This document shows, piece by piece, positions 1 to 64,000 of a DNA stretch of 64,000 bases. The number at the start of each line of letters is the position of its first letter. The first letter of the stretch is position 1. The DNA comes from Nitrososphaerales archaeon (lineage in GTDB: Archaea > Thermoproteota > Nitrososphaeria > Nitrososphaerales > JACAEJ01), in NCBI GenBank assembly GCA_038883135.1, contig JAVZMU010000001.1, positions 2,988 through 66,987 on the forward strand, given 5' to 3'. A model generated the notes under the pieces. That model was given only the letters and a program-made list of their open reading frames with translations, was not told where the DNA came from and did not search any database. Both the position numbers and the translations under genes were made by a program.

Positions 1-704
1 TAAGTGATGAAGCTAAGTATAAAGTCAAGAAAGGTATGGATATTCTTGAGGAGAGGTTAAAATACTATAAAAAGGTTGCACTAAACGATCCTACCGTAAA
101 CGCAAGGTGTAGTGGTGTAGGTATACTAAAGCCAAGAGATGCTATAAAGCTCTGTGCAGTCGGTCCAACTCTAAGGGCTTCTGGTATTAAGAATGATGTT
201 AGAAGTGATGATCCCTACACTCTTCATGACGAAGTTCCTTTTAATGTTATAACTTATGATACAATGGATGTTTTAGCAAGAGTCTTGGTTAGAATTGACG
301 AAACTTTAGAATCTGTAAATATGGTTAGATATTGTGTTGATCATATGCCAAGCGGGGAGGTAAAGATAAAATTACCATTGTCTCCGCCAATAGGTGAATC
401 TGTAAGTAGAGTTGAAGCTCCAAGAGGGGAATTGATACATTACGCAAGGTCCAATGGGACAAATAAGCCTGAGCGTTATAAAGTAAGAACACCAACGTTT
501 GAGAATATACCTTCTGTATGTGAGATGCTAACCTCAAAGAATGGTTATGAAGTTAACATAGCTGATATACCAATAACATTAGCGTCTATAGATCCTTGCT
601 TCAGTTGTACTGCTAGAATGGAGTTTAGAGATGTATCAAAAAGCAAGACTTGGATTTGGAGCTTAGAGGAGTTAAAAGCTTATTGTAAAAAGAAGGGAAT
701 TTAA
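1..704 (+). CDS. Group 4 membrane-bound [NiFe]-hydrogenase large subunit (MbhL/EchE/HycE, NuoD-like), C-terminal part; 5' end lies outside the window
   Basis: The frame is open from nt 3, so the track ORF 36..704 only marks the first in-window Met. It contains RVEAPRGEL (NuoD/large-subunit signature) and the C-terminal Ni-ligand motif DPCFSCTAR, followed by a 28-aa tail. NuoH/I/J/K-like genes follow immediately. Confidence 0.8.
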   Translation, partial: SDEAKYKVKKGMDILEERLKYYKKVALNDPTVNARCSGVGILKPRDAIKLCAVGPTLRASGIKNDVRSDDPYTLHDEVPFNVITYDTMDVLARVLVRIDETLESVNMVRYCVDHMPSGEVKIKLPLSPPIGESVSRVEAPRGELIHYARSNGTNKPERYKVRTPTFENIPSVCEMLTSKNGYEVNIADIPITLASIDPCFSCTARMEFRDVSKSKTWIWSLEELKAYCKKKGI

Positions 705-706
705 GA

Positions 707-1675
707 ATGTATCCTCTTCTAGAACTGCTTCAAATTCTTATCTTTCCTGGTATACTCTTTGCTATATTTCTTGCCTTTATATACGAGTGGTTAGATAGAA
801 AAATCTACGCTAAATTGCAAAATAGAGTTGGACCTCTTTACACAGGTCCGATGGGAATTCTACAACCTTTCGCAGACTTCATAAAACTTCTTGCAAAGGA
901 AGACATAGTCCCAAATGAAGTAGATAAACCTCTCTTTAATGCTTTACCTATAGTTGCATTAACCCTATCTTTAATGGGCTTCTTAGCTCTACCAATAATT
1001 GGTTTAAGAGGCATAATCTCTTTTAATGGAGATTTGATTTTTCTGATAGTTTTAATGACTTTGATTTGTATAGTAGTAATATATGCAGGTGTATCATCTT
1101 CGAATAGATTTTCTATAGTAGGTGCTGAAAGAGCTGCCCTTCAACTTTTAGGTTACGAAATACCCATGATGCTATCTGCAGTAAGCGTTGGAATACTAGC
1201 TAATTCTATGTGGGTTTATGATATAGTTAGCATTCAATCAAATAACGTTTGGTTTTTAATAGGTCCAGGTATTCTAGGTTTTGCTATTTTCATTATTTGT
1301 GGTCAGGCAGAATTGGAGAGGATACCTTTCGATATACCAGAAGCAGAAACTGAAATTGTTGCAGGCTGGTTAACAGAGTTTTCTGGTAGAAAGCTTGCTT
1401 TGTTCAGACTCACTAGGAATGTTGAACTCTTGTATCTATCAGGGTTAGCTGTAACTTTATTTTTAGGTGGACCTTCTGGACCAATCATCTCGGGTCTAGA
1501 ACCAATTTTATATCCTATCTATTTCTTGCTAAAAACCTTATTCGTACTTTTCTTATTAACAACTCTTCGTGCCCTTTTCGCAAGGCTTAGAATAGATCAA
1601 ATGGTTAACTTCTCTTGGAAGTATTTAATACCTATCTCAATATTACATATTTTATTTGTTAGGGTGATCGTTTAA
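707..1675 (+). CDS. Membrane subunit of the NuoH/MbhM/HycD/EchB family
   Basis: 322-aa polytopic protein with ND1/NuoH-type motifs (KLQNRVGP near the N-terminus; GQAELERIPFDIPEAETEIVAGW). It starts 2 nt after the large-subunit stop. Confidence 0.85.
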   Translation: MYPLLELLQILIFPGILFAIFLAFIYEWLDRKIYAKLQNRVGPLYTGPMGILQPFADFIKLLAKEDIVPNEVDKPLFNALPIVALTLSLMGFLALPIIGLRGIISFNGDLIFLIVLMTLICIVVIYAGVSSSNRFSIVGAERAALQLLGYEIPMMLSAVSVGILANSMWVYDIVSIQSNNVWFLIGPGILGFAIFIICGQAELERIPFDIPEAETEIVAGWLTEFSGRKLALFRLTRNVELLYLSGLAVTLFLGGPSGPIISGLEPILYPIYFLLKTLFVLFLLTTLRALFARLRIDQMVNFSWKYLIPISILHILFVRVIV

Positions 1676-2014
1676 ATGTCTATGCTGAAAGAAATTCAAA
1701 AAAGTCTTTTTAAGAAGAAGGCTACAGTACTTTATCCCTTTAAAGAAAGGGAAAAGGTTCACATACCTAAAGGATTAAGAGGTAAGATAGTTTTTGATAG
1801 AGAAAAGTGTACTGGTTGCCTTTTATGTTCAAGGTTTTGTCCAAGCGGAGCTTGTGAGATTGTTACGGATGAGAAAGGTAAAAGACCTATATTTCACTTA
1901 GAACTTTGCTTATTTTGTGCTCAATGTCAAGAAGTCTGCCCTAAAGGTGCGATTAAGTTGACTGAAGAGTTTGAGCTAGCAGCCTTTGATAGAAAGGCTT
2001 TCACTATTAGGTGA
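1676..2014 (+). CDS. 2x[4Fe-4S] ferredoxin subunit, NuoI/MbhN family
   Basis: 112 aa with two CxxCxxCxxxCP motifs (CTGCLLCSRFCP, CLFCAQCQEVCP). It abuts the NuoH-like gene. Confidence 0.85.
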   Translation: MSMLKEIQKSLFKKKATVLYPFKEREKVHIPKGLRGKIVFDREKCTGCLLCSRFCPSGACEIVTDEKGKRPIFHLELCLFCAQCQEVCPKGAIKLTEEFELAAFDRKAFTIR

Positions 2015-2547
2015 TGTTAATGGTTGATTATTTGATACATATAGGCTTTTTAATCTCTCTAATATTTCTAGCTTTTCTAGTTGTAGAAGTCAAAGATTTG
2101 CTTAGAGCTTTAGCATTATTCATAATGATGAGTTCAGTCCTTAGTGTTATCTTCTACATTTTGGGTGCACCCTATATAGCAGTATTTCAACTAGCTATAT
2201 ATGCAGGGGCAATAGCAGTTCTCTTCCTTGCTACTCTTCACACTACAAAAGGGAGAGTTATAGGCAAAAATTTAAGTTCAATCCTAAACCTTATTCTGGC
2301 AATTTTACTCCCTTTTATAATATTGACTTTCTCTATAAACATTATAGATGCTCTTAACATGGTCAATCCACCACAAAGTTATCCACTTGAAAAATCTCCC
2401 TTCTTTTTATGGACCTATAGGAGTTTTGATATTATCATACAAGGACTTCTTTTGTTAGCTACAGTTACAGCTGTGATTGCAATTCTTAGGAAGAAAGAAG
2501 GAGTTAAAATTACTGAAGAAGCTGTGGAGGAGAGTAAAAATGAATGA
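2011..2547 (+). CDS. Small membrane subunit, NuoJ-like (MbhD/E-like)
   Basis: 178 aa with about 5 TM segments. FQLAIYAGAIAVLFLATL resembles the NuoJ/ND6 core (VYxGAIxVLFLF). A 4-nt overlap with the upstream gene suggests translational coupling. Confidence 0.55.
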   Translation: MMLMVDYLIHIGFLISLIFLAFLVVEVKDLLRALALFIMMSSVLSVIFYILGAPYIAVFQLAIYAGAIAVLFLATLHTTKGRVIGKNLSSILNLILAILLPFIILTFSINIIDALNMVNPPQSYPLEKSPFFLWTYRSFDIIIQGLLLLATVTAVIAILRKKEGVKITEEAVEESKNE

Positions 2548-2851
2548 ATTGCTTCAACTTTATATACCTGCATCCCTTATCTTGATAGCTTTGGGACTTT
2601 ACTGTATAGCCACTAAGAGAGATCTGATAAAGATCGTATTAGGTATAGAAATAATTACTTCCGGTGTTAATCTTAACATAATAGTCATGGGCTTGAGAAG
2701 TAATGGTGTTGAAGCTCTTGCTCAATCCATCGCTTTAATTTCTATGACCATAGGAGCTTGTATTGCAGCCGTTGCTTTATCTATAATCATCAACGTCTTT
2801 AGGCATTATGGAACTACGGATACAAAAGAACTCAAAAGGTTAAAATGGTAA
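2540..2851 (+). CDS. NuoK/MbhG/MrpC-like small membrane subunit
   Basis: 103 aa with 3 TM segments. KRDLIKIVLGIEIITSGVNLNII matches the NuoK/MrpC pattern. I prefer the in-frame ATG at 2540, which overlaps the upstream stop by 8 nt, over the track start at 2477. Confidence 0.65.
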   Translation: MNELLQLYIPASLILIALGLYCIATKRDLIKIVLGIEIITSGVNLNIIVMGLRSNGVEALAQSIALISMTIGACIAAVALSIIINVFRHYGTTDTKELKRLKW

Positions 2852-2881
2852 TCTATAAAAAATCGATTAGATAAAATTAAC

Positions 2882-4054
2882 TTACTCTTCACGTTCTTTT
2901 TTACTATCAGAAAGCTTAATAACGGACTTTAAACCTGGTTTAACCTCTTCTATTGGCTTAAACTCTATGTAATTAGCTTCACAAGCACCCTTAAAGAGCT
3001 CCTCACCGATCTTTGTTCTGACTATTACTGTAGACCAACCATCAGGAGAACCTACTGATCCTATAGATATGTCAGCGTATTCTGCTGTAAAATCTCTACA
3101 TATGTGGCAAGCCTTTCTAACACAAGCCTTAACTTCATCTAATGGTACGCTAAATAGCTCCTTACCTTCTGCATACGCTATAAACTTGCCCTTTTTTATA
3201 GCAAACTTTTTAACAGTATTTATATCTATACCTTTCCACTCTATAAATTTTACAAGCTCTCTATACCAGAAGCTTTCCATACAAAATAGCCCAATAATAA
3301 ATTTTACATGACTGCCTAGTTTTGAGCAAGCTTTTTGTGAATACTGCATCTTTCTAAGTGTCTGAACTTCACAAGGTACCCCAACAATCCCTACGCTATT
3401 GCTAGCATAATCTTCAACAGCGTATCTAAGCCCTATGGTTACAGGGCTTGTTGAATACTTTGTACCAGATGCTCTTATTAGTTCTTTAGAATCAAATACT
3501 ACATCTGGCCAAGGTCTCCATAAATCTCCTTTCGTTTCATAATCCCTTTGCCAAGGTCTAAACACATCTACATTTCTTTTAGATGCTACTGCACTATTGA
3601 CAATCCCTTTATCCAAAGAATATGCTAAAAGTGTCGTAGCTATTCCACCATCTTGAGCAACATCCAAAATTTCTTTAATCTTTGATCTCGCAGCGTATGC
3701 TGCTATATATATTCCTAAACGCTCTTCCTTATTCCGATTTCTACCGAAAATGACCTTATCCATCTCATCAAAATCAAAAATCGTTCTAGGACATGTATAC
3801 CAACAGAGCTCACATTGATAGCAAACACCAACGAGTTTTGGAAGTTCATTCTCAAATCCTATAACAGAGAAGGGGCATGCTGCAAAACAACCGCCACAAA
3901 AAGTACATTTGCCTGCATCTATAACATCATTAAAAAGGTCCTCAAAGGTTTTCGGTTTGATTCCAAATACAGATTTATACTGTTCTGCCTCTTTTTTACC
4001 ATAAAATATAAAGCTACGAATGGTCTTAAGTTCTGTAGACATTTTTAACTTCAT
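2882..4054 (-). CDS. FrhB-family protein (coenzyme F420 hydrogenase/dehydrogenase beta-subunit-like) with N-terminal 2x[4Fe-4S] domain
   Basis: N-terminal Cys clusters CTFCGGCFAACP and CYQCELCWYTCP. FrhB-type motifs AQDGGIATTLLAYSLDKG and GVPCEVQTLRKM are also present. Confidence 0.7.
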   Translation of the reverse strand: MKLKMSTELKTIRSFIFYGKKEAEQYKSVFGIKPKTFEDLFNDVIDAGKCTFCGGCFAACPFSVIGFENELPKLVGVCYQCELCWYTCPRTIFDFDEMDKVIFGRNRNKEERLGIYIAAYAARSKIKEILDVAQDGGIATTLLAYSLDKGIVNSAVASKRNVDVFRPWQRDYETKGDLWRPWPDVVFDSKELIRASGTKYSTSPVTIGLRYAVEDYASNSVGIVGVPCEVQTLRKMQYSQKACSKLGSHVKFIIGLFCMESFWYRELVKFIEWKGIDINTVKKFAIKKGKFIAYAEGKELFSVPLDEVKACVRKACHICRDFTAEYADISIGSVGSPDGWSTVIVRTKIGEELFKGACEANYIEFKPIEEVKPGLKSVIKLSDSKKEREE

Positions 4055-4268
4055 AGAGTTTGAATCTTTAATTATTTAAACATTTCAGAATCAAGTAATG
4101 CTCTAACTCTATTCAAGCATTAATAAAATACTTAGCTAAAAATTAGAGATAATCGATATTTATTCGATAATATAAAAAGTTGATCGTTAAGAGAGAAATA
4201 AGTAGTCAAGAGTTTTACATCTCAACAATTAGAGTAAGATTATAAGGTTCAAATACATAATTTTATAA

Positions 4269-5426
4269 TTGAAGATGGAAGATAAGAGAGAAGGTTTTTT
4301 ATCGTTTAAAATTGAAGAAAGATACGATCTTGGCAATTTAGTAACCTTCATACCAAATAAAACCGTCCCAATACATAACTGGTTTTATTTTAAAGAAGGT
4401 TTTTCAAGAGATTTTGTTTTACTAATGTTGGATTGGCTAAAAATTAAGAGGGGCAATTGGATACTTGATCCTTTTTGTGGCTCAGGAACAACACTACTAA
4501 CATCAAAAGAATTTGGAATAAATGCTATTGGAGTTGATGCATCTCCTCTTGCAGTCTTTGTCACGCAAGTAAAGATAGAAGATTACGATTTAGAGAAGAT
4601 TAGAGATTATGCTAAAGAACTTTTTTCAAAAAAATTTGAAAGGTATGAAATCAAAGGATTAAGCTCTCTAACTAAAAGAGCCTTCTCAAAATATTCTCTT
4701 GAAGATATTTTATTCTTTAAAGAAGAAATTAAGAAGATTAATGATCTAAAAATAAGAAATTTCTTTACTTTGGCTTTAATAAATGCATCAAATAAGGTTA
4801 GTTATGCATACAAGGATGGAAGCGTAATAAAGATACGTGAGAAGCCAAATATTCCATTAAAGAAGGTATTTAAAAGAATTGTTAAGAAAATGTTACATGA
4901 TTTAAAGAGAGTGAATTATAAAGGTTCTGATATAAAAGTCTACATTGGAGATGCTAGAAAGATGGATTTTCTCCAAAACGATTTCTTTGATGCTGTTATA
5001 ACATCACCTCCATACTTGAACAAGATCGAGTATACAAAAGTTTACTCAATAGAGTATGAATTATTTTTTAAAGAATTTGAAATCGATAGTTTAAGATCTT
5101 ATATTGGATTAAACCCTAAGCACATTAAAGACATATTCCCTGAGTTAAATTTACCAGATGTAGCAAAAGCATACTTACAAGATATGAACGATGCTTTAAA
5201 AGAAATTTATAGAGTTCTGAAAGATGATGCTAAATGCTCGATGGTAGTTGCTGAAGGGACCTTTCCTGATAGAATAGTCCCTGTAGATTTATTGATAGCG
5301 AATTTAGCTGAGAAAATAGGCTTTAAAGTTGAGAGAATAATTATCGCTAATGAGAGAGTTGTGACTAGGGAGAGGACTTTTAAAATAGGAAAAGCTAGAG
5401 AGAGCATAATTATAATGAAAAAGTGA
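4269..5426 (+). CDS. SAM-dependent N-methyltransferase of the DNA-MTase type (N4-C/N6-A class)
   Basis: Motif I LDPFCGSGTTLL lies about 175 aa upstream of motif IV VITSPPY, which is an alpha-like order. No nuclease gene sits next to it. The TTG at 4269 or the ATG at 4275 could be the start. Confidence 0.55.
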   Translation: MKMEDKREGFLSFKIEERYDLGNLVTFIPNKTVPIHNWFYFKEGFSRDFVLLMLDWLKIKRGNWILDPFCGSGTTLLTSKEFGINAIGVDASPLAVFVTQVKIEDYDLEKIRDYAKELFSKKFERYEIKGLSSLTKRAFSKYSLEDILFFKEEIKKINDLKIRNFFTLALINASNKVSYAYKDGSVIKIREKPNIPLKKVFKRIVKKMLHDLKRVNYKGSDIKVYIGDARKMDFLQNDFFDAVITSPPYLNKIEYTKVYSIEYELFFKEFEIDSLRSYIGLNPKHIKDIFPELNLPDVAKAYLQDMNDALKEIYRVLKDDAKCSMVVAEGTFPDRIVPVDLLIANLAEKIGFKVERIIIANERVVTRERTFKIGKARESIIIMKK

Positions 5427-5511
5427 TATAGCTTATACAAAAATTAACAGAGATCACATCTACTTTATTACCTAAAAGTTTATGATAGGGATCATTTAAT
5501 CTTCATTATCA

Positions 5512-6735
5512 ATGAAATACATATTGATAATTGGAGACGGGATGGCAGACCTTCCATTGAAAGAGCTAGGTAGCAAAACACCCTTGCAAGTAGCTGACCA
5601 TCCTAATATGGACTTCATAGCCTCTCATGGATCATGTGGTAGATTAATCACCCTTCCTCAAGAATTAGATAGTGGTACAGATGTTGCTATTATGAGTATC
5701 TTAGGTTACAATCCTAAAGAATTTCATACAGGAAGGGGACCGTTAGAAGCAGCCGGTATTGGCGTTAAACTTAATGAGCACGATATAGCATTTAGATGTA
5801 ATTTAATAACTGAGAGAAATGGTATTTTAGTAGACTATTCTGCAGGACACATTAGTACAGAGGAAGCTAGAGAGCTTTTAAAATCAATAAAAGATGCTTT
5901 TGAAGAACCTAGAAGGATAGAGTTTTTTCCTGGTGTAAGCTTTAGACATTTGCTAGTTCTAAAGGGGAATAAATACTCTAATAAAATAATATGCACTCCT
6001 CCTCACGATGCTTTGAATAAACCAATCTCTAAGATTCTTCCTAAGGAAAAGGATGAGGATGGTGTTAAAACAGCTAGAATTCTAAGGAAGATAATAGTAG
6101 AATCTAAAGATATATTATCAGATCATCCCATTAATAAAATGAGAATTAAGAGAGGAAACAATCCTGCCAATATGATATGGCCATGGGGTCATGGAATAAA
6201 ACCAAATTTTCAACCATTTTATAATTTATATGGTATTAAAGGTGCGGTAATATCTGCAGTAGACATAGTGAATGGGATAGGAGTCTTTGCAGGCTTTGAT
6301 GTGATAAGAGTCCCAGGTGCTACAGGCTATTACGATACAAATTACGAAGGTAAGGCAGATTATGCTTTAAAGAGCTTAAAGGATCATGATTTCGTTTTGA
6401 TTCATGTTGAAGCTCCTGATGAAGCAGGACATTTAGGAGATTACGAACTTAAGATAAAGACAATAGAAGATTTAGATAAAAGGTTGATTGGTAGAATATT
6501 AAAAGATCTTAAAGGAGATTATACTATTGCAATTTTATCAGATCATATTACCTCAACAGAATTAAGAGTTCACTCAAGAGAACCTGTTCCCTTTGCTATA
6601 TTCTCAACTTCTCAAACTAAAGCGAGTAAAGTCAGTCGTTTTGATGAATTTTCAGTAGAGAAAGGGTCTTTAGGACTTGTTGAAGGAATCAAATTTATGT
6701 CTCTTTTTCTTAAACATGATGAGCTTACCAAGTGA
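5512..6735 (+). CDS. apgM: Cofactor-independent phosphoglycerate mutase, archaeal type
   Basis: 407 aa. The N-terminus MKYILIIGDGMAD and the HVEAPDEAGH metal-site motif are typical of ApgM. Confidence 0.85.
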   Translation: MKYILIIGDGMADLPLKELGSKTPLQVADHPNMDFIASHGSCGRLITLPQELDSGTDVAIMSILGYNPKEFHTGRGPLEAAGIGVKLNEHDIAFRCNLITERNGILVDYSAGHISTEEARELLKSIKDAFEEPRRIEFFPGVSFRHLLVLKGNKYSNKIICTPPHDALNKPISKILPKEKDEDGVKTARILRKIIVESKDILSDHPINKMRIKRGNNPANMIWPWGHGIKPNFQPFYNLYGIKGAVISAVDIVNGIGVFAGFDVIRVPGATGYYDTNYEGKADYALKSLKDHDFVLIHVEAPDEAGHLGDYELKIKTIEDLDKRLIGRILKDLKGDYTIAILSDHITSTELRVHSREPVPFAIFSTSQTKASKVSRFDEFSVEKGSLGLVEGIKFMSLFLKHDELTK

Positions 6736-6807
6736 ATAGTATCGGAGATTTTTGCTAACTAAGTTTCTTTCCCTATAAAGATGTAAAAATATAGAAATCA
6801 TTATCGA

Positions 6808-6922
6808 TGCGGGGGGTGGGATTTGAACCCACGAACCCTTCCGATACTCATCTTCGGGACAGGCGCCTATAGCCAAATTAAATTTCAGGCCTGCGCCTTT
6901 GACCTGACTTGGCAACCCCCGC
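6808..6922 (-). tRNA. tRNA-Leu gene (class II) interrupted by two short introns; predicted anticodon GAG
   Basis: The reverse complement reads GCGGGGGTTGCCAAGTCAGGTCAAAGGCGCAGGCCTG[AAATTTAATTTGGCTAT]AGGCGCCTGTCCCGAAG[ATGAGTATCGGAA]GGGTTCGTGGGTTCAAATCCCACCCCCCGCA. The acceptor stem GCGGGGG/CCCCCGC, discriminator A73, T arm GTGGG-TTCAAAT-CCCAC and Leu-type D loop are all present. The anticodon stem is CAGGC/GCCTG. The gene is 115 nt against about 85 nt expected. CCA is not encoded. Confidence 0.8.
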
Positions 6923-6964
6923 CTATCCTTAATAAAACTCATCTATTTTTTAAGTTTAATAAAA

Positions 6965-7339
6965 TTAGCTTCTAGGAATTCTCCAACCCATCTTTTTGAA
7001 CATTTCTATAACTTGAGGATTTTCAGCAACAAACTTCACATGGATACAATCTTCAGACCTATCTAATTCACATATTAGCTTACCTCCTTCAATAAGAATG
7101 TTTAACCATCTACTTAAAGCTTCATCGTATATAGTTACACGATCCATAGCTATATTCCAAATTCTAAATGGATGAGTTACTTGAACAGCCTCATACCCTA
7201 GTTCTGATAATCTTTTCCTTATAGCCTCTTTTATGAATTCTGGACGGCTATCATAGCCTAGCGTGCCAGCTTTAATAATCATGTCTATTTTATCTACAAG
7301 ATCTTTTGGTAGGCTTATAGATACAAATTTCTTAGCCAT
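6965..7339 (-). CDS. Ribbon-helix-helix (CopG/NikR-like) transcriptional regulator with a C-terminal domain
   Basis: The N-terminus KKFVSISLPKDLVDKIDMIIKAG..SRPEFIKEAIRKRL fits the RHH pattern of a beta strand followed by two helices. Confidence 0.6.
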   Translation of the reverse strand: MAKKFVSISLPKDLVDKIDMIIKAGTLGYDSRPEFIKEAIRKRLSELGYEAVQVTHPFRIWNIAMDRVTIYDEALSRWLNILIEGGKLICELDRSEDCIHVKFVAENPQVIEMFKKMGWRIPRS

Positions 7340-7431
7340 ACTAAATTACTCATTATAGATCGCACATATATATGTTAATAATTTTGACTTTTAATTATGA
7401 GATTAATCCAAAATTAGCATATTTTTCACTT

Positions 7432-7956
7432 TCATTTATATCTTTCCCTATGAACTACTCTCTCTAAAGGCAATCTTGAGGGAGGAGATGGTTTCTCATT
7501 AGGATATCCAATAGGAATGATTGCTATTGGCTTTACTCCAGAAGGAAGTTCAAGCACTTTGGATACTTCCTCATCGTGAAATGCTCCTATCCAACATGCA
7601 CCTAATCCTAAAGCATGAGCTGCTAGAAGAATGTTTTGAGTAGCAGCAGAAGAATCACAAATTGCATATAAATCTCTTCCTCTTGAGCCATATCTTCTTG
7701 ATGATCTATCAAGATTTGCACATACTACTATAACCATAGGAGCTTCATAAATAAAGCATTGATTCAAAGCAGCTCTACACAATTCTCTTTTTACAATTGA
7801 ATCTTTAACTATTATGAACTCCCAAGGCTGAAGGTTACCAGCTGATGGAGCCCAGCATGCAGCCTCTAAAATCTTTTTTAATATATCATCTGAAATTGGT
7901 TCTGGTTTAAAAGCCCTTACACTTCTCCTATTCTTAATTGCTTCAAATAAATCCAT
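7432..7956 (-). CDS. Nitroreductase-family flavoprotein
   Basis: The N-terminal RRSVRAF motif, PSAGNLQPW, and a size of 174 aa are all typical of the family. Confidence 0.75.
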   Translation of the reverse strand: MDLFEAIKNRRSVRAFKPEPISDDILKKILEAACWAPSAGNLQPWEFIIVKDSIVKRELCRAALNQCFIYEAPMVIVVCANLDRSSRRYGSRGRDLYAICDSSAATQNILLAAHALGLGACWIGAFHDEEVSKVLELPSGVKPIAIIPIGYPNEKPSPPSRLPLERVVHRERYK

Positions 7957-8127
7957 TTTAACTCATAAACTCTTATCTCAAGAAGGTTTAAGAATTTTAT
8001 GTTAATTCAATATGAAAATATTGATAAGAATGTAAAAAAGTGATTTAATGAAAATCTATGTAAGCTGACTATAACAACATTTCAAAAGCAATAAAGGAAT
8101 GTAAAAATTAAGGAATTTTTTAGAAAT

Positions 8128-8835
8128 TTGAGGAGGAGAGATAAATTGGCTATTTATCCTCAATGTGCAAAGTGTTCAAAAGTTTACTGTAGTAAAATAC
8201 CCTTTGATAAAATTAACAAAAATTTACTTCCAGATTTTTGCCCCATGAAGGTAAGTGAAGAAATTATTAAAAAAGTAATTGAGAGTTATGGAGGAGAGGA
8301 TGTAAAGAGAATTTATATTCCTTCTGCAATCACAGAAAAAGAGGCTTATGAATTTATTAGAGGTAATTTGATACCTGTACGCCCTAGAATCAAGGAGCTT
8401 ATAGAGTTTTGTAAGCTTATAAAAGCTGAAAAAATCGGATTAGCTTTTTGCATTGGATTACAAGATGAAGCTACAAGAATAGTAAAAATTCTTGAGGAGG
8501 CAGGATTTATCGTTGCATCGATTATGTGTAAATGTGGTGCAATAGATAAAACAAAACTTAATGTAGCTAAAGAGTATAAGATTGGAAATCCATTGGAATT
8601 TGAGGCTGCTTGCAACCCTATTCTTCAAGCTCAACTTTTAAACGATGCAAACACAACAATTAATGTTATTGTTGGTTTATGTGTAGGGCACGATATGCTT
8701 TTCACAATGGAATCTAAAGCACCAGTAACAACCTTAATAGTCAAGGATCGATTATTAGGGCATAATCCTGTAATAGCTCTCTATAGCAACTACCTTAAAG
8801 ATTTAATAAAATCAAAGAAAGGAGCTTATTCATGA
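8128..8835 (+). CDS. Cys-rich putative metal-binding protein (DUF1847-like as I recall the family)
   Basis: There are several Cys pairs (CAKCSKVYC, CPMK, CKCG) and a GLCVGHD motif. The family assignment is from memory only. Confidence 0.4.
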   Translation: MRRRDKLAIYPQCAKCSKVYCSKIPFDKINKNLLPDFCPMKVSEEIIKKVIESYGGEDVKRIYIPSAITEKEAYEFIRGNLIPVRPRIKELIEFCKLIKAEKIGLAFCIGLQDEATRIVKILEEAGFIVASIMCKCGAIDKTKLNVAKEYKIGNPLEFEAACNPILQAQLLNDANTTINVIVGLCVGHDMLFTMESKAPVTTLIVKDRLLGHNPVIALYSNYLKDLIKSKKGAYS

Positions 8836-9013
8836 AAAAATTTATTCAATGGTTATTAAATTTTAAATCCAATTAATAATCCTTTTCAAATTTTTCTTCA
8901 ATTTGTCATTTATGCTCATTATTTTTATAACTAAACAATTGACACATCAAAAGAATGATTTAAGTATTGATCTGAATGTGATTACGAAAGAAGATTAACT
9001 AGAAAATAAATCA

Positions 9014-9835
9014 TTAAAGTATACGAAGATTTAAGATAACCTCATCTCTTAAACGAGCAAATCCTTTTGCAGATTCTATTGGATTAGCAGCAGCGTATAT
9101 AGATGATCCAATTATAATAGCTGAACTTCTTCCACAAATCTCATAAAATGTCTTTATCTGTTCTGCAAATGTTACATCTCCCTTAGCTTGCCTTCCAATA
9201 CCTGGTCCAAATATAGGCTTATCTGTAAAATACCTTGCACGTCTTAATATCATAGGATTATTCGCAGGGCATACATATCCATCAGCTCCAAAAAACTCTG
9301 CTAAAATTAATATTAAATCAAAGATTATTTTACACTCTCTTAAACGCTCCTTTTGGATTTTTATTCCTAATTCCTCTATAATATGGTTGACATAATCCTT
9401 GTCAATAGGATGTGCGAAGAATAATTCAGCTCCTATACTTGTCATAAAGGGTAAAACTAATATTTTAGCTCCTTTTAAATGAGCTACTTCAATGCATTCT
9501 TGTAGACTTAATGGACCTTCTACAGCATGACAGACGATGTAGTCTGCTCCTGCTTCAGCGAGTTTTTCAACAATCTTAGAATTAGTTCCTTCCCATGTTT
9601 TCTTGTTTCTATTCCAGAAACCAATATCTGCAATTTTAAAGTCAGCAATGATTGGTTTGTTAATTCTTTCTTTCACCTTAGTTATTAAAGATACACCTTT
9701 ATCCAATATTGAGACAACCCCAAATTTAATACCGTCTATATATGGAGCTATTTCCTCACTAAGTTTTAAGGCTCTTTCAGATTGAGGTAAATCGTTAGCA
9801 AAGATAATACCAAAATCTCTTATCTTATTATCTAT
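9014..9835 (-). CDS. pyrF: Orotidine-5'-phosphate decarboxylase-family protein; start codon unclear
   Basis: The track ORF 9014..9706 begins at an internal Met. The same frame stays open to 9844 and encodes ..IIFANDL..YIDGIKFG.., the N-terminal ODCase motifs. The catalytic DxKxxD (IIADFKIADIG), GADYIVCH, PGIG and IIIGSSIY are present. The extension has no ATG, GTG or TTG. An AGGTGA box (9845-9850) precedes ATA at 9833-9835. Confidence 0.6.
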   Translation of the reverse strand: MDNKIRDFGIIFANDLPQSERALKLSEEIAPYIDGIKFGVVSILDKGVSLITKVKERINKPIIADFKIADIGFWNRNKKTWEGTNSKIVEKLAEAGADYIVCHAVEGPLSLQECIEVAHLKGAKILVLPFMTSIGAELFFAHPIDKDYVNHIIEELGIKIQKERLRECKIIFDLILILAEFFGADGYVCPANNPMILRRARYFTDKPIFGPGIGRQAKGDVTFAEQIKTFYEICGRSSAIIIGSSIYAAANPIESAKGFARLRDEVILNLRIL

Positions 9836-10722
9836 AAAATCAAATCACCTAAGGTTAAAATAAACATAGATCGATTTTAACATTAATAACATCACCTTCT
9901 CATTATGAATAAAGAATTATTTTATCTTCTACTCGACTTTGAATGCTATTAATATTATACAAACCAATTTCCTCCTCCATCCTTCTATAATTAAGCTTTT
10001 TTTCAACTCATCCCTCCTTCTTTCTCTTTCATACATCTTAGCATAAAAAGGTAAGGAATATAAATCCTGAGTTTTTGCTCAATTTCCTATTTCTCTTTTG
10101 AAGTTCATGCAATCTTTTTATAGAAGCTTATCTTGAGATATAAGACTTTAAATGATGTGACAAACTATTAAAATAAAACAATAAAGTTTAACTCTCGATT
10201 CTTACTTTTTCATAAGAAAATTTTTCTACGAAGTTTCTAAATCTGACGAAGTCTAAAGGATAATTAAATAACGATTCTACTACAATATAAATATCGTCTT
10301 TGGTTGATACTACTTTTTATGAAAGCAGGATTTAACAGTCCTATTCTAATTGTTCAAATATTCCTAACTTTTATTTTACCCACTCTTTTTTTCTAGAAAG
10401 CATGTAAAATTCAACTCTTTACTATCTTTCTAACTTTGTCACCATTAAGACTTAACCCTTTCATGGTATTAAAAGAACAAATACGTCTTTGTTGACTATC
10501 TCTTCATATGTAGCTTTTCATACGAAAAATTATGTTTGAATCCCTCTTTAGGAATTATAGTATTTTTCTCAGTAATAAAATATGTGATTTTAGAAAAGAA
10601 TTATGATTATTGCTTAATAAGATACTTATAAAATGTTTCAAGCTACTTTAATAGATTTTACATTCTTGTCTATAACTAATTAATCTCATATGTGTTAAAG
10701 ATTTAATGCTTATCTAAAAGAT

Positions 10723-11067
10723 ATGAGTAAGATGGTTCTCTCAAAATCAGAATTAAAAACGCTTGTAAATGAACTAAAAGAGTCTTATGCATTACTTAAC
10801 TTTAAAGAAATAGATTCTAATGTAGCCAAGCAGTTACAGATGATAAAGAGAAGAAGACGAGTAGGTATGAAACTAGTTGCATTAGGCATAGGTGCGATCG
10901 TTTTTCCTGAACCGACAGGATTAAGTGATATTTTTGGAATTCCTCTACTAGCCCTTGGTATGCTAATCGAAAAAGCCTATGATTTCATAGGAATAAGTGA
11001 TGTGATTCAAGAATTATCAAATACTTTAAAGAGTTTTGCATCTTTAAAGTTAGAATTATGTTGTTAA
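10723..11067 (+). CDS. Small hypothetical membrane protein
   Basis: 114-aa ORF with two predicted TM helices (LVALGIGAIVF, IPLLALGMLI). I recognise no family. Confidence 0.4.
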   Translation: MSKMVLSKSELKTLVNELKESYALLNFKEIDSNVAKQLQMIKRRRRVGMKLVALGIGAIVFPEPTGLSDIFGIPLLALGMLIEKAYDFIGISDVIQELSNTLKSFASLKLELCC

Positions 11068-11453
11068 TGAAAGTATATTCATTACAAGTATAGCACAATT
11101 GAATAATAAGTTCATTAAGCGAGTTAATCCAGTCTACACAAATATTCTTAAGCCATGCTAAAAGGCTACATAATATAGAGAGGTAACATATTAAAAATGA
11201 GAGAATTGAGAGAAAGATAGGTTTCAGTAGCTATAATACATTATTAATATTTCTCATAGAAACTATGGATAAAAAGAAGTTATACAAGTATTTAGATAGA
11301 TTAAGATTAGAGAAAAATTTTGTAAATAGATTTTAACGTCTTATTAAGCCAATTTTTATTAAATTTATCTAAAGAAAGCCTAACCTCATTTCAACCTTTT
11401 CCTCAAACTCCTCTATTAATTTCTCATAATCTCCTTTAAGAGATCATAAAGTT

Positions 11454-11483
11454 TATATCATTATTGATATCAATAATGATATA
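11454..11483. promoter_or_regulatory. Perfect 30-bp palindrome abutting the PadR start codon; candidate operator overlapping the promoter
   Basis: TATATCATTATTGATATCAATAATGATATA is its own reverse complement. It ends 2 nt before the ATG at 11486. Confidence 0.5.
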
Positions 11484-11485
11484 AT

Positions 11486-12055
11486 ATGCTTGATTATTCT
11501 CTACCTTTTCCACTTTTCAGACATTGGATAAGGCATATGGCTGCTGTACCTAAAGGGTTTTTACGCTACCAAGTGCTTGAACTTTTAAACGAGAAGCCTC
11601 TCTCAGGCTCAGAAATAATGAATGAAATTGAAAAGAAAACGAGTGGAAGCTGGCGTCCTAGTCCAGGATCGGTTTATCCATTGCTAGCTTGGCTTCAGGA
11701 CAATGGTTACGTACAAGAGTTTCCTATACAGGAAAGCGGAATAAAGCGATACATGCTTACGGATAAGGGTAAGCAACTTTTAGAAGAACAAAGGAAGCTA
11801 AAAGGACAGTTTGGTAAGGGATGGAAAATTTTTGCACCTCCATTTTTTGGTACCTTGTGGTTACGAATTCCCTCAGAAAAAGCGGAAGAACTTCGAGATG
11901 CTGTAAGCCGCCTTATAAAAGCCTTCTTCAGTTTAGGTATGAATTTAGAGACTAAGTTTTCAGAGCAAGCCTTAAAGGAAACATTGATGGTTTTAAACGA
12001 GACTGCTCAGAAATTTGAGGAAATAAATAAAAAACTGCAGGGTGAAAAGACATGA
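11486..12055 (+). CDS. PadR-family transcriptional regulator
   Basis: YQVLELLNEKPLSGSEIMNEIEKKTSGSWRPSPGSVYPLLAWLQDNGYV is a textbook PadR winged helix. It overlaps the downstream ABC ATPase gene by 4 nt. Confidence 0.8.
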   Translation: MLDYSLPFPLFRHWIRHMAAVPKGFLRYQVLELLNEKPLSGSEIMNEIEKKTSGSWRPSPGSVYPLLAWLQDNGYVQEFPIQESGIKRYMLTDKGKQLLEEQRKLKGQFGKGWKIFAPPFFGTLWLRIPSEKAEELRDAVSRLIKAFFSLGMNLETKFSEQALKETLMVLNETAQKFEEINKKLQGEKT

Positions 12056-13059
12056 ATGAAGAAGTAATTAAGGCTGAAGGACTGACAAAAGTTTTCAATA
12101 AAAGCCTAGTTGCAGTAGATCACGTAAACTTTAGTGTTAAAAGCAAGGAAATATTTGGCTTTCTTGGACCGAATGGTGCTGGGAAAACAACCACAATAAA
12201 CATGTTGATAACTGTTCTGAAGCCTACAGAGGGCAAAGCATCTGTTTTAGGCTACGATATTGTTAAGCAAGCAAATAACGTGAGAAAAGCAATAGGTGTA
12301 GTACCACAAGAATATACAGCTGATGAAGACTTAACTGGATACGAGAACATAATGCTATGTGCAGACTTGTATGGGATTCCTCGAGATATTGCAAAGAAAC
12401 GTGCTCTTGAACTCTTAGAACTTGTAGAGCTAACTCAGTTTAAAGATAAAAGAGTTGAAACTTATTCTGGTGGAATGCGTCGAAGGCTTGAACTTGCATG
12501 TGGTTTGATTAATAGACCTAAAGTGCTTTTCCTAGATGAACCTACTTTAGGCTTAGATGTTCAAACTAGAGCTGCTACATGGAGCTATATTCGTAAGCTC
12601 AAAGAGGAATATGGTATGACGCTTTTTATGACAACTCATTATTTAGAGGAGGCAGATGTTCTTTGTGATCGTATAGCTATAATTGATCATGGTAAAATAA
12701 TAGCGATAGGTGCACCAAGCGAGCTTAAAGACAGCTTAGGCGGTGATATAATAACAATAAGCATTAAAGAAAATGCAGATGTAAGTGAGTTAATTCGTAG
12801 CATTGAACACGTTAAAGACGTTAGAAATGAGAATGGCTCATATAGGATTAAGGTTGAGTCTGGAGAGATAACCGCTCCCCTCATAATCGAGAGTCTGAGG
12901 AAGAAGGGCTATACTGTTACTAGACTTTCGCTTACTGAGCCAACATTAAATGAGGTTTACCTTGAATATACTGGTAGAGTTATTAGGGATACTGAAGATT
13001 CTAAGGAAGCATTTAGAATGCAGAGAATAACCATAAGGAGGGCTAGAGCAAGAGTATGA
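12052..13059 (+). CDS. ABC transporter ATP-binding protein (ABC-2/DrrA-like)
   Basis: Walker A GPNGAGKTT, signature YSGGMRRRL and Walker B LFLDEPT are all present. Confidence 0.9.
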   Translation: MNEEVIKAEGLTKVFNKSLVAVDHVNFSVKSKEIFGFLGPNGAGKTTTINMLITVLKPTEGKASVLGYDIVKQANNVRKAIGVVPQEYTADEDLTGYENIMLCADLYGIPRDIAKKRALELLELVELTQFKDKRVETYSGGMRRRLELACGLINRPKVLFLDEPTLGLDVQTRAATWSYIRKLKEEYGMTLFMTTHYLEEADVLCDRIAIIDHGKIIAIGAPSELKDSLGGDIITISIKENADVSELIRSIEHVKDVRNENGSYRIKVESGEITAPLIIESLRKKGYTVTRLSLTEPTLNEVYLEYTGRVIRDTEDSKEAFRMQRITIRRARARV

Positions 13060-14006
13060 TAAATGAGTATAATCCAAGTTTGCTTCGTGGCTTATGGGCT
13101 TTAACAGCTAGAGAACTCAAGAAATGGTTGAAAGATCCTGTAATGGTCTTAATGCTTGTGCTCCAACCTTTAATATGGATGAGTCTTTTAGGTAAATCTA
13201 TAAACATAAACGCTATGTTCTCACCTAAAAGCTTAGTTAACCTAGAAATACCTGACATTCAAGTACCTGGAAGCTTATTGAATCCACCTGTAAATGGAGT
13301 TTTGATTATTCCTGGAACTTTGGTTGCACAGCAACTTCAGCAAATATTTTCCACAATAGGCACAAAAGTTATGCAGGATACTTTTGGTGTTGTAGATTAT
13401 TTTAGCTATATGGCTATTGGTATGGTTTCTATGATTGTTATGACCACGACGATGTTCACTGGTATGTCTATAGTTTGGGATAGACGTTTAGGTTTCCTAG
13501 ATAAGGTATTGAGTACTCCAGTACCACGTAGTGCAATAATATTCGCGAAGATTCTTAATGCAACTTTAAGAGCAATATTTCAAGCAACTATAATTCTAAT
13601 GCTCTCATACCTATTAGGATTGCAATTAAGCTCAACCTTCACATTACTTAATTTGTTAGGAGTTTATGCTGCAATATTCCTACTTGGCATAGGACTCTCA
13701 TCAGTTTTCATTGCATTCTCATTAAGATCCACTAGAATGGAGAGACCAATGCAAATAATAAGCTTAATCACAATGCCTTTAATGTTTGCAAGTAACACTT
13801 TCTTTCCTATCTCTTTAATGCCTTATTGGATACAAGTAGTAGCACGCATCAACCCGCTCACTTATCTAACAGACGCTATTAGGCAACTGACGATAATACC
13901 CCTAGACACTTCTATGCTAATTTTTGACTTCACATGTCTCGGTATATTTGCAGTAGTTTTATCCACAATTGGTATGATACTTTCATGGCGATACTTAACC
14001 AAGTGA
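13056..14006 (+). CDS. ABC-2 type transporter permease
   Basis: 316 aa with about 6 TM segments. It overlaps the ATPase gene by 4 nt, which is the usual ABC-2 partner arrangement. Confidence 0.75.
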   Translation: MINEYNPSLLRGLWALTARELKKWLKDPVMVLMLVLQPLIWMSLLGKSININAMFSPKSLVNLEIPDIQVPGSLLNPPVNGVLIIPGTLVAQQLQQIFSTIGTKVMQDTFGVVDYFSYMAIGMVSMIVMTTTMFTGMSIVWDRRLGFLDKVLSTPVPRSAIIFAKILNATLRAIFQATIILMLSYLLGLQLSSTFTLLNLLGVYAAIFLLGIGLSSVFIAFSLRSTRMERPMQIISLITMPLMFASNTFFPISLMPYWIQVVARINPLTYLTDAIRQLTIIPLDTSMLIFDFTCLGIFAVVLSTIGMILSWRYLTK

Positions 14007-14074
14007 AGAGGTAACAGCATGGAAATTCTCTAAACCAACATAGTAGCGTTCTTGTTGGTAAAGGTAGTGAAGAA

Positions 14075-15487
14075 TTGGTGATTAACCTTAAAAGAGCATA
14101 TAATTCACTTGAGTATAGAAAGATTCCTTTAGCTACATTAATCCTAATAGCTGTTAACATTTTAGTTTACTCTATAACCTCTTATGAGAACTTTTTCCTT
14201 GAAGTTAGCGATTATTGGGTAAATCTATGTGGCTTCATCCCATCCATGATAGCAACACCTTCACAAATTTACAGAATCTTCAGCTCAATGTTTCTTCATG
14301 CAGACTTCTTCCATATTCTCTTTAATATGTATTTTCTATACCTTTTTGGCAGAAACATTGAAAACACGTTAGGTAGAGTAAGATTTTTAGTCTTGTATTT
14401 CATGGCTGGAGTTTTTGCTTCCATATTTCATACAACATTCAGCTTCTTAGGTGGCTCAATCGCGTATATGATTCCAGCTATAGGAGCTTCCGGAGCCATT
14501 AGTGGAATCCTAGGTGCATACCTTATCCTCTACCCAGGTACATCTCTTGTCATGGGTTGGTTTTTCTTTATTTTCCCTTTTTTCATAAGGGTTAAAACTG
14601 CATACTATCTATTATTCTGGTTTACAATACAACTTCTTTACGGTTACTTTACTCCTTTAGGAGGTACAGCTTTTTTCGCTCATGTAGGAGGTTTTATAAC
14701 TGGAATTGCTATACTTCCAATATTAGCAAAAAAAGATAGGATAAGACAATTAAAGTTAGCACAGCAGTTTTTCCCCTTAAACTGGATTTTTATACCTCCT
14801 AAAACTAGCGGTCTAAACCGTACTACAAAAATATTGATTACCATACTTTTAATTTCTCTTTTAGCTGGAACTACTTACGCTTCTCTAGGTTTAACTGAAC
14901 AAAGTAACGTTAAATCAGTAACTCTTCAATACGTTTTAGAAGGAAACTCTAACAGAGATTATGTGAGTATTCGCATCTCGAATATTGAGGAAGATATTTC
15001 CAGCATACCTTCAGATACAACACGAATACTTTTGAATAGACTTTACGCTGCAAGGTTAATTTACGATGAAGCAAAGGCTGGTGAAGAGATAATATTGAGT
15101 ATTTTAGATGAGAATTTGCCCGTAAAGATTGCTATTGGAGTAAACGTTAAAGTTGTTTATGTGGACACAAAAATTTATGGATTTAGTGGAAAATACGATT
15201 CTGAAGGCTTTATAGAATATTGTGAGGGAGCTATTACAACTCGAGCAGTAAGTATACAAGTTTACGGTAATGTTTACAGAATAGTACAAAGTGAGCCTTT
15301 AACCTACACGTTTAAAATAGCCTCAAAAACGGTAAAACTAAACATTATAACCCAGTACACTGCGTTTCCTTCAATTTTATTGATTGTAGCTGCAATAGGA
15401 GTGGTTATTAAGAAAGATAAAGATTTAACAGTAGTAGGCGAAGAACATGAAGCTTCTAGACGCTATTTGAATTTCTATAGTGCATAA
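14075..15487 (+). CDS. Rhomboid-family intramembrane serine protease with a roughly 230-aa C-terminal extension
   Basis: FFHILFNM (HxxxxN), the catalytic GASGAISG and the catalytic His in AHVGGFITG are all present. The C-terminal half carries an extra TM segment and a non-membrane domain. Confidence 0.75.
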   Translation: MVINLKRAYNSLEYRKIPLATLILIAVNILVYSITSYENFFLEVSDYWVNLCGFIPSMIATPSQIYRIFSSMFLHADFFHILFNMYFLYLFGRNIENTLGRVRFLVLYFMAGVFASIFHTTFSFLGGSIAYMIPAIGASGAISGILGAYLILYPGTSLVMGWFFFIFPFFIRVKTAYYLLFWFTIQLLYGYFTPLGGTAFFAHVGGFITGIAILPILAKKDRIRQLKLAQQFFPLNWIFIPPKTSGLNRTTKILITILLISLLAGTTYASLGLTEQSNVKSVTLQYVLEGNSNRDYVSIRISNIEEDISSIPSDTTRILLNRLYAARLIYDEAKAGEEIILSILDENLPVKIAIGVNVKVVYVDTKIYGFSGKYDSEGFIEYCEGAITTRAVSIQVYGNVYRIVQSEPLTYTFKIASKTVKLNIITQYTAFPSILLIVAAIGVVIKKDKDLTVVGEEHEASRRYLNFYSA

Positions 15488-16038
15488 TAATTATGAAGAT
15501 GTATTTTTAGTAATATCTTTTGGAACCAATAGAGTATATCTCACTCTTCCCAAAGCTCCCATATAGATTTGGAAAAGTAATCTTAGGAGTGAGCTCTTTC
15601 AGCTCTTGCTTCAAATTCTTTATCTTTCTTAGTAACTTCATTTTTATCGAGCAATCTTATATTCCAAATCATAGTAAGCCAGGTAGTATGCAATTAAGAA
15701 ATTAAATGAATCCTTTCTAGAGTCAAAATAAATGTCGCTTTGTTAGTTTCTCTGAGTAAAGAAAACAGTATATCATTTTTAAGAATTTTTCCCTTAAGCT
15801 TATTCAATTAGAATACTCGAGACATCGTCTTTTTAACTTCTTTAATATTGTTTCTCTCGTAAATTTATAAAAATTATTAAGAATGGTTTAGTTAACAAAC
15901 GTGAGAAATCTTACGAAAATTTTATAAAATATTAATTCCACATTTAACACAAGGAGGAGAGGGTTAAAACCTCTATGCGTCTTTGGCTTAATAATTTACA
16001 AATTTATGGAAATTTGGCAATGGTTGTGGGTGTTCAAG

Positions 16039-16404
16039 ATGGGCATCCACATTATTGCCGAACTTCTCGGAGTAGATTCCGAGAAGATTTCAAGAGTAGA
16101 AGGAATTCGTAATATTTTTGATAGAGTTATCTCTGAATCTAACCTTAAGGTTGTTTCTTCGAATTTTTATCAATTTGAACCTTATGGAGTTTCTGCAGTA
16201 TATCTTTTAAGAGAATCACATTTAAGTGTACATACATGGCCCGAATATGGATACATAGCTCTTGATATTTTTACATGTGGTCCTAGTGGGAGTGCCCTTA
16301 AGGCTTTTAAACTTTTAGTTAAAGAATTCAAGCCGAAAGTTATTAAGAAGAAGATTTTAAGAAGGAATTTATATGAACAAAATCAAAATGCAAATACTTT
16401 ATGA
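16039..16404 (+). CDS. speH: S-adenosylmethionine decarboxylase proenzyme (pyruvoyl type)
   Basis: The self-processing motif ESHLSVHTWPE and the FTCG motif are present. I prefer Met at 16039 (MGIHIIAELLGV) over the track start at 16006. Confidence 0.8.
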   Translation: MGIHIIAELLGVDSEKISRVEGIRNIFDRVISESNLKVVSSNFYQFEPYGVSAVYLLRESHLSVHTWPEYGYIALDIFTCGPSGSALKAFKLLVKEFKPKVIKKKILRRNLYEQNQNANTL

Positions 16405-17398
16405 GTTAGCGAAATCGAACAAATCCTTCTGGGAATTACTTGATACTACTCATTATACAGTAAGGGACTTCTTGGAAGCTATAAATAGTCTTTACGAAGA
16501 AAAGTTAATTGCCATAAATAAAGATAAATTTTATTTAACAGATAAAGGAATAAAGAAAGTTAACAAAAGAAGTATAAATTTTGAAAGTAGGATTTGCGAA
16601 AAATGTGAAGGAAAGAGAGTATTATTTAATGGTAAATTTAGGGATATCTTGGAACAGTTCAAAGAAATTGTTAAGGATAGACCAACTCCAAACTTAAAAT
16701 TTTACCAAGGTTACATGAGAGAATATGACGTAATTGCAAGAGTTGGATTAATGCATTTCCATAACGATCTTTTAGATAAAGAGTTTCTATTGATAGGTGA
16801 TGATGACTTATTAAGTATCGCTTTATCCTTAACGAAACTTCCGTCGAGAGTACTTGTTTTAGATGTTGATGAAAGAATTGGAAAATTCATAAGAAAAGTA
16901 AATAAAGATTATAGATTAGAGATTGAGTTTCAAAAATATAATGTTTCAGATCCATTACCAAGAAATTTAGTTGGTAAATTTGATGTTTTCTCCTCAGAAC
17001 CTTTAGAAACAGCAAGTGGACTTAAAGCTTTTATCTGTAGGGGAGTCTCCTGCCTGAAAGATGAGGGAGTAGGTTATTTTGGACTATCAACAGCTGAAGC
17101 ATCCTATAAAAAATGGATAAAAATACAGAAGATTCTTACAAAAATGAACTGTGTAGTAACCGATATAATTAGAGGGTTTTCAAAATATCCAACAAAATAT
17201 GGAAGAGTAAATTATGAGAAGTTTACTACAAAACTCAAGTTTCCAATTGAAGAGAATCCTGGAATTTACTGGTTTAAATCTGCTCTTTTTAGATTCGAAG
17301 TTCTAGGAAAACCGAGATTGATCGTAGATCCTAACAAGGCAGTAAATATTGCATATATTGACAAAATAGAAGACATAACTCATCCTATTTTTTATTAA
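16373..17398 (+). CDS. bpsA: N4-bis(aminopropyl)spermidine synthase-like (BpsA/DUF43 family)
   Basis: 341 aa with an N-terminal wHTH-like part and a LLIGDDDLLSIAL motif characteristic of the DUF43/BpsA family. It overlaps speH, indicating an operon. Confidence 0.65.
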   Translation: MNKIKMQILYELAKSNKSFWELLDTTHYTVRDFLEAINSLYEEKLIAINKDKFYLTDKGIKKVNKRSINFESRICEKCEGKRVLFNGKFRDILEQFKEIVKDRPTPNLKFYQGYMREYDVIARVGLMHFHNDLLDKEFLLIGDDDLLSIALSLTKLPSRVLVLDVDERIGKFIRKVNKDYRLEIEFQKYNVSDPLPRNLVGKFDVFSSEPLETASGLKAFICRGVSCLKDEGVGYFGLSTAEASYKKWIKIQKILTKMNCVVTDIIRGFSKYPTKYGRVNYEKFTTKLKFPIEENPGIYWFKSALFRFEVLGKPRLIVDPNKAVNIAYIDKIEDITHPIFY

Positions 17399-17462
17399 CT
17401 TCTTCAAAATATAGCTTGAATTTTAAGTAAATTGAAAGCTAAATTGTTTTAAAGAAATAAAC

Positions 17463-18953
17463 ATGTTTAAAGATTATTTCAAAAATTTTTATTCCTATAA
17501 GGAATTTAATAAGGTTATGTCTTCTGATTGCTACGTTACTCTCTTTGGTGGAGTAGGCAAAATAGGTGGAAATTCAATACTTTTAGAAGATAAGGAATCT
17601 ATGATTCTTCTTGACTTAGGTAAAGATTTTGAGAGGTATGGAAAATTCTTTCAATTTCCATTCACTATGCCTACAAAATCAGTTCAAAAAGAATTGGTTA
17701 AGACTCGTCTCTTACCTGAGATAAAAACATCAAAAAGGCAAAAATTGCCTTTGTATGTTGATTACGAAGGAACAGAAATTTTAGAGCCTAAAATTAACTG
17801 CCCTTTACAACACGTATTCATCACTCATCCTCATTTAGATCATTCAGGCTTTATTACGCTTCTCAGAAGTGATTTGAATATTCATATGGGATCTTTATCA
17901 GAGTTAATCTACTCCTCAAGTATTGAGACAAGAAAGGATTTAACTTTAGAGACAAAGCTTTACTGGAAAATACCAAAAAAGGATGAGATTGAACCAAGAT
18001 TAAAATTCTCAAAGTTCCATGATGGTATGGAGATCAAAGCTGATAGATTAAAAATCACTCCCTATTCTGTAGATCATAGTGTTCCTGGATCCTATGGATT
18101 CATAATAGAAAGCTCGTCAGCAAGAATTGCTTATACAGGTGACTTTAGATTTCATGGACCGGCTAGGAATTTATCGGAAAAGTTTAGAGATAAGCTAAGA
18201 GAGGATAGTTTAGATGTGCTAATAATAGAGGGTACGAACATGAACGTAGGACGTATAGATTCTGAGGAGAATATTGAGAAGGATGCTTATGGATTAATTG
18301 AAAAAAGTTTTCAATTGGGTAATAAATTAGCAGTAATAGAGGTTAAATCGAGTGATATAGATAGAATTAACGCCTTCGTAAGGATTGCAAAGAATCTCAA
18401 TAGCATCGTAGCTATTACCACTAGAGTAGCTTACATTCTTGATAGGATAAAAAGGTCAGGATTAGAAGCAAGATTAATGTATGGTATACCAAAACTAAGG
18501 GATGATGTGAAGCTATTTATAAAAAGCAAGCTTATGAGATGGGAGAAAGAACTTGTAGATAGACATAAAGATATGGAAGTTCTTGAAGATAAGGTAATAA
18601 CCAACCCTAAGGAAAGGATAATACTATTAGATTCTGGTAGATTTAATGTCTTTGATACGACTCCTCCAAAAGGTTCTCTTTACATACAAAGTATTTCTGA
18701 GCATATAAGTGAAGAGGAAGAGTATGATGAGGAGCGTTTTATCAATTCATTAGCTTTGCATGGTTTAATAGTGTATCGCCTTCATAGTTCGGGTCATGCA
18801 AACCCTCTAGATTTGATAAAATTTGTAAATGAAGTTAAGCCAAAAATGCTCATACCAATTCATACAGAGCATCCAGAAGCTTTCCATGAGTTATTTAAAG
18901 ATATTACAAATGTAGTAATACCAGAAAAGGATTTGCCCATACGTATCTATTGA
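17463..18953 (+). CDS. Metallo-beta-lactamase-fold / beta-CASP ribonuclease (RNase J-like)
   Basis: The HxHxDH motif (ITHPHLDHSG), later His/Asp motifs (DHSVPGS, HSSGHA) and a length of 496 aa support the call. Confidence 0.55.
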   Translation: MFKDYFKNFYSYKEFNKVMSSDCYVTLFGGVGKIGGNSILLEDKESMILLDLGKDFERYGKFFQFPFTMPTKSVQKELVKTRLLPEIKTSKRQKLPLYVDYEGTEILEPKINCPLQHVFITHPHLDHSGFITLLRSDLNIHMGSLSELIYSSSIETRKDLTLETKLYWKIPKKDEIEPRLKFSKFHDGMEIKADRLKITPYSVDHSVPGSYGFIIESSSARIAYTGDFRFHGPARNLSEKFRDKLREDSLDVLIIEGTNMNVGRIDSEENIEKDAYGLIEKSFQLGNKLAVIEVKSSDIDRINAFVRIAKNLNSIVAITTRVAYILDRIKRSGLEARLMYGIPKLRDDVKLFIKSKLMRWEKELVDRHKDMEVLEDKVITNPKERIILLDSGRFNVFDTTPPKGSLYIQSISEHISEEEEYDEERFINSLALHGLIVYRLHSSGHANPLDLIKFVNEVKPKMLIPIHTEHPEAFHELFKDITNVVIPEKDLPIRIY

Positions 18954-18987
18954 AAGTTTAAGCAATCAAGGGTGATTTTGATCGATT

Positions 18988-19461
18988 TTGAAAGTAAAAG
19001 ATAAAGGGGTTTACACTCTCATCATAAACTTAGCTAAAAGAATTAATTTAAGAGTAGGATGCTTAGGTCCATTAGAATTTAAGAAAGGATTTTATGTGTA
19101 TACTGGTTCAGCTTTAGGTTCAGGAGGATTGATGAGAAGAATTCAAAGACATTTAAAGAAAGATAAGAGATGCTTTTGGCATATAGATTATTTTTTAAAG
19201 AGTAAATATTCATCTATCAAAGTAGTAATTTATGCGAAAAGTAATAAGAAATATGAATGTGAGATTGTAAGAGAAATAATCGATGCAAATATGAAGCCCG
19301 TAAAAGGATTTGGAGCTAGCGATTGCAAAGAAAGGTGTAAAAGTCATCTGCACTACATGATGGGTGATTTAAACGGGATAGTTAAGAAAATTCTTGATGC
19401 TTATAATAGTTTAAGACTTAATGCTAATTTCTACTTTTTGAATGATAAAGAACTAAAATAA
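18988..19461 (+). CDS. GIY-YIG-superfamily protein (DUF123-like)
   Basis: KGVYTLII..., GFYVYTGSALG, RIQRHL and WHIDYF follow the DUF123/Uri-endonuclease pattern. Confidence 0.6.
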   Translation: MKVKDKGVYTLIINLAKRINLRVGCLGPLEFKKGFYVYTGSALGSGGLMRRIQRHLKKDKRCFWHIDYFLKSKYSSIKVVIYAKSNKKYECEIVREIIDANMKPVKGFGASDCKERCKSHLHYMMGDLNGIVKKILDAYNSLRLNANFYFLNDKELK

Positions 19462-19892
19462 TTTGGGTTATATGAGTTAGAAACAACAAAAGTGATACAT
19501 AAATGCTATAAATTAAAGTCTTGTAATTGCGATAGTTATCTATTCAGCATACTTTTAAGGATAAATATGAAATTGAAGGCTAAATTTAATCTACAAGAAA
19601 GAGCTTATTCTTAAATATTAAAGAATATGCTTAAGGAATAGTTCTGAATCCAATAAGCTTCTTATACAATACTCTTACTTTAAGGACTTCTCTTACATTT
19701 ATAAATATATACTTAATCTTTATTATTCCTTTTAAAGACTCTTGCCTTCTTCATTATTCTCATAAGGGTAATTAATCCACTTATAAACTAAAAAGAGAGT
19801 AAACAGAATAAACAAGATGAGGAATATCATCTTGATAATCCTCAAAATTGTAAGGGGAAAGGTTTATTAGATTTTTTATTTAAAGGAAAAAT

Positions 19893-20208
19893 ATGTGCAT
19901 ATGTTAGACAATTCTACCCTGGAGTGACTCAACCTTCTATCAACAGAAGAAAGTACATAGACCCAAAAACGGAATATGAGAAGCTAAGAAGCTTAAGTGA
20001 TGAAGATCCCATCAGAATTTTAGGGCATAGTTGCAGCTGCACATGCAGCTAGAGGTGATGTTTGGTGTGTTAATCCACTAATCAAAGTCGCATTGCAGAT
20101 CCTAGCCTCAAATTCGATCGGGTATATCCAAGAGAGTGCTTTGCTAAAGGAGTATTAAGGGAGTATATGCCAGCTGGTAGAAGAGATACAATAGTACCTC
20201 CTCGTTAG
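19893..20208 (+). pseudogene. mcrG/mcrA: Relic of a methyl/alkyl-coenzyme M reductase operon: first ~45 codons of mcrG fused to last ~60 codons of mcrA
   Basis: An ATG at 19893 is followed by one extra T. The next frame gives AYVRQFYPGVTQPSINRRKYIDPKTEYEKLRSLSDEDPIRILGH, an McrG N-terminus. From 20024 a second frame gives [23 protein letters not shown]. After a 1-nt frameshift near 20093-20095 it continues [37 protein letters not shown] to a stop at 20206-20208. Together these match the McrA C-terminus. Confidence 0.75.
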
Positions 20209-20695
20209 TAACTCCTATCTTTATATTTCTATGTTCCATTGAGAGTAGATAGACCGCTATTCTTCCGTCTTCGTTGGTAATAGGGGAATAGATTTTGCGC
20301 AAGTACTAGATGTTAAGATAATTCATTTATGAGTACTCATTCATATATTGCTATAAAAATCTAGCAATTGACGATAAGGTTGTATTTTTAATTAAGCTTT
20401 AAGTATTCTAAACCATTTCTTAATTACTCATAATAAATGTTTATGTTCATACCTCAAATACACTCTTTAAGATACTTTATCCATTAGTTTTTATCCCATA
20501 ATGAAGAAATCCTCCTATACGATAGACTAGAAAAGTAGATTAAGCCTTCAAACTTATTCCTCTTAAAGACATTAGATTCTTTAACTCTATTTAATTATTA
20601 AGAGCAACATTCTTAATCAAAATAAATTTTATCTTGATATTATCCGTTTTTGATATAGTAAAGTACATTTACCTGATTTTATAATTTAATTTAAA

Positions 20696-21202
20696 TTGAA
20701 GACGCCCATATGCTCCTTTTGTGCCAAAACAGGAATTCTTTGCCCGAAATGTGAGACTAAGTTCAGGAGTGGGCACATAAGCAAGACAGACGTGGAAGTA
20801 TCAGTCCGATTGACAAAGTTTGCTGAAAAATTTCCTGAATTCGATAAGATGACATTAGTTCGTGCTTTTGATATGGGAGATGAATACGTTTTAGTTCTCA
20901 AAGGAGGCGATCTAGTTAAGTTAAGAAGAGACCCACAACTCATAAAGAGGATAGAGTCTGAGTTGCAGAGAAAAGTATGGTTCATTGAAGGAGAAGCCTC
21001 TGATAGAAAGATGCTAGAAGACCTTTTCTACCCTGTAAGAATCCTAACTGTAAATATCGTTTGGTTACCTGATGGGAGTAAATTAATAAAAGCCATAATA
21101 TCAGGAAGAAAGACAGAAAAATTTCCTATTGATATAGAGCAGATAAAGAGAATTGTAAAAGAAGTAAGAGGTATCGACCTTTTGGTTGAATTTGAACGTT
21201 AA
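20696..21202 (+). CDS. Zn-ribbon protein of unknown function, upstream of nusA
   Basis: 168 aa with an N-terminal CSFC..x7..CPKC zinc ribbon. TTG start. The same strand and a 135-nt gap link it loosely to nusA. Confidence 0.5.
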   Translation: MKTPICSFCAKTGILCPKCETKFRSGHISKTDVEVSVRLTKFAEKFPEFDKMTLVRAFDMGDEYVLVLKGGDLVKLRRDPQLIKRIESELQRKVWFIEGEASDRKMLEDLFYPVRILTVNIVWLPDGSKLIKAIISGRKTEKFPIDIEQIKRIVKEVRGIDLLVEFER

Positions 21203-21337
21203 TAGATTATTCGTTCTTCATTTTTAATCTTTATATTTTAAAATTCTTGTAATAAAATACAAACCAACATGAATAAGCTTAAATCTACCCTCTTAATACT
21301 TTAATGATGTCGATCTATTGTATGGAGAGCTTAGTAC

Positions 21338-21778
21338 ATGGAAAAAATCAAATTGACCTCTGAAGAATTGGGTCTAATATCCCTCTTCCAAAGTATAAGT
21401 GGTGCAACAGCCAAAGATTGTATCATAGATAATAAAATGAACAGAGTTATCTTTGTTGTGAATAAAGGAGAAATGGGTTTAGCAATAGGTAAAAAGGGGC
21501 AATCAATAAGAACCTTGGAAAAACTTATAGGTAAACCTGTTGAACTTGTAGAGTACTCTGATGACCCAAAAGAGTTCATCGAGAAAGCTCTTAACATAAA
21601 ACACATTTATGACGTTAGGCTTACAGAGAAGTTAGACGGTACAAAGATAGGAGTTATAGTTGTGGATCAAAAGTACAAAGGAGCAGCTGTTGGAAGAGAA
21701 GGAAGGAATGCTGAAAAAGTGAGATTACTTGTTAAGAGATACTTTCAGATAGACAGGATACATATAGTTGCACAATAA
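21338..21778 (+). CDS. nusA: Archaeal NusA (two KH domains)
   Basis: 146 aa with GLAIGKKGQSIRTLEKLIGK and GAAVGREGRNAEKV, two KH GxxG motifs. The size is typical of the archaeal form. Confidence 0.85.
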   Translation: MEKIKLTSEELGLISLFQSISGATAKDCIIDNKMNRVIFVVNKGEMGLAIGKKGQSIRTLEKLIGKPVELVEYSDDPKEFIEKALNIKHIYDVRLTEKLDGTKIGVIVVDQKYKGAAVGREGRNAEKVRLLVKRYFQIDRIHIVAQ

Positions 21779-22123
21779 AGTAGATATTCTTTGTTATTCA
21801 TTTCCTAAAGGATAATTCAGTTAATAGAAATTTCGCTAAGATTCATGCTCTATTTGATTTTTATAGCTACGTCTTGTTCCATACTTAGCGAATAATAGCT
21901 CTTTCTCCTTTAATATACCTTCTCACATGGAACTATTTCTTAGATTAATGTAAAATCCTCTAAAGATTACCATATGAGAATAAAAGCCTCAGACTCTACC
22001 TCTTTACCTCAAATCTATACTTGTTCAATACACTTATTTACAACAATTTTTATAAAAAACTCAACTATTCTATACCTACTTTCTTATCGCTTATAATTCT
22101 CGACTATTCTTTTAGGTGGTAAA

Positions 22124-22765
22124 ATGTCAAAGTTCTCTGATAAATGGCAGAAAGCACCTACACCAACGGTTAGCGAAAGAGTCAAGGAAGCAATTAGACC
22201 TCCAGGTCCTTTAAAGCAAAGATTAGAAGCAGCGGTAAGACAGATTCAAGTCCAGATTACTAAACTTGATAATACTATTAACAGATTAAGAGAGAAAGAT
22301 AGCAGCATATTCAATAAAGTAGTCACAGCCATCCAAAAGCACGATATGAGCCATGCATCTGTGTATGCAAACGAACTTGCTGAGATAAGAAAGATAAGTA
22401 AGATGGTCGCTCAAGCTAAGGTAGCCCTTGAACAGATAGTTTTACGTTTGAATACTGTCCAAGAGCTTGGTGATATAGTCGTTACTCTTACTCCAGCAAT
22501 GGCTGTAATAAGGAATGTAAGGACAGGACTTGGAACTATATTACCAGAAGCTGAGCATGAGATGGGAGAGATCAACGGCTTACTAAGCAGTATCCTTGTA
22601 GATGCAGGAATGTTAGGAGGTTACACAATAAGCTTTGAAGCAGCTAGTGAAGATGCTGAGAAAATCCTTTCAGAAGCCTCAGCAGTAGCGGAGCAAAGGA
22701 TGAAAGAGAAGCTACCAGAATTGCCAATAGGAACGAAGATTCCTACTACTGAGAGCATAAGCTAA
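22124..22765 (+). CDS. cdvB: ESCRT-III (Snf7/CdvB-family) protein without a winged-helix tail
   Basis: 213 aa with a long helical hairpin and an acidic C-terminus. It sits directly upstream of a second ESCRT-III-like gene and Vps4. Confidence 0.7.
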   Translation: MSKFSDKWQKAPTPTVSERVKEAIRPPGPLKQRLEAAVRQIQVQITKLDNTINRLREKDSSIFNKVVTAIQKHDMSHASVYANELAEIRKISKMVAQAKVALEQIVLRLNTVQELGDIVVTLTPAMAVIRNVRTGLGTILPEAEHEMGEINGLLSSILVDAGMLGGYTISFEAASEDAEKILSEASAVAEQRMKEKLPELPIGTKIPTTESIS

Positions 22766-22782
22766 ACAAAAAGATTGGATAT

Positions 22783-22854
22783 GACAACCGTAGCTCTCGT
22801 AAGGCTCAAAGAGGTACTTATATTTATAAAAAAAGCTGGAGAGCTATGGTTGTC
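22783..22854. repeat. 16-bp inverted repeat (hairpin, 40-nt loop) between the two cdvB genes, followed by a T-tract
   Basis: GACAACCGTAGCTCTC (22783-22798) pairs with GAGAGCTATGGTTGTC (22839-22854). There is one mismatch, which would be a G.U pair in RNA. The loop contains TATATTTATAAAAAAA. The sequence TTTTTCTTTT follows. Confidence 0.5.
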
Positions 22855-22913
22855 TCCACTTTTTCTTTTAAAGATTTATCATAATAATACTCATTATTTA
22901 CTTAAATTTATAG

Positions 22914-23699
22914 GTGAATTTTTTGAGCTTTTTTAGATCTTTATTAAATGATAGGAATGATGGAATGAAGGATAAACTATCTTTAGCTATCAAAGAGATA
23001 GAGATTCATAAAGCTGGTCTCTCAAGTATAAAAGAAAAGCTAGAAGCTCGCTACAAAAATTTTTTAGAAATAACTAAAAAAGAGGGTATTTATGAGATGG
23101 AATACTCTGAGCTGAAGAAAGCTGTTCAAATGGTCAATGAGAGTGAATTAGTGCTTAATCAACTAATTTTGAAGTTAGAGACTCTAAAAGATTTAGGAGA
23201 TGTAATATATCATTTAAGTGCTACGCTAAAAGTTATGAGGAATTTAGATAAGTCTATATCTGATTTACTACCTAATTTTGAGGGAATCTTAGATGAATTA
23301 AACTCTACTTTGAAAGAGACTATCATCAAATTAAAAATCACACCAATATCCTTAAATCTTGATTTGGAGAAGGAAGAAGGGAAAGAGTTTATCGAAAAAG
23401 CTATAGAATTTATTGAAAAGAAAAATAAAGAAGAAATTCTGAAATCTAAAGAAAAATTTATTGAGACGAAAAGATTGGCTTTACTAGCAACTGGAGAAAG
23501 TATAAGTGAAGAAGAACCAATTCTATCATTAAATAGCTCTGATTTTGATGGACTAGTGCTTAATTACATCCGTGAACATAAAGACAACTTAAATTTAATA
23601 GAAGTATCGACTTTGTTAAATGCACCTTTAGACGAGATTAAGTTCTCTATTTTAAGACTTTTAAATGAAGGAAAGATTAGCTTTAAAAAAGGTGAATGA
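22914..23699 (+). CDS. cdvB: ESCRT-III-like (CdvB-type) protein with a C-terminal winged-helix-like domain
   Basis: The N-terminal helical region is parallel to the upstream paralog (L..I.L.L.T...LGD motif). It is followed by an acidic linker and then LVLNYIREHKDNLNLIEVSTLLNAPLDEIKFSILRLLNEGKI, which looks like a winged helix. The start may be the TTG at 22923, 5 nt after a GGTGA box. Confidence 0.65.
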   Translation: MNFLSFFRSLLNDRNDGMKDKLSLAIKEIEIHKAGLSSIKEKLEARYKNFLEITKKEGIYEMEYSELKKAVQMVNESELVLNQLILKLETLKDLGDVIYHLSATLKVMRNLDKSISDLLPNFEGILDELNSTLKETIIKLKITPISLNLDLEKEEGKEFIEKAIEFIEKKNKEEILKSKEKFIETKRLALLATGESISEEEPILSLNSSDFDGLVLNYIREHKDNLNLIEVSTLLNAPLDEIKFSILRLLNEGKISFKKGE

Positions 23700-23705
23700 G
23701 AAAAA

Positions 23706-24908
23706 TTGAGTATGGTTGCTGCTAGAGAATTAGAGGAAGCAGCTAGTAAATATGCTTCAGAAGCTATACGCCTTGATTCACAAGGTGCTCATGGTATGGC
23801 TATAGTAATGTATCAAAAAGCCATATCTGCTTTAATAAAACTAGCCCAACTTTATCCTGAGTACAAATTGAACAAGCTTTACTTAGAAAGAGCTACAACA
23901 TATCAAGAGAGAATAAAAGCTCTTCAAGCTGCTCATGGTTTTATTCAAGATGATTCTCAATTAAGAGATTTAAAAAAATATAGTGATATTGACATGAGCT
24001 CTGGCAAAGGTCTTAAGGTTGTAGAGTCTTTAAAAGCATCTTATGAGGAACTAGTGTTAAAAGAGAAGCCTAACGTGAAATGGGATGAAGTTATAGGTTT
24101 AGATGATGCTAAAAGAGCTTTGAGAGAGTCTATTATATTCCCAGTTCAAAGACCAGACCTTTTTCCTTTAGGTTGGCCAAGAGGGATACTTCTTTACGGT
24201 CCTCCTGGTTGTGGCAAGACGATGCTAGCAGCAGCTGCAGCCTCGGAGATAGATAGCGATTTTATAACTGTTGATGCAGCCACCATTATGTCAAAATGGT
24301 TAGGAGAAGCAGAGAAGAATGTAGCAAGACTCTTTGATTCAGCTAGAAAGATGCTAGAGAGAAACAGGGCTGTTATAATATTCATAGATGAGTTGGACTC
24401 TATGCTTGGATCGAGATCTCAAGAGGTTGGAGGGGAGATTCGAGTGAGGAACCAATTTCTCAAAGAGATGGATGGAATAATAGATAAGGGTAAGAATATA
24501 CACCTGTATGTAATAGGAGCAACTAACAAGCCTTGGTCTTTAGATTGGCCTTTCTTAAGGCGTTTCCAGAAGAGAATTTATGTACCATTACCATCTTTAA
24601 GATCAAGAATGGAGATGTTTAAGCTTTATACATCTCCTCTTAGGCTCGATTCAAGCGTTAACCTATTAGAGCTTGCAAGAATGACAGAAGGTTATTCTGG
24701 TAGTGACATTAAGGATATATGCCAAGCTGTTCAGATAAGAGTTGTTTCAGAGCTCTTTGATTGTGGTAAAGCATTAGATAAGTCTTTGCAACCAAGAGAG
24801 ATAACTCAGAACGATTTTAAAGAAGTTTTGAAGACTAGAAGGCCAAGTGTAAGTCAAGATATGATAAAGGCTTATATTACTTGGAGTGAGAACTTTAAGG
24901 CATTGTAA
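23706..24908 (+). CDS. cdvC: Vps4/CdvC AAA+ ATPase with N-terminal MIT domain
   Basis: Walker A GPPGCGKT, Walker B IIFIDELD, the second region of homology, an N-terminal three-helix MIT-like region, and a C-terminal helix (W[ST]ENF). Confidence 0.9.
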   Translation: MSMVAARELEEAASKYASEAIRLDSQGAHGMAIVMYQKAISALIKLAQLYPEYKLNKLYLERATTYQERIKALQAAHGFIQDDSQLRDLKKYSDIDMSSGKGLKVVESLKASYEELVLKEKPNVKWDEVIGLDDAKRALRESIIFPVQRPDLFPLGWPRGILLYGPPGCGKTMLAAAAASEIDSDFITVDAATIMSKWLGEAEKNVARLFDSARKMLERNRAVIIFIDELDSMLGSRSQEVGGEIRVRNQFLKEMDGIIDKGKNIHLYVIGATNKPWSLDWPFLRRFQKRIYVPLPSLRSRMEMFKLYTSPLRLDSSVNLLELARMTEGYSGSDIKDICQAVQIRVVSELFDCGKALDKSLQPREITQNDFKEVLKTRRPSVSQDMIKAYITWSENFKAL

Positions 24909-24930
24909 ATATTGATCTAATTTAAAGCTT

Positions 24931-26256
24931 CTAAGGAGTTAGCCTAAACCTATCTCTTGGGTAAAGTACTACTTCTCTTATGTTTTTCATGCCTGTGAGA
25001 AACATAACGAATCTATCTAAGCCTAACCCCCATCCAGAATGTACAGGCATTCCCCATGTAAAGGTTTTCAAATGCTCTGAAAAGTTTTTTGGATCAAGAC
25101 CACAATCCAATAATCTTTTCTCTAATTTTGCTCTATCTGAGACTCTTGTACCTCCTGATGCAAGTTCGAGATAACCATACATTAAATCAAAAGACTCAGA
25201 AATTTCATCATTATCTTTTTTAGTTTCTATATAAAAAGGTTTAAGACTTGTAGGCCAATCTATAATGAAGTAAAACTCTTTATGTCTCTTGCTAAGCCTT
25301 TTTAAAGCTTTAGTATCAAGATCTTCTCCAAATTTTATCTTTAGACCTGATTCTTTTAACTCCTCTATAGCTTGTAAGTAAGTTATTCTTTCGAATGGGA
25401 CTTTAGGGATTTTCAGTTCTCTATTGAGAATTTTCAACTCCTTTTCACAATTTTTCAAAACATCATCAATAACTCTTACAACAATCTCTTCCAATATATT
25501 CATAACATCTTCTCTATAAGAGAAAGCTGCCTCAATGTCAACACTTACGAATTCGTTAAGATGCCTTCTCGTATGGGATTTTTCAGCTCTAAAGTATGTT
25601 GATATTTCGAAGACTCTATCCAATGATAAAGTTAACTGCTCTTTGTACAACTGTGGGGATTGAGCAAGAAAAGCTTTCTTCCCAAAATAATCTAAAGAGA
25701 AAAGGTTTGCTCCTCCTTCTGCTGCTTGTCCTATAATCTTTGGTGTATTCACCTCGATAAATTTCTCATCAAGTAAAGTCTTTCTAATTGATTGTAAAGC
25801 TATATGCTTTATTTTGAAGATAGATGATGTAAAAGGATTGCGGAGATCTAAAGCTCTTGAGTCAAGCCTTAAATCTAAAGATGAACTAACCCTACCCGTA
25901 GGATCTATAGGCAAAGGATGTTGTGCTTTAGAAATGATTTGTATGTTATCGGCTTGAATCTCCACATTCGAACCTTTTGATTTACTCTCTTTTACAGTAC
26001 CATGAATCGTAACAGCACTTTGCCTCGCTACTGACTTTGCGATTGAGAAAATATCTTGAGAGATGTTATTTTTATTAAATATAACCTGGATGACTCCACT
26101 AACATCTCTAACAGTTAAGAAGATTAAAGCACCAAGAGGTCTTACATCTTCAACCCAGCCTGCTATGCTAACCTTCTTTCCAATGAAGCTTTCGTTTAAT
26201 TCAGATGTAAAGAATCTCTTCCTTATCTTCTCATTACTCATCAAATAAATATGCAC
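24931..26256 (-). CDS. aspS: Aspartyl-tRNA synthetase, archaeal type
   Basis: 441 aa with an N-terminal OB fold and class II motifs (FRAE, GGxR.., GLGLDR). Confidence 0.9.
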   Translation of the reverse strand: MHIYLMSNEKIRKRFFTSELNESFIGKKVSIAGWVEDVRPLGALIFLTVRDVSGVIQVIFNKNNISQDIFSIAKSVARQSAVTIHGTVKESKSKGSNVEIQADNIQIISKAQHPLPIDPTGRVSSSLDLRLDSRALDLRNPFTSSIFKIKHIALQSIRKTLLDEKFIEVNTPKIIGQAAEGGANLFSLDYFGKKAFLAQSPQLYKEQLTLSLDRVFEISTYFRAEKSHTRRHLNEFVSVDIEAAFSYREDVMNILEEIVVRVIDDVLKNCEKELKILNRELKIPKVPFERITYLQAIEELKESGLKIKFGEDLDTKALKRLSKRHKEFYFIIDWPTSLKPFYIETKKDNDEISESFDLMYGYLELASGGTRVSDRAKLEKRLLDCGLDPKNFSEHLKTFTWGMPVHSGWGLGLDRFVMFLTGMKNIREVVLYPRDRFRLTP

Positions 26257-26400
26257 CCTTTATAATTGATCTAAATCTCACAAAAACTGCTATATGAGGT
26301 TGTCTATTGTTAGGTAGAGTTCTTTTCCATTTTTACTCTTTTGCTTTGATAATATATGTAAAGTTTTGAAAAATTGATGAGGAAAAAATGTAATTAAAAA

Positions 26401-26712
26401 TTATTTAATTAAAGGAGAAAGATCAGCTTCTCCAGGGGACTTTATTGCTATTGCAGATATAGGGAAAGGCTTACCACAAACTCTACCAAGCTCTACAGAA
26501 GTTCCTTTAAATTCCATAAATGGTATCGATAGAGATTTACATGTATTCACAATTTCTGAAACCTTATCTTTTGATAAGAATGATGAATAAATGACTATCT
26601 TTGATCCTTTTATGGATTTTAATACTTCCTTTGTGCCTAAAATGTATTTTCCTGTTTTTATAACTGTTCTTAAAATTTTCTCAAGATCTTTTTCAATAAT
26701 CACTTTTCTCAC
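26401..26712 (-). CDS. rpl30e: Ribosomal protein L30e
   Basis: 103 aa. The GTKEVLKSIKGSKIVIYSS pattern is typical of the family. It overlaps the rpoA stop by 20 nt. Confidence 0.85.
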   Translation of the reverse strand: MRKVIIEKDLEKILRTVIKTGKYILGTKEVLKSIKGSKIVIYSSFLSKDKVSEIVNTCKSLSIPFMEFKGTSVELGRVCGKPFPISAIAIKSPGEADLSPLIK

Positions 26713-29700
26713 TTCTCATAAAAAGATCAACCATACCTGTACCTACAGGTATAGGCAAGCCGACAATTACATTTTCTGTTACTCCTTTTAGCTCCTCAAC
26801 CTCTCCTTTTACAGATGCCTCAACTAAAGTAGGAACCGTTATCTCAAAAGCAGCTCTAGCTAGTATGCTAGGTTTCTTTCCAGCTATTCCATGCCTTCCT
26901 ATCTGTTGGAAGAATCCTTTAGAAGTCATAAGGTCAGCTACGAGTAGTATATGTCTTATATCTACCTCAAGACCTTGCTCCTCTAATGTGCTCATTATCT
27001 CTTTCACAAGGGCTGTCCTTGCTGCTTCTATTCCTAAAGTTGTTTCAATTTCATAAATGGAATTAGTAGTTGTACGTGTAGGGTCTACTCCTTTTATCCT
27101 TAAGACTTTTGCTAAATTAGATCCCGCAGTTTGTATCATCCACTCGTCGCCTTTCTTAATTAATGCAATACGCTCTATTCCTGGGACTCCTTTTACACGC
27201 ATACTCATTATCTTGTTTCTTAAAGCAGATAAAGCTGAAAAATCAGCTCCTTCTAATGTAATATATATAATTCCACGTTCTTCATCCACTTCTACCTTAC
27301 GCTTTCCTGCTTGAACTACTTTCCTTATAAGTTCAGGGCTACAATCCCTCTCTTGAAGTGCATCTTTATTCAAGAATAGCTTTATGGTATTATATTCTAT
27401 TTCCCAAGGTTGGTTAGGATCTAATAGATCTGCAACCTTAGTGAATAAAATTTCTTTTGCCACTTTAAGAGCGCTCTCTTTGTTGTACTTATGCTCCTCA
27501 TCAAGATAAATATCCATGGATGGTGTTGAGGGTTGCTTTCTTGCATCTATAAGTTCTATAAGCCTTGGTAAGCCTAAAGTTACATCCCTTTCTCTTACAC
27601 CTGCAAAGTGAAATGTCCTTAAAGTCATCTGCGTACCTGGTTCGCCTAAAGATTGAGCGGCAACTACACCACAAGCTTCTCCAGGTTCAATTGTAGCTTT
27701 TTCTAATAGTTCTACAACCTTTTTACAAACATTTTTAATGCCTGAAATATTTAAAGGAAATTTAAGTAAAGAATTCTTTAGTTCTTGAATCAATTTAGGA
27801 TTAAGCTCCTTTGCGTATTGATCTAATATATTATTTATCTGCTCTTCTTCTATTGGTTCTTTACTTCTATTAATTAATGATTCAATCTCGACTAAGTGCT
27901 CTACATTTACAGCTTTCCCATGATCGCTTTTTGCTGGATCGACTCCGTCCTCACCGTATAAGAACTGTATTATATTACCATAGGAATCTCTTACGGTTAA
28001 ATCATATTCTACCTTTAAATTCTCAAGAGCATTTATGAGACGTCTTTGCATATAACCACTTTGTTGAGTTCTTACCGCTGTGTCCACTAAGCCTTCACGT
28101 CCTCCCATAGCATGAAAGAAGAACTCTGCTGGATTCAAACCGTCTCTATAATTGGATTTAATAAAACCTTTTGCATCTGGCGTAATATCCCAAGGTAAAA
28201 AGTGAGAAAGAGCACGACCTCTATAACCTTTTTCGATTCTTTTTCCTCTTACAGATTGTTGCCCTAAAGCGGCTGTCATCTGACCTATGTTCAGGCTTGA
28301 ACCTCTTGCTCCGATTCTCGCCATGATTACACCGCTATTATCTAAAGGAAAGGCTTTATCTGCAATTCTTCCAGCACGATCTCTCGCTCTTGATAATTCA
28401 TTTACAATATGGTATTCAAGATTTTCTTCTGGCGAAAGCCCACGAACTATTGGAAGAGTTCCTTGTTTATACTGATTGATAAGTTCTTTAATTTTTTCAT
28501 ATGATTTCTCTATCTCATCACTTATAGTCTTTTTGGCTTCCTCACTTAGTATGAGCTCATCATAACTATAAGAGAAACCATGTCTTGCAATGAAAGACTT
28601 GAGGACAGAAAGGATTGAATTTAGAAAATTACGAGCTACTTCAACACCATAATCCTTTGCTATTCTATGAAGAACACTATCTGATTCCTCAGCTCCAATA
28701 GCAGCTCTATCTATTACTCCATTAATCAAAACACCATTCTTAATAACAATATCCTTAATATCTTCACCCTTTTTGAGACTTTTAGCCCATTTTGAACTCA
28801 TAATATAGTTAAAATCTTTTGGCAAAAACAAGGAGAATAATTGTCTTCCTGTGTAAAGCTCAACTGGTTTCTTTATTTCAGGTTCAGGTAAAGGACCATC
28901 ATATCCACCTGAAAATGCTAGATTAGAAAACTCTTCTTTTGTCAAAAGGGTCTCTGGTTTTGTCAGTAAATAAGCTGCAGTAATGAAATCTCTTATAGCA
29001 CCTATAATAGGTCCACCATACCTTGGAGATAATATTTGTTGCTGAACTCTCATTAAGGTTAGGGCTTCTGATCTTGCCTCTTCACTTTGAGGTACATGAA
29101 GATTCATCTCATCGCCATCAAAATCAGCATTATAAGGTGGACATACTGCTGGATGCAACCTAAAAGTCTTGTATGGTAAAACTTTTACATAATGAGCCAT
29201 TATGGACATTCTATGTAATGATGGCTGTCTATTGAATATCACTATATCTCCATCTATTAGATGCCTCTCAACAATAAAGCCTTGAGTTAGAGTATTTGCT
29301 AAAGCTACTCTATCGCTAACGTAATCAAGCCTTATCTTCACACCATCAGGTCTGATGATATAATTTGCTCCTGGATGCTGAAAAGGACCGTTTATGACAA
29401 GCTTCTTTAAGAATTCAACATTCCAAGGAGAGACTTTTTCTGCTATTGTCAATTTCTTTGCTACTTCTAATGGTACACCAACCTCAGAAATATCTAGGCT
29501 TGGATCTGGTGATATGACAGTTCTACTGGAGAAGTCTACACGTTTGCCCGATAAGCTTCCTCTAAAGCGTCCTTCTTTTCCCTTAAGGCGTTGGCTTATG
29601 GTCTTCAAAGGGCGTCCTGATCTATGATGAGCCTGAGGAATTCCAGAGACTTCGTTATCAAAATAAGTAGTCACGTGATATTGTAACAAGTCCACCAAAT

Positions 29701-30505
29701 CTTGGACGATTAAAGGAGGGGTACCTGCTTCTTTACTCTCTCTAACCCTTTGATTCACTCTTAGTATATCTACTAGTTTATGAGTTAGATCGTCTTCAGA
29801 TCTTATACCTGACTCAAGTGTGATTGAAGGTCGAACACTAAGTGGAGGGACTGGCAAAACTTGTAAGACTAACCACTCAGGTCTTGAGCTTTTAGGATCA
29901 TAGCCTAAAAGCTCAAGATCATCATTAGGAATTCTTTCAAGCCTTTCTCTTATAGCTACTGGTAATAACCTTATGACTCCACCATCTTCTGTAATTTCAT
30001 GGAAAATGCTTGGTTTCGTTAATTCTATTTCATATTGTTGCTTCCCACAGTGAGGACAGATCTTAATCTTTTTGGCCTTAGCTATTATTTCTTTTATACT
30101 CTCTTCTTCAAATCTTTGAGTAAGGATACTTTTCTCAGCAAGTTTTTTTCTATAATTTTCAATTTCAACTTGTGGAATTAAAAGTCTTCCACAAGTTCTG
30201 CAAGTCGAGAGAAGAAGTTTATGAATAATATCAATAAAAGCTATATGTAACACAGGCTCTGCTAACTCTATATGACCAAAATGTCCTGGACACCTTGCAG
30301 TAGTATTTCCACATGTAGCACATTTTTGTCCTGGTTCTAAAGTTCCAAGCCTACTATCCATAAGCCCTCCTTGAACTGGCATTCCATCTTCATCATAAGT
30401 CTCAGGAGCTGTTATCTCAGCAACAGAATATCTTCTAATCTCACTCGGTGGGAAGACTGCAAATTTTATGGAGCCTATAGTCTTAATAGATTCTTCAAGA
30501 GACAA
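26693..30505 (-). CDS. rpoA: DNA-directed RNA polymerase largest subunit, unsplit (A' and A'' fused in one ORF)
   Basis: 1270 aa. The [10 protein letters not shown] active site lies in the first two thirds. The A''-type region ([30 protein letters not shown]) continues in the same frame with no stop or restart around nt 27850. Confidence 0.95.
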   Translation of the reverse strand: [1270 protein letters not shown]

Positions 30506-30518
30506 TTTTTCATCCCCC

Positions 30519-33500
30519 TTATATTTTATCTTTTACTATAAGCCTGGGAGCAATGTTAAGACTCATTATCTCTTGTAATAGTAATTTGAATGCATAAGCT
30601 ACAATAACTGATGATATCTCTGCTGAATCTCCACAAATCCTACACACGTACTTCCTCTGTCTTGCATCGTAATATGCTATTAATCCACATTTCTCACAAA
30701 CGTGAACTTCAGTCCTATCAGCTTCATCCAATAATCTGTCTTTCAGTACCATAGAAGCTCCATAAGCTATCAAGCAATCTCTCTCCATTTCGCCAAACCT
30801 TAATCCACCGCCTCTAGCTCTTCCTTCAGTAGGTTGTTTCGTAAGCATTTGAACTTGTCCTCTTGCTCTAGCATGGATCTTATCAGCTACCATATGATGA
30901 AGTTTTTGATAATAAACGACGCCTATAAACACATCTGTCTCGTATTTTTTACCAGTCTTTCCGTCATACATTACCTCCCTTCCTAAAGGATGAAAACCTG
31001 CTTCTTTCAATATCTTCCCTAAATCTTCTACTTTCTCTCCAGAAAACGCTGTAGCATCTACAGGAGTACCTCTTATTGTTGCAGCCTTTCCTGCTATGGA
31101 TTCTATGAACTGACCAACAGTCATTCTTGATGGAAAAGCGTGAGGATTTATTATTATATCTGGAACGATTCCATCTTCTGTGTATGGCATATCTTCCTGA
31201 TTTACCAAAAGACCTACTACACCTTTCTGTCCATGTCTAGAAGCAAATTTATCACCTATCTCGGGAATTCTCATGTCTCTAATTCTTACCTTAAACATTT
31301 TGCCACCATCTATGCTTTCAGTAAGAAACACATCATCAACAACTCCTGATTCCGAAGGTCTTACTGCTACGGATGTATCTCTTCTGTATGGACCCTTTAT
31401 CTCGAATCCTCTATATTCTTCCATGAACCTAGGCGGACTAGTCCTACCTATTATTACATCTCCACCACATACACTAGCTTCCCTCATTACTACACCATCA
31501 GGCTCTAGAAGACGATAATATTTCTCGCCACGATAACCTCTTATATTATCCTCTGGTAGAGGTATTTTAAATTCATCTTTCATACCACCAAGATATTGTT
31601 TGGCTTCTACTTCGTAAAGTCTATAAAAGAATGAACGAGCAAGTCCTCTATCTACGGAAGATTTATTCATAACTATTGCATCTTCTATGTTATATCCTTC
31701 AAAAGATAATACTGCTACAATACAGTTCTGTCCTATAGGTCTATCGTCCAGTTTTAATAGTGATGATGAACGAGTCTTAACTAAAGGTCTTTGAGGATAA
31801 ACTAGCATATGTCCTCTCACATAAGTTGGGAATAAAAGAGTAGGTATTGAGAATCCTAAAGACTGTTTCGCCATTGCAGCCTCGTAGGTGTTGCGTGGTG
31901 ACTGATTATGCTCAGGATAAGGTATTATAGAGGCTGTGACTCCAAAGATAGCGGATGTTGAAGGTTCTAAATGAGTATGCTTTTCCGTTAAAGAGCTTAA
32001 ATCCATAGCCACTAAGCAATTTTCCTCCTCATTAGCATCTATTAACTCTATAACTCCCATTTTTAATAAATCCCGCCAGCTTAACTCTCCTCTCGAGACT
32101 TGTTCTATCATCTCTCTTGTTAAGAGAGGCTTTCCATCTTTTACTACAATAAGAGGTCTCATAACCCTTCCTGAGCTTGTGGATATGTATGCTCTTTTCG
32201 TTCCTCTCGAATCTTTTGGTATGTAAAGGTATATACTAACGTACGGGTTTATCAACCCTTGTCTACGTAACTTTCTAAAGTTTGTTACAAAATTTTCTCC
32301 ATCTTCAACATAACCAATAAAATGACCTTCTATGAAGACTTTACAACCATTTCTTTTAAGTTCATCGTTAGCCTCTGAAATAGGCTTAACTCTTAGCTCA
32401 GATAACTTTTCTATTATCTCAGACTCTGGTACACTTACAGAAATTACAGCTGAGAGAGCAAGGTTCTTAACAAGACCACAGTTAGATCCTTCTGGTGTCT
32501 CATTAGGACATATCCTACCAAAATGTGTCCCATGAAGATCTCTTGCCTCATAATTGGGCTGACTTCTGCTCAATGGTGATTGGATACGTCTTAAATGGCT
32601 TAAGGTTGAAAGGTAGTTAGTCCTATCAAGAAGTTGTGTGATTCCAACCTTACCTCTACCCCAATTGCCAGTTGCTATTGCGTTATTCAATTTATTCGTG
32701 ATTATTCCAGGTCTTATAGCAGCTCCAACTGCACCTATACCCCTCCTCTGGCCCATTCTCTCTAGCTGATACTTCATATCTCTTATCATGTTTCTAAAAG
32801 CTGTTCTGAATAGATCGGCTATCATCTGACCTGCAAACTTTATTACTTTATTGCCATAATGATCTTTATCATCTGGTTCTATCCAACCAAGCTTTAGTTC
32901 AAGAAGTTTACATGCAGCCTCTCCAAGAAATGCAGCTTTTTTGGTTCTATCTTCATGTGATCTACCTAGATGTGGAAGAAGACCCCAGTCTAGTAAAGTT
33001 TCAGCTCTTTTTATTCTCCATTCTTCAAGCATTCCAGGTGCAATTCTATTGCCTATGTATGTCAAAGCCTTTTCAGGAGTTACTACATCACCTGCTTTAT
33101 CAAAGGATACCTCTAAAAGATCTTGAATTTCTTTTTTAAGTGAAACCATCTCAGCTATCTCTTTATCTGACTGAATTCCTAATGCCCTCATTACAATTAT
33201 GAAAGGAAGATCTACAGGAGAAGTTGGAACTTTAACGTATATAGCACCATCATGCTTCAATATTAACTCAAGCTTTGCTCTGTAACCTATTATAGATGAA
33301 TAAACTTTTGCCTTATACACTATGGTTCCTCCACTTTTCTCATAGTCCACCAAGATCTTATTGGGCGATAAATCTTCAAGTCCAACTATAACTCTTTCAG
33401 AACCATTAATTATAAAATAACCTCCTGGATCTTCTGGATCTTCACCAGCTTGAATTAACTCATCTCTATCCATTTCATGAAGGGGACATAAGTCAGACTT

Positions 33501-33875
33501 AACCATTGTAGGAAGATCTCCTATATGGTAAATTTGAGATTCTATAACAGAATTACCTTCTACTATGCTCATCTCTAAATATACGGGTGAGGCATAAGTA
33601 AGATTTCTTAATCTTGCCTCTATTGGAAGGATATTATTACTAGAACCATCTATCTCCACAACACTAGGTTGTTTTATGAAGATTTTACCGAACTTAACCT
33701 TATAGGGTCCTCCTACTGCCTCGATTTCTACTTCTCCAACTTCATTTATTATACTCTCTATTCCCTTTGAAACAAATTCGTTATAAGAGTTTAAGTGCTG
33801 GCGAGCTATGCCTTCTCTTTCTAGCATATCCTGGATTATAACCCAGGAATTATAATCATTAGATTCCATACTCAT
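30519..33875 (-). CDS. rpoB: DNA-directed RNA polymerase subunit B (unsplit)
   Basis: 1118 aa with the GDKFASRHGQKGV motif and a C-terminal Zn motif (CEKCG...CRICG). Confidence 0.95.
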   Translation of the reverse strand: MSMESNDYNSWVIIQDMLEREGIARQHLNSYNEFVSKGIESIINEVGEVEIEAVGGPYKVKFGKIFIKQPSVVEIDGSSNNILPIEARLRNLTYASPVYLEMSIVEGNSVIESQIYHIGDLPTMVKSDLCPLHEMDRDELIQAGEDPEDPGGYFIINGSERVIVGLEDLSPNKILVDYEKSGGTIVYKAKVYSSIIGYRAKLELILKHDGAIYVKVPTSPVDLPFIIVMRALGIQSDKEIAEMVSLKKEIQDLLEVSFDKAGDVVTPEKALTYIGNRIAPGMLEEWRIKRAETLLDWGLLPHLGRSHEDRTKKAAFLGEAACKLLELKLGWIEPDDKDHYGNKVIKFAGQMIADLFRTAFRNMIRDMKYQLERMGQRRGIGAVGAAIRPGIITNKLNNAIATGNWGRGKVGITQLLDRTNYLSTLSHLRRIQSPLSRSQPNYEARDLHGTHFGRICPNETPEGSNCGLVKNLALSAVISVSVPESEIIEKLSELRVKPISEANDELKRNGCKVFIEGHFIGYVEDGENFVTNFRKLRRQGLINPYVSIYLYIPKDSRGTKRAYISTSSGRVMRPLIVVKDGKPLLTREMIEQVSRGELSWRDLLKMGVIELIDANEEENCLVAMDLSSLTEKHTHLEPSTSAIFGVTASIIPYPEHNQSPRNTYEAAMAKQSLGFSIPTLLFPTYVRGHMLVYPQRPLVKTRSSSLLKLDDRPIGQNCIVAVLSFEGYNIEDAIVMNKSSVDRGLARSFFYRLYEVEAKQYLGGMKDEFKIPLPEDNIRGYRGEKYYRLLEPDGVVMREASVCGGDVIIGRTSPPRFMEEYRGFEIKGPYRRDTSVAVRPSESGVVDDVFLTESIDGGKMFKVRIRDMRIPEIGDKFASRHGQKGVVGLLVNQEDMPYTEDGIVPDIIINPHAFPSRMTVGQFIESIAGKAATIRGTPVDATAFSGEKVEDLGKILKEAGFHPLGREVMYDGKTGKKYETDVFIGVVYYQKLHHMVADKIHARARGQVQMLTKQPTEGRARGGGLRFGEMERDCLIAYGASMVLKDRLLDEADRTEVHVCEKCGLIAYYDARQRKYVCRICGDSAEISSVIVAYAFKLLLQEIMSLNIAPRLIVKDKI

Positions 33876-34141
33876 CCCTCCACAACATAACGATAATATA
33901 TTGCTTCTCCTGCAGTTTCGCTTTTCCTTATAATCTTTATCAAATCTCCTGGCTTAGCTCCTATCTCCTTAATGATTGGGTCTGTACTTAATATGTAAGG
34001 GAACTGCTCAGGCTTAGCGTTATACCTTTTTAAGACTTCTTTTGCTTCTTCAGGAGTTAATATTATATGCTTTGGTACGAAAATGTGTTCCTTAATTTTT
34101 ATACGTAATTCTTCTTCAGAATTTTTTTCCATTAAAATCAC
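33872..34141 (-). CDS. rpoH: RNA polymerase subunit H (Rpb5-like)
   Basis: 89 aa. HIFVPKHIILTPEEAKEVLKRYN is a classic RpoH sequence. It overlaps rpoB by 4 nt. A GGTGA box lies 5 nt upstream of the ATG. Confidence 0.9.
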   Translation of the reverse strand: MILMEKNSEEELRIKIKEHIFVPKHIILTPEEAKEVLKRYNAKPEQFPYILSTDPIIKEIGAKPGDLIKIIRKSETAGEAIYYRYVVEG

Positions 34142-34402
34142 CTAAGTTAAAGAACATCTTATTCATATCAAACAATTACACAAAATACACTAATATAACA
34201 TCCTATTACTTCTTTTATTTAAACTTTTTAAAAATTGATACATCAGAATAGATTCCTCAGATTTCCTTTACCCTATAGAGAATATTACGATATTCCATTC
34301 TTAAGGTTAAATTGTATCAACGAACCATTGAATAGTCAATAATCACGAATATACATTAGGAACCTATTATACAAACTTACAGCCCTTATAGCTCAAGAAT
34401 TA

Positions 34403-36280
34403 TCAAGGCATCTGAATCATAGCCATATCAACAGAGCGAAGAGAGTAATTGAATAAGAGAAGTATTATTAACCCAATGATTAATATTTGAAGCAATTTAA
34501 GATATATGGTTGAAGTTGAACTTAAATCTAGTTTGCTTCCTAGCTTGTTGAGCAGCCAATAAAGTCCTATTGTAGCTGGAATCTGAAAAGGAATAACATA
34601 AGCTATACGATAGTAAAGATTCTCAGATCCAGGAACTAAAGCAAGTATCGCTAAAGAAGGAACTAATATCCAACATAAGATCAGCCTATTGAACCTTTTT
34701 GTTAGATCAGCCATAGATATCATTCCAAATATGGCTAGAGCAATTATCAAAGGATTACCAAATGCACCTCCTGCCCATCTTTGCACCATAAGAGAGAGGG
34801 AGGGTTGAAGAAGGATTATCTTTGAAATATTCAAATTATCTATGAAAGCATTCCAGATGTAATTTAGAAATACCCAAAAACTTGGAGTACCATATACTCC
34901 ACCCTTTAAATAGATAAAGTATGGAGCAAATACTATAGTAGTGATGGTTAATGGTATCAACAAAAAAAGAATATCTTTCTTAATTTCAGATCTAATCAAG
35001 AATGTCGATATGATATATGAAAACAATATACTGATCATAATGAGCCAAGTGTATGGGTGAGTGAGAAGAGCGGTAATAGATATTAAGCTAGCTATTAATG
35101 AATAAATTATCGAACGTTTCTCTAATGATTTTAATAGAAAAGTGAAGAATAGCATCATCTCTATAATAGAGAACCAATTCGCAAGAAGATATCCATACAT
35201 ACCTGCAGTAATCTGAAATGAGAAGACTGAAAAAATAGAAGATAGCAAAGCTAAATTATCATTTTTAGTTCCTATCTTAACAAACCAGAAGGTAGCTAGA
35301 GCAAGACCTATTGTACAAATAGCTGGCATGATCCTTATGACAAAATAATTTGGTTGTATTGTAACAATTTTGATGAAGTAGACTAGTAGGAAAAAGATAG
35401 GTCTATCTGATCTTAATGCAATATATGGTCCTTCTTCTACCATTCGAGTCAAGAAACCATAGTAATTTACCATAGAAAGAGAATCTACACCTACTAAAGC
35501 AGGAGGAGGAAGATGAATATATGGATAATATGCTACAAATATTGCAACTAACGAAATAATGATTAAATATAGAGCTAAGTTTTTCTTTTCTAGAATGCTT
35601 AGAATTTGAATACTTAAAGGATTGCTTTGCCTTATGCGTAAGAATAGATATCTAGAAATTGGGATCCATATCCAGCAATAAAGGAGAATTAAGAACAACC
35701 ATGAAGTCAATGGGTAAAGTATGCTGAAAAGATTAAGATCTATCAAAGGAAATCTCCAACGTAAGCTAGGTCCAAAGGGAACTTCATAGTCAAAGGCATT
35801 TAATATCCATGATGAAAGAGAGGCTAGCTCAATAGGTATCAGCAAGCCTATTATAGCTATGAATACAAGTAAGATTACCTCTTCTCTCTTGGCAAAAAGA
35901 AAACCTTTGCCGTAATAGATGAATAGACCTATAGCGATAAATCCTAAGAGAATCGTAGATAATGTAGCCACTTGATTGTTAATTAAGAAGATAGCAAGTG
36001 AAGCAATTAGTAATGAATATGGGAAGATTATCCAGCAAGGTAAACTAAGATGATATAAAAACCTCATTATGAACATTTCTATAATTATGATGAGAAGAGA
36101 AATGCACCAGATCCACCTATCTATGGAAGGAGAGAAGATTGTGATATTGACTATATTTAAAGAATAAAAGTAATAGAATTTAATATTTAAAAGGTTTATC
36201 AGATTTAAAAAGCCAAAAAGTATATTGATAGAAATAGCTAATACAATCAAGAGGAAGTTTAGCATCAAGATTCGAGACAT
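34403..36280 (-). CDS. Large polytopic membrane protein (possibly a GT-C-type glycosyltransferase); function unassigned
   Basis: 625 aa with more than 14 predicted TM helices. I found no WWDYG or other diagnostic motif. Confidence 0.5.
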   Translation of the reverse strand: MSRILMLNFLLIVLAISINILFGFLNLINLLNIKFYYFYSLNIVNITIFSPSIDRWIWCISLLIIIIEMFIMRFLYHLSLPCWIIFPYSLLIASLAIFLINNQVATLSTILLGFIAIGLFIYYGKGFLFAKREEVILLVFIAIIGLLIPIELASLSSWILNAFDYEVPFGPSLRWRFPLIDLNLFSILYPLTSWLFLILLYCWIWIPISRYLFLRIRQSNPLSIQILSILEKKNLALYLIIISLVAIFVAYYPYIHLPPPALVGVDSLSMVNYYGFLTRMVEEGPYIALRSDRPIFFLLVYFIKIVTIQPNYFVIRIMPAICTIGLALATFWFVKIGTKNDNLALLSSIFSVFSFQITAGMYGYLLANWFSIIEMMLFFTFLLKSLEKRSIIYSLIASLISITALLTHPYTWLIMISILFSYIISTFLIRSEIKKDILFLLIPLTITTIVFAPYFIYLKGGVYGTPSFWVFLNYIWNAFIDNLNISKIILLQPSLSLMVQRWAGGAFGNPLIIALAIFGMISMADLTKRFNRLILCWILVPSLAILALVPGSENLYYRIAYVIPFQIPATIGLYWLLNKLGSKLDLSSTSTIYLKLLQILIIGLIILLLFNYSLRSVDMAMIQMP

Positions 36281-36321
36281 TTCGATTTCAGAGTAAAGCT
36301 TATTTAGTTAAATATATTAAT

Positions 36322-36816
36322 ATGCTTGGTTTGAATCCACGAACAGCATTTGCCATATTCACAATTACAATTATGCTGGCAAGTGTTCTGGCTACAACTC
36401 CTACTGCTTATGCAGCAACATATAATTTTAAGCTGGAGGCTACAGGTCAAGTAAGAGATCGTTATGGCAATATTCATGCTGTACATCTACAGTTAACAGG
36501 TACGGGATATGGAAGCTTAATATGGTTGATGTTACTTCGTGTAGAAAGTGGAACTGTAACCGTAGGGGGCCTAACATTTCGTATTATAGGAGGATGGGGC
36601 ACGTTAATCCAAAGGTACAACTACATATCTCTATACATCAGAATAACTCCTTTATACGGCGGTCCTATTGCAGGATGGTATATGAGTGGAAGAACCGGGG
36701 TATATTATGCCGGTGAGATACCCTTAACTCTTTCTTCACGCTATATCATACTTCCAACATATCCACGCATTATATTGTATAACTTAAGGTTAACAGGAGA
36801 AATAACATTAACTTGA
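36322..36816 (+). CDS. Secreted protein of unknown function
   Basis: N-terminal signal-like segment ending ...TPTAYAATY. The remainder is beta-rich and G/Y/T-rich. Confidence 0.5.
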   Translation: MLGLNPRTAFAIFTITIMLASVLATTPTAYAATYNFKLEATGQVRDRYGNIHAVHLQLTGTGYGSLIWLMLLRVESGTVTVGGLTFRIIGGWGTLIQRYNYISLYIRITPLYGGPIAGWYMSGRTGVYYAGEIPLTLSSRYIILPTYPRIILYNLRLTGEITLT

Positions 36817-36967
36817 TAGAATTATCAAATAGATAACTATCAAATAGATAACATATAGTACCTTTGGCTACCAAGTAGTCTTTCTGTCTAAAATTAAGGA
36901 CAATTCTGATTTGATAACTGCAAAGTTCACAAAAAAATACTTATTGATCTATAATCAAAGCTAAGCC

Positions 36968-37579
36968 ATGGGAACATCCCTGCCAGAAAAGAAGCATCCA
37001 AAACCTTTGATTATTGGTGTTACTATAGCCATTGTAGCTATCCTTATTGGTGCTATTACATTATTGTATCATCCATACGTTACAGAAGCTCCTACTCAAG
37101 CTTGGCTTAACGATATTGAGGGTGATGTAGAATTTATAGGAGAAGAATATCCTGGCATAATCGATTTAACTTATGTAAGTTTAGAGGTAGATGAAGGAAT
37201 ATTAAAGATCACTATAACTGTAAGAGATTCTATTCCAGAGCATCTTGAGAATGGAGAGTATGCTCAATGGATGGCAACGATAATCTTACAAGATGGATTG
37301 TTTAAAGCATATGAAGTATATGCAGAGATTAACTCAACAATTAATCAAGGAGAGCTAATGGGTTATTTTAGAGAGATAGGAGAGCAAGAAGAAACCTGCA
37401 CAGTAGAGCATAATGGAAAATCATTGGTTATATTTGCGCCATTGAATGGGTTACAAAGCGCAAGAGAGATTGAATGGTCTATTCAAACCTTATTTGAAAA
37501 ATGGTCTAATAATGATTTGATAAATAATGGAATCGATTATGCTCCTGATGAAGGATTTCAAAGTACTATTCTTAAGTGA
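36968..37579 (+). CDS. N-terminally membrane-anchored extracytoplasmic protein, unknown function
   Basis: A single N-terminal TM segment (LIIGVTIAIVAILIGAITLL) is followed by an acidic soluble domain. Confidence 0.5.
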   Translation: MGTSLPEKKHPKPLIIGVTIAIVAILIGAITLLYHPYVTEAPTQAWLNDIEGDVEFIGEEYPGIIDLTYVSLEVDEGILKITITVRDSIPEHLENGEYAQWMATIILQDGLFKAYEVYAEINSTINQGELMGYFREIGEQEETCTVEHNGKSLVIFAPLNGLQSAREIEWSIQTLFEKWSNNDLINNGIDYAPDEGFQSTILK

Positions 37580-37584
37580 AAACT

Positions 37585-38112
37585 TTAAACTTCATCTCTT
37601 TTTAAAAATATCCCAAGACCTTTCGAACTAATTACTATGCTTAAAGCAATCAACAAAGAGGCTATAGCTAAGCCTTCAGCAGTAAATAGAGGTGCATCAA
37701 AGGTTATAAAGGTACCATATTCATAAGGTCTTTCAAGTATATTCAGATTAAAGTATAGCATAGGGAAGCTCTCTATGAGAAGCCTTAATTCAAATACAAG
37801 CTTGAAGGAATTCTGTGAAACAGGCCAGAGAATCGGTGTATAACCATTAATAAAATCCAAGATAACATGAGAACTTAGTCCAAAAGATGAGAGTTGAAGA
37901 GGTAACTGAAGTCTAGATTTCTTCCAAAGTAAAGAGATGAAGAGTAATGCTAAAGGTATTAATAAAGAATGGCTTACTGACCTATGTATGAAGAAGAGTA
38001 CATCGAAGTCAGGCAGAAGACTGATCAGACCGACTAAGAAGGCATATTTCAGTCTTAAACCCAAAAGAGTAGCTATAGCAAAAGGTATGGCGAAATGAAT
38101 AACAGGTTCCAT
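37585..38112 (-). CDS. Membrane-bound metal-dependent hydrolase (YdjM/DUF457-like)
   Basis: 175 aa with 4-5 TM segments. The LLPDFD and HRSVSHS motifs are typical of the family. Confidence 0.55.
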   Translation of the reverse strand: MEPVIHFAIPFAIATLLGLRLKYAFLVGLISLLPDFDVLFFIHRSVSHSLLIPLALLFISLLWKKSRLQLPLQLSSFGLSSHVILDFINGYTPILWPVSQNSFKLVFELRLLIESFPMLYFNLNILERPYEYGTFITFDAPLFTAEGLAIASLLIALSIVISSKGLGIFLKRDEV

Positions 38113-38125
38113 ATTGCTTACCCAA

Positions 38126-38866
38126 CTATTTCTGAATGCGAAGGTTAGAAAAGAACCTATTAGCTTCAGAGTACGACTCTAATGTTCCAATATCCCACCA
38201 TAACCCAGGTAAGATATACCCAAATACAGACTCTTGTTTATGAAGCCATTCTATAAACCTTCCAGGTTGATCTTTTCCTAAATCTTTCCTAACGTATTCC
38301 TTTAACCTTGGAAGAGTTATTTTAGGCAATATATAGATACAAGTACCTATTAGTGTAGTCTTTGGTTTTGATGGTTTCTCTTCAAAATCTATTATCCTAT
38401 TATCTTGATCAATCAATACTGTTGCATAATGCTTTACTAGATCATGTCTCTTCAAATCATAAAGAGCGATTGTAGGTGAGGATTTCTTCTTATAGAATTC
38501 TATCATTCTTTTAAGGTCAGCAGTGAACAAGTTATCTCCAGCTATTATTAAACAATCATTTTGTATGTTTGAGGTAATTTCTTCTAATGCTTTTACAGCA
38601 CCAGGTTTCTCTTCTTCACAAGTTGATTTATCCGAAATAATCTCTATATTTTGATAATTTTTAGTGCTTAGCCATTCTCTAAAGCAACTTTCGAATCGAA
38701 GATTGGTAGAAATTATGATATGCTTTATCTCATGCAACATACTTAGCTTCTCTATTATATGCTCAATAATGGGTTTTTCAGCTATTGGCAAAAGAGGTTT
38801 AGGCTTATCTTTAGTTAGAGGCTGAAGCCTTTTTGCATATCCTCCTGCTAAGATTATAGCTATCAA
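38126..38866 (-). CDS. Sugar-1-phosphate nucleotidyltransferase
   Basis: The N-terminal LAGGYAKRLQPLTKDKPKPLLPI motif (GGxGxRLxPLTxxxPKPL) supports the call. Confidence 0.8.
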   Translation of the reverse strand: MIAIILAGGYAKRLQPLTKDKPKPLLPIAEKPIIEHIIEKLSMLHEIKHIIISTNLRFESCFREWLSTKNYQNIEIISDKSTCEEEKPGAVKALEEITSNIQNDCLIIAGDNLFTADLKRMIEFYKKKSSPTIALYDLKRHDLVKHYATVLIDQDNRIIDFEEKPSKPKTTLIGTCIYILPKITLPRLKEYVRKDLGKDQPGRFIEWLHKQESVFGYILPGLWWDIGTLESYSEANRFFSNLRIQK

Positions 38867-38904
38867 ATCTAGGCTATATAATCAGACTAAGTAAGCATAT
38901 ATAT

Positions 38905-39315
38905 TTAATGGATAATGTGTGCTAGCTGTGCTGGACCATCAAGGAGTAGCTTTAAGCTTTCGATGAGTTTTAGACCTACAAGATCCTCTACATTTCCACG
39001 AAAAGTATCTACATATCCTTCAAGCCTTATACCCAGCTTTGGAATCTGGATAATAGTTAAGGCTCTTCGAAGCCTAAAAATTTCACCTGTTAACGTTTCT
39101 CCTTCAGGCCAATATCTTCGAGGAAGTTCAGAGAGATAAAAGCCCATTCGTCTATATTTCTCTTCACTAAGGAGGAGAAAACCATCATAGCCAGTATCAA
39201 TACGAACTAACTCCTCTAGTTGTATATTGAGAGGACTCTTGACTAATAGTCCTAGAGCAGGAAATTTGAAGTCATTCGACTTTAAGTATGGCCAACAGGT
39301 TTTGCTACTCTCCAA
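38905..39315 (-). CDS. Retropepsin-like (clan AA) aspartic protease, cassette A, downstream gene
   Basis: 136 aa. LVRIDTGYDGFLLL carries the D-T-G catalytic triplet in a hydrophobic context. The late VGLKLIESLKLLLDG matches the ILGxDxL flap/dimer motif. It overlaps the upstream partner by 34 nt. Confidence 0.7.
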   Translation of the reverse strand: MESSKTCWPYLKSNDFKFPALGLLVKSPLNIQLEELVRIDTGYDGFLLLSEEKYRRMGFYLSELPRRYWPEGETLTGEIFRLRRALTIIQIPKLGIRLEGYVDTFRGNVEDLVGLKLIESLKLLLDGPAQLAHIIH

Positions 39316-39749
39316 CCAAGCCTCACCTTTTTAACCGGCTTTTCACCTATTTTGAAAACAATTCTATGCGTATATCTTCCTTCCTCAACTTTAAGAGCTT
39401 CATCAAGAGATTTGTGAACAGAAATCAACTTTCCATTAGCTATCACTACATACATGTCTTGATATTTTTCTAATTCATTAATCATCGATTCGAAAGCTTG
39501 ATTATTAGATTCCTCTTCATCTATTAATTCATAATCATATCTAAGCCAGAGTTTAATAGCTGCTTCTAGAGCTTTAGAAAAAGCTCCCTTAGAGTAGCCA
39601 TACTTCTCCATGGCTTTCCTTCTAAACATTTCTTCTAGTTCTTTAGGAAGAGAACCTTTTATCATCTCTTCAATCTTAGGACATATGTACTTAAATACTT
39701 TTGTCTTAAATTTGGATGGTTTCGTCGACGAGATTAGTAATACGTTCAT
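39282..39749 (-). CDS. RHH DNA-binding domain fused to a conserved C-terminal domain (cassette A, upstream gene)
   Basis: SLPKELEEMFRRKAMEKYGYSKGAFSKALEAAIKLWL fits the RHH pattern. The C-terminal FESMINELEKYQDMYVVIANGKLISVHKSLDEALKV....IVFKIGE is shared with ORF 41147..41680. The start may be Met29 at 39665. Confidence 0.6.
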   Translation of the reverse strand: MNVLLISSTKPSKFKTKVFKYICPKIEEMIKGSLPKELEEMFRRKAMEKYGYSKGAFSKALEAAIKLWLRYDYELIDEEESNNQAFESMINELEKYQDMYVVIANGKLISVHKSLDEALKVEEGRYTHRIVFKIGEKPVKKVRLGWRVAKPVGHT

Positions 39750-39780
39750 AAGCTTGTTTAATATTAATTAGGTTCAATGA

Positions 39781-40722
39781 TTAATGTAAGATCGATCTTA
39801 TTGTTAGCCTTACTGCTTGCTCACTATTATATTTAGGCTTCCATCCTTTAGATTTAAGCTTACTAATATCAAGGAGCATATTCTTTACATCTCCTATCCA
39901 TCCTCTTCCATTTATTCCTCCAGTGAAATTAAATTTCACATTACTCAAACCTATCTCTTCACAAACTATCTCAGCGATTCTACTCACTTGTATCTGATCC
40001 TCAGAACCAATATTAAAGACTTCTACCCTTTGCTTAGCTGAATCAAAAGCCTTTAAGATAGCATCTATACAATCATCTATGTATAGATATGATTTATTCT
40101 GCTTTCCATCACCTAAGATTTCTAACTCTCTTGGATTCTTTTTGAGCTTATTTATAAAGTCGATTATCACACCATGCTTACTTCTTGGTCCTATGATATT
40201 AGCAAATCTTAGTATTATCGCTCTTTTATTATACATATGAGCATAAGAAGTGATCAATGCTTCACTTGCAAGTTTTGATGCACCGTAAATGGATATGGGT
40301 TCTAATGGTGAATAATCTTCAGGTGTAGGTATTACTTTTGCATCACCATAAACAGTAGATGTAGATGCAAACACAATAGTATGAGCATTACTCTTCTTAA
40401 ACTCTTCTAGCAAGATATAAGTAGCATATATATTCTGCTGAAAGCAAGTCTTAGGATCATTTAATTCTAATCTAACCTCTGGATTTGCTGCAAAGTGAAA
40501 GATTGTATCTACATCTTTCATAACATTTTTAACATCATTAATATTCGTGCAATCTCCTATGAATAGCTTAACTTCTTTTTTCTTATTAAGAAGATGGCTA
40601 ATGTTATGCTTTGAGCCTGAGGATAAATTATCAAGGATGATTAAATCATAGCCTATTTTAGATAAAGCTTCAGAGAGATGAGAACCTATAAAGCCAGCAC
40701 CACCAGTAACAAGAATTCTCAA
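39781..40722 (-). CDS. NAD-dependent sugar epimerase/dehydratase (UDP-glucose 4-epimerase-like)
   Basis: VTGGAGFIGSHL Rossmann motif, YGASKLASE (YxxxK), 313 aa. Confidence 0.85.
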   Translation of the reverse strand: MRILVTGGAGFIGSHLSEALSKIGYDLIILDNLSSGSKHNISHLLNKKKEVKLFIGDCTNINDVKNVMKDVDTIFHFAANPEVRLELNDPKTCFQQNIYATYILLEEFKKSNAHTIVFASTSTVYGDAKVIPTPEDYSPLEPISIYGASKLASEALITSYAHMYNKRAIILRFANIIGPRSKHGVIIDFINKLKKNPRELEILGDGKQNKSYLYIDDCIDAILKAFDSAKQRVEVFNIGSEDQIQVSRIAEIVCEEIGLSNVKFNFTGGINGRGWIGDVKNMLLDISKLKSKGWKPKYNSEQAVRLTIRSILH

Positions 40723-40770
40723 TTAGCTTAACCTATTAAGCTTCGATCTTAAGTGTGAGAACAAACATGG

Positions 40771-41163
40771 TTAGTATCCTGCCAGCTTAATGGATGCAAC
40801 CTTTTCAGGCCCATTCAACTCAACTACAAGCTTGTTCAAAAGATCTCTTCCGAGTATACCTTCCTCCTTTATCATTGCTACAGCTGTAGCAATAGAGAAT
40901 TTTTCATCTCCTATCTCAATCTCTAATAAGAAGATAGGAGCCAATCCTACATAATCTGGGCTTTTGATAAATACAACACTAACAGGAGGTTTACTAATTA
41001 AGCTCGATTCATCAGCCTTCTCCTTGCTTATAACTGTGATATCAGCTCCAGAGTCTATGAGTGCAGATATCTTTATTCTCTTGGGACTATTGATAGTTAC
41101 ATCTACTATTGGAGCTGGTGGATCGTACTTCTCACTATACATCCATCTACCTAGTTGCTTCAT
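40771..41163 (-). CDS. Retropepsin-like (clan AA) aspartic protease, cassette B, downstream gene
   Basis: 130 aa. ALIDSGADITVIS carries D-S-G, and EGILGRDLLNKLVVELNG follows later. It overlaps the upstream partner by 17 nt. Confidence 0.7.
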   Translation of the reverse strand: MKQLGRWMYSEKYDPPAPIVDVTINSPKRIKISALIDSGADITVISKEKADESSLISKPPVSVVFIKSPDYVGLAPIFLLEIEIGDEKFSIATAVAMIKEEGILGRDLLNKLVVELNGPEKVASIKLAGY

Positions 41164-41680
41164 GCCCTTTGACCTTTGGTGATCTTATTATATATGGTGT
41201 GAGTTCCTCTCCAACCTTCACTACATATATAGGTCTTAAACCACACTTTTCTTGAGCCTTTATCACTGCATCGTAGAAAGAATCTGATACTACTGATAAT
41301 TTACCCTCACAGATTGCAATATAACGACCTTCATAATTCTCTAAGAGCTTATCCCTCATACTCCAATAAGCTTCCCACTCTTGAATGAAGCCCTCATACC
41401 ATTCGCCCATAAGGTTCTTCAAGTTACCTGTGAGAGTTCTATCTATTATCATAAGCTTCGTAGCCAATTCTAATCCTTGATAAGTAAGACTGTATTCCAC
41501 TCTTCTATCTGGAAGAACCTTTCTCAAGATTAAGCCTGACTTAATGAACTCATCAAGCCTTCTCTGTAGCGTATGGACATTGATAAGCTTTGCTAATTCG
41601 CTAAAGGTCTTTGGTCCCTCTCGAAGAGCCCTTAGGATCTCTAAGCCTCCAGCTTTACGAGTTAATTCAGCTATTTCCAT
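41147..41680 (-). CDS. Winged-HTH domain fused to the same conserved C-terminal domain (cassette B, upstream gene)
   Basis: The N-terminus LEILRALREGPKTFSELAKLINVHTLQRRLDEFIKSGLILRKV is an ArsR/MarR-like wHTH. The C-terminus YWSMRDKLLENYEGRYIAICEGKLSVVSDSFYDAVIKA....IYVVKVGE aligns with ORF 39282..39749. Confidence 0.6.
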   Translation of the reverse strand: MEIAELTRKAGGLEILRALREGPKTFSELAKLINVHTLQRRLDEFIKSGLILRKVLPDRRVEYSLTYQGLELATKLMIIDRTLTGNLKNLMGEWYEGFIQEWEAYWSMRDKLLENYEGRYIAICEGKLSVVSDSFYDAVIKAQEKCGLRPIYVVKVGEELTPYIIRSPKVKGHEATR

Positions 41681-41930
41681 ACTTCCACATTGGAATTGAA
41701 ATTACAATTTGTATTTAAACTTACCATTTGATATCTTTAAAAATTTGGAAACTTAATCATTTGAAGGATTGCTAAGGCTATTTCATTTTGCTTACCTTAA
41801 GATTATCTAGCTTGAATTAATTTCACATAAAGTACAAAGCCATTTATGACTGATATGCTTAACTCTTAAGATCTTACACATCGATTCTTCACATATACTT
41901 TTACTAACAGAAGTGATCTTTTGATTTTAG

Positions 41931-42320
41931 TTAACCTTTCAGTTTTGAAGTCTTAATATAAGTTCCTGCTTTATTTACTAAGCTCTCATCCTCAGTTACC
42001 AGCTGTAGATTCCTTTCTTTAGCATAAAATATGTAAGATGCATCATAAAACGTAGACTTCAGCTTTTCAGCTGTATCAAGTATTTCTTCTTCATGACAAT
42101 CTATTCCTAATACTTCTACTATGTTGAGTACTTCCTTGATTAATCTAATAAGTCTCTTCAATTCGTCTTTATTGATCTTTTTATGCAAAAAATATTCTTT
42201 CCATAATATATTCCCCAATTCATACCTTGCCAAATCCAAAGTGTAGTTCCTAACCAAGACCTCTACGACGTTCTCTTTTATAGCCCTAAATATTGCTGAG
42301 GAGTCAAAGATGTAACTCAT
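41931..42320 (-). CDS. vapC: PIN-domain toxin (VapC)
   Basis: 129 aa with IFDSSAIF near the N-terminus, later acidic residues (YELGN, TFYDASY, VTED), and a 4-nt overlap with the upstream antitoxin. Confidence 0.75.
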   Translation of the reverse strand: MSYIFDSSAIFRAIKENVVEVLVRNYTLDLARYELGNILWKEYFLHKKINKDELKRLIRLIKEVLNIVEVLGIDCHEEEILDTAEKLKSTFYDASYIFYAKERNLQLVTEDESLVNKAGTYIKTSKLKG

Positions 42321-42547
42321 CTTTGCTCTCTGTCCTCTCTGATAGACTTTACAACCTCTTCTATGGAAATCTTATCGAGTAAAGGTTTCAGTACCTCTAT
42401 CTCTCCTTTAATTCTCTCAACCTCTCTACTTTTAACTTCTTCCTCTATAGCTTTTCTAATTAGATTAGATGGCTTTATGCCAAGCTTTTTAAGCTTCTCT
42501 TTGAGTTCTAGAGGGACTTTTACAGATATAGTCACATACTTACCCAA
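42317..42547 (-). CDS. vapB: VapB-type antitoxin (RHH/CopG-like)
   Basis: 76 aa. VTISVKVPLELKEKLKKLGIKPSNLIRKAIEEEV fits the RHH pattern. Confidence 0.7.
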   Translation of the reverse strand: MGKYVTISVKVPLELKEKLKKLGIKPSNLIRKAIEEEVKSREVERIKGEIEVLKPLLDKISIEEVVKSIREDREQR

Positions 42548-42691
42548 TATAACTACCTAGCCATACTAACAAATTAGTAGGAAATAAAGTTTACCCTGAA
42601 GTAAGAATTGATTAATCAAGATGAAGAAGGTTTCAATCTTATTGTGTAATTAATAATCTTACGTCGAGGAGCAATATTTCCTTAATCATGC

Positions 42692-42958
42692 TCACAAGTT
42701 TTTGGATCCAAAGATTAGTGTGCTTAGGATAGACCTAGCCTCTACTAGTCTTCTAATTCCTGAGAAATCTCTTTCAGGCTTTAATTTTGATGTATCTATA
42801 CCTAAGCGTTTAACATCCCCTCACATGATTATTGTGTTTGATGTACCTGTATCTACTAGGAGAGGTACTGCGTTCTTCTCCTTTATTCCCTCCAGCTCCT
42901 TAACTGCTGAATAGTAAAATTTGTAAGAATCCTTAATGAGTTCTTCTTCACTTCTCAT
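42692..42958 (-). pseudogene. Third retropepsin-like protease gene, interrupted by an in-frame TGA and C-terminally truncated
   Basis: The minus-strand translation is MRSEEELIKDSYKFYYSAVKELEGIKEKNAVPLLVDTGTSNTIIM*GDVKRLGIDTSKLKPERDFSGIRRLVEARSILSTLIFGSKNL*. The DTG motif is present. The internal TGA is at 42821-42823. The distal ILGxD motif is missing. The 3' end runs into a fragment resembling the PIN gene at 44676..45098. Confidence 0.65.
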
Positions 42959-43076
42959 GACAAATCAATTCTTTTTGTTTATAAGCAATTAAACTGTATA
43001 AAGGTTTCGTAGCGCGATGCGTATTAATAAAAGCTATTATCCCAACTGCTATCCAAGTATACCATTTAGTAGAAGA

Positions 43077-44675
43077 TCACTTTAGGAGACATCTTAGATT
43101 TAGAATCTTTCCTTCATATATTAACCCCAATTTTACGATAGGCCATACAATCTTTATTCTTTTGAATATTAGTTTAAAGTTCTCTAAATCTGATTCTTGA
43201 ATAGCACCTATTAATGGTATCAATGTGATATATATGATGAGGAATAATAAGCTACAAAAAATTAAATTAAAGAAGCTATTAAGAGAAGAGAATTTAAGAA
43301 AAACAATTATCGGTATTGCTGATAATATTGATGCTAAGTATATTCTTAATGATGCTTTAATATCAAAGTTAACATTTATTCTCTTAATAGCTATTAATAT
43401 AGCATAAGATAATGAAATAAGAGCTGAAGTTAAAAATGTAAATATCAATCCTGTAACATGATAAAACATTGTAAGCAAAGGTGCTAATAGAAGAAAGATT
43501 GATATATTTATCAAATTCCATTTGAAGATAATTCTAGTCTCTCCTATACCACTAAACAAATAAGTAATAACTATAGAACCAAAACCAGTATATAGGAATT
43601 GTAATATGTAAAGAGAGAGAAATAATGGAGCTAAATCATAACTATATCCATAAAGAGTGTATACAATATCTTTAGATAGAATTGCTATAATAACTGTAGC
43701 TGGAATTATTAATAAGGCAACATATTTTACTGATAATTTGAAGACTTTCTTTATTTCATCACTATTAGGATTTACTTTAGAGAAAGCTGGAAATAATACC
43801 ATTAAAGGAAATATCAAGACGTTTATCAATGATGATAGATTTGTAGCTATGCTAAAGTTACCAATTTCAATGTTTGATGTAAAGAAAGCTAATATGATAG
43901 TTTGATATTGACTTAAGAATAAACCTAATAAAGCTGATAGGTATAATGGAAATCCATAGCTTAACATAATTTTAATGTTGCTTATGAAGCTATTTTTAGA
44001 AGGTTTTCCTAATCTTTTATAATACTTAAAGAGGATAATGCTTCCTACAAAAGTAGCTATCGTATAGCCCAATATATGACCAGTTAATGCTCCTATAACA
44101 TTAAAGCCTGCTATTATCAGTAAAGATGATAAAGTAATTTTAATTATAGCTTGAGTATTCATTATCAAAGCACTACCTTCCATTCTATCTAAGCCAATAA
44201 ATGATGAGTTTAAAGTAGTAAAGATAGTTTGAAATAAGATTAGAAATGATGATATCTTTACTATAAAACTCATATCAGTTCTATTCAATATATAAGTTGC
44301 GAATATATCTGAGAATATAAAGCATATTATTGATATAATAATGCATAATATAAGCTTAAAGATTAATCCTGATTTTAGTATACTTGCTACAAGATTACTT
44401 TTACCTTCTACTCTAAATTTTACTGAATACATAATTAAAGCATTACTCATACCAAAGTCTATGAATCCTGAAAGAATAGATGGTATTACTAAAGAGAGAG
44501 AATATAAGCCATAGTTCTCAGGTCCTAAAAGCCTTGCAACTATTATAGAACCTATAGCTAATATGATAAGAGATAGTGTATTACCAGTAAAGAGGAAGAA
44601 TCCTCCTCTTGCAGAATCTTCAGCTATATCTATGAGCTTATTAGACGTATGCTCCCTCTTATCATGGAGAGAATT
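43077..44675 (-). CDS. MOP-superfamily (Wzx-like) polysaccharide flippase; 5' end damaged
   Basis: The track ORF 43077..44450 starts at an internal Met. The same frame is open up to the VapC stop codon at 44676-44678. That extension encodes ..NKLIDIAEDSARGGFFLFTGNTLSLIILAIGSIIVARLLGPENYGLYSL.., a typical flippase TM1 region, but has no in-frame ATG, GTG or TTG. An ATG at 44663-44665 is in an adjacent reading frame (a single-nt indel would join it). Confidence 0.6.
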   Translation of the reverse strand, partial: NSLHDKREHTSNKLIDIAEDSARGGFFLFTGNTLSLIILAIGSIIVARLLGPENYGLYSLSLVIPSILSGFIDFGMSNALIMYSVKFRVEGKSNLVASILKSGLIFKLILCIIISIICFIFSDIFATYILNRTDMSFIVKISSFLILFQTIFTTLNSSFIGLDRMEGSALIMNTQAIIKITLSSLLIIAGFNVIGALTGHILGYTIATFVGSIILFKYYKRLGKPSKNSFISNIKIMLSYGFPLYLSALLGLFLSQYQTIILAFFTSNIEIGNFSIATNLSSLINVLIFPLMVLFPAFSKVNPNSDEIKKVFKLSVKYVALLIIPATVIIAILSKDIVYTLYGYSYDLAPLFLSLYILQFLYTGFGSIVITYLFSGIGETRIIFKWNLINISIFLLLAPLLTMFYHVTGLIFTFLTSALISLSYAILIAIKRINVNFDIKASLRIYLASILSAIPIIVFLKFSSLNSFFNLIFCSLLFLIIYITLIPLIGAIQESDLENFKLIFKRIKIVWPIVKLGLIYEGKILNLRCLLK

Positions 44676-45098
44676 TTAAAACGTTACCTCAGATGCATAA
44701 ATTACCTTAGCTATAGTCTTCCCTTTCTCATACAATTCCCTGTCAGCTGTGACAAGTGGTGCTTCTTCAAAAGCTAGAACCAAATAGGAAGCATCATATA
44801 AGGTAATATCGAGCTTAATAGCTATGTCAATAGCCTTGTTAAATTCAATCTCTTTAATGTTAAGTGTAGGTATAGAGTTAATGTAGTTAAACTTTCTTAT
44901 TGCATCCTCTTTAGTAATGAAGTTTTTACGTACCAGTATTACCAAAGCATTACCTATTTCATATAGGATGAGTGAAGGCACGTATATTCCCTTAAGCATG
45001 CTCACAAGTTTTATGGCTATGTCTGTATATTTCTCCTTAACAATTGTTTGAATTAGTATGGATGCATCTAAGACGGCTTTAGAAAACTCATTTAACAA
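44676..45098 (-). CDS. vapC: PIN-domain toxin (VapC)
   Basis: 140 aa with VLDASILIQ, LYEIGNAL, LYDASYL and VTADRE acidic motifs. It overlaps the upstream antitoxin by 11 nt. Confidence 0.8.
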   Translation of the reverse strand: MLNEFSKAVLDASILIQTIVKEKYTDIAIKLVSMLKGIYVPSLILYEIGNALVILVRKNFITKEDAIRKFNYINSIPTLNIKEIEFNKAIDIAIKLDITLYDASYLVLAFEEAPLVTADRELYEKGKTIAKVIYASEVTF

Positions 45099-45354
45099 CT
45101 TTATGGCCTTCTCTCATATCACGGATTATCCTTACGATAGTTCCTTCAGGTAGCTCAGGAGCTTTTTTAACTTCATCTTTAAGGTTTTTAATTACACTCT
45201 GAAGCTCTATCCTCTTGATCTCATCCTCAAGAGCCCTTCTTACCAAAGCACTAATGTTTATCCCTAATTCATCAGCTTTCCTTTTCAGCTCCTCACTTAC
45301 CTTTGCAGAAACGGTTATAAGTTTACTCATAAGTATCCTTATTAGTATTACCAA
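45088..45354 (-). CDS. vapB: VapB-type antitoxin (RHH)
   Basis: LITVSAKVSEELKRKADELGINISALVRRALEDEI fits the RHH pattern. It is a paralog of 42317..42547. Confidence 0.7.
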   Translation of the reverse strand: MVILIRILMSKLITVSAKVSEELKRKADELGINISALVRRALEDEIKRIELQSVIKNLKDEVKKAPELPEGTIVRIIRDMREGHKVVK

Positions 45355-45414
45355 AAATAACTATATAAGTATTACAAAATCAATGGATTTATGCATATCT
45401 AAATTATGCATAGT

Positions 45415-45801
45415 TTACCATAGAGTCTTCACTTCGCCTAGCTTAATTATTTCTTCATTCTTTGTTATGAGGGCTTGTGCTTTAAGGAGCTTAGCTGTCA
45501 ATATTATTATCTTATCGTGTATTTCTTTAGCTTTAGTTTCTTCAAAGAGGTTTAGGATTTGATCATTGAATGGATAATAATTTAAGGTGGTACTTCTTTT
45601 TATCTCTGCTTTTAACTTACTCCATTGCTTTATCCATCCTTTCCTTTCAAAGAGGTAGTAGAGCTCAGCAGCAGCTATTGTGGGTAGGTAAAGTAATGCA
45701 CGACCTTTTTCAACATCTTTAAAGGCTTTATCAGCCTTTAATGGAAGCTTATCGAGCAAATAATAGAGAAAGGCTACGGCATCGGATACGTAGGTAATCA
45801 A
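45415..45801 (-). CDS. vapC: PIN-domain protein (VapC-like), possibly degenerate
   Basis: 128 aa with a TTG start. YVSDAVAF, AAELYY and HDKIIILTA are present, but the fourth acidic position reads ITKNEE (Asn). Confidence 0.6.
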   Translation of the reverse strand: MITYVSDAVAFLYYLLDKLPLKADKAFKDVEKGRALLYLPTIAAAELYYLFERKGWIKQWSKLKAEIKRSTTLNYYPFNDQILNLFEETKAKEIHDKIIILTAKLLKAQALITKNEEIIKLGEVKTLW

Positions 45802-45827
45802 TTTTCAACTACCTTATTATGGCTTTA

Positions 45828-46116
45828 CTACTCAATGGTCCTGACAAAGCTTCTCTTTGCCTTGCTCAATATAGCCTCACATTCAGCTATATCTACATCA
45901 AGCCTTTTGATGAGACCTCTAAGCCTTCCGACTCTTTTAGATGGATTCTTTATGAGTATACCTTCTTCAGTTGGTACTAAAAGGAGCTCATCACCTTTGT
46001 TTAGGTTTAAAGCTTATGTCTAGGCATTTTTCAACAGCTTAAACTTTAATAAAGAACCAAAAATCCTTCGGAAGAATCATACGGTCCTGTTTATCTATCT
46101 TAATGATTGATTCCAT
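45828..46116 (-). pseudogene. AbrB/SpoVT-type antitoxin gene disrupted by at least two frameshifts
   Basis: The minus-strand translation gives MESIIKIDKQDRMILPKDFW.. then a stop. Other frames give ..LDISFKPKQ and then GDELLLVPTEEGILIKNPSKRVGRLRGLIKRLDVDIAECEAILSKAKRSFVRTIE*. This is the AbrB swapped-hairpin pattern (IKIDKQGRIxIPK ... GDEL.V....G.I.I.P). Confidence 0.6.
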
Positions 46117-46333
46117 ATTTTCCACTAATAAACGTTCGCATCTTCCCCGAGTAATGTTGGAGGAAAATATTTTGACTTTACGCTTTGAAAAACATGAAGA
46201 TGGTTTCTCATGAAACTTAGCTCGTCCGTTTACCTATGCTTTACTAAGCTAAGCTTCAGGTCCATATTCATGGCTTCAGATAGGGCTTAGCTAAGCAAAA
46301 AGACGTATAGATGGCTGTCCTTAATAACAAGCT

Positions 46334-46636
46334 TTACTCCTTAGAAAGGGCTTTAAACCTTAACTTTGGCGGAGCTTTATTGAGCGGCATAACATCCACA
46401 GGCACACCTATGGAATCTTCAAGCGCACTGACTATTTCAATCACCCTCTTGAAATCAGGCTCAACGTTCATGAAAATACCCACATCTAAGTCTCGAACAT
46501 GGTTCCTCGTTAAAGCTGAGCCGAAGAGCACAGCTATTTTAACATCCGACATACTGGTAAGAACCGCTCTAAGCCTTTCGGATACGGTTTCAACCGAAAT
46601 CTTATGATAATTAACCCTCAACCCGAAAAGCAACAA
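46334..46636 (-). CDS. Minimal nucleotidyltransferase (MNT/MntA-like)
   Basis: The AVLFGSALTRNHVRDLDVGIF motif matches GSx10-ishDxD of the pol-beta NTase fold. 100 aa. Confidence 0.75.
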   Translation of the reverse strand: MLLFGLRVNYHKISVETVSERLRAVLTSMSDVKIAVLFGSALTRNHVRDLDVGIFMNVEPDFKRVIEIVSALEDSIGVPVDVMPLNKAPPKLRFKALSKE

Positions 46637-46700
46637 ATTACCAATGAAGGAACATTTATTTAAGTTTCAACCGAAATCTTATGATAATTAACCCTCAACC
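46587..46700. repeat. Perfect 37-bp direct repeat (two copies, 77 bp apart start to start) at the HEPN/MNT junction
   Basis: GTTTCAACCGAAATCTTATGATAATTAACCCTCAACC occurs at 46587-46623, inside the MNT 5' coding end. It occurs again at 46664-46700, covering the HEPN stop codon. Confidence 0.85.
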
Positions 46701-46984
46701 TTGAAGATCCCTCTTATTCTTTCTATAAGTTCTTCGACACACTTAAAGTTAGCCTTCAACGCTTCATAGACCTTCTCATCTCCAATTGTCCAGTAGCGAT
46801 GAATTAGAAGATTTCGCAGACTAATCAGAGACTTAAGTTCCTTTATAAAAGGCATGTTAAGTCTTTCAGCAATAAATCTGACAGCTTCCCTATATGATGT
46901 TAGAGTTTTGCCATACGCCTCAGTAGCGACATGTATGCACAAAGAAACAATAGATTCCACAAGGACCACTATATTATACCGCAT
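46688..46984 (-). CDS. HEPN-domain protein (DUF86/HepT-like), N-terminally short
   Basis: SLRNLLIHRYW matches the RxxxxH HEPN motif of the DUF86 family. At 98 aa it lacks the usual N-terminal helix. Confidence 0.65.
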   Translation of the reverse strand: MRYNIVVLVESIVSLCIHVATEAYGKTLTSYREAVRFIAERLNMPFIKELKSLISLRNLLIHRYWTIGDEKVYEALKANFKCVEELIERIRGIFKVEG

Positions 46985-47277
46985 GGAATAATCGTAAAAT
47001 AAATCTCAGAGATTCTACTCCTCAAAACATCAATGTCTACAGGCATTTTAAAGCCTCAAATCTTCTAACTATCATCTGTTATAATCTTTACATCGTTCGC
47101 TTTTATACCTATTTCTAGCAATTTACTCAAGGTTTTTCTTCACCCTTTTTCACGCTTATCTTAGGCTTATAGCCTTTTCTATTGACGCCCTTATAGAGCA
47201 GCAGTAGTTACGCACACCTGTGGCGCCAGTCAATAGCATTAGTTCTTCGTCATTTTCCTTTATAAGAAGGAGTTTCT

Positions 47278-47991
47278 TTACTTGTAATGGGAACCTTCAC
47301 ATTGTAACTTCCTAATGATGCCTAAGCCTGATTTGCTCGCATAGTGCTTAATCGCTTGGCCCTTGGCTCTAAGTTCTTTTGCGAAATCATTGAACGCAGA
47401 GTTAGCTTCTATATCATCCGAAATTAAAAGCCCACCTACATTTATGAACGGCCAACTAACTCTAAATTCAAATAACATATGATCATAAGTATGTAGAGAG
47501 TCATGAATGAACACATCTATGCTTTTTAGACTCCGTAAAAGCTTGGGCAATTTCTCCTTACTATCACCTAGTATTAAAGTCCATGACCCTCTTAAGTTCT
47601 CAGGAATTACCCAACCTGGATCATATCCACTAGATAATGATGATTCAGGCTCAACGTTCGGAAGATCTATTGAGTAAAGATGTCCATAATCATTGTCATT
47701 TAATGCTTGGAGTATGAAGAGCGAGGAAATGCCAGAAGCAACGCCAGTCTCTACAACTATGGCTGGTTTGATTAATCTAATCAAGTAATATAAAAGGTGT
47801 GCTTTATAGAAACGCATACTTGATGGATCTGCATTTTTATAAATATCCAGTACTTTTTCAATTATTGGAATAATATTTCTATCTAATTGAATAAGACATT
47901 CATTTATATTTGTTCGCTTTCTTATTCCCAAAGATTTAATAGCATTGTTTAATATTATCTCTTCTTTTTTGATAATAGACTGCCTTTTCAT
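47278..47991 (-). CDS. Class I SAM-dependent methyltransferase (TylF/O-methyltransferase-like)
   Basis: VVETGVASGISSLFIL (motif I) and the DSLHTYDH region. 237 aa. Confidence 0.6.
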   Translation of the reverse strand: MKRQSIIKKEEIILNNAIKSLGIRKRTNINECLIQLDRNIIPIIEKVLDIYKNADPSSMRFYKAHLLYYLIRLIKPAIVVETGVASGISSLFILQALNDNDYGHLYSIDLPNVEPESSLSSGYDPGWVIPENLRGSWTLILGDSKEKLPKLLRSLKSIDVFIHDSLHTYDHMLFEFRVSWPFINVGGLLISDDIEANSAFNDFAKELRAKGQAIKHYASKSGLGIIRKLQCEGSHYK

Positions 47992-48220
47992 CTCCTAGAA
48001 GGTATTTTATAGTGACTATTGGATGTTTTGCTGCAAACTTAAATTTTGTAAATATACTCATCCCACTAACTCCTAATCTTCTAACCTTAGTAGTTGAATT
48101 AATCCCTTCTCCTCTATCATCTTGGCTCTTAAAATCTTTTCTTTACTCCTTAGCTTCATAAGTGTATGTACTAAGCTCTCATATAAGGCTAATCTAAAGG
48201 TGTAGATTAGTGTTAGGATG

Positions 48221-48922
48221 TTAAAATGGCTTCTTCTTTTTTAGTGAAAGAGCAAGATAATATGTATATATCAACATAGCACTTAAAGGCACTAACCCCC
48301 GAAGACCTCTTCTCAATTTACTTCCTGTTTTGTGCTGATAATATTCCATTGCTTCAAGATAAGCATAATGTATCAGCTTTTTAGGAAAAAATCCCCTAGA
48401 GTATGTAATATGTAATAGTCTTCAGGAAGATGACAAATATTCCCGTAAACCATTGGGAGTTCATGAACAAGCCCTTTAAAGGCTACCTTATCTCTTCTAA
48501 AAATCCTGACTTGTCTGTCAGGATAGAAGGGACCTAAAAGAGGTTTCTTATTATATGAGAGATTGATACGTATTATGCTAAATGCAGAGATGTTTTTCCT
48601 GCAGCTCTAAGAAGAGCCCTCATATTATCTTTAAGCTTTTTGCATAATCTCTCGTTGTCATCAAGATATAATATCCATTCATAAGAGGCTTTTTTAAGGC
48701 GAACATACGGTCTGGATCTGCATAACCCCAAGGGCGTCTTTGGCAAACCCTAGCACCAAAGCGTTTAGCTACTTCTACTATACTATCCATACTGCAGCCA
48801 TCTATTACGATGACTTCATCAACAACGCCCTTAATACGATCCAGTAAACTAGAAATTCTCCCAGCAGAATTTCTAGTAAAGGTAATGAAAGATATTTTCG
48901 TTATGTCTTCTAAGCACCCATC
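48221..48922 (-). pseudogene. Family 2 glycosyltransferase gene with at least three frame disruptions and no start codon
   Basis: Minus-strand pieces are ..ISFITFTRNSAGRISSLLDRIKGVVDEVIVIDGCSMDSIVEVAKRFGARV.. / ASYEWILYLDDNERLCKKLKDNMRALL / ..FYPDRQVRIFRRDKVAFKGLVHELP.. / KKLIHYAYLEAMEYYQHKTG... Together they form a GT2 with the DxD-like LDDNE motif. Confidence 0.6.
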
Positions 48923-49148
48923 TTATAAATAGCTTAACATCGACATAAGGATTCATAAATTATTTCAGCATCATCCATCTTCCTTATACTCTTAACGCAA
49001 TGCCTTTTACGCAAGAATGATGGTAGTCCCCTAATACCATCTAAGAAGCCCTTAATAGCAGATTTAGCGCTTAAGGCGTTTTTTAATAACAAATTATGCT
49101 ATAAGCCACCTACGAGTACTTCACCTACTCTAATAGGAGATGTTTAAA

Positions 49149-49568
49149 TTAGGTTCCGCCAAGAATAATTCTTAGCACACGTCCATAAGTTATTTCTAAT
49201 TCAATAGTAGTATAGCTTAGGATTGCTTTTCCCTTTCTCTCATTCTCTTCAATAATATTTAGCTTGATGTTTTCATGCTTCTCTCTCCATTCTTTTACTT
49301 TAATTATCGTTTCGTCTTTGCTTGCTGAATCTACGATAATAATATTTATCTCATCTTTCGGATAATCCTGTTCATATACGTTATCCAATTTCTTCTCAAT
49401 CAATTTTTCTTCATTGTAAGTTGGAACTATTACTGTAATTGGTAATATGTAATTTCTTTCAATTTTAAATTTCCATGGGTCATTTACGTGTCTCCTGAGG
49501 TAATAGTAGTAGATAAGAGGTATTGAGAAATGAGTAAGCCTAAGTGTGAGTGCTATTATGTCTAACAT
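49149..49568 (-). pseudogene. N-terminal fragment of a membrane-anchored family 2 glycosyltransferase
   Basis: ITVIVPTYNEEKLIEKKLDNVYEQDYPKDEINIIIVDSASKDET...ENERKGKA is a GT2 N-terminus. The ORF ends after 139 aa, before the DxD region, with unrelated tail residues. Confidence 0.55.
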
Positions 49569-49745
49569 GTTGTTTTAATTTAGTTGATAAAGTCTTCGAA
49601 ACACATGTCTTTTCAATAAACTCTCTTTCTCAAATCAACATCATGGAAAACAAATTTTCTCTTTATCGTTAATCTCATAGACAATTCTGTATTTTTCCAA
49701 CCCTTAAGTGGATCGATCAGCAGAACTCCAACATGAGGTTTCATA

Positions 49746-50000
49746 AGTATTTCCCTTTAACACCTTGTCTATAAATTCGATTAAATTCTCAGCGAGTTTA
49801 ACGAGTGTCTTAGCATCCTCACGTGTTTGCACAGAAGGTAGGTATCTAGATGTTATGTAAGCATCATCAATTGCTCTTAGCTTCTCCTCAACTCTTCTAT
49901 TATCCTTTTAGTCTTGCTATATGATGGATCAGAAAGCTCAAGGTATGTTAGCATTCCTATTGCAATAAGGCTTATTGCCAATTGACCTGATAGCAAGGCT
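49746..50000 (-). pseudogene. HEPN-domain gene remnant (frameshifted)
   Basis: Minus-strand pieces are ..GEALLSGQLAISLIAIGMLTYLELSDPSYSKTKRIIEEL.. and DNRRVEEKLRAIDDAYITSRYLPSVQTREDAKTLVKLAENLIEFIDKV. They follow the classical HEPN pattern (RY.....eeA..l..A). Confidence 0.4.
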
Positions 50001-50361
50001 TCACCATACACACTTACTAAAATAGGGTAAAGAACCTTTTACATCTACTTGTACATTAAAAGTTTCATTAGGATATATTAAATTCACTCCAGCCTCTACT
50101 ATGGATTTAACAACATCTTCATATTTTGATGACGTAGTCTCCACTACTGCAGTAAAATCTACTCCTGGTATTTTTGATATGGTTTCAGCCACACTGATAG
50201 GGTCCTTTGAATCTATTAGAATGATATCCTGCCTCATTTCTTTATTGGAGAAATATAATCCTGATAATTTTAATTAATGTAGAAATCTGCTTTGAAAGAA
50301 GTCTTTTAGACTGAATATCAACGCTTTCAGATAATGGAACGAGGACTTTATAACCCTCCAA
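50001..50361 (-). pseudogene. N-terminal fragment of a ThiI/THUMP-type protein (frameshifted and truncated)
   Basis: LEGYKVLVPLSESVDIQSKRLLSKQISTLIK runs to a stop. A second frame then gives MRQDIILIDSKDPISVAETISKIPGVDFTAVVETTSSKYEDVVKSIV....ETFNVQVDVKGSLPYFSK. Both resemble the ThiI N-terminal ferredoxin-like/THUMP region (..RIPGI.....v.....F.V.vkR.G.h.F.S). No PP-loop domain follows. Confidence 0.45.
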
Positions 50362-50528
50362 TTGAATCCGTTTTTCCTTTTCTTTTTTCTATTTTTAAAC
50401 TAGTCGAAAATTGTTACGTATACTCCTTATTGAATTTTTGATGAAAGAAAAAAGCTAAATTTAGCAACTTTATGTTATGGAAATTAACAAGATGTATAAA
50501 GGAAAATCTGAATAGATATGATATTAGC

Positions 50529-51158
50529 TTAATAGAGTTGATAATTCTTCCCAGACTCTATGCGTGTCTTCAACTCCTTGAGAAGAGGTTCATATACATC
50601 AAGCAGTTTTTCTACATATTGCATCCATATATGGATAATTGGTTGGATGCGATGTATTTTATAAGAATATTTCTTAAGAATATCCTCTAAATAATCTATC
50701 CATTCCTCTAACCTGCCGTCATTTGGTATGCGAACCATAATATCACTTGTTATTCTCTTGAATCCAAACTTTTGGTAGAACTTATCCAATATTTTCTCAT
50801 AACCGGGTTCAGATAAGAGAGTTAGTGCAATAAGAGTATCCCATTCCTCAATCAATCTTTGCATAATCATAGAACCTATGCCTTTTCCTCTATAGGGTCT
50901 AGCAACTTCTATTACATCTAGAGATTTAGCATTCGGTAGACCTCTCCAATCATTAATAACAGCGAAACCTATTATCCTATTCTTATCTAATGCTATCAAA
51001 ACATTAACTCCATCTAAAAGTTTCTGCTTTAAAAATTCTTTGAGTTCAATCTTGCCTTTCTCGTCAGAAGATTTCACACTCCATGTAAAACCATCTGCTA
51101 TATCAAAATTCTTTAGATCGGATATTGTTAGCTTTTTGATAACAATTAAATTCCTCAA
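50529..51158 (-). CDS. GNAT-family N-acetyltransferase
   Basis: IGFAVIN....VARPYRGKGIGSMIMQRLIE carries the acetyl-CoA binding R/QxxGxG motif. Confidence 0.75.
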   Translation of the reverse strand: MRNLIVIKKLTISDLKNFDIADGFTWSVKSSDEKGKIELKEFLKQKLLDGVNVLIALDKNRIIGFAVINDWRGLPNAKSLDVIEVARPYRGKGIGSMIMQRLIEEWDTLIALTLLSEPGYEKILDKFYQKFGFKRITSDIMVRIPNDGRLEEWIDYLEDILKKYSYKIHRIQPIIHIWMQYVEKLLDVYEPLLKELKTRIESGKNYQLY

Positions 51159-51897
51159 CTCAAGAAAAAATTATCAAATCAAGCATATAAATTAATCTAA
51201 CTAAGAAGATTATAATATATCTTATCCTTAATGTGGTTTGTTGTAAAACTTCGCTACTAGACAACAAAAGCATTTCTTATTCTGGGCTTTTACATTTTTC
51301 TGTCAAAGGAGCATGCAAATCTCTCCGTAGTTCTGAGATAATTATTCTACCGATTTTGTTGAACATAATGCGCATTGCCATTTTAGTTAATTATATAATT
51401 TAAAAAATTATAATTTGAAAATAAGATATAAGTTTCTTTTTTTTACCGTTCATAGTAATTGACTTTACCTTCACTTTTCCTTATAAATTCAATCTAATTC
51501 TTTTTGCGCATCTTTTTGACCTCAATACCGATATCATAATTGGTATAGGACTTTGCTGTTCTTGTTTATTTAGATATGAACGCAAAATTCTACGAATATT
51601 AGCAAACCAAGCGTATAGCGATATTCTAAGAAAGATCAAGGTGTAGCAATCTAACCAACCTAAAGAAACTAGTATGAAAAAGCGCTACAAAATGTGCAAA
51701 TACATTACAACTATTGATATTAAAAACATAGCCTGAATTTTATTTATGATTTCCTTGGTTGCATTAGAGTTTTGAACATGATTTATCAATAATAAAAAAA
51801 TTTACCGATTTTTTACACCTTAACAAATATCCCTAAAACTTGACAGAACCCTTAGGGGAAAACTATATTAAGCTACTTATTATTTAAACCTTCTTGG

Positions 51898-52344
51898 GTG
51901 AGAATATTAGGCCAAGATACGGTAAATATAGAAGAGATTCCTTGGGAAGGGGTTCCAATAAAACATTGCGAATTTATAAGAGCTGAGAGAAGATTTTCAA
52001 AAATGAATCCGTCAGAAGTTTGGGATACAATATACAATGTTACATTAACCAATTTAAGTGAAGAAGATAGGGATTTTATACTCAAAAACATTTCTCCTTC
52101 CTTTGAAGATTGTATTAAAGGATTGAGAGTTACCTACCTTTATAACTTGATGAAACTTATTACATATAGGTACAAACAGTATAAAATTAAGGAAATTAAC
52201 GCAGAAAAGAGCTCTGATTTGCAAAAGCGTGAAGAATATGCGCAAAGAGCTTTTAGTCATTATGAGGCGCTTAGGAGTCTTAAGAGACATTTAATTTACG
52301 GTAGGGATTTAATGCTTAGGGATATGCCAAAAGTTGAGGTATAA
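51898..52344 (+). CDS. Hypothetical protein (GTG start), upstream of the MtaA-like pseudogene
   Basis: 148-aa ORF with no family I recognise. It is preceded by about 740 bp without any ORF. Confidence 0.4.
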   Translation: MRILGQDTVNIEEIPWEGVPIKHCEFIRAERRFSKMNPSEVWDTIYNVTLTNLSEEDRDFILKNISPSFEDCIKGLRVTYLYNLMKLITYRYKQYKIKEINAEKSSDLQKREEYAQRAFSHYEALRSLKRHLIYGRDLMLRDMPKVEV

Positions 52345-52381
52345 CAAATGTTAAATTAAAGATATAATATAACTGTATCAT

Positions 52382-53405
52382 ATGCGGAAATTCACATCAA
52401 AACGAAGGGTTTTGGCTGCTTTATTGGGTGGAAAGGTAGATAGAGTACCTGTTACCTGTATGGGTGGATGTGGAGGAAGTGTCTCAATAAAGATTCAAGA
52501 AATAACCGGGATACATTGGCCTGAAGCTTTTAAAGACTCTAAGAAAATGAGTAGACTTGCGATTGAAAGTCAGAAGATAACAGGATTAGAATGCGTGAAT
52601 ATTGGTTATGAATTCAGTATATTGCCTGAAGCATTAGGGTGTGAAGTTAAGTATTATGATAATCCTGGACTCAAGCCAGCAATTATTAGCCATCCATTTC
52701 AAAGACCTGAAGATTTAAGGATGCCTGATGATCTTTTGGAAAGAGGTAGAATTCCTGTTATAATGGAAGCAATTCATCTTACAAGGAAAGAAGTTGGGGA
52801 TTTTCTTCCAATATCAAGCTTTATTTTTGGTCCTTATTCACTAGCTGGAGAAATAACTGAGCCTTTAAGATTAATAAAATTATCTCTTAAAGACCCTAAA
52901 ACTGCAAAGAAATTCATTGATTTTACTGCAGAAGTTATAATAGAGTATGGCAAGGCACAATACCGTGCAGGTTCTGATGTATTATCTTTAGGTGAACCTT
53001 TAGGGACGCCTGATAAAGCAGGTCCTGAAACTTTCAGAGAATTAGTTAAACCAGCTTTAATAAAAATAGCTGATAATTTAAAAGGGATAAGAAATCATGC
53101 ATTTATGTGGAGATGTAGAGAAATTCATACCAGAGATAGTCAATATAGGTTTTGATGCTATAAGTGTTAAACAGAGTGTTGATATTACAAAGATTAAACC
53201 AATCGTAGGTGATGTGAGGATTATGGGTAATGTTGAATCAAAAGGCGTATTGACACATGGTACTCCGGAAGAAGTGAGAACTATAGCAAGGAAAGCACTT
53301 GAGGCTGGTGTTAACATACTTGAACCAAGCTGTGGAATTGAGGCTATGATGCCTTTAGAAAACATAAAAGCTCTTGTTGATGAAGCTAAGAGATTTAAAT
53401 CTTAG
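52382..53405 (+). pseudogene. mtaA: MtaA/MtbA-type methylcobamide:CoM methyltransferase (uroporphyrinogen-decarboxylase family) split by a +1 frameshift
   Basis: ORF 52382..53155 (..RRVLAALLGGKVDRVPV.. ..ALIKIADNLKGIRN) continues in frame +1 as ORF 53097..53405 (MHLCGDVEKFIPEIVNIGFDAISV...ILEPSCGIEAMMPLENIKALV). The Zn ligands HxC and C are in the second piece. Removing C at 53096 restores ..GIRNMHLCGD... Confidence 0.7.
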
Positions 53406-53427
53406 AAATGATTTTTGTTATATGAAT

Positions 53428-53739
53428 TTAATCTATAAACAATATTTTAACATCCTTTTTTAATGCTAAACCGAATTCTGCTTCGATTGCTTTAAGTATG
53501 GCTAAAGGAATAGGACATGTTGGATGAAGCTTTACTTCAGAAGCAGCTTTATATATAATATTGTCATCCATTCTTCTTAACATCTCCCTCATGCTTACCT
53601 CGCTTATCCTTTTAGAAAGTTCTATAACGCTTGGGCAATCAGACTCAAGGCTTACAATAACTTTTGAATTTGATTTATTAGCTTGAATGATTACTTTTCT
53701 TTTACATGCACCTGGATTTACACTTACTTTTGTTGTCAA
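53428..53739 (-). CDS. Small Cys-containing protein of unknown function
   Basis: 103 aa with conserved-looking PGACK, SDCPSV and HPTCPIP motifs. It is convergent with the mtaA-like gene. Confidence 0.5.
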   Translation of the reverse strand: MTTKVSVNPGACKRKVIIQANKSNSKVIVSLESDCPSVIELSKRISEVSMREMLRRMDDNIIYKAASEVKLHPTCPIPLAILKAIEAEFGLALKKDVKILFID

Positions 53740-53863
53740 TGTGTTGCTCTATTCTCTTACTATACTTTGAGATTGGATTAATTAAACTTTTCAGAATTTA
53801 AGGCAAAGATATAAGTGGATAAGAAAAGAATTTAAAACTTAGTGAAAAGAAAGATTCGGCAAT

Positions 53864-54979
53864 ATGTTAAGTAAAAAGATAATAATTGATGAATTGAGAA
53901 AAGTGATAGACCCAGAGATAGGCATAAATATTGTAGACTTAAACATGGTAAAAAGTATAGAAGTAAATGAAAGTAAAGTAAGTGTTACAATTGCGCTTAC
54001 AGTACCTAACTGTCCTCTTGCTAACACTATAAAAGGTGATGTTGAAAAAGTTTTAATGAACATAGAAGGAGTAAAAAATGTTAATGTAGAATTAACTTCT
54101 ATGACAAAAGAAGAACTTAATACTCTTAAAAAGAGTATTCAAGAGAAAGGAGAGGTAAGAAGAAAAACCTCTTTAATAGAGAAGCTTGAGAAAGGGCGTA
54201 TAAGAAATTTAATTGCAATCGTCTCTGGAAAGGGAGGAGTAGGAAAATCTTTTGTGACTGGAATGCTTGCTATAGAATTAAGAAGACAAAGGCATGATGT
54301 TGGCATATTAGATGCTGACATAACTGGCTCAAGTATAGCAAAGATATTCGGTTTAAATAAAAAACCTATAAAAGGAGAGTTTGGAATAAACCCTGTATTA
54401 ACAGGATTAGGAATAAAAGTGATATCTATGAACCTTTTACTTGATGATCCTACTACCCCTATTATTTGGAGAGGTCCTATTATCAACTCTGCTATAAAGC
54501 AACTTTATCAAGATGTTGATTGGGGAGAACTCCACTATTTATTGGTAGATCTTCCTCCTGGTACGAGCGATGTACCTCTAACTGTATTCCAGTCCCTTCC
54601 TCTAGATGGAGTAATAGTTGTATCTTCTCCTCAAGATCTTGCATTAATGGTTGTAAAAAAAGCTATGAATATGGCAAAGCGCATGAATATACCCATCATA
54701 GGTCTTATAGAAAACATGAGTTATTTAGAATGCCCTAATTGTGGGGAGAAGATAGAGCTTTATGGACCTTCTAAGGGGCTTGAAGTTGCAAAAGATTTTG
54801 GGATACAATTCCTTGGTAAAATTCCTTTAGATCCTATAATTTCTAAATTATCCGATCAAGGTAAGCTTGAGGATTACTCTAACCCAGCCTTTACAGAGAT
54901 CACTAGAACCTTAAGACTTAGTTTAGAAGAAGTGGTTAAGAAAACAAGTGTAAGACAACCTATAGCTTGGTCAAGATGA
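53864..54979 (+). CDS. Mrp/NBP35/ApbC-family Fe-S cluster carrier ATPase with N-terminal DUF59 domain
   Basis: Deviant Walker A SGKGGVGKS, CPNCG (CxxC), and an N-terminal VIDPEIGINIVDLNMV (DUF59/MIP18). Confidence 0.85.
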   Translation: MLSKKIIIDELRKVIDPEIGINIVDLNMVKSIEVNESKVSVTIALTVPNCPLANTIKGDVEKVLMNIEGVKNVNVELTSMTKEELNTLKKSIQEKGEVRRKTSLIEKLEKGRIRNLIAIVSGKGGVGKSFVTGMLAIELRRQRHDVGILDADITGSSIAKIFGLNKKPIKGEFGINPVLTGLGIKVISMNLLLDDPTTPIIWRGPIINSAIKQLYQDVDWGELHYLLVDLPPGTSDVPLTVFQSLPLDGVIVVSSPQDLALMVVKKAMNMAKRMNIPIIGLIENMSYLECPNCGEKIELYGPSKGLEVAKDFGIQFLGKIPLDPIISKLSDQGKLEDYSNPAFTEITRTLRLSLEEVVKKTSVRQPIAWSR

Positions 54980-55028
54980 ATTAGTTTTAAGTCCAACTTT
55001 TTATAACCCAAAAATTTGTATTAGAATT

Positions 55029-55841
55029 ATGGAAACAAGAGTAATTCTTATCTCATATACTCCTAACCTTGAGAGAGTTTGCGCCTCAGCTATGAGGTCT
55101 TGTTACTCTCAACATCCATCATCTAAGTTTTATCTTAGAAAAGATCTATTAAGTGATGCTGATGTGGAAAGAATGCTGGAGAAGGCTCTTCAATTAGGAC
55201 ATTATGATGTAATGGAGCATGGCTCTTTAACCTATAGTTTAGAGAATGTTTCTAGAGTTTTAACTCATCAATTAGTGAGGCATAGAATTGCTTCTTTTTC
55301 TCAACAAAGCCAAAGGCATGTGAAAATAGGAAAGAATGAATGGTATGTAAAGCCACCATCCATAAAGAATGAAAAATTCCAAGTTAAAGTTAATAATACT
55401 AAAATTGAGCTTAGCTATGATGATTTTATGACTATTAGTGAACAAATATACAAAGCTTATTCAGAAATAGGTTTTCATAAAGAAGATGCTAGATTCGTGA
55501 TACCATCTGCATGTAAAACTAATATAACCATAACGGCAAATCCAAGAGAGTTCAGACACATATTTAGTCAAAGGTGCGATAGTGCAGCCCAGTGGGAAAT
55601 TAGAGATGTATCTTGGGCAATGCTTGCTCTTGCTAAGCTTGTAGCCCCAACTATATTCAAAACCCTTGACCTTCCTGCAAGTAAAGATAAATATGTATTA
55701 GAAAGATTGATTAAGTTGGATAAGTTACTTTTGAATTATAAATTATCTTTTGAGAAAGCAGAGAAGGGAGCTTTATTGGAAATAGATTTAAGCGATTTAA
55801 ATCTTTCCCATAAGGTTTTTTCCTATATTATAAAAGGCTAA
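55029..55841 (+). CDS. thyX: FAD-dependent thymidylate synthase
   Basis: The ThyX signature RHRIASFSQQSQR (RHRxxSxxxxSxR) is present. Confidence 0.85.
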   Translation: METRVILISYTPNLERVCASAMRSCYSQHPSSKFYLRKDLLSDADVERMLEKALQLGHYDVMEHGSLTYSLENVSRVLTHQLVRHRIASFSQQSQRHVKIGKNEWYVKPPSIKNEKFQVKVNNTKIELSYDDFMTISEQIYKAYSEIGFHKEDARFVIPSACKTNITITANPREFRHIFSQRCDSAAQWEIRDVSWAMLALAKLVAPTIFKTLDLPASKDKYVLERLIKLDKLLLNYKLSFEKAEKGALLEIDLSDLNLSHKVFSYIIKG

Positions 55842-55913
55842 AAGCAATGCTATCAAAGTTTTGGAAAAATTAGCTATAAAAGGTTAAACATAACATATTT
55901 TTGATTTTTATGC

Positions 55914-57323
55914 ATGGATAAGAAAAGGATAGAGAAGGATTATCTTGGAGAGAAAGAGATACCTGAAGATGCCTATTACGGTATTCAGACTTTAAGAGCT
56001 ATAGAGAATTTTCCTATTAGCGGAATAAAAGCTCATCCAGAGTTTATAAGAGCTACTGCTCTAGTAAAGAAAGCTTGTGCTGAAGCAAATATGATGATAG
56101 GAGACTTAGATGAGAGAATTGGAAAAGCAATTATAAATGCTGCTGATGAGATAATAAATGGTAAATATCATGACCAATTTTTAGTAGATGTATTTCAAGC
56201 AGGAGCGGGAACCTCTCATAACATGAATGCCAATGAAGTTATTGCAAACAGAGCTATAGAATTATTAGGAGGTAAAAAAGGAGATTATAGAATCGTTCAT
56301 CCTAACGATCATGTAAATATGGCACAATCTACAAACGATGTATTTCCTACGATAATGCGAATTTCTTGCCTCTTTTTAATTCAAAAATTGATTCTTGAGC
56401 TAAAAAATCTTGAGGAAGCTTTTAAGAGAAAAGCGATAGAGTTTGATAAAATCGTAAAACCTGGAAGGACTCACCTCGAAGATGCTGCACCTATCAGGTT
56501 GGGTCAAGTTTTTAATGCTTATGCTTTCATAATTTCTGAGAATATTGAGAGAATAGAGAGGGCATCTATTGCTTTAGAAGATTTGAACATAGGCGCAACA
56601 GCAGTTGGTACAGGCTTAAATGCAGAGCCAGAATATGTCAAGCTAGTTGTGGAAAAATTAAGAATGTATACTGGTCTAAATCTTCGTAGTGCTAAGAATT
56701 TAATAGCGAAAACTCAGTCTATGAGTGATTTTGTAGAATTATCAAACGCTCTTAAAACATTAGCAGTAGATATGATTAAAATTGCCAATGATATTAGATT
56801 GATGAGCTCTGGTCCAGTTACAGGATTGAACGAGATAAATTTACCTGCAGTCCAGCCTGGATCATCCATAATGCCTGGTAAAGTGAATCCTGTAATTGCA
56901 GAAGTTATGAACATGGTAGCCTTTCAAGTGATAGGAAACGATTTGACAATAACTCTTGCATCACAAGCAGGGCAACTTGAGCTTAATGTTATGATGCCTG
57001 TTATCGCCTTTAATTTGATACAATCTTTACATATATTGAAGAATTCCATACATGTATTTACAGAAAAGCTCGTATTAGGAATTACTGCCAACGAGAAAAG
57101 ATGTAGAGATATGGTAGAGCGTAGCCCTGGATTAGCTTTAGCATTAAACCCATACATTGGCTTTGATGCTACTGCAAAGATTGTTCAAGAAGCTATAGCT
57201 AGTAATAAAACCATAAAAGAGGTAGTATTAGAGAAGAGATTACTTCCTAAAGATATTATTGATAAAATTCTTGATCCTTACGCTTTAACTGAACCAGGCA
57301 AGAAAAAAGCAAAACAAAGTTAA
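55914..57323 (+). CDS. aspA: Aspartate ammonia-lyase (fumarase/aspartase superfamily)
   Basis: GSSIMPGKVNP signature. The N-terminal YYGIQTLRAIENFPISG and the C-terminal region resemble AspA/AspB rather than FumC (WGAQTQRS). Confidence 0.75.
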   Translation: MDKKRIEKDYLGEKEIPEDAYYGIQTLRAIENFPISGIKAHPEFIRATALVKKACAEANMMIGDLDERIGKAIINAADEIINGKYHDQFLVDVFQAGAGTSHNMNANEVIANRAIELLGGKKGDYRIVHPNDHVNMAQSTNDVFPTIMRISCLFLIQKLILELKNLEEAFKRKAIEFDKIVKPGRTHLEDAAPIRLGQVFNAYAFIISENIERIERASIALEDLNIGATAVGTGLNAEPEYVKLVVEKLRMYTGLNLRSAKNLIAKTQSMSDFVELSNALKTLAVDMIKIANDIRLMSSGPVTGLNEINLPAVQPGSSIMPGKVNPVIAEVMNMVAFQVIGNDLTITLASQAGQLELNVMMPVIAFNLIQSLHILKNSIHVFTEKLVLGITANEKRCRDMVERSPGLALALNPYIGFDATAKIVQEAIASNKTIKEVVLEKRLLPKDIIDKILDPYALTEPGKKKAKQS

Positions 57324-57573
57324 GATAATTTTTGCTTCAGCTTAGGGAATAAGTACTGATTTTCTATATGGTCCTCTTTTCCTCTTTTTAGCCTTCCTCT
57401 TTTCTTCTAATTTTTTTACTAATTCTCCCTCTAAGCTCTCTTTATTCAATCTTAATAATAATTTCCGAAAAATTATTTAAATTTTTGAAGAGTAGCTGAA
57501 TTTTAGATTATATGTTACAGGAAGATATATAAGTGATTAAAGATAAATTAAGCATTATTTAGGTTGGATTTTT

Positions 57574-58764
57574 ATGGAAGTAGTTGAGAGACTCGGTAAA
57601 GTTGAAGATATTATGTCTAGGACTTTTAATGTCGTTAAAGAGGATGAATTTCTCTCAAAGGTCATAGGTATGTTCAAAGAAGGCAAGGCCAAGCCTACCG
57701 AAGCACTAATAGTTGTAGACTCTAAAGGCAACTATAAAGGTGTAATTACTGAACGTATGATAATCAGGTCGAGGCTTGATCCTAAAGAGACGAAGGTCAA
57801 GGCAGTATATAGACCTGCACCTAAATTGAATCCAAAAGATGATGCTATTGAAGCTGTTATATTAATGATTGAGAATGATATTAAACATATTCCAGTAATT
57901 GAAGATAGTAATATTGTTGGTTTAGTTGCAGATGTAGATGTTTTAGAGAAAGCTGTTAAGGGATCATTTGGCTTAAAACCAGTAAAGGATATAATGACTA
58001 AGGAACCTAGAGTCATTGAAGAAAATGCTTCCATAGCTAGTACTATGGCTTTAATGAGAGAAGAAGGTATATCTAGACTTCCTGTAGTTAGAGGTGATAA
58101 GTTAGTTGGAATTGTCAGCATACATGATATTGTAGAGCATGTTGTTCTACCAAGAGATAGGATTAGGTTTGGAGACTTTGCTGGAGATAAGCCTAAACCT
58201 TTAAGCAATCCTGTTAAGGGCATAATGACAAAGCCTGTGATAACCGTCTCTCCAAATACTACACTCAAGGATGCAGTTCAACTTATGCTTAAGCATAATA
58301 TAGCTTCATTAATCGTTTTAGATGAAGGTAGGATAGTAGGCATTGTGACTAAAAACGATATACTGAGTGCTATAGCTCGAGAAAAAAGAATAATTAAGAG
58401 TGGACTTTTAGTCCAATTCTCTTTTAACCGAATGAACATCGACAGTACAGAATATGAGCGCATGTTAGCTGATACAGATTCCTTTGCTAGAAAGTATTTA
58501 GATTATCTAGGCGAAGGTGTAATCACAGTCTACTTTAAGCAGCATAGAGAGAAGTGGAGGAACTCACCATTTATTCATTGTCGAATCATGATCAAGAGCG
58601 AAGGAGGACAATACGTAGGTGTAAGCAATGGTTGGGGCTTCTCACACGCCCTTCAAAACGCTTTAGAACATGCTGAGAGACAGATATTAAAGGGTAAGGA
58701 GATGGAGAAGGAACCTAGGTTTGCAGAAGATTTCATTAACAAAATGTTAGAACTATGGCATTAA
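57574..58764 (+). CDS. Four-CBS-domain protein with a C-terminal HPF/YfiA-like (ribosome hibernation factor fold) domain
   Basis: Four CBS repeats occupy aa 1-270. The C-terminal LVQFSFNRMNIDSTEYERM....VITVYFKQH....FIHCRIMIKSEGGQYVGVSNGWGFSHALQNALEHAERQILKGKE follows the beta-alpha-beta-beta-beta-alpha HPF pattern, which ends ...A...a...lerQl.k.k. Confidence 0.55.
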   Translation: MEVVERLGKVEDIMSRTFNVVKEDEFLSKVIGMFKEGKAKPTEALIVVDSKGNYKGVITERMIIRSRLDPKETKVKAVYRPAPKLNPKDDAIEAVILMIENDIKHIPVIEDSNIVGLVADVDVLEKAVKGSFGLKPVKDIMTKEPRVIEENASIASTMALMREEGISRLPVVRGDKLVGIVSIHDIVEHVVLPRDRIRFGDFAGDKPKPLSNPVKGIMTKPVITVSPNTTLKDAVQLMLKHNIASLIVLDEGRIVGIVTKNDILSAIAREKRIIKSGLLVQFSFNRMNIDSTEYERMLADTDSFARKYLDYLGEGVITVYFKQHREKWRNSPFIHCRIMIKSEGGQYVGVSNGWGFSHALQNALEHAERQILKGKEMEKEPRFAEDFINKMLELWH

Positions 58765-58922
58765 TAGTTTTTTATTAAATTACCTTAAATGGAGCCTTCC
58801 ATTCAAATTTGAATGAAGCAATCTTAATGGGTTTATCAAGACTAGCCTACATAATTATGACTTTATTATTCATAACACTTTTTGGTATTAAATTTAATTT
58901 AAGTCAAGTAAAAATAGAATAG

Positions 58923-59966
58923 GTGCAATTAATGAGTATTGGTGTTGCCATTTTATCTGGTGGAGAGAGTAGACGTTTTCAGAAACCTGGTTATAAGAGA
59001 AGAGACAAGGCTTTAGAAATTTTAAAGGGAAAGAAAATGATAGAATGGATTATAGATACAGCTTATAAAATATCTGATAAAGTTGCTATAATAGTAAGGA
59101 ATGAAAAGCAGGTAAAATCATATTCGGATATTTTCTCCAAAAATTATCCTAATCTTAGCATAATCTCAGACTTAAGGAATTTTGGGCATAGTCCTCTTAT
59201 AGGTCTTGCAACTAGCACTAAAGTAATAAATGATGATTTTATTTTAATTTTACCTTGTGATGTACCATATGTAAAAGAAGACGTTCTTAAATTATTAATA
59301 GATAAAGCAAATGGTTACGATGTTGTCTCACCTTTATGGCCAGATGGTAAGATTGAACCTCTTATTTCCATTTATAGAAGAGAGCATGTATTACTTTGCT
59401 ACCCTGCTCTTCTTAACCTTAAGAGATGGAGACCAGATGATATGATAAGATGTAGCAGAAAATCTTATCTTATTAACGTTGAGAATTTAAGAGAAATTGA
59501 TAAAGAATTAAGATCCTTTTTCAATATAAACTATCCTGAAGAAATTAATACTAAAAAAAGGATTAAATTAAATGATGGGATAATAAGAGATGATAAGATA
59601 ATCTATCCAAATAGGGTTACTATAAAAAGAATAGAAAATGTTGTAAGAGCTATATTGAATAAGAATTTAAACCCTAACATTATGGACGATTTAAAAGGTT
59701 CTAATTTTTGGCAATCTCTCATAGCATTGTCACTTTTTAAAAAATTTGGAAAAAAGTATCTAGAATTAGCTGGAAGAAGTTTTGAGGATGAGGCAAATTA
59801 TTATATAAAAAAAGAGTTAAAAATGCTAGCTCTTCATGCTATTTTAGATTCTTTATCTTGCTGGAAAGAGTTAAACCATACTGATAACTTGAATAGACTA
59901 TCAAAGGAAGCTTCCAATTTAAGAAAGCATATCAACATAGACTTTAAAGGAAAGTATGAATTATGA
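58923..59966 (+). CDS. MobA-like nucleotidyltransferase (molybdenum cofactor guanylyltransferase family) with a roughly 150-aa C-terminal extension
   Basis: GVAILSGGESRRF and LPCDVPY motifs are present. 347 aa against about 200 for a plain MobA. Confidence 0.6.
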   Translation: MQLMSIGVAILSGGESRRFQKPGYKRRDKALEILKGKKMIEWIIDTAYKISDKVAIIVRNEKQVKSYSDIFSKNYPNLSIISDLRNFGHSPLIGLATSTKVINDDFILILPCDVPYVKEDVLKLLIDKANGYDVVSPLWPDGKIEPLISIYRREHVLLCYPALLNLKRWRPDDMIRCSRKSYLINVENLREIDKELRSFFNINYPEEINTKKRIKLNDGIIRDDKIIYPNRVTIKRIENVVRAILNKNLNPNIMDDLKGSNFWQSLIALSLFKKFGKKYLELAGRSFEDEANYYIKKELKMLALHAILDSLSCWKELNHTDNLNRLSKEASNLRKHINIDFKGKYEL

Positions 59967-59982
59967 TTTATATTTAAAAAAA

Positions 59983-61782
59983 TTATTCTTTCTTTGAGAG
60001 ATAGTAATATGATCCTCTCTCCTTCTGCTCTCTATCCAATTTGCTACCTGGCTTATTGACTCTAGGTCTTCTAGTATCTACATCACGTCTATAAGTTATT
60101 CCTAAATCTTTGAGAAATTTATTCATACCTTTCTCTTTTTCTATAGGAGATGTAGCCTCACCTCTAACTCCCTGCTCACCAGTAAATATTATAAGAGAGT
60201 CAGAAACAATATCTATGAGTTGAACATCATGATCTACTATTATTGCAGATTTACCTTGAGCTTTTACGAATCTTTGAACTGCCTTTGCAAAAGCTATTCT
60301 ATCCTCAACATCCATAAAGGCTGATGGTTCATCTAAAGCATAAACATCAGCTTCTCTTAGTAAGCATGCTGTTACAGCTACCTTTTGTAATTCCCCTCCA
60401 CTTAAATCCTTTAATGGTTTATCATATAGTTTATTAATCCTTAATGGATTGATTATTAATGATTGAATCAAACTTGTTTCTAAATTTCCTTTTGATATTT
60501 TATCTAAAAAGGTCTTAACATCTTCATCGGATTCAGCGTAAAGATACTGAGGTTTGTAGGATATTCTAGCTTTACATTTAACCTCTCCTTCATCAGTTTT
60601 TTCTTCTCCAGCTATAATCCTCATGAATGTTGTCTTTCCTAATGCATTTCCCCCTAAGATCCCTATAATCTCTCCTTCTTTTAGAGATCCCATTGAAACT
60701 TTTAATTTGAAACTTGGATATGATTTTAAGAGATCTGTATACTCTATTATGTTTGGTGTTTGTAAAGAGTCTCCTATAGGAGCGAAAACATCAAATGTTA
60801 TAGGATTATCTCTAAACCTTACGTTCTCAGCTGGTAAATATCCATCAAGAAGAGAATTAATTCCAACTCTTGCAGACATTACACTAGATACTATACCATA
60901 AGCTCCAGGATTACCATATAAGATGTGCACATAATCACTCAAATAATCTAAAATTGTTAAATCATGTTCAACAAGCAAGACAGATTTTCCTTGCTTAGCT
61001 AAACTAGATATTACTTTAGCAACGCTTAACCTTTGATATACATCATTGTATGATGATGGTTCATCAAAGAAGTATATATCAGCATTTTTCAAAGCGCATA
61101 TGGCTACTGCTAACCTTTGAAGCTCTCCACCACTTAGTTCTTTAGTAAGTTTATGCAAACACTCCTTAAGATTTAAATTTTCAATTAATTCATCAATAGC
61201 TCCTTTTTCATCAAACATTTTCAATAATGATAAAGAATCGTTCTTCCAAACTTTAGCTAAATCGTAAACTGTTTGAGGTTTAAAAGAGACTATTAACTCC
61301 TTATTGCAAATCTTCTCAAAATGATTCTTAAGCTCTGTTCCATGAAAATGATCTATAATCACATCCCAATCAGGAGGATTTTCTATAAAACCCATATTCG
61401 GTTTAATTTTACCAGAAAGAATGTTTAAAGCTGTAGTCTTTCCTGTTCCATTTTTTCCTATTAAACCTACTATAGCTCCTTTTTTTGGTATTGGTAGCCT
61501 ATAAAGCCTAAAACCATTAGGACCATATTGGTGAATCTTATCTTCCTTTAACTCCTCGGATAAGTTAATTATTATAATTGAGTTGAATGGACATTTCTTA
61601 GTGCAAATACCACAACCTGTACATAACTCTTCACTTATTATAGGTTTTTCATCATCACCAAATATTATCGTCTTCTCACCCATCTTCACACCTGGGCAGA
61701 GTTTATAGCACTCTAACCCACACTTTTTAGGTTGGCATCTCTCTCTATCTAATACGGCTATACGATGGACCAAATACCTCAC
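59983..61782 (-). CDS. ABCE1/RLI ribosome-recycling ATPase
   Basis: N-terminal Fe-S domain (CQPKKCGLECYKLCP, CTGCGICTKKCP) and two ABC domains (GKNGTGKT, GGNALGKT). 599 aa. Confidence 0.9.
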   Translation of the reverse strand: MRYLVHRIAVLDRERCQPKKCGLECYKLCPGVKMGEKTIIFGDDEKPIISEELCTGCGICTKKCPFNSIIIINLSEELKEDKIHQYGPNGFRLYRLPIPKKGAIVGLIGKNGTGKTTALNILSGKIKPNMGFIENPPDWDVIIDHFHGTELKNHFEKICNKELIVSFKPQTVYDLAKVWKNDSLSLLKMFDEKGAIDELIENLNLKECLHKLTKELSGGELQRLAVAICALKNADIYFFDEPSSYNDVYQRLSVAKVISSLAKQGKSVLLVEHDLTILDYLSDYVHILYGNPGAYGIVSSVMSARVGINSLLDGYLPAENVRFRDNPITFDVFAPIGDSLQTPNIIEYTDLLKSYPSFKLKVSMGSLKEGEIIGILGGNALGKTTFMRIIAGEEKTDEGEVKCKARISYKPQYLYAESDEDVKTFLDKISKGNLETSLIQSLIINPLRINKLYDKPLKDLSGGELQKVAVTACLLREADVYALDEPSAFMDVEDRIAFAKAVQRFVKAQGKSAIIVDHDVQLIDIVSDSLIIFTGEQGVRGEATSPIEKEKGMNKFLKDLGITYRRDVDTRRPRVNKPGSKLDREQKERGSYYYLSKKE

Positions 61783-61877
61783 CTTAATATGATAAAAATC
61801 ATCTTGAAATCTTTTAAATTAGATTTCATTTACTTGAAGCTTAACTATTTATTATTTGCAGTAAATACTTTATAAAG

Positions 61878-62690
61878 TTAAGGAAAGGCTGCTTTACAAA
61901 GAACGCCTCTTCTCAAGCATGCATCTTTTAATTTAACTTTTAATCTATACCAATAATCCGAGTTATTTGTAATAAGAGATGGTAAACGTTCTTTAAGCCC
62001 AGGCTTTTCCTTATCCAAAAATAGAGTCATAGAATCTAATACCCAAGGTCTCAAGTTAAGCTTATCATAGATTATTTCACTCCTTGTTTTTTTAGCCAGA
62101 TCTATTATCTTTAAAAGGTTGTTATCATCATCATTTATCTCAGGGATTATAGGTCCTAAAAATATCCATGTGTTTATCCCTTTATTGGAGAATTCTTCTA
62201 TAACTTGAGAAAGAGAGCTAGGCAATGGTGCTCTTGGTTGCAATTTCCTAGCTAAATCATCATCAAGAGTAGTTATAGTAAAGCCTACATCAAATCCCTT
62301 TGATTTAATCAAATCTTTATCCCTCAAAATTAAAGGAGACTTTGTTTGTATAGAAACTGGAAATTTATGAATTGATAATAACTCAATACATTTCCTAGTT
62401 AATTGTAGCTTTGATTCTAATGGTTGATAGGGATCTGTGACTGTGCTTATACCAACTGTACCCTTTGGAAGCTTCTTCAATTGATTACTTAGAATTTCAA
62501 CAATATTTATCTTTGCTTTTACGAATTTTCCCCAATTTTTTGCAACCTTATCATTACAAAATACAGATGGACTGTAGCAGTAAATACAACCATGCTCACA
62601 ACCTAAGTAAGGGTTTAAAGAGTAATCTAAGCCTGGTAAATTACTATATGATATAGCATTCTTACAAGTGATATAAGAGTAACTGATCAA
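61878..62690 (-). CDS. Radical SAM protein (SplB/COG1533-like, 'DNA repair photolyase' family)
   Basis: LNPYLGCEHGCIYCY (CxxxCxxC). 270 aa. Confidence 0.7.
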   Translation of the reverse strand: MISYSYITCKNAISYSNLPGLDYSLNPYLGCEHGCIYCYSPSVFCNDKVAKNWGKFVKAKINIVEILSNQLKKLPKGTVGISTVTDPYQPLESKLQLTRKCIELLSIHKFPVSIQTKSPLILRDKDLIKSKGFDVGFTITTLDDDLARKLQPRAPLPSSLSQVIEEFSNKGINTWIFLGPIIPEINDDDNNLLKIIDLAKKTRSEIIYDKLNLRPWVLDSMTLFLDKEKPGLKERLPSLITNNSDYWYRLKVKLKDACLRRGVLCKAAFP

Positions 62691-62696
62691 AAAACA

Positions 62697-63992
62697 TCAT
62701 CTGAAATCTGTAATCTTTCTTTGAAGAAAGGCTTCCTTCAAAATTACACTGTTTTCTATCCATTTATCGAAAGGTACTGTAAGAAATTTAAATGCAAAAT
62801 TCAAAGCAGATTGCAAATTATCAAACTTTTTCGGCTTCCTTTTTAATGCATTCCTAACACTTTCCCTAACATTCCAGACACCAATAGGTAAGATATAGCC
62901 TGGATGAATCTCCCTTAAAACAAGGACTTTCGCTTGCTTCTTCATCTCTCTCAGCTTCTCAGTTACTGCTAACCTTGCAGAATAATAGCATCCACCTACT
63001 TTAGCATAATTAGATCTTCCCGCATAGCTCTCGTAATCACCTATTATTGCTGGATTCTTTCCTCTAAAATTCCATACAGTTCCAGGAAACCATGCTTCTA
63101 TCCACTCAAAGCACCATTTTTCTGGCATAAATATTGCTAAAAATAAATTATCTAAATTTCTAAAAATGTACACTTCATAATCATCTAAACTATCATATTG
63201 CTTTATCTTTTTAATTAACCAAAGAGAGATTATATCATCAACCGCTGTAATACTCCACCTTGTAGGTACTAATTTCCTTCTATTTCCAATTCCTAGCATG
63301 CCAACGCTGAAGGCACGTTGAATTCTGCTAATAAGAACCCCCTGCTCATATAGCTGAACTATAGCTTCAGAAGCTTTCATATCCCTATCATAGTAAGCTT
63401 TTTCTATCCTTCTATCAATACTTATGCTAGAAGTTTTAAAGGATTTCAATTGTGATGAAGGACCAAAAGGTGGAGTTTCCTCACTTAAATTTACCACACC
63501 TACAGGTCTTTTATTGAAAACTGCCTCTGAATTTACTGAAGATACACTCATAGATAACTCCTGAATTAAATCGAGCAAACGATTACCTTTTAATGCATCT
63601 TCTACATGCATTCTGGTTTTACCTCTAATCAAACTGAGGCGATATTCTACGATTTCTTTAATAGATTTACCTATCCAAAGCTCAGGAGTATCCAATATCT
63701 CAGTATTACCAATGTATGGAGGGAGCATAGGACCAATATAGACTTTAGGATAGCCTATTCTTCCTACAAAAGCTCCTGGTGGAGTAGAACCTTCAACTCT
63801 TTCTGATAGTACTAAAGAAGAGCTTTTTATCATGAATTTAGCTTTAGCTATAATAGGGCAACTTAGCTTTCCGCATAACATCTTACCTCCTTTACAGATT
63901 AAGCATAATTGAGATAATTTTCCAGCTAATTTTATATTATCTAATAACGACCCATTTGATAATTCATATTGAATCCAATAATATTCATTCAA
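62697..63992 (-). CDS. Nre-family protein (archaeal DUF650/DUF651-type, putative DNA repair factor)
   Basis: 431 aa. The N-terminal Cys cluster CLICKGGKMLCGKLSCPI and the overall size match my memory of the Nre N- and C-domains. It sits 6 nt upstream of the radical SAM gene on the same strand. Confidence 0.5.
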   Translation of the reverse strand: MNEYYWIQYELSNGSLLDNIKLAGKLSQLCLICKGGKMLCGKLSCPIIAKAKFMIKSSSLVLSERVEGSTPPGAFVGRIGYPKVYIGPMLPPYIGNTEILDTPELWIGKSIKEIVEYRLSLIRGKTRMHVEDALKGNRLLDLIQELSMSVSSVNSEAVFNKRPVGVVNLSEETPPFGPSSQLKSFKTSSISIDRRIEKAYYDRDMKASEAIVQLYEQGVLISRIQRAFSVGMLGIGNRRKLVPTRWSITAVDDIISLWLIKKIKQYDSLDDYEVYIFRNLDNLFLAIFMPEKWCFEWIEAWFPGTVWNFRGKNPAIIGDYESYAGRSNYAKVGGCYYSARLAVTEKLREMKKQAKVLVLREIHPGYILPIGVWNVRESVRNALKRKPKKFDNLQSALNFAFKFLTVPFDKWIENSVILKEAFLQRKITDFR

Positions 63993-64000
63993 CGATTTAT

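Follow-up and report, generated by a model that had tools for sequence, protein, structure and literature searches.

An apparent one-base frameshift in an MtaA-like corrinoid methyltransferase gene from a relative of Ca. Methylarchaeales

Family, orthology and host of the MtaA-like gene

Within the uroporphyrinogen decarboxylase (UroD) superfamily, proteins with a His-Cys-Cys zinc coordination sphere are S-(thiol) methyltransferases, whereas O-demethylases have the cysteines replaced (PMC10418091). In Ca. Methylarchaeales, whose members encode MCR and are predicted to be methyl-reducing methanogens, Supplementary Table 7 of Ou et al. 2022 lists several mtaA and mtbA entries per metagenome-assembled genome (MAG), and k127_1800976_19, located on the HK01M contig (L001), appears there among the mtaA genes (PMC9478090).

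The window, i.e., the whole 64-kb stretch of DNA analysed here, carries an interrupted gene of this superfamily. Its subfamily was assigned with the curated cut-offs of the NCBIfam HMMs, for which the repaired 340-aa protein was used. This protein passed both the methylcobalamin:CoM methyltransferase subfamily model NF004889 (311.8 versus a cut-off of 244) and the MtaA/CmuA family model TIGR01463 (279.1 versus 235.4), in line with the sequence-only reading, which had called the gene MtaA/MtbA-type. That label is nevertheless valid at the family level only, since neither the MtaA equivalog NF040654 (284 bits versus 400), the best match at the equivalog level, nor the MtbA equivalog NF041608 (195.9 bits versus 600) was reached. 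MtbA, although it has superfamily, length and zinc motif in common with the window gene, is clearly further from it than MtaA.

The best match in the PDB was M. mazei MtaA (4AY7; E 1.2e-70, 36% identity over 337 residues), with the H-x-C motif and the third ligand aligned to vlHiCGn and aPgCG of 4AY7, respectively. Thus, the Methanosarcina enzyme (4AY7/4AY8) resembles the window gene in its collinear full-length homology, equal length and identical H-x-C...C ligands. In contrast, the window gene scores below the equivalog cut-off, is interrupted, has no mtaB or mtaC next to it and belongs to a TACK host. HemE, which also belongs to Pfam PF01208, was much more distant (TIGR01464, 66.7 versus 303; PDB HemE matches at E 1e-11 or worse). 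HemE is not known to bind a metal or to carry the zinc triad. An affiliation with HemE or with the O-demethylases, which the sequence-only reading had named as a possible refutation of its assignment, was not found and is ruled out by the NCBIfam scores and the His-Cys-Cys triad. By homology, the window gene is therefore an MtaA/CmuA-family, MtaA-like member of the predicted thiol-methylating corrinoid methyltransferases. A methylcobamide:CoM methyltransferase activity is predicted from this homology together with the MCR-encoding relatives. Coenzyme M is most probably the acceptor of the methyl group; the thiol is not certain, as close homologues are also found in MSBL1, Bathyarchaeota and Asgard MAGs.

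With regard to the host, the Cdv/Vps4 cell-division genes, an RNA polymerase subunit A encoded in one ORF, an intron-containing tRNA, a GC content of about 33% and a partial Fpo/Nuo-like operon point to a TACK archaeon. Among named organisms, Ca. Methylarchaceae HK02M1 (74% identity) and HK02M2 (72%) have the closest homologues of the protein, and a scan of genome contigs located an orthologue in HK01M (L001) and in H03B2 (L002), the relatives being found at 74% identity or less. A DNA-pattern scan of metagenomes across the frameshift site matched only intact relatives (L008 and L009). Furthermore, the order ThiI-like (-), GNAT (-), 148-aa ORF (+), mtaA-like (+), DUF6951 (-), ThyX (+) and aspartase (+) is common to the window, HK01M, H03B2 and L009, with neighbour proteins 53–79% identical. 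Based on this shared gene order and on the listing of k127_1800976 in the mtaA rows, the window gene is the syntenic orthologue of the Ca. Methylarchaeales "mtaA" k127_1800976_19, one of several paralogues. The HK01M gene and its H03B2 counterpart encode proteins of 342 aa with 72–75% identity to the window protein, and they lie between the upstream ThiI-like, GNAT and 148-aa genes and the downstream DUF6951, ThyX and aspartase genes (for H03B2, the downstream set). Both copies are intact, whereas the window locus differs by the extra A, an inserted Mrp/ApbC gene and a degraded ThiI gene.

An Mrp/ApbC-type Fe-S carrier ATPase gene (53864-54979, +) separates DUF6951 from ThyX in the window, while in L002 it is absent at that position and DUF6951 is followed directly by ThyX. 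In L009, the closest intact relative, an insertion of about 2 kb (5264-7278) with a DDE transposase fragment (PF01609) separates the mtaA-like gene from the upstream ORF. The 148-aa upstream ORF, which is conserved, gave no match in Pfam and NCBIfam searches.

Reading frames and position of the extra base

No uninterrupted reading frame encodes the whole protein in a single polypeptide, since the gene is split into two overlapping ORFs of 257 and 102 aa, the second in frame +1 relative to the first, at the coordinates that the sequence-only reading had given (Table 1). The Pfam URO-D profile (PF01208) matched ORF1 over profile positions 1-237 (E 1.6e-45) and ORF2 over positions 243-345 (E 9e-20), and the joined protein over positions 1-345 of 346 (E 2.2e-69; 234.5 bits, with a cut-off of 23.9). 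Because both ORFs cover consecutive parts of one profile, chance is excluded and they are two pieces of one gene, as the sequence-only reading had recognised when it joined them into a complete UroD-family methyltransferase.

Table 1. Coordinates of the interrupted MtaA-like gene, its zinc-ligand codons and its immediate neighbours in the window
Feature	Position	Strand	Basis
Conserved 148-aa upstream ORF	51898..52344	+	37 nt 5' of the gene; homologues in L001, L002 and L009 (57-83% identity)
ORF1 (257 aa)	52382..53155	+	
MtaA-like gene, N-terminal 237 native codons (ORF1 to Arg237)	52382..53092	+	PF01208 positions 1-237; gapless alignment to intact orthologues
AAA run with one-base insertion, frameshift site (AA in orthologues)	53092..53094	+	DNA alignments with L007, L004, L009 and L014
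Out-of-frame tail of ORF1, N-HAFMWRCREIHTRDSQYRF, then TGA (53153-53155)	53093..53155	+	Translation; homology absent in that frame
C-terminal 102 codons (ORF2) with His240, Cys242 and Cys317	53097..53405	+	PF01208 positions 243-345; ligands align with 4AY7
His240 codon	53100-53102	+	
Cys242 codon	53106-53108	+	
Cys317 codon (PSCG)	53331-53333	+	
DUF6951 gene, convergent neighbour	53428..53739	-	PF22263, E 3.6e-27; equal position in L002 and L009

All three zinc-ligand codons lie within ORF2, where His240-x-Cys242 corresponds to residues 2-4 and Cys317 to residue 79, and the three residues were invariant across 13 aligned homologues. In agreement with this, the sequence-only reading had placed the PSCG cysteine in the downstream piece and a single-base frameshift just 5' of the H-x-C site, which the ORF coordinates and the alignments bear out. 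The truncated ORF1 product would end in the aberrant tail HAFMWRCREIHTR.

The position of the lesion could be narrowed down from the window itself and was then placed by DNA alignment with the orthologue contigs L007, L004, L009 and L014, the intact orthologues being 87% and 82% identical at the nucleotide level. The +1 frame is closed by a TAA at 53088-53090 and the homology of ORF1 extends to the AGA of Arg237 (53090-53092), so that the indel must fall within 53091-53096. At this site, the orthologues read GGGATAAG-AATCATGCAT in L007 and L009 and GGGATGAG-AATTATGCAT in L004, compared to GGGATAAGAAATCATGCAT in the window; that is, AGAATC in the orthologues has become AGAAATC by one extra A (AA to AAA, 53092-53094). 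Deletion of one of these three A residues yields GIRIMHLCGD with Ile238, the same as in the two nearest homologues, and intact homologues read GIR[I/V][M/L]HLCGD at the junction. The sequence-only reading had proposed to delete C53096 in order to obtain a continuous protein. Although this also restores the frame, it puts an Asn in a column with Ile, Val or Leu in the aligned homologues, and since the orthologue DNA has AA, the parsimonious lesion is the extra A and not C53096. For annotation, the exact repair is accordingly the deletion of one A of 53092-53094, with the caution that the gene may just be mis-assembled.

Origin of the frameshift and its probable consequences

In comparison with the intact orthologue on L009, the dN/dS ratio of the gene was 0.128 (dS 0.38), and that of the 102 codons 3' of the break was 0.148, with a family background of 0.09–0.10; the coding sequence is thus under strong purifying selection. 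At seven of 100 columns with at least 85% conservation, the repaired protein differed from the conserved residue; the median in 115 homologues was five, and the intact homologue P0002 differed at ten. No second stop or indel was present in the repaired coding sequence. A long-standing pseudogene is ruled out by the dN/dS of 0.13, the lack of further stops or indels and a conservation like that of intact homologues; as the ratio is this low and further damage is missing, the break is either very young or an error of the assembly.

Between these two, we favour, with some reserve, a real mutation that abolished the function very recently, and we infer that the organism itself, and not just its assembly, carries the frameshift. 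This preference is supported by the otherwise clean window, the multi-lesion pseudogenes nearby, a faster protein change and the existence of other broken orthologues. ORFs of 1270, 1118, 625 and 599 aa are intact and about 82% of the window is covered by ORFs of at least 100 aa, which means that the indel error rate of the assembly must be low. Among the examined ORFs of the 64 kb there was no other single clean frameshift, and every further broken gene showed multiple lesions. As for protein change, 20 amino-acid replacements were assigned to the window lineage and eight to the L009 lineage when L004 served as outgroup (binomial p = 0.036), and 19 and eight, respectively, with L002, whereas the three neighbouring genes showed 26 (window) and 24 (L009). 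The contrast between the gene and its neighbours was not significant (Fisher p = 0.15), and the gene-specific excess of replacements is therefore suggestive only.

A less likely but credible alternative is that the 340-aa gene is intact in the organism and that a homopolymer miscall or consensus polishing introduced the extra A. A single lesion in a short homopolymer, low dN/dS and normal conservation are exactly the picture expected if a functional gene had been misassembled. In particular, there is one clean indel, it lies in a homopolymer, all invariant residues are kept, and the 102 downstream codons are free of stops and evolve at nearly the same low ratio as the whole gene. The close relatives on L009 and on L004/5/6, the latter in three independent assemblies, are intact. 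Furthermore, isolated, error-like homopolymer indels do occur in other metagenome contigs with this gene; L007 has further breaks in its DUF6951 gene, and L014 has a change from GGG to GG. However, the A run in the window comprises just 3 nt, the long genes around it are intact and not accompanied by any other lone clean frameshift in the examined ORFs, real pseudogenes lie close by, and the window lineage has the modest replacement excess described above.

Frameshifts were also present in several orthologues. The L007 orthologue has its own single frameshift near codon 18 (L007 ~350-360), the L014 orthologue (P0087) has one at codon ~207, where one G of GGG is lost (L014 ~850), and the MSBL1 orthologues (accessions LHXZ01000001 and LHXX01000018) have one at codon 84 that is common to two single-cell assemblies (L015 5911-5917, L016 328-334). 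L007 is probably a poor contig, given that its DUF6951 gene is broken while the near-identical L009 is intact. L007 and L014 are both short metagenome contigs, and some of their breaks are probably errors, while the MSBL1 break, common to two assemblies, may be real. As a whole, the pattern has two confounders, namely assembly quality and hit ascertainment.

The repaired gene encodes a zinc enzyme of about 340 aa, the orthologue of HK01M mtaA, which by homology would demethylate a methyl-Co(III) corrinoid protein and pass the methyl group to a thiol, most probably coenzyme M, activated at the His-Cys-Cys zinc site. If the mutation is genuine, one A would have been added in the window genome to AGA-ATC (Arg237-Ile238), whereby translation would leave the frame past Arg237, append 20 unrelated residues and stop. 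From the lack of the three zinc ligands and of the final quarter of the barrel, we infer that the 257-aa product should be inactive. The loss would hit one of several redundant paralogues, freshly lost in a Ca. Methylarchaeales relative, and it would be a small data point on the redundancy and turnover of methyl-transfer genes in non-euryarchaeal methanogens that does not imply a loss of methanogenesis. The finding is, in either case, an ordinary one, be it a pseudogene of recent origin or a fault of the assembly.

The sequence-only reading had gone further and taken the frameshift as a second, independent lesion in a methyl-CoM-forming function and hence as a sign of a decaying methylotrophic pathway. 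We regard such a step in the lineage's loss of methylotrophic methanogenesis as unlikely. It would fit the relatives, which are predicted methyl-reducing methanogens (PMC9478090), as well as the faster change of this protein on the window lineage, the further pseudogenes within the window and the broken orthologues in MSBL1, archaea that are not known to possess MCR. A first lesion of that kind was nevertheless not found when the larger ORFs were searched with Pfam and NCBIfam models and the ORF-poor stretches 9845-10698 and 19459-20689 were inspected, and the scanned ORFs of the window held no other methyl-CoM-forming gene, broken or intact. The neighbouring pseudogenes derive from a tRNA-thiolation or thiamine gene and from glycosyltransferases in a variable island, not from methanogenesis genes. 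Moreover, the several mtaA and mtbA entries per relative mean that a single loss says little, and the low dN/dS indicates that the gene was required until very recently, so the claim of a second lesion in a decaying pathway is not supported by the window.

It is highly improbable that the gene is still functional, either by +1 recoding at AGA-AAU-C or because the two pieces are made separately and form an active barrel, even though the ATG of ORF2 lies exactly at the junction (the conserved Met239), the whole zinc site is in ORF2, apparent constraint persists on both sides of the break and single clean frameshifts recur in the orthologues at codons ~18, 84, 207 and 238. The junction lacks a slippery site, a tRNA in the P site could re-pair neither from AGA to GAA nor from AAU to AUC, translation would meet no in-frame stop or rare codon on which to stall (AGA, AAT and CAT are the preferred codons of their families, at 62%, 71% and 85%), three A residues are far too few for transcriptional slippage, and Met239 merely occupies a conserved Met/Leu column. 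The extra base is absent at this position in every orthologue, and as the other frameshifts lie at different sites, there is no conserved recoding signal. A programmed frameshift and transcriptional slippage are thus very unlikely in view of the site anatomy, codon usage and missing conservation. We give hardly any credence to the idea that the fragments (a 238-residue barrel body and a 102-residue zinc piece) reassemble, or that recurrent frameshifts act as a reversible on/off switch of an orphan methyltransferase, as frameshifts at four codons (in the window, L007, L014 and two MSBL1 cells) in an otherwise preserved coding sequence might suggest.

Companion genes and other features of the window

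Pfam scans of the window ORFs, covering most of those of at least 100 aa, revealed no B12-binding, MtaB, MTTB, MtmB or RamA/RACo protein, and the B12-binding signature DxHxxG..SxL..GG was absent from all six frames of the window. This confirms the earlier statement that no corrinoid protein or MtaB/MttB partner is located nearby; hence, the partnership with MtaB and MtaC that defines MtaA sensu stricto was not found within the window, and the partners may be encoded elsewhere in the genome.

The DUF6951 gene downstream encodes a protein of ~103 aa with three Cys and one His. DUF6951 genes are also present inside corrinoid methyltransferase clusters with RACo and URO-D genes (L010 10414-10740, L015 21-281). 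On L010, the P0018 orthologue, which is 69% identical, is located between CobW and a corrinoid protein, and near it are DUF6951, RACo, MtrH, two more URO-D genes, two MttB-family genes and one gene for a pterin-binding methyltransferase. Similarly, the MSBL1 orthologue adjoins a corrinoid protein, another URO-D gene, RACo and DUF6951. Its recurrence beside MtaA-like and corrinoid/RACo genes makes DUF6951 a recurrent companion and suggests a role in corrinoid methyl-transfer systems. Directly 5' of the MtaA-like gene, a CobW/COG0523 GTPase is encoded next to P0002 (L004 3-920) and P0018 (L010 6902-7927), though not in the window. COG0523 proteins are metal-insertion GTPases, and therefore this neighbour may be a helper for zinc insertion. 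The association of DUF6951, and of CobW in other lineages, with this MtaA-like orthologue and with corrinoid/RACo genes is a testable lead to the function of DUF6951, and it is the more useful by-product of the analysis.

At 2-4 kb 5' of the MtaA-like gene, the window contains the remains of other genes. A ThiI/THUMP remnant (49977-50361, -), 2 kb 5' of the MtaA-like gene, retains residues ~12-132 only, in at least two frames, and its PP-loop domain is gone. The orthologue is intact (398-402 aa) in L001, L002 and L009, whereas about 120 residues are left in the window; this remnant is a genuine multi-lesion pseudogene. The adjacent region 47995-49575 (-) has no long ORFs and contains fragments of family-2 glycosyltransferases (GT2): 49149-49568 matches positions 1-70 of the 168 of the GT2 profile only, and 48573-48790 has two overlapping frames that are GT2-like by eye and gave no Pfam match. 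These truncated and frameshifted fragments (48573-49568) border an island that holds polysaccharide genes and toxin-antitoxin pairs. This island appears to be variable, and the upstream pseudogenes look as if they were part of it.

Elsewhere in the window, two AT-rich stretches (9845-10698, 0.85 kb, and 19459-20689, 1.2 kb) lack ORFs longer than about 50 aa, and neither Rfam matches nor repeats were present in them. The RNA polymerase subunit A gene (26693-30505, -) is one 1270-aa ORF with Rpb1 domains 1-5; in most archaea, this subunit is split into A' and A''. A 115-nt tRNA (6808-6922, -; Rfam 45.8 bits) was missed by ARAGORN, presumably because of its intron. The Fpo/Nuo-like genes D, H, I, J and K at 36-2851 (+) are not followed by L, M or N, and next to them 2882-4054 (-) encodes a member of the FrhB/FpoF family that begins with a ferredoxin domain (NF006807, 293.5 versus 269) and that scored 162-168 with the FpoF model, well under its cut-off. 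According to Ou et al., the Fpo-like complex of Methylarchaeales is without FpoF (PMC9478090).
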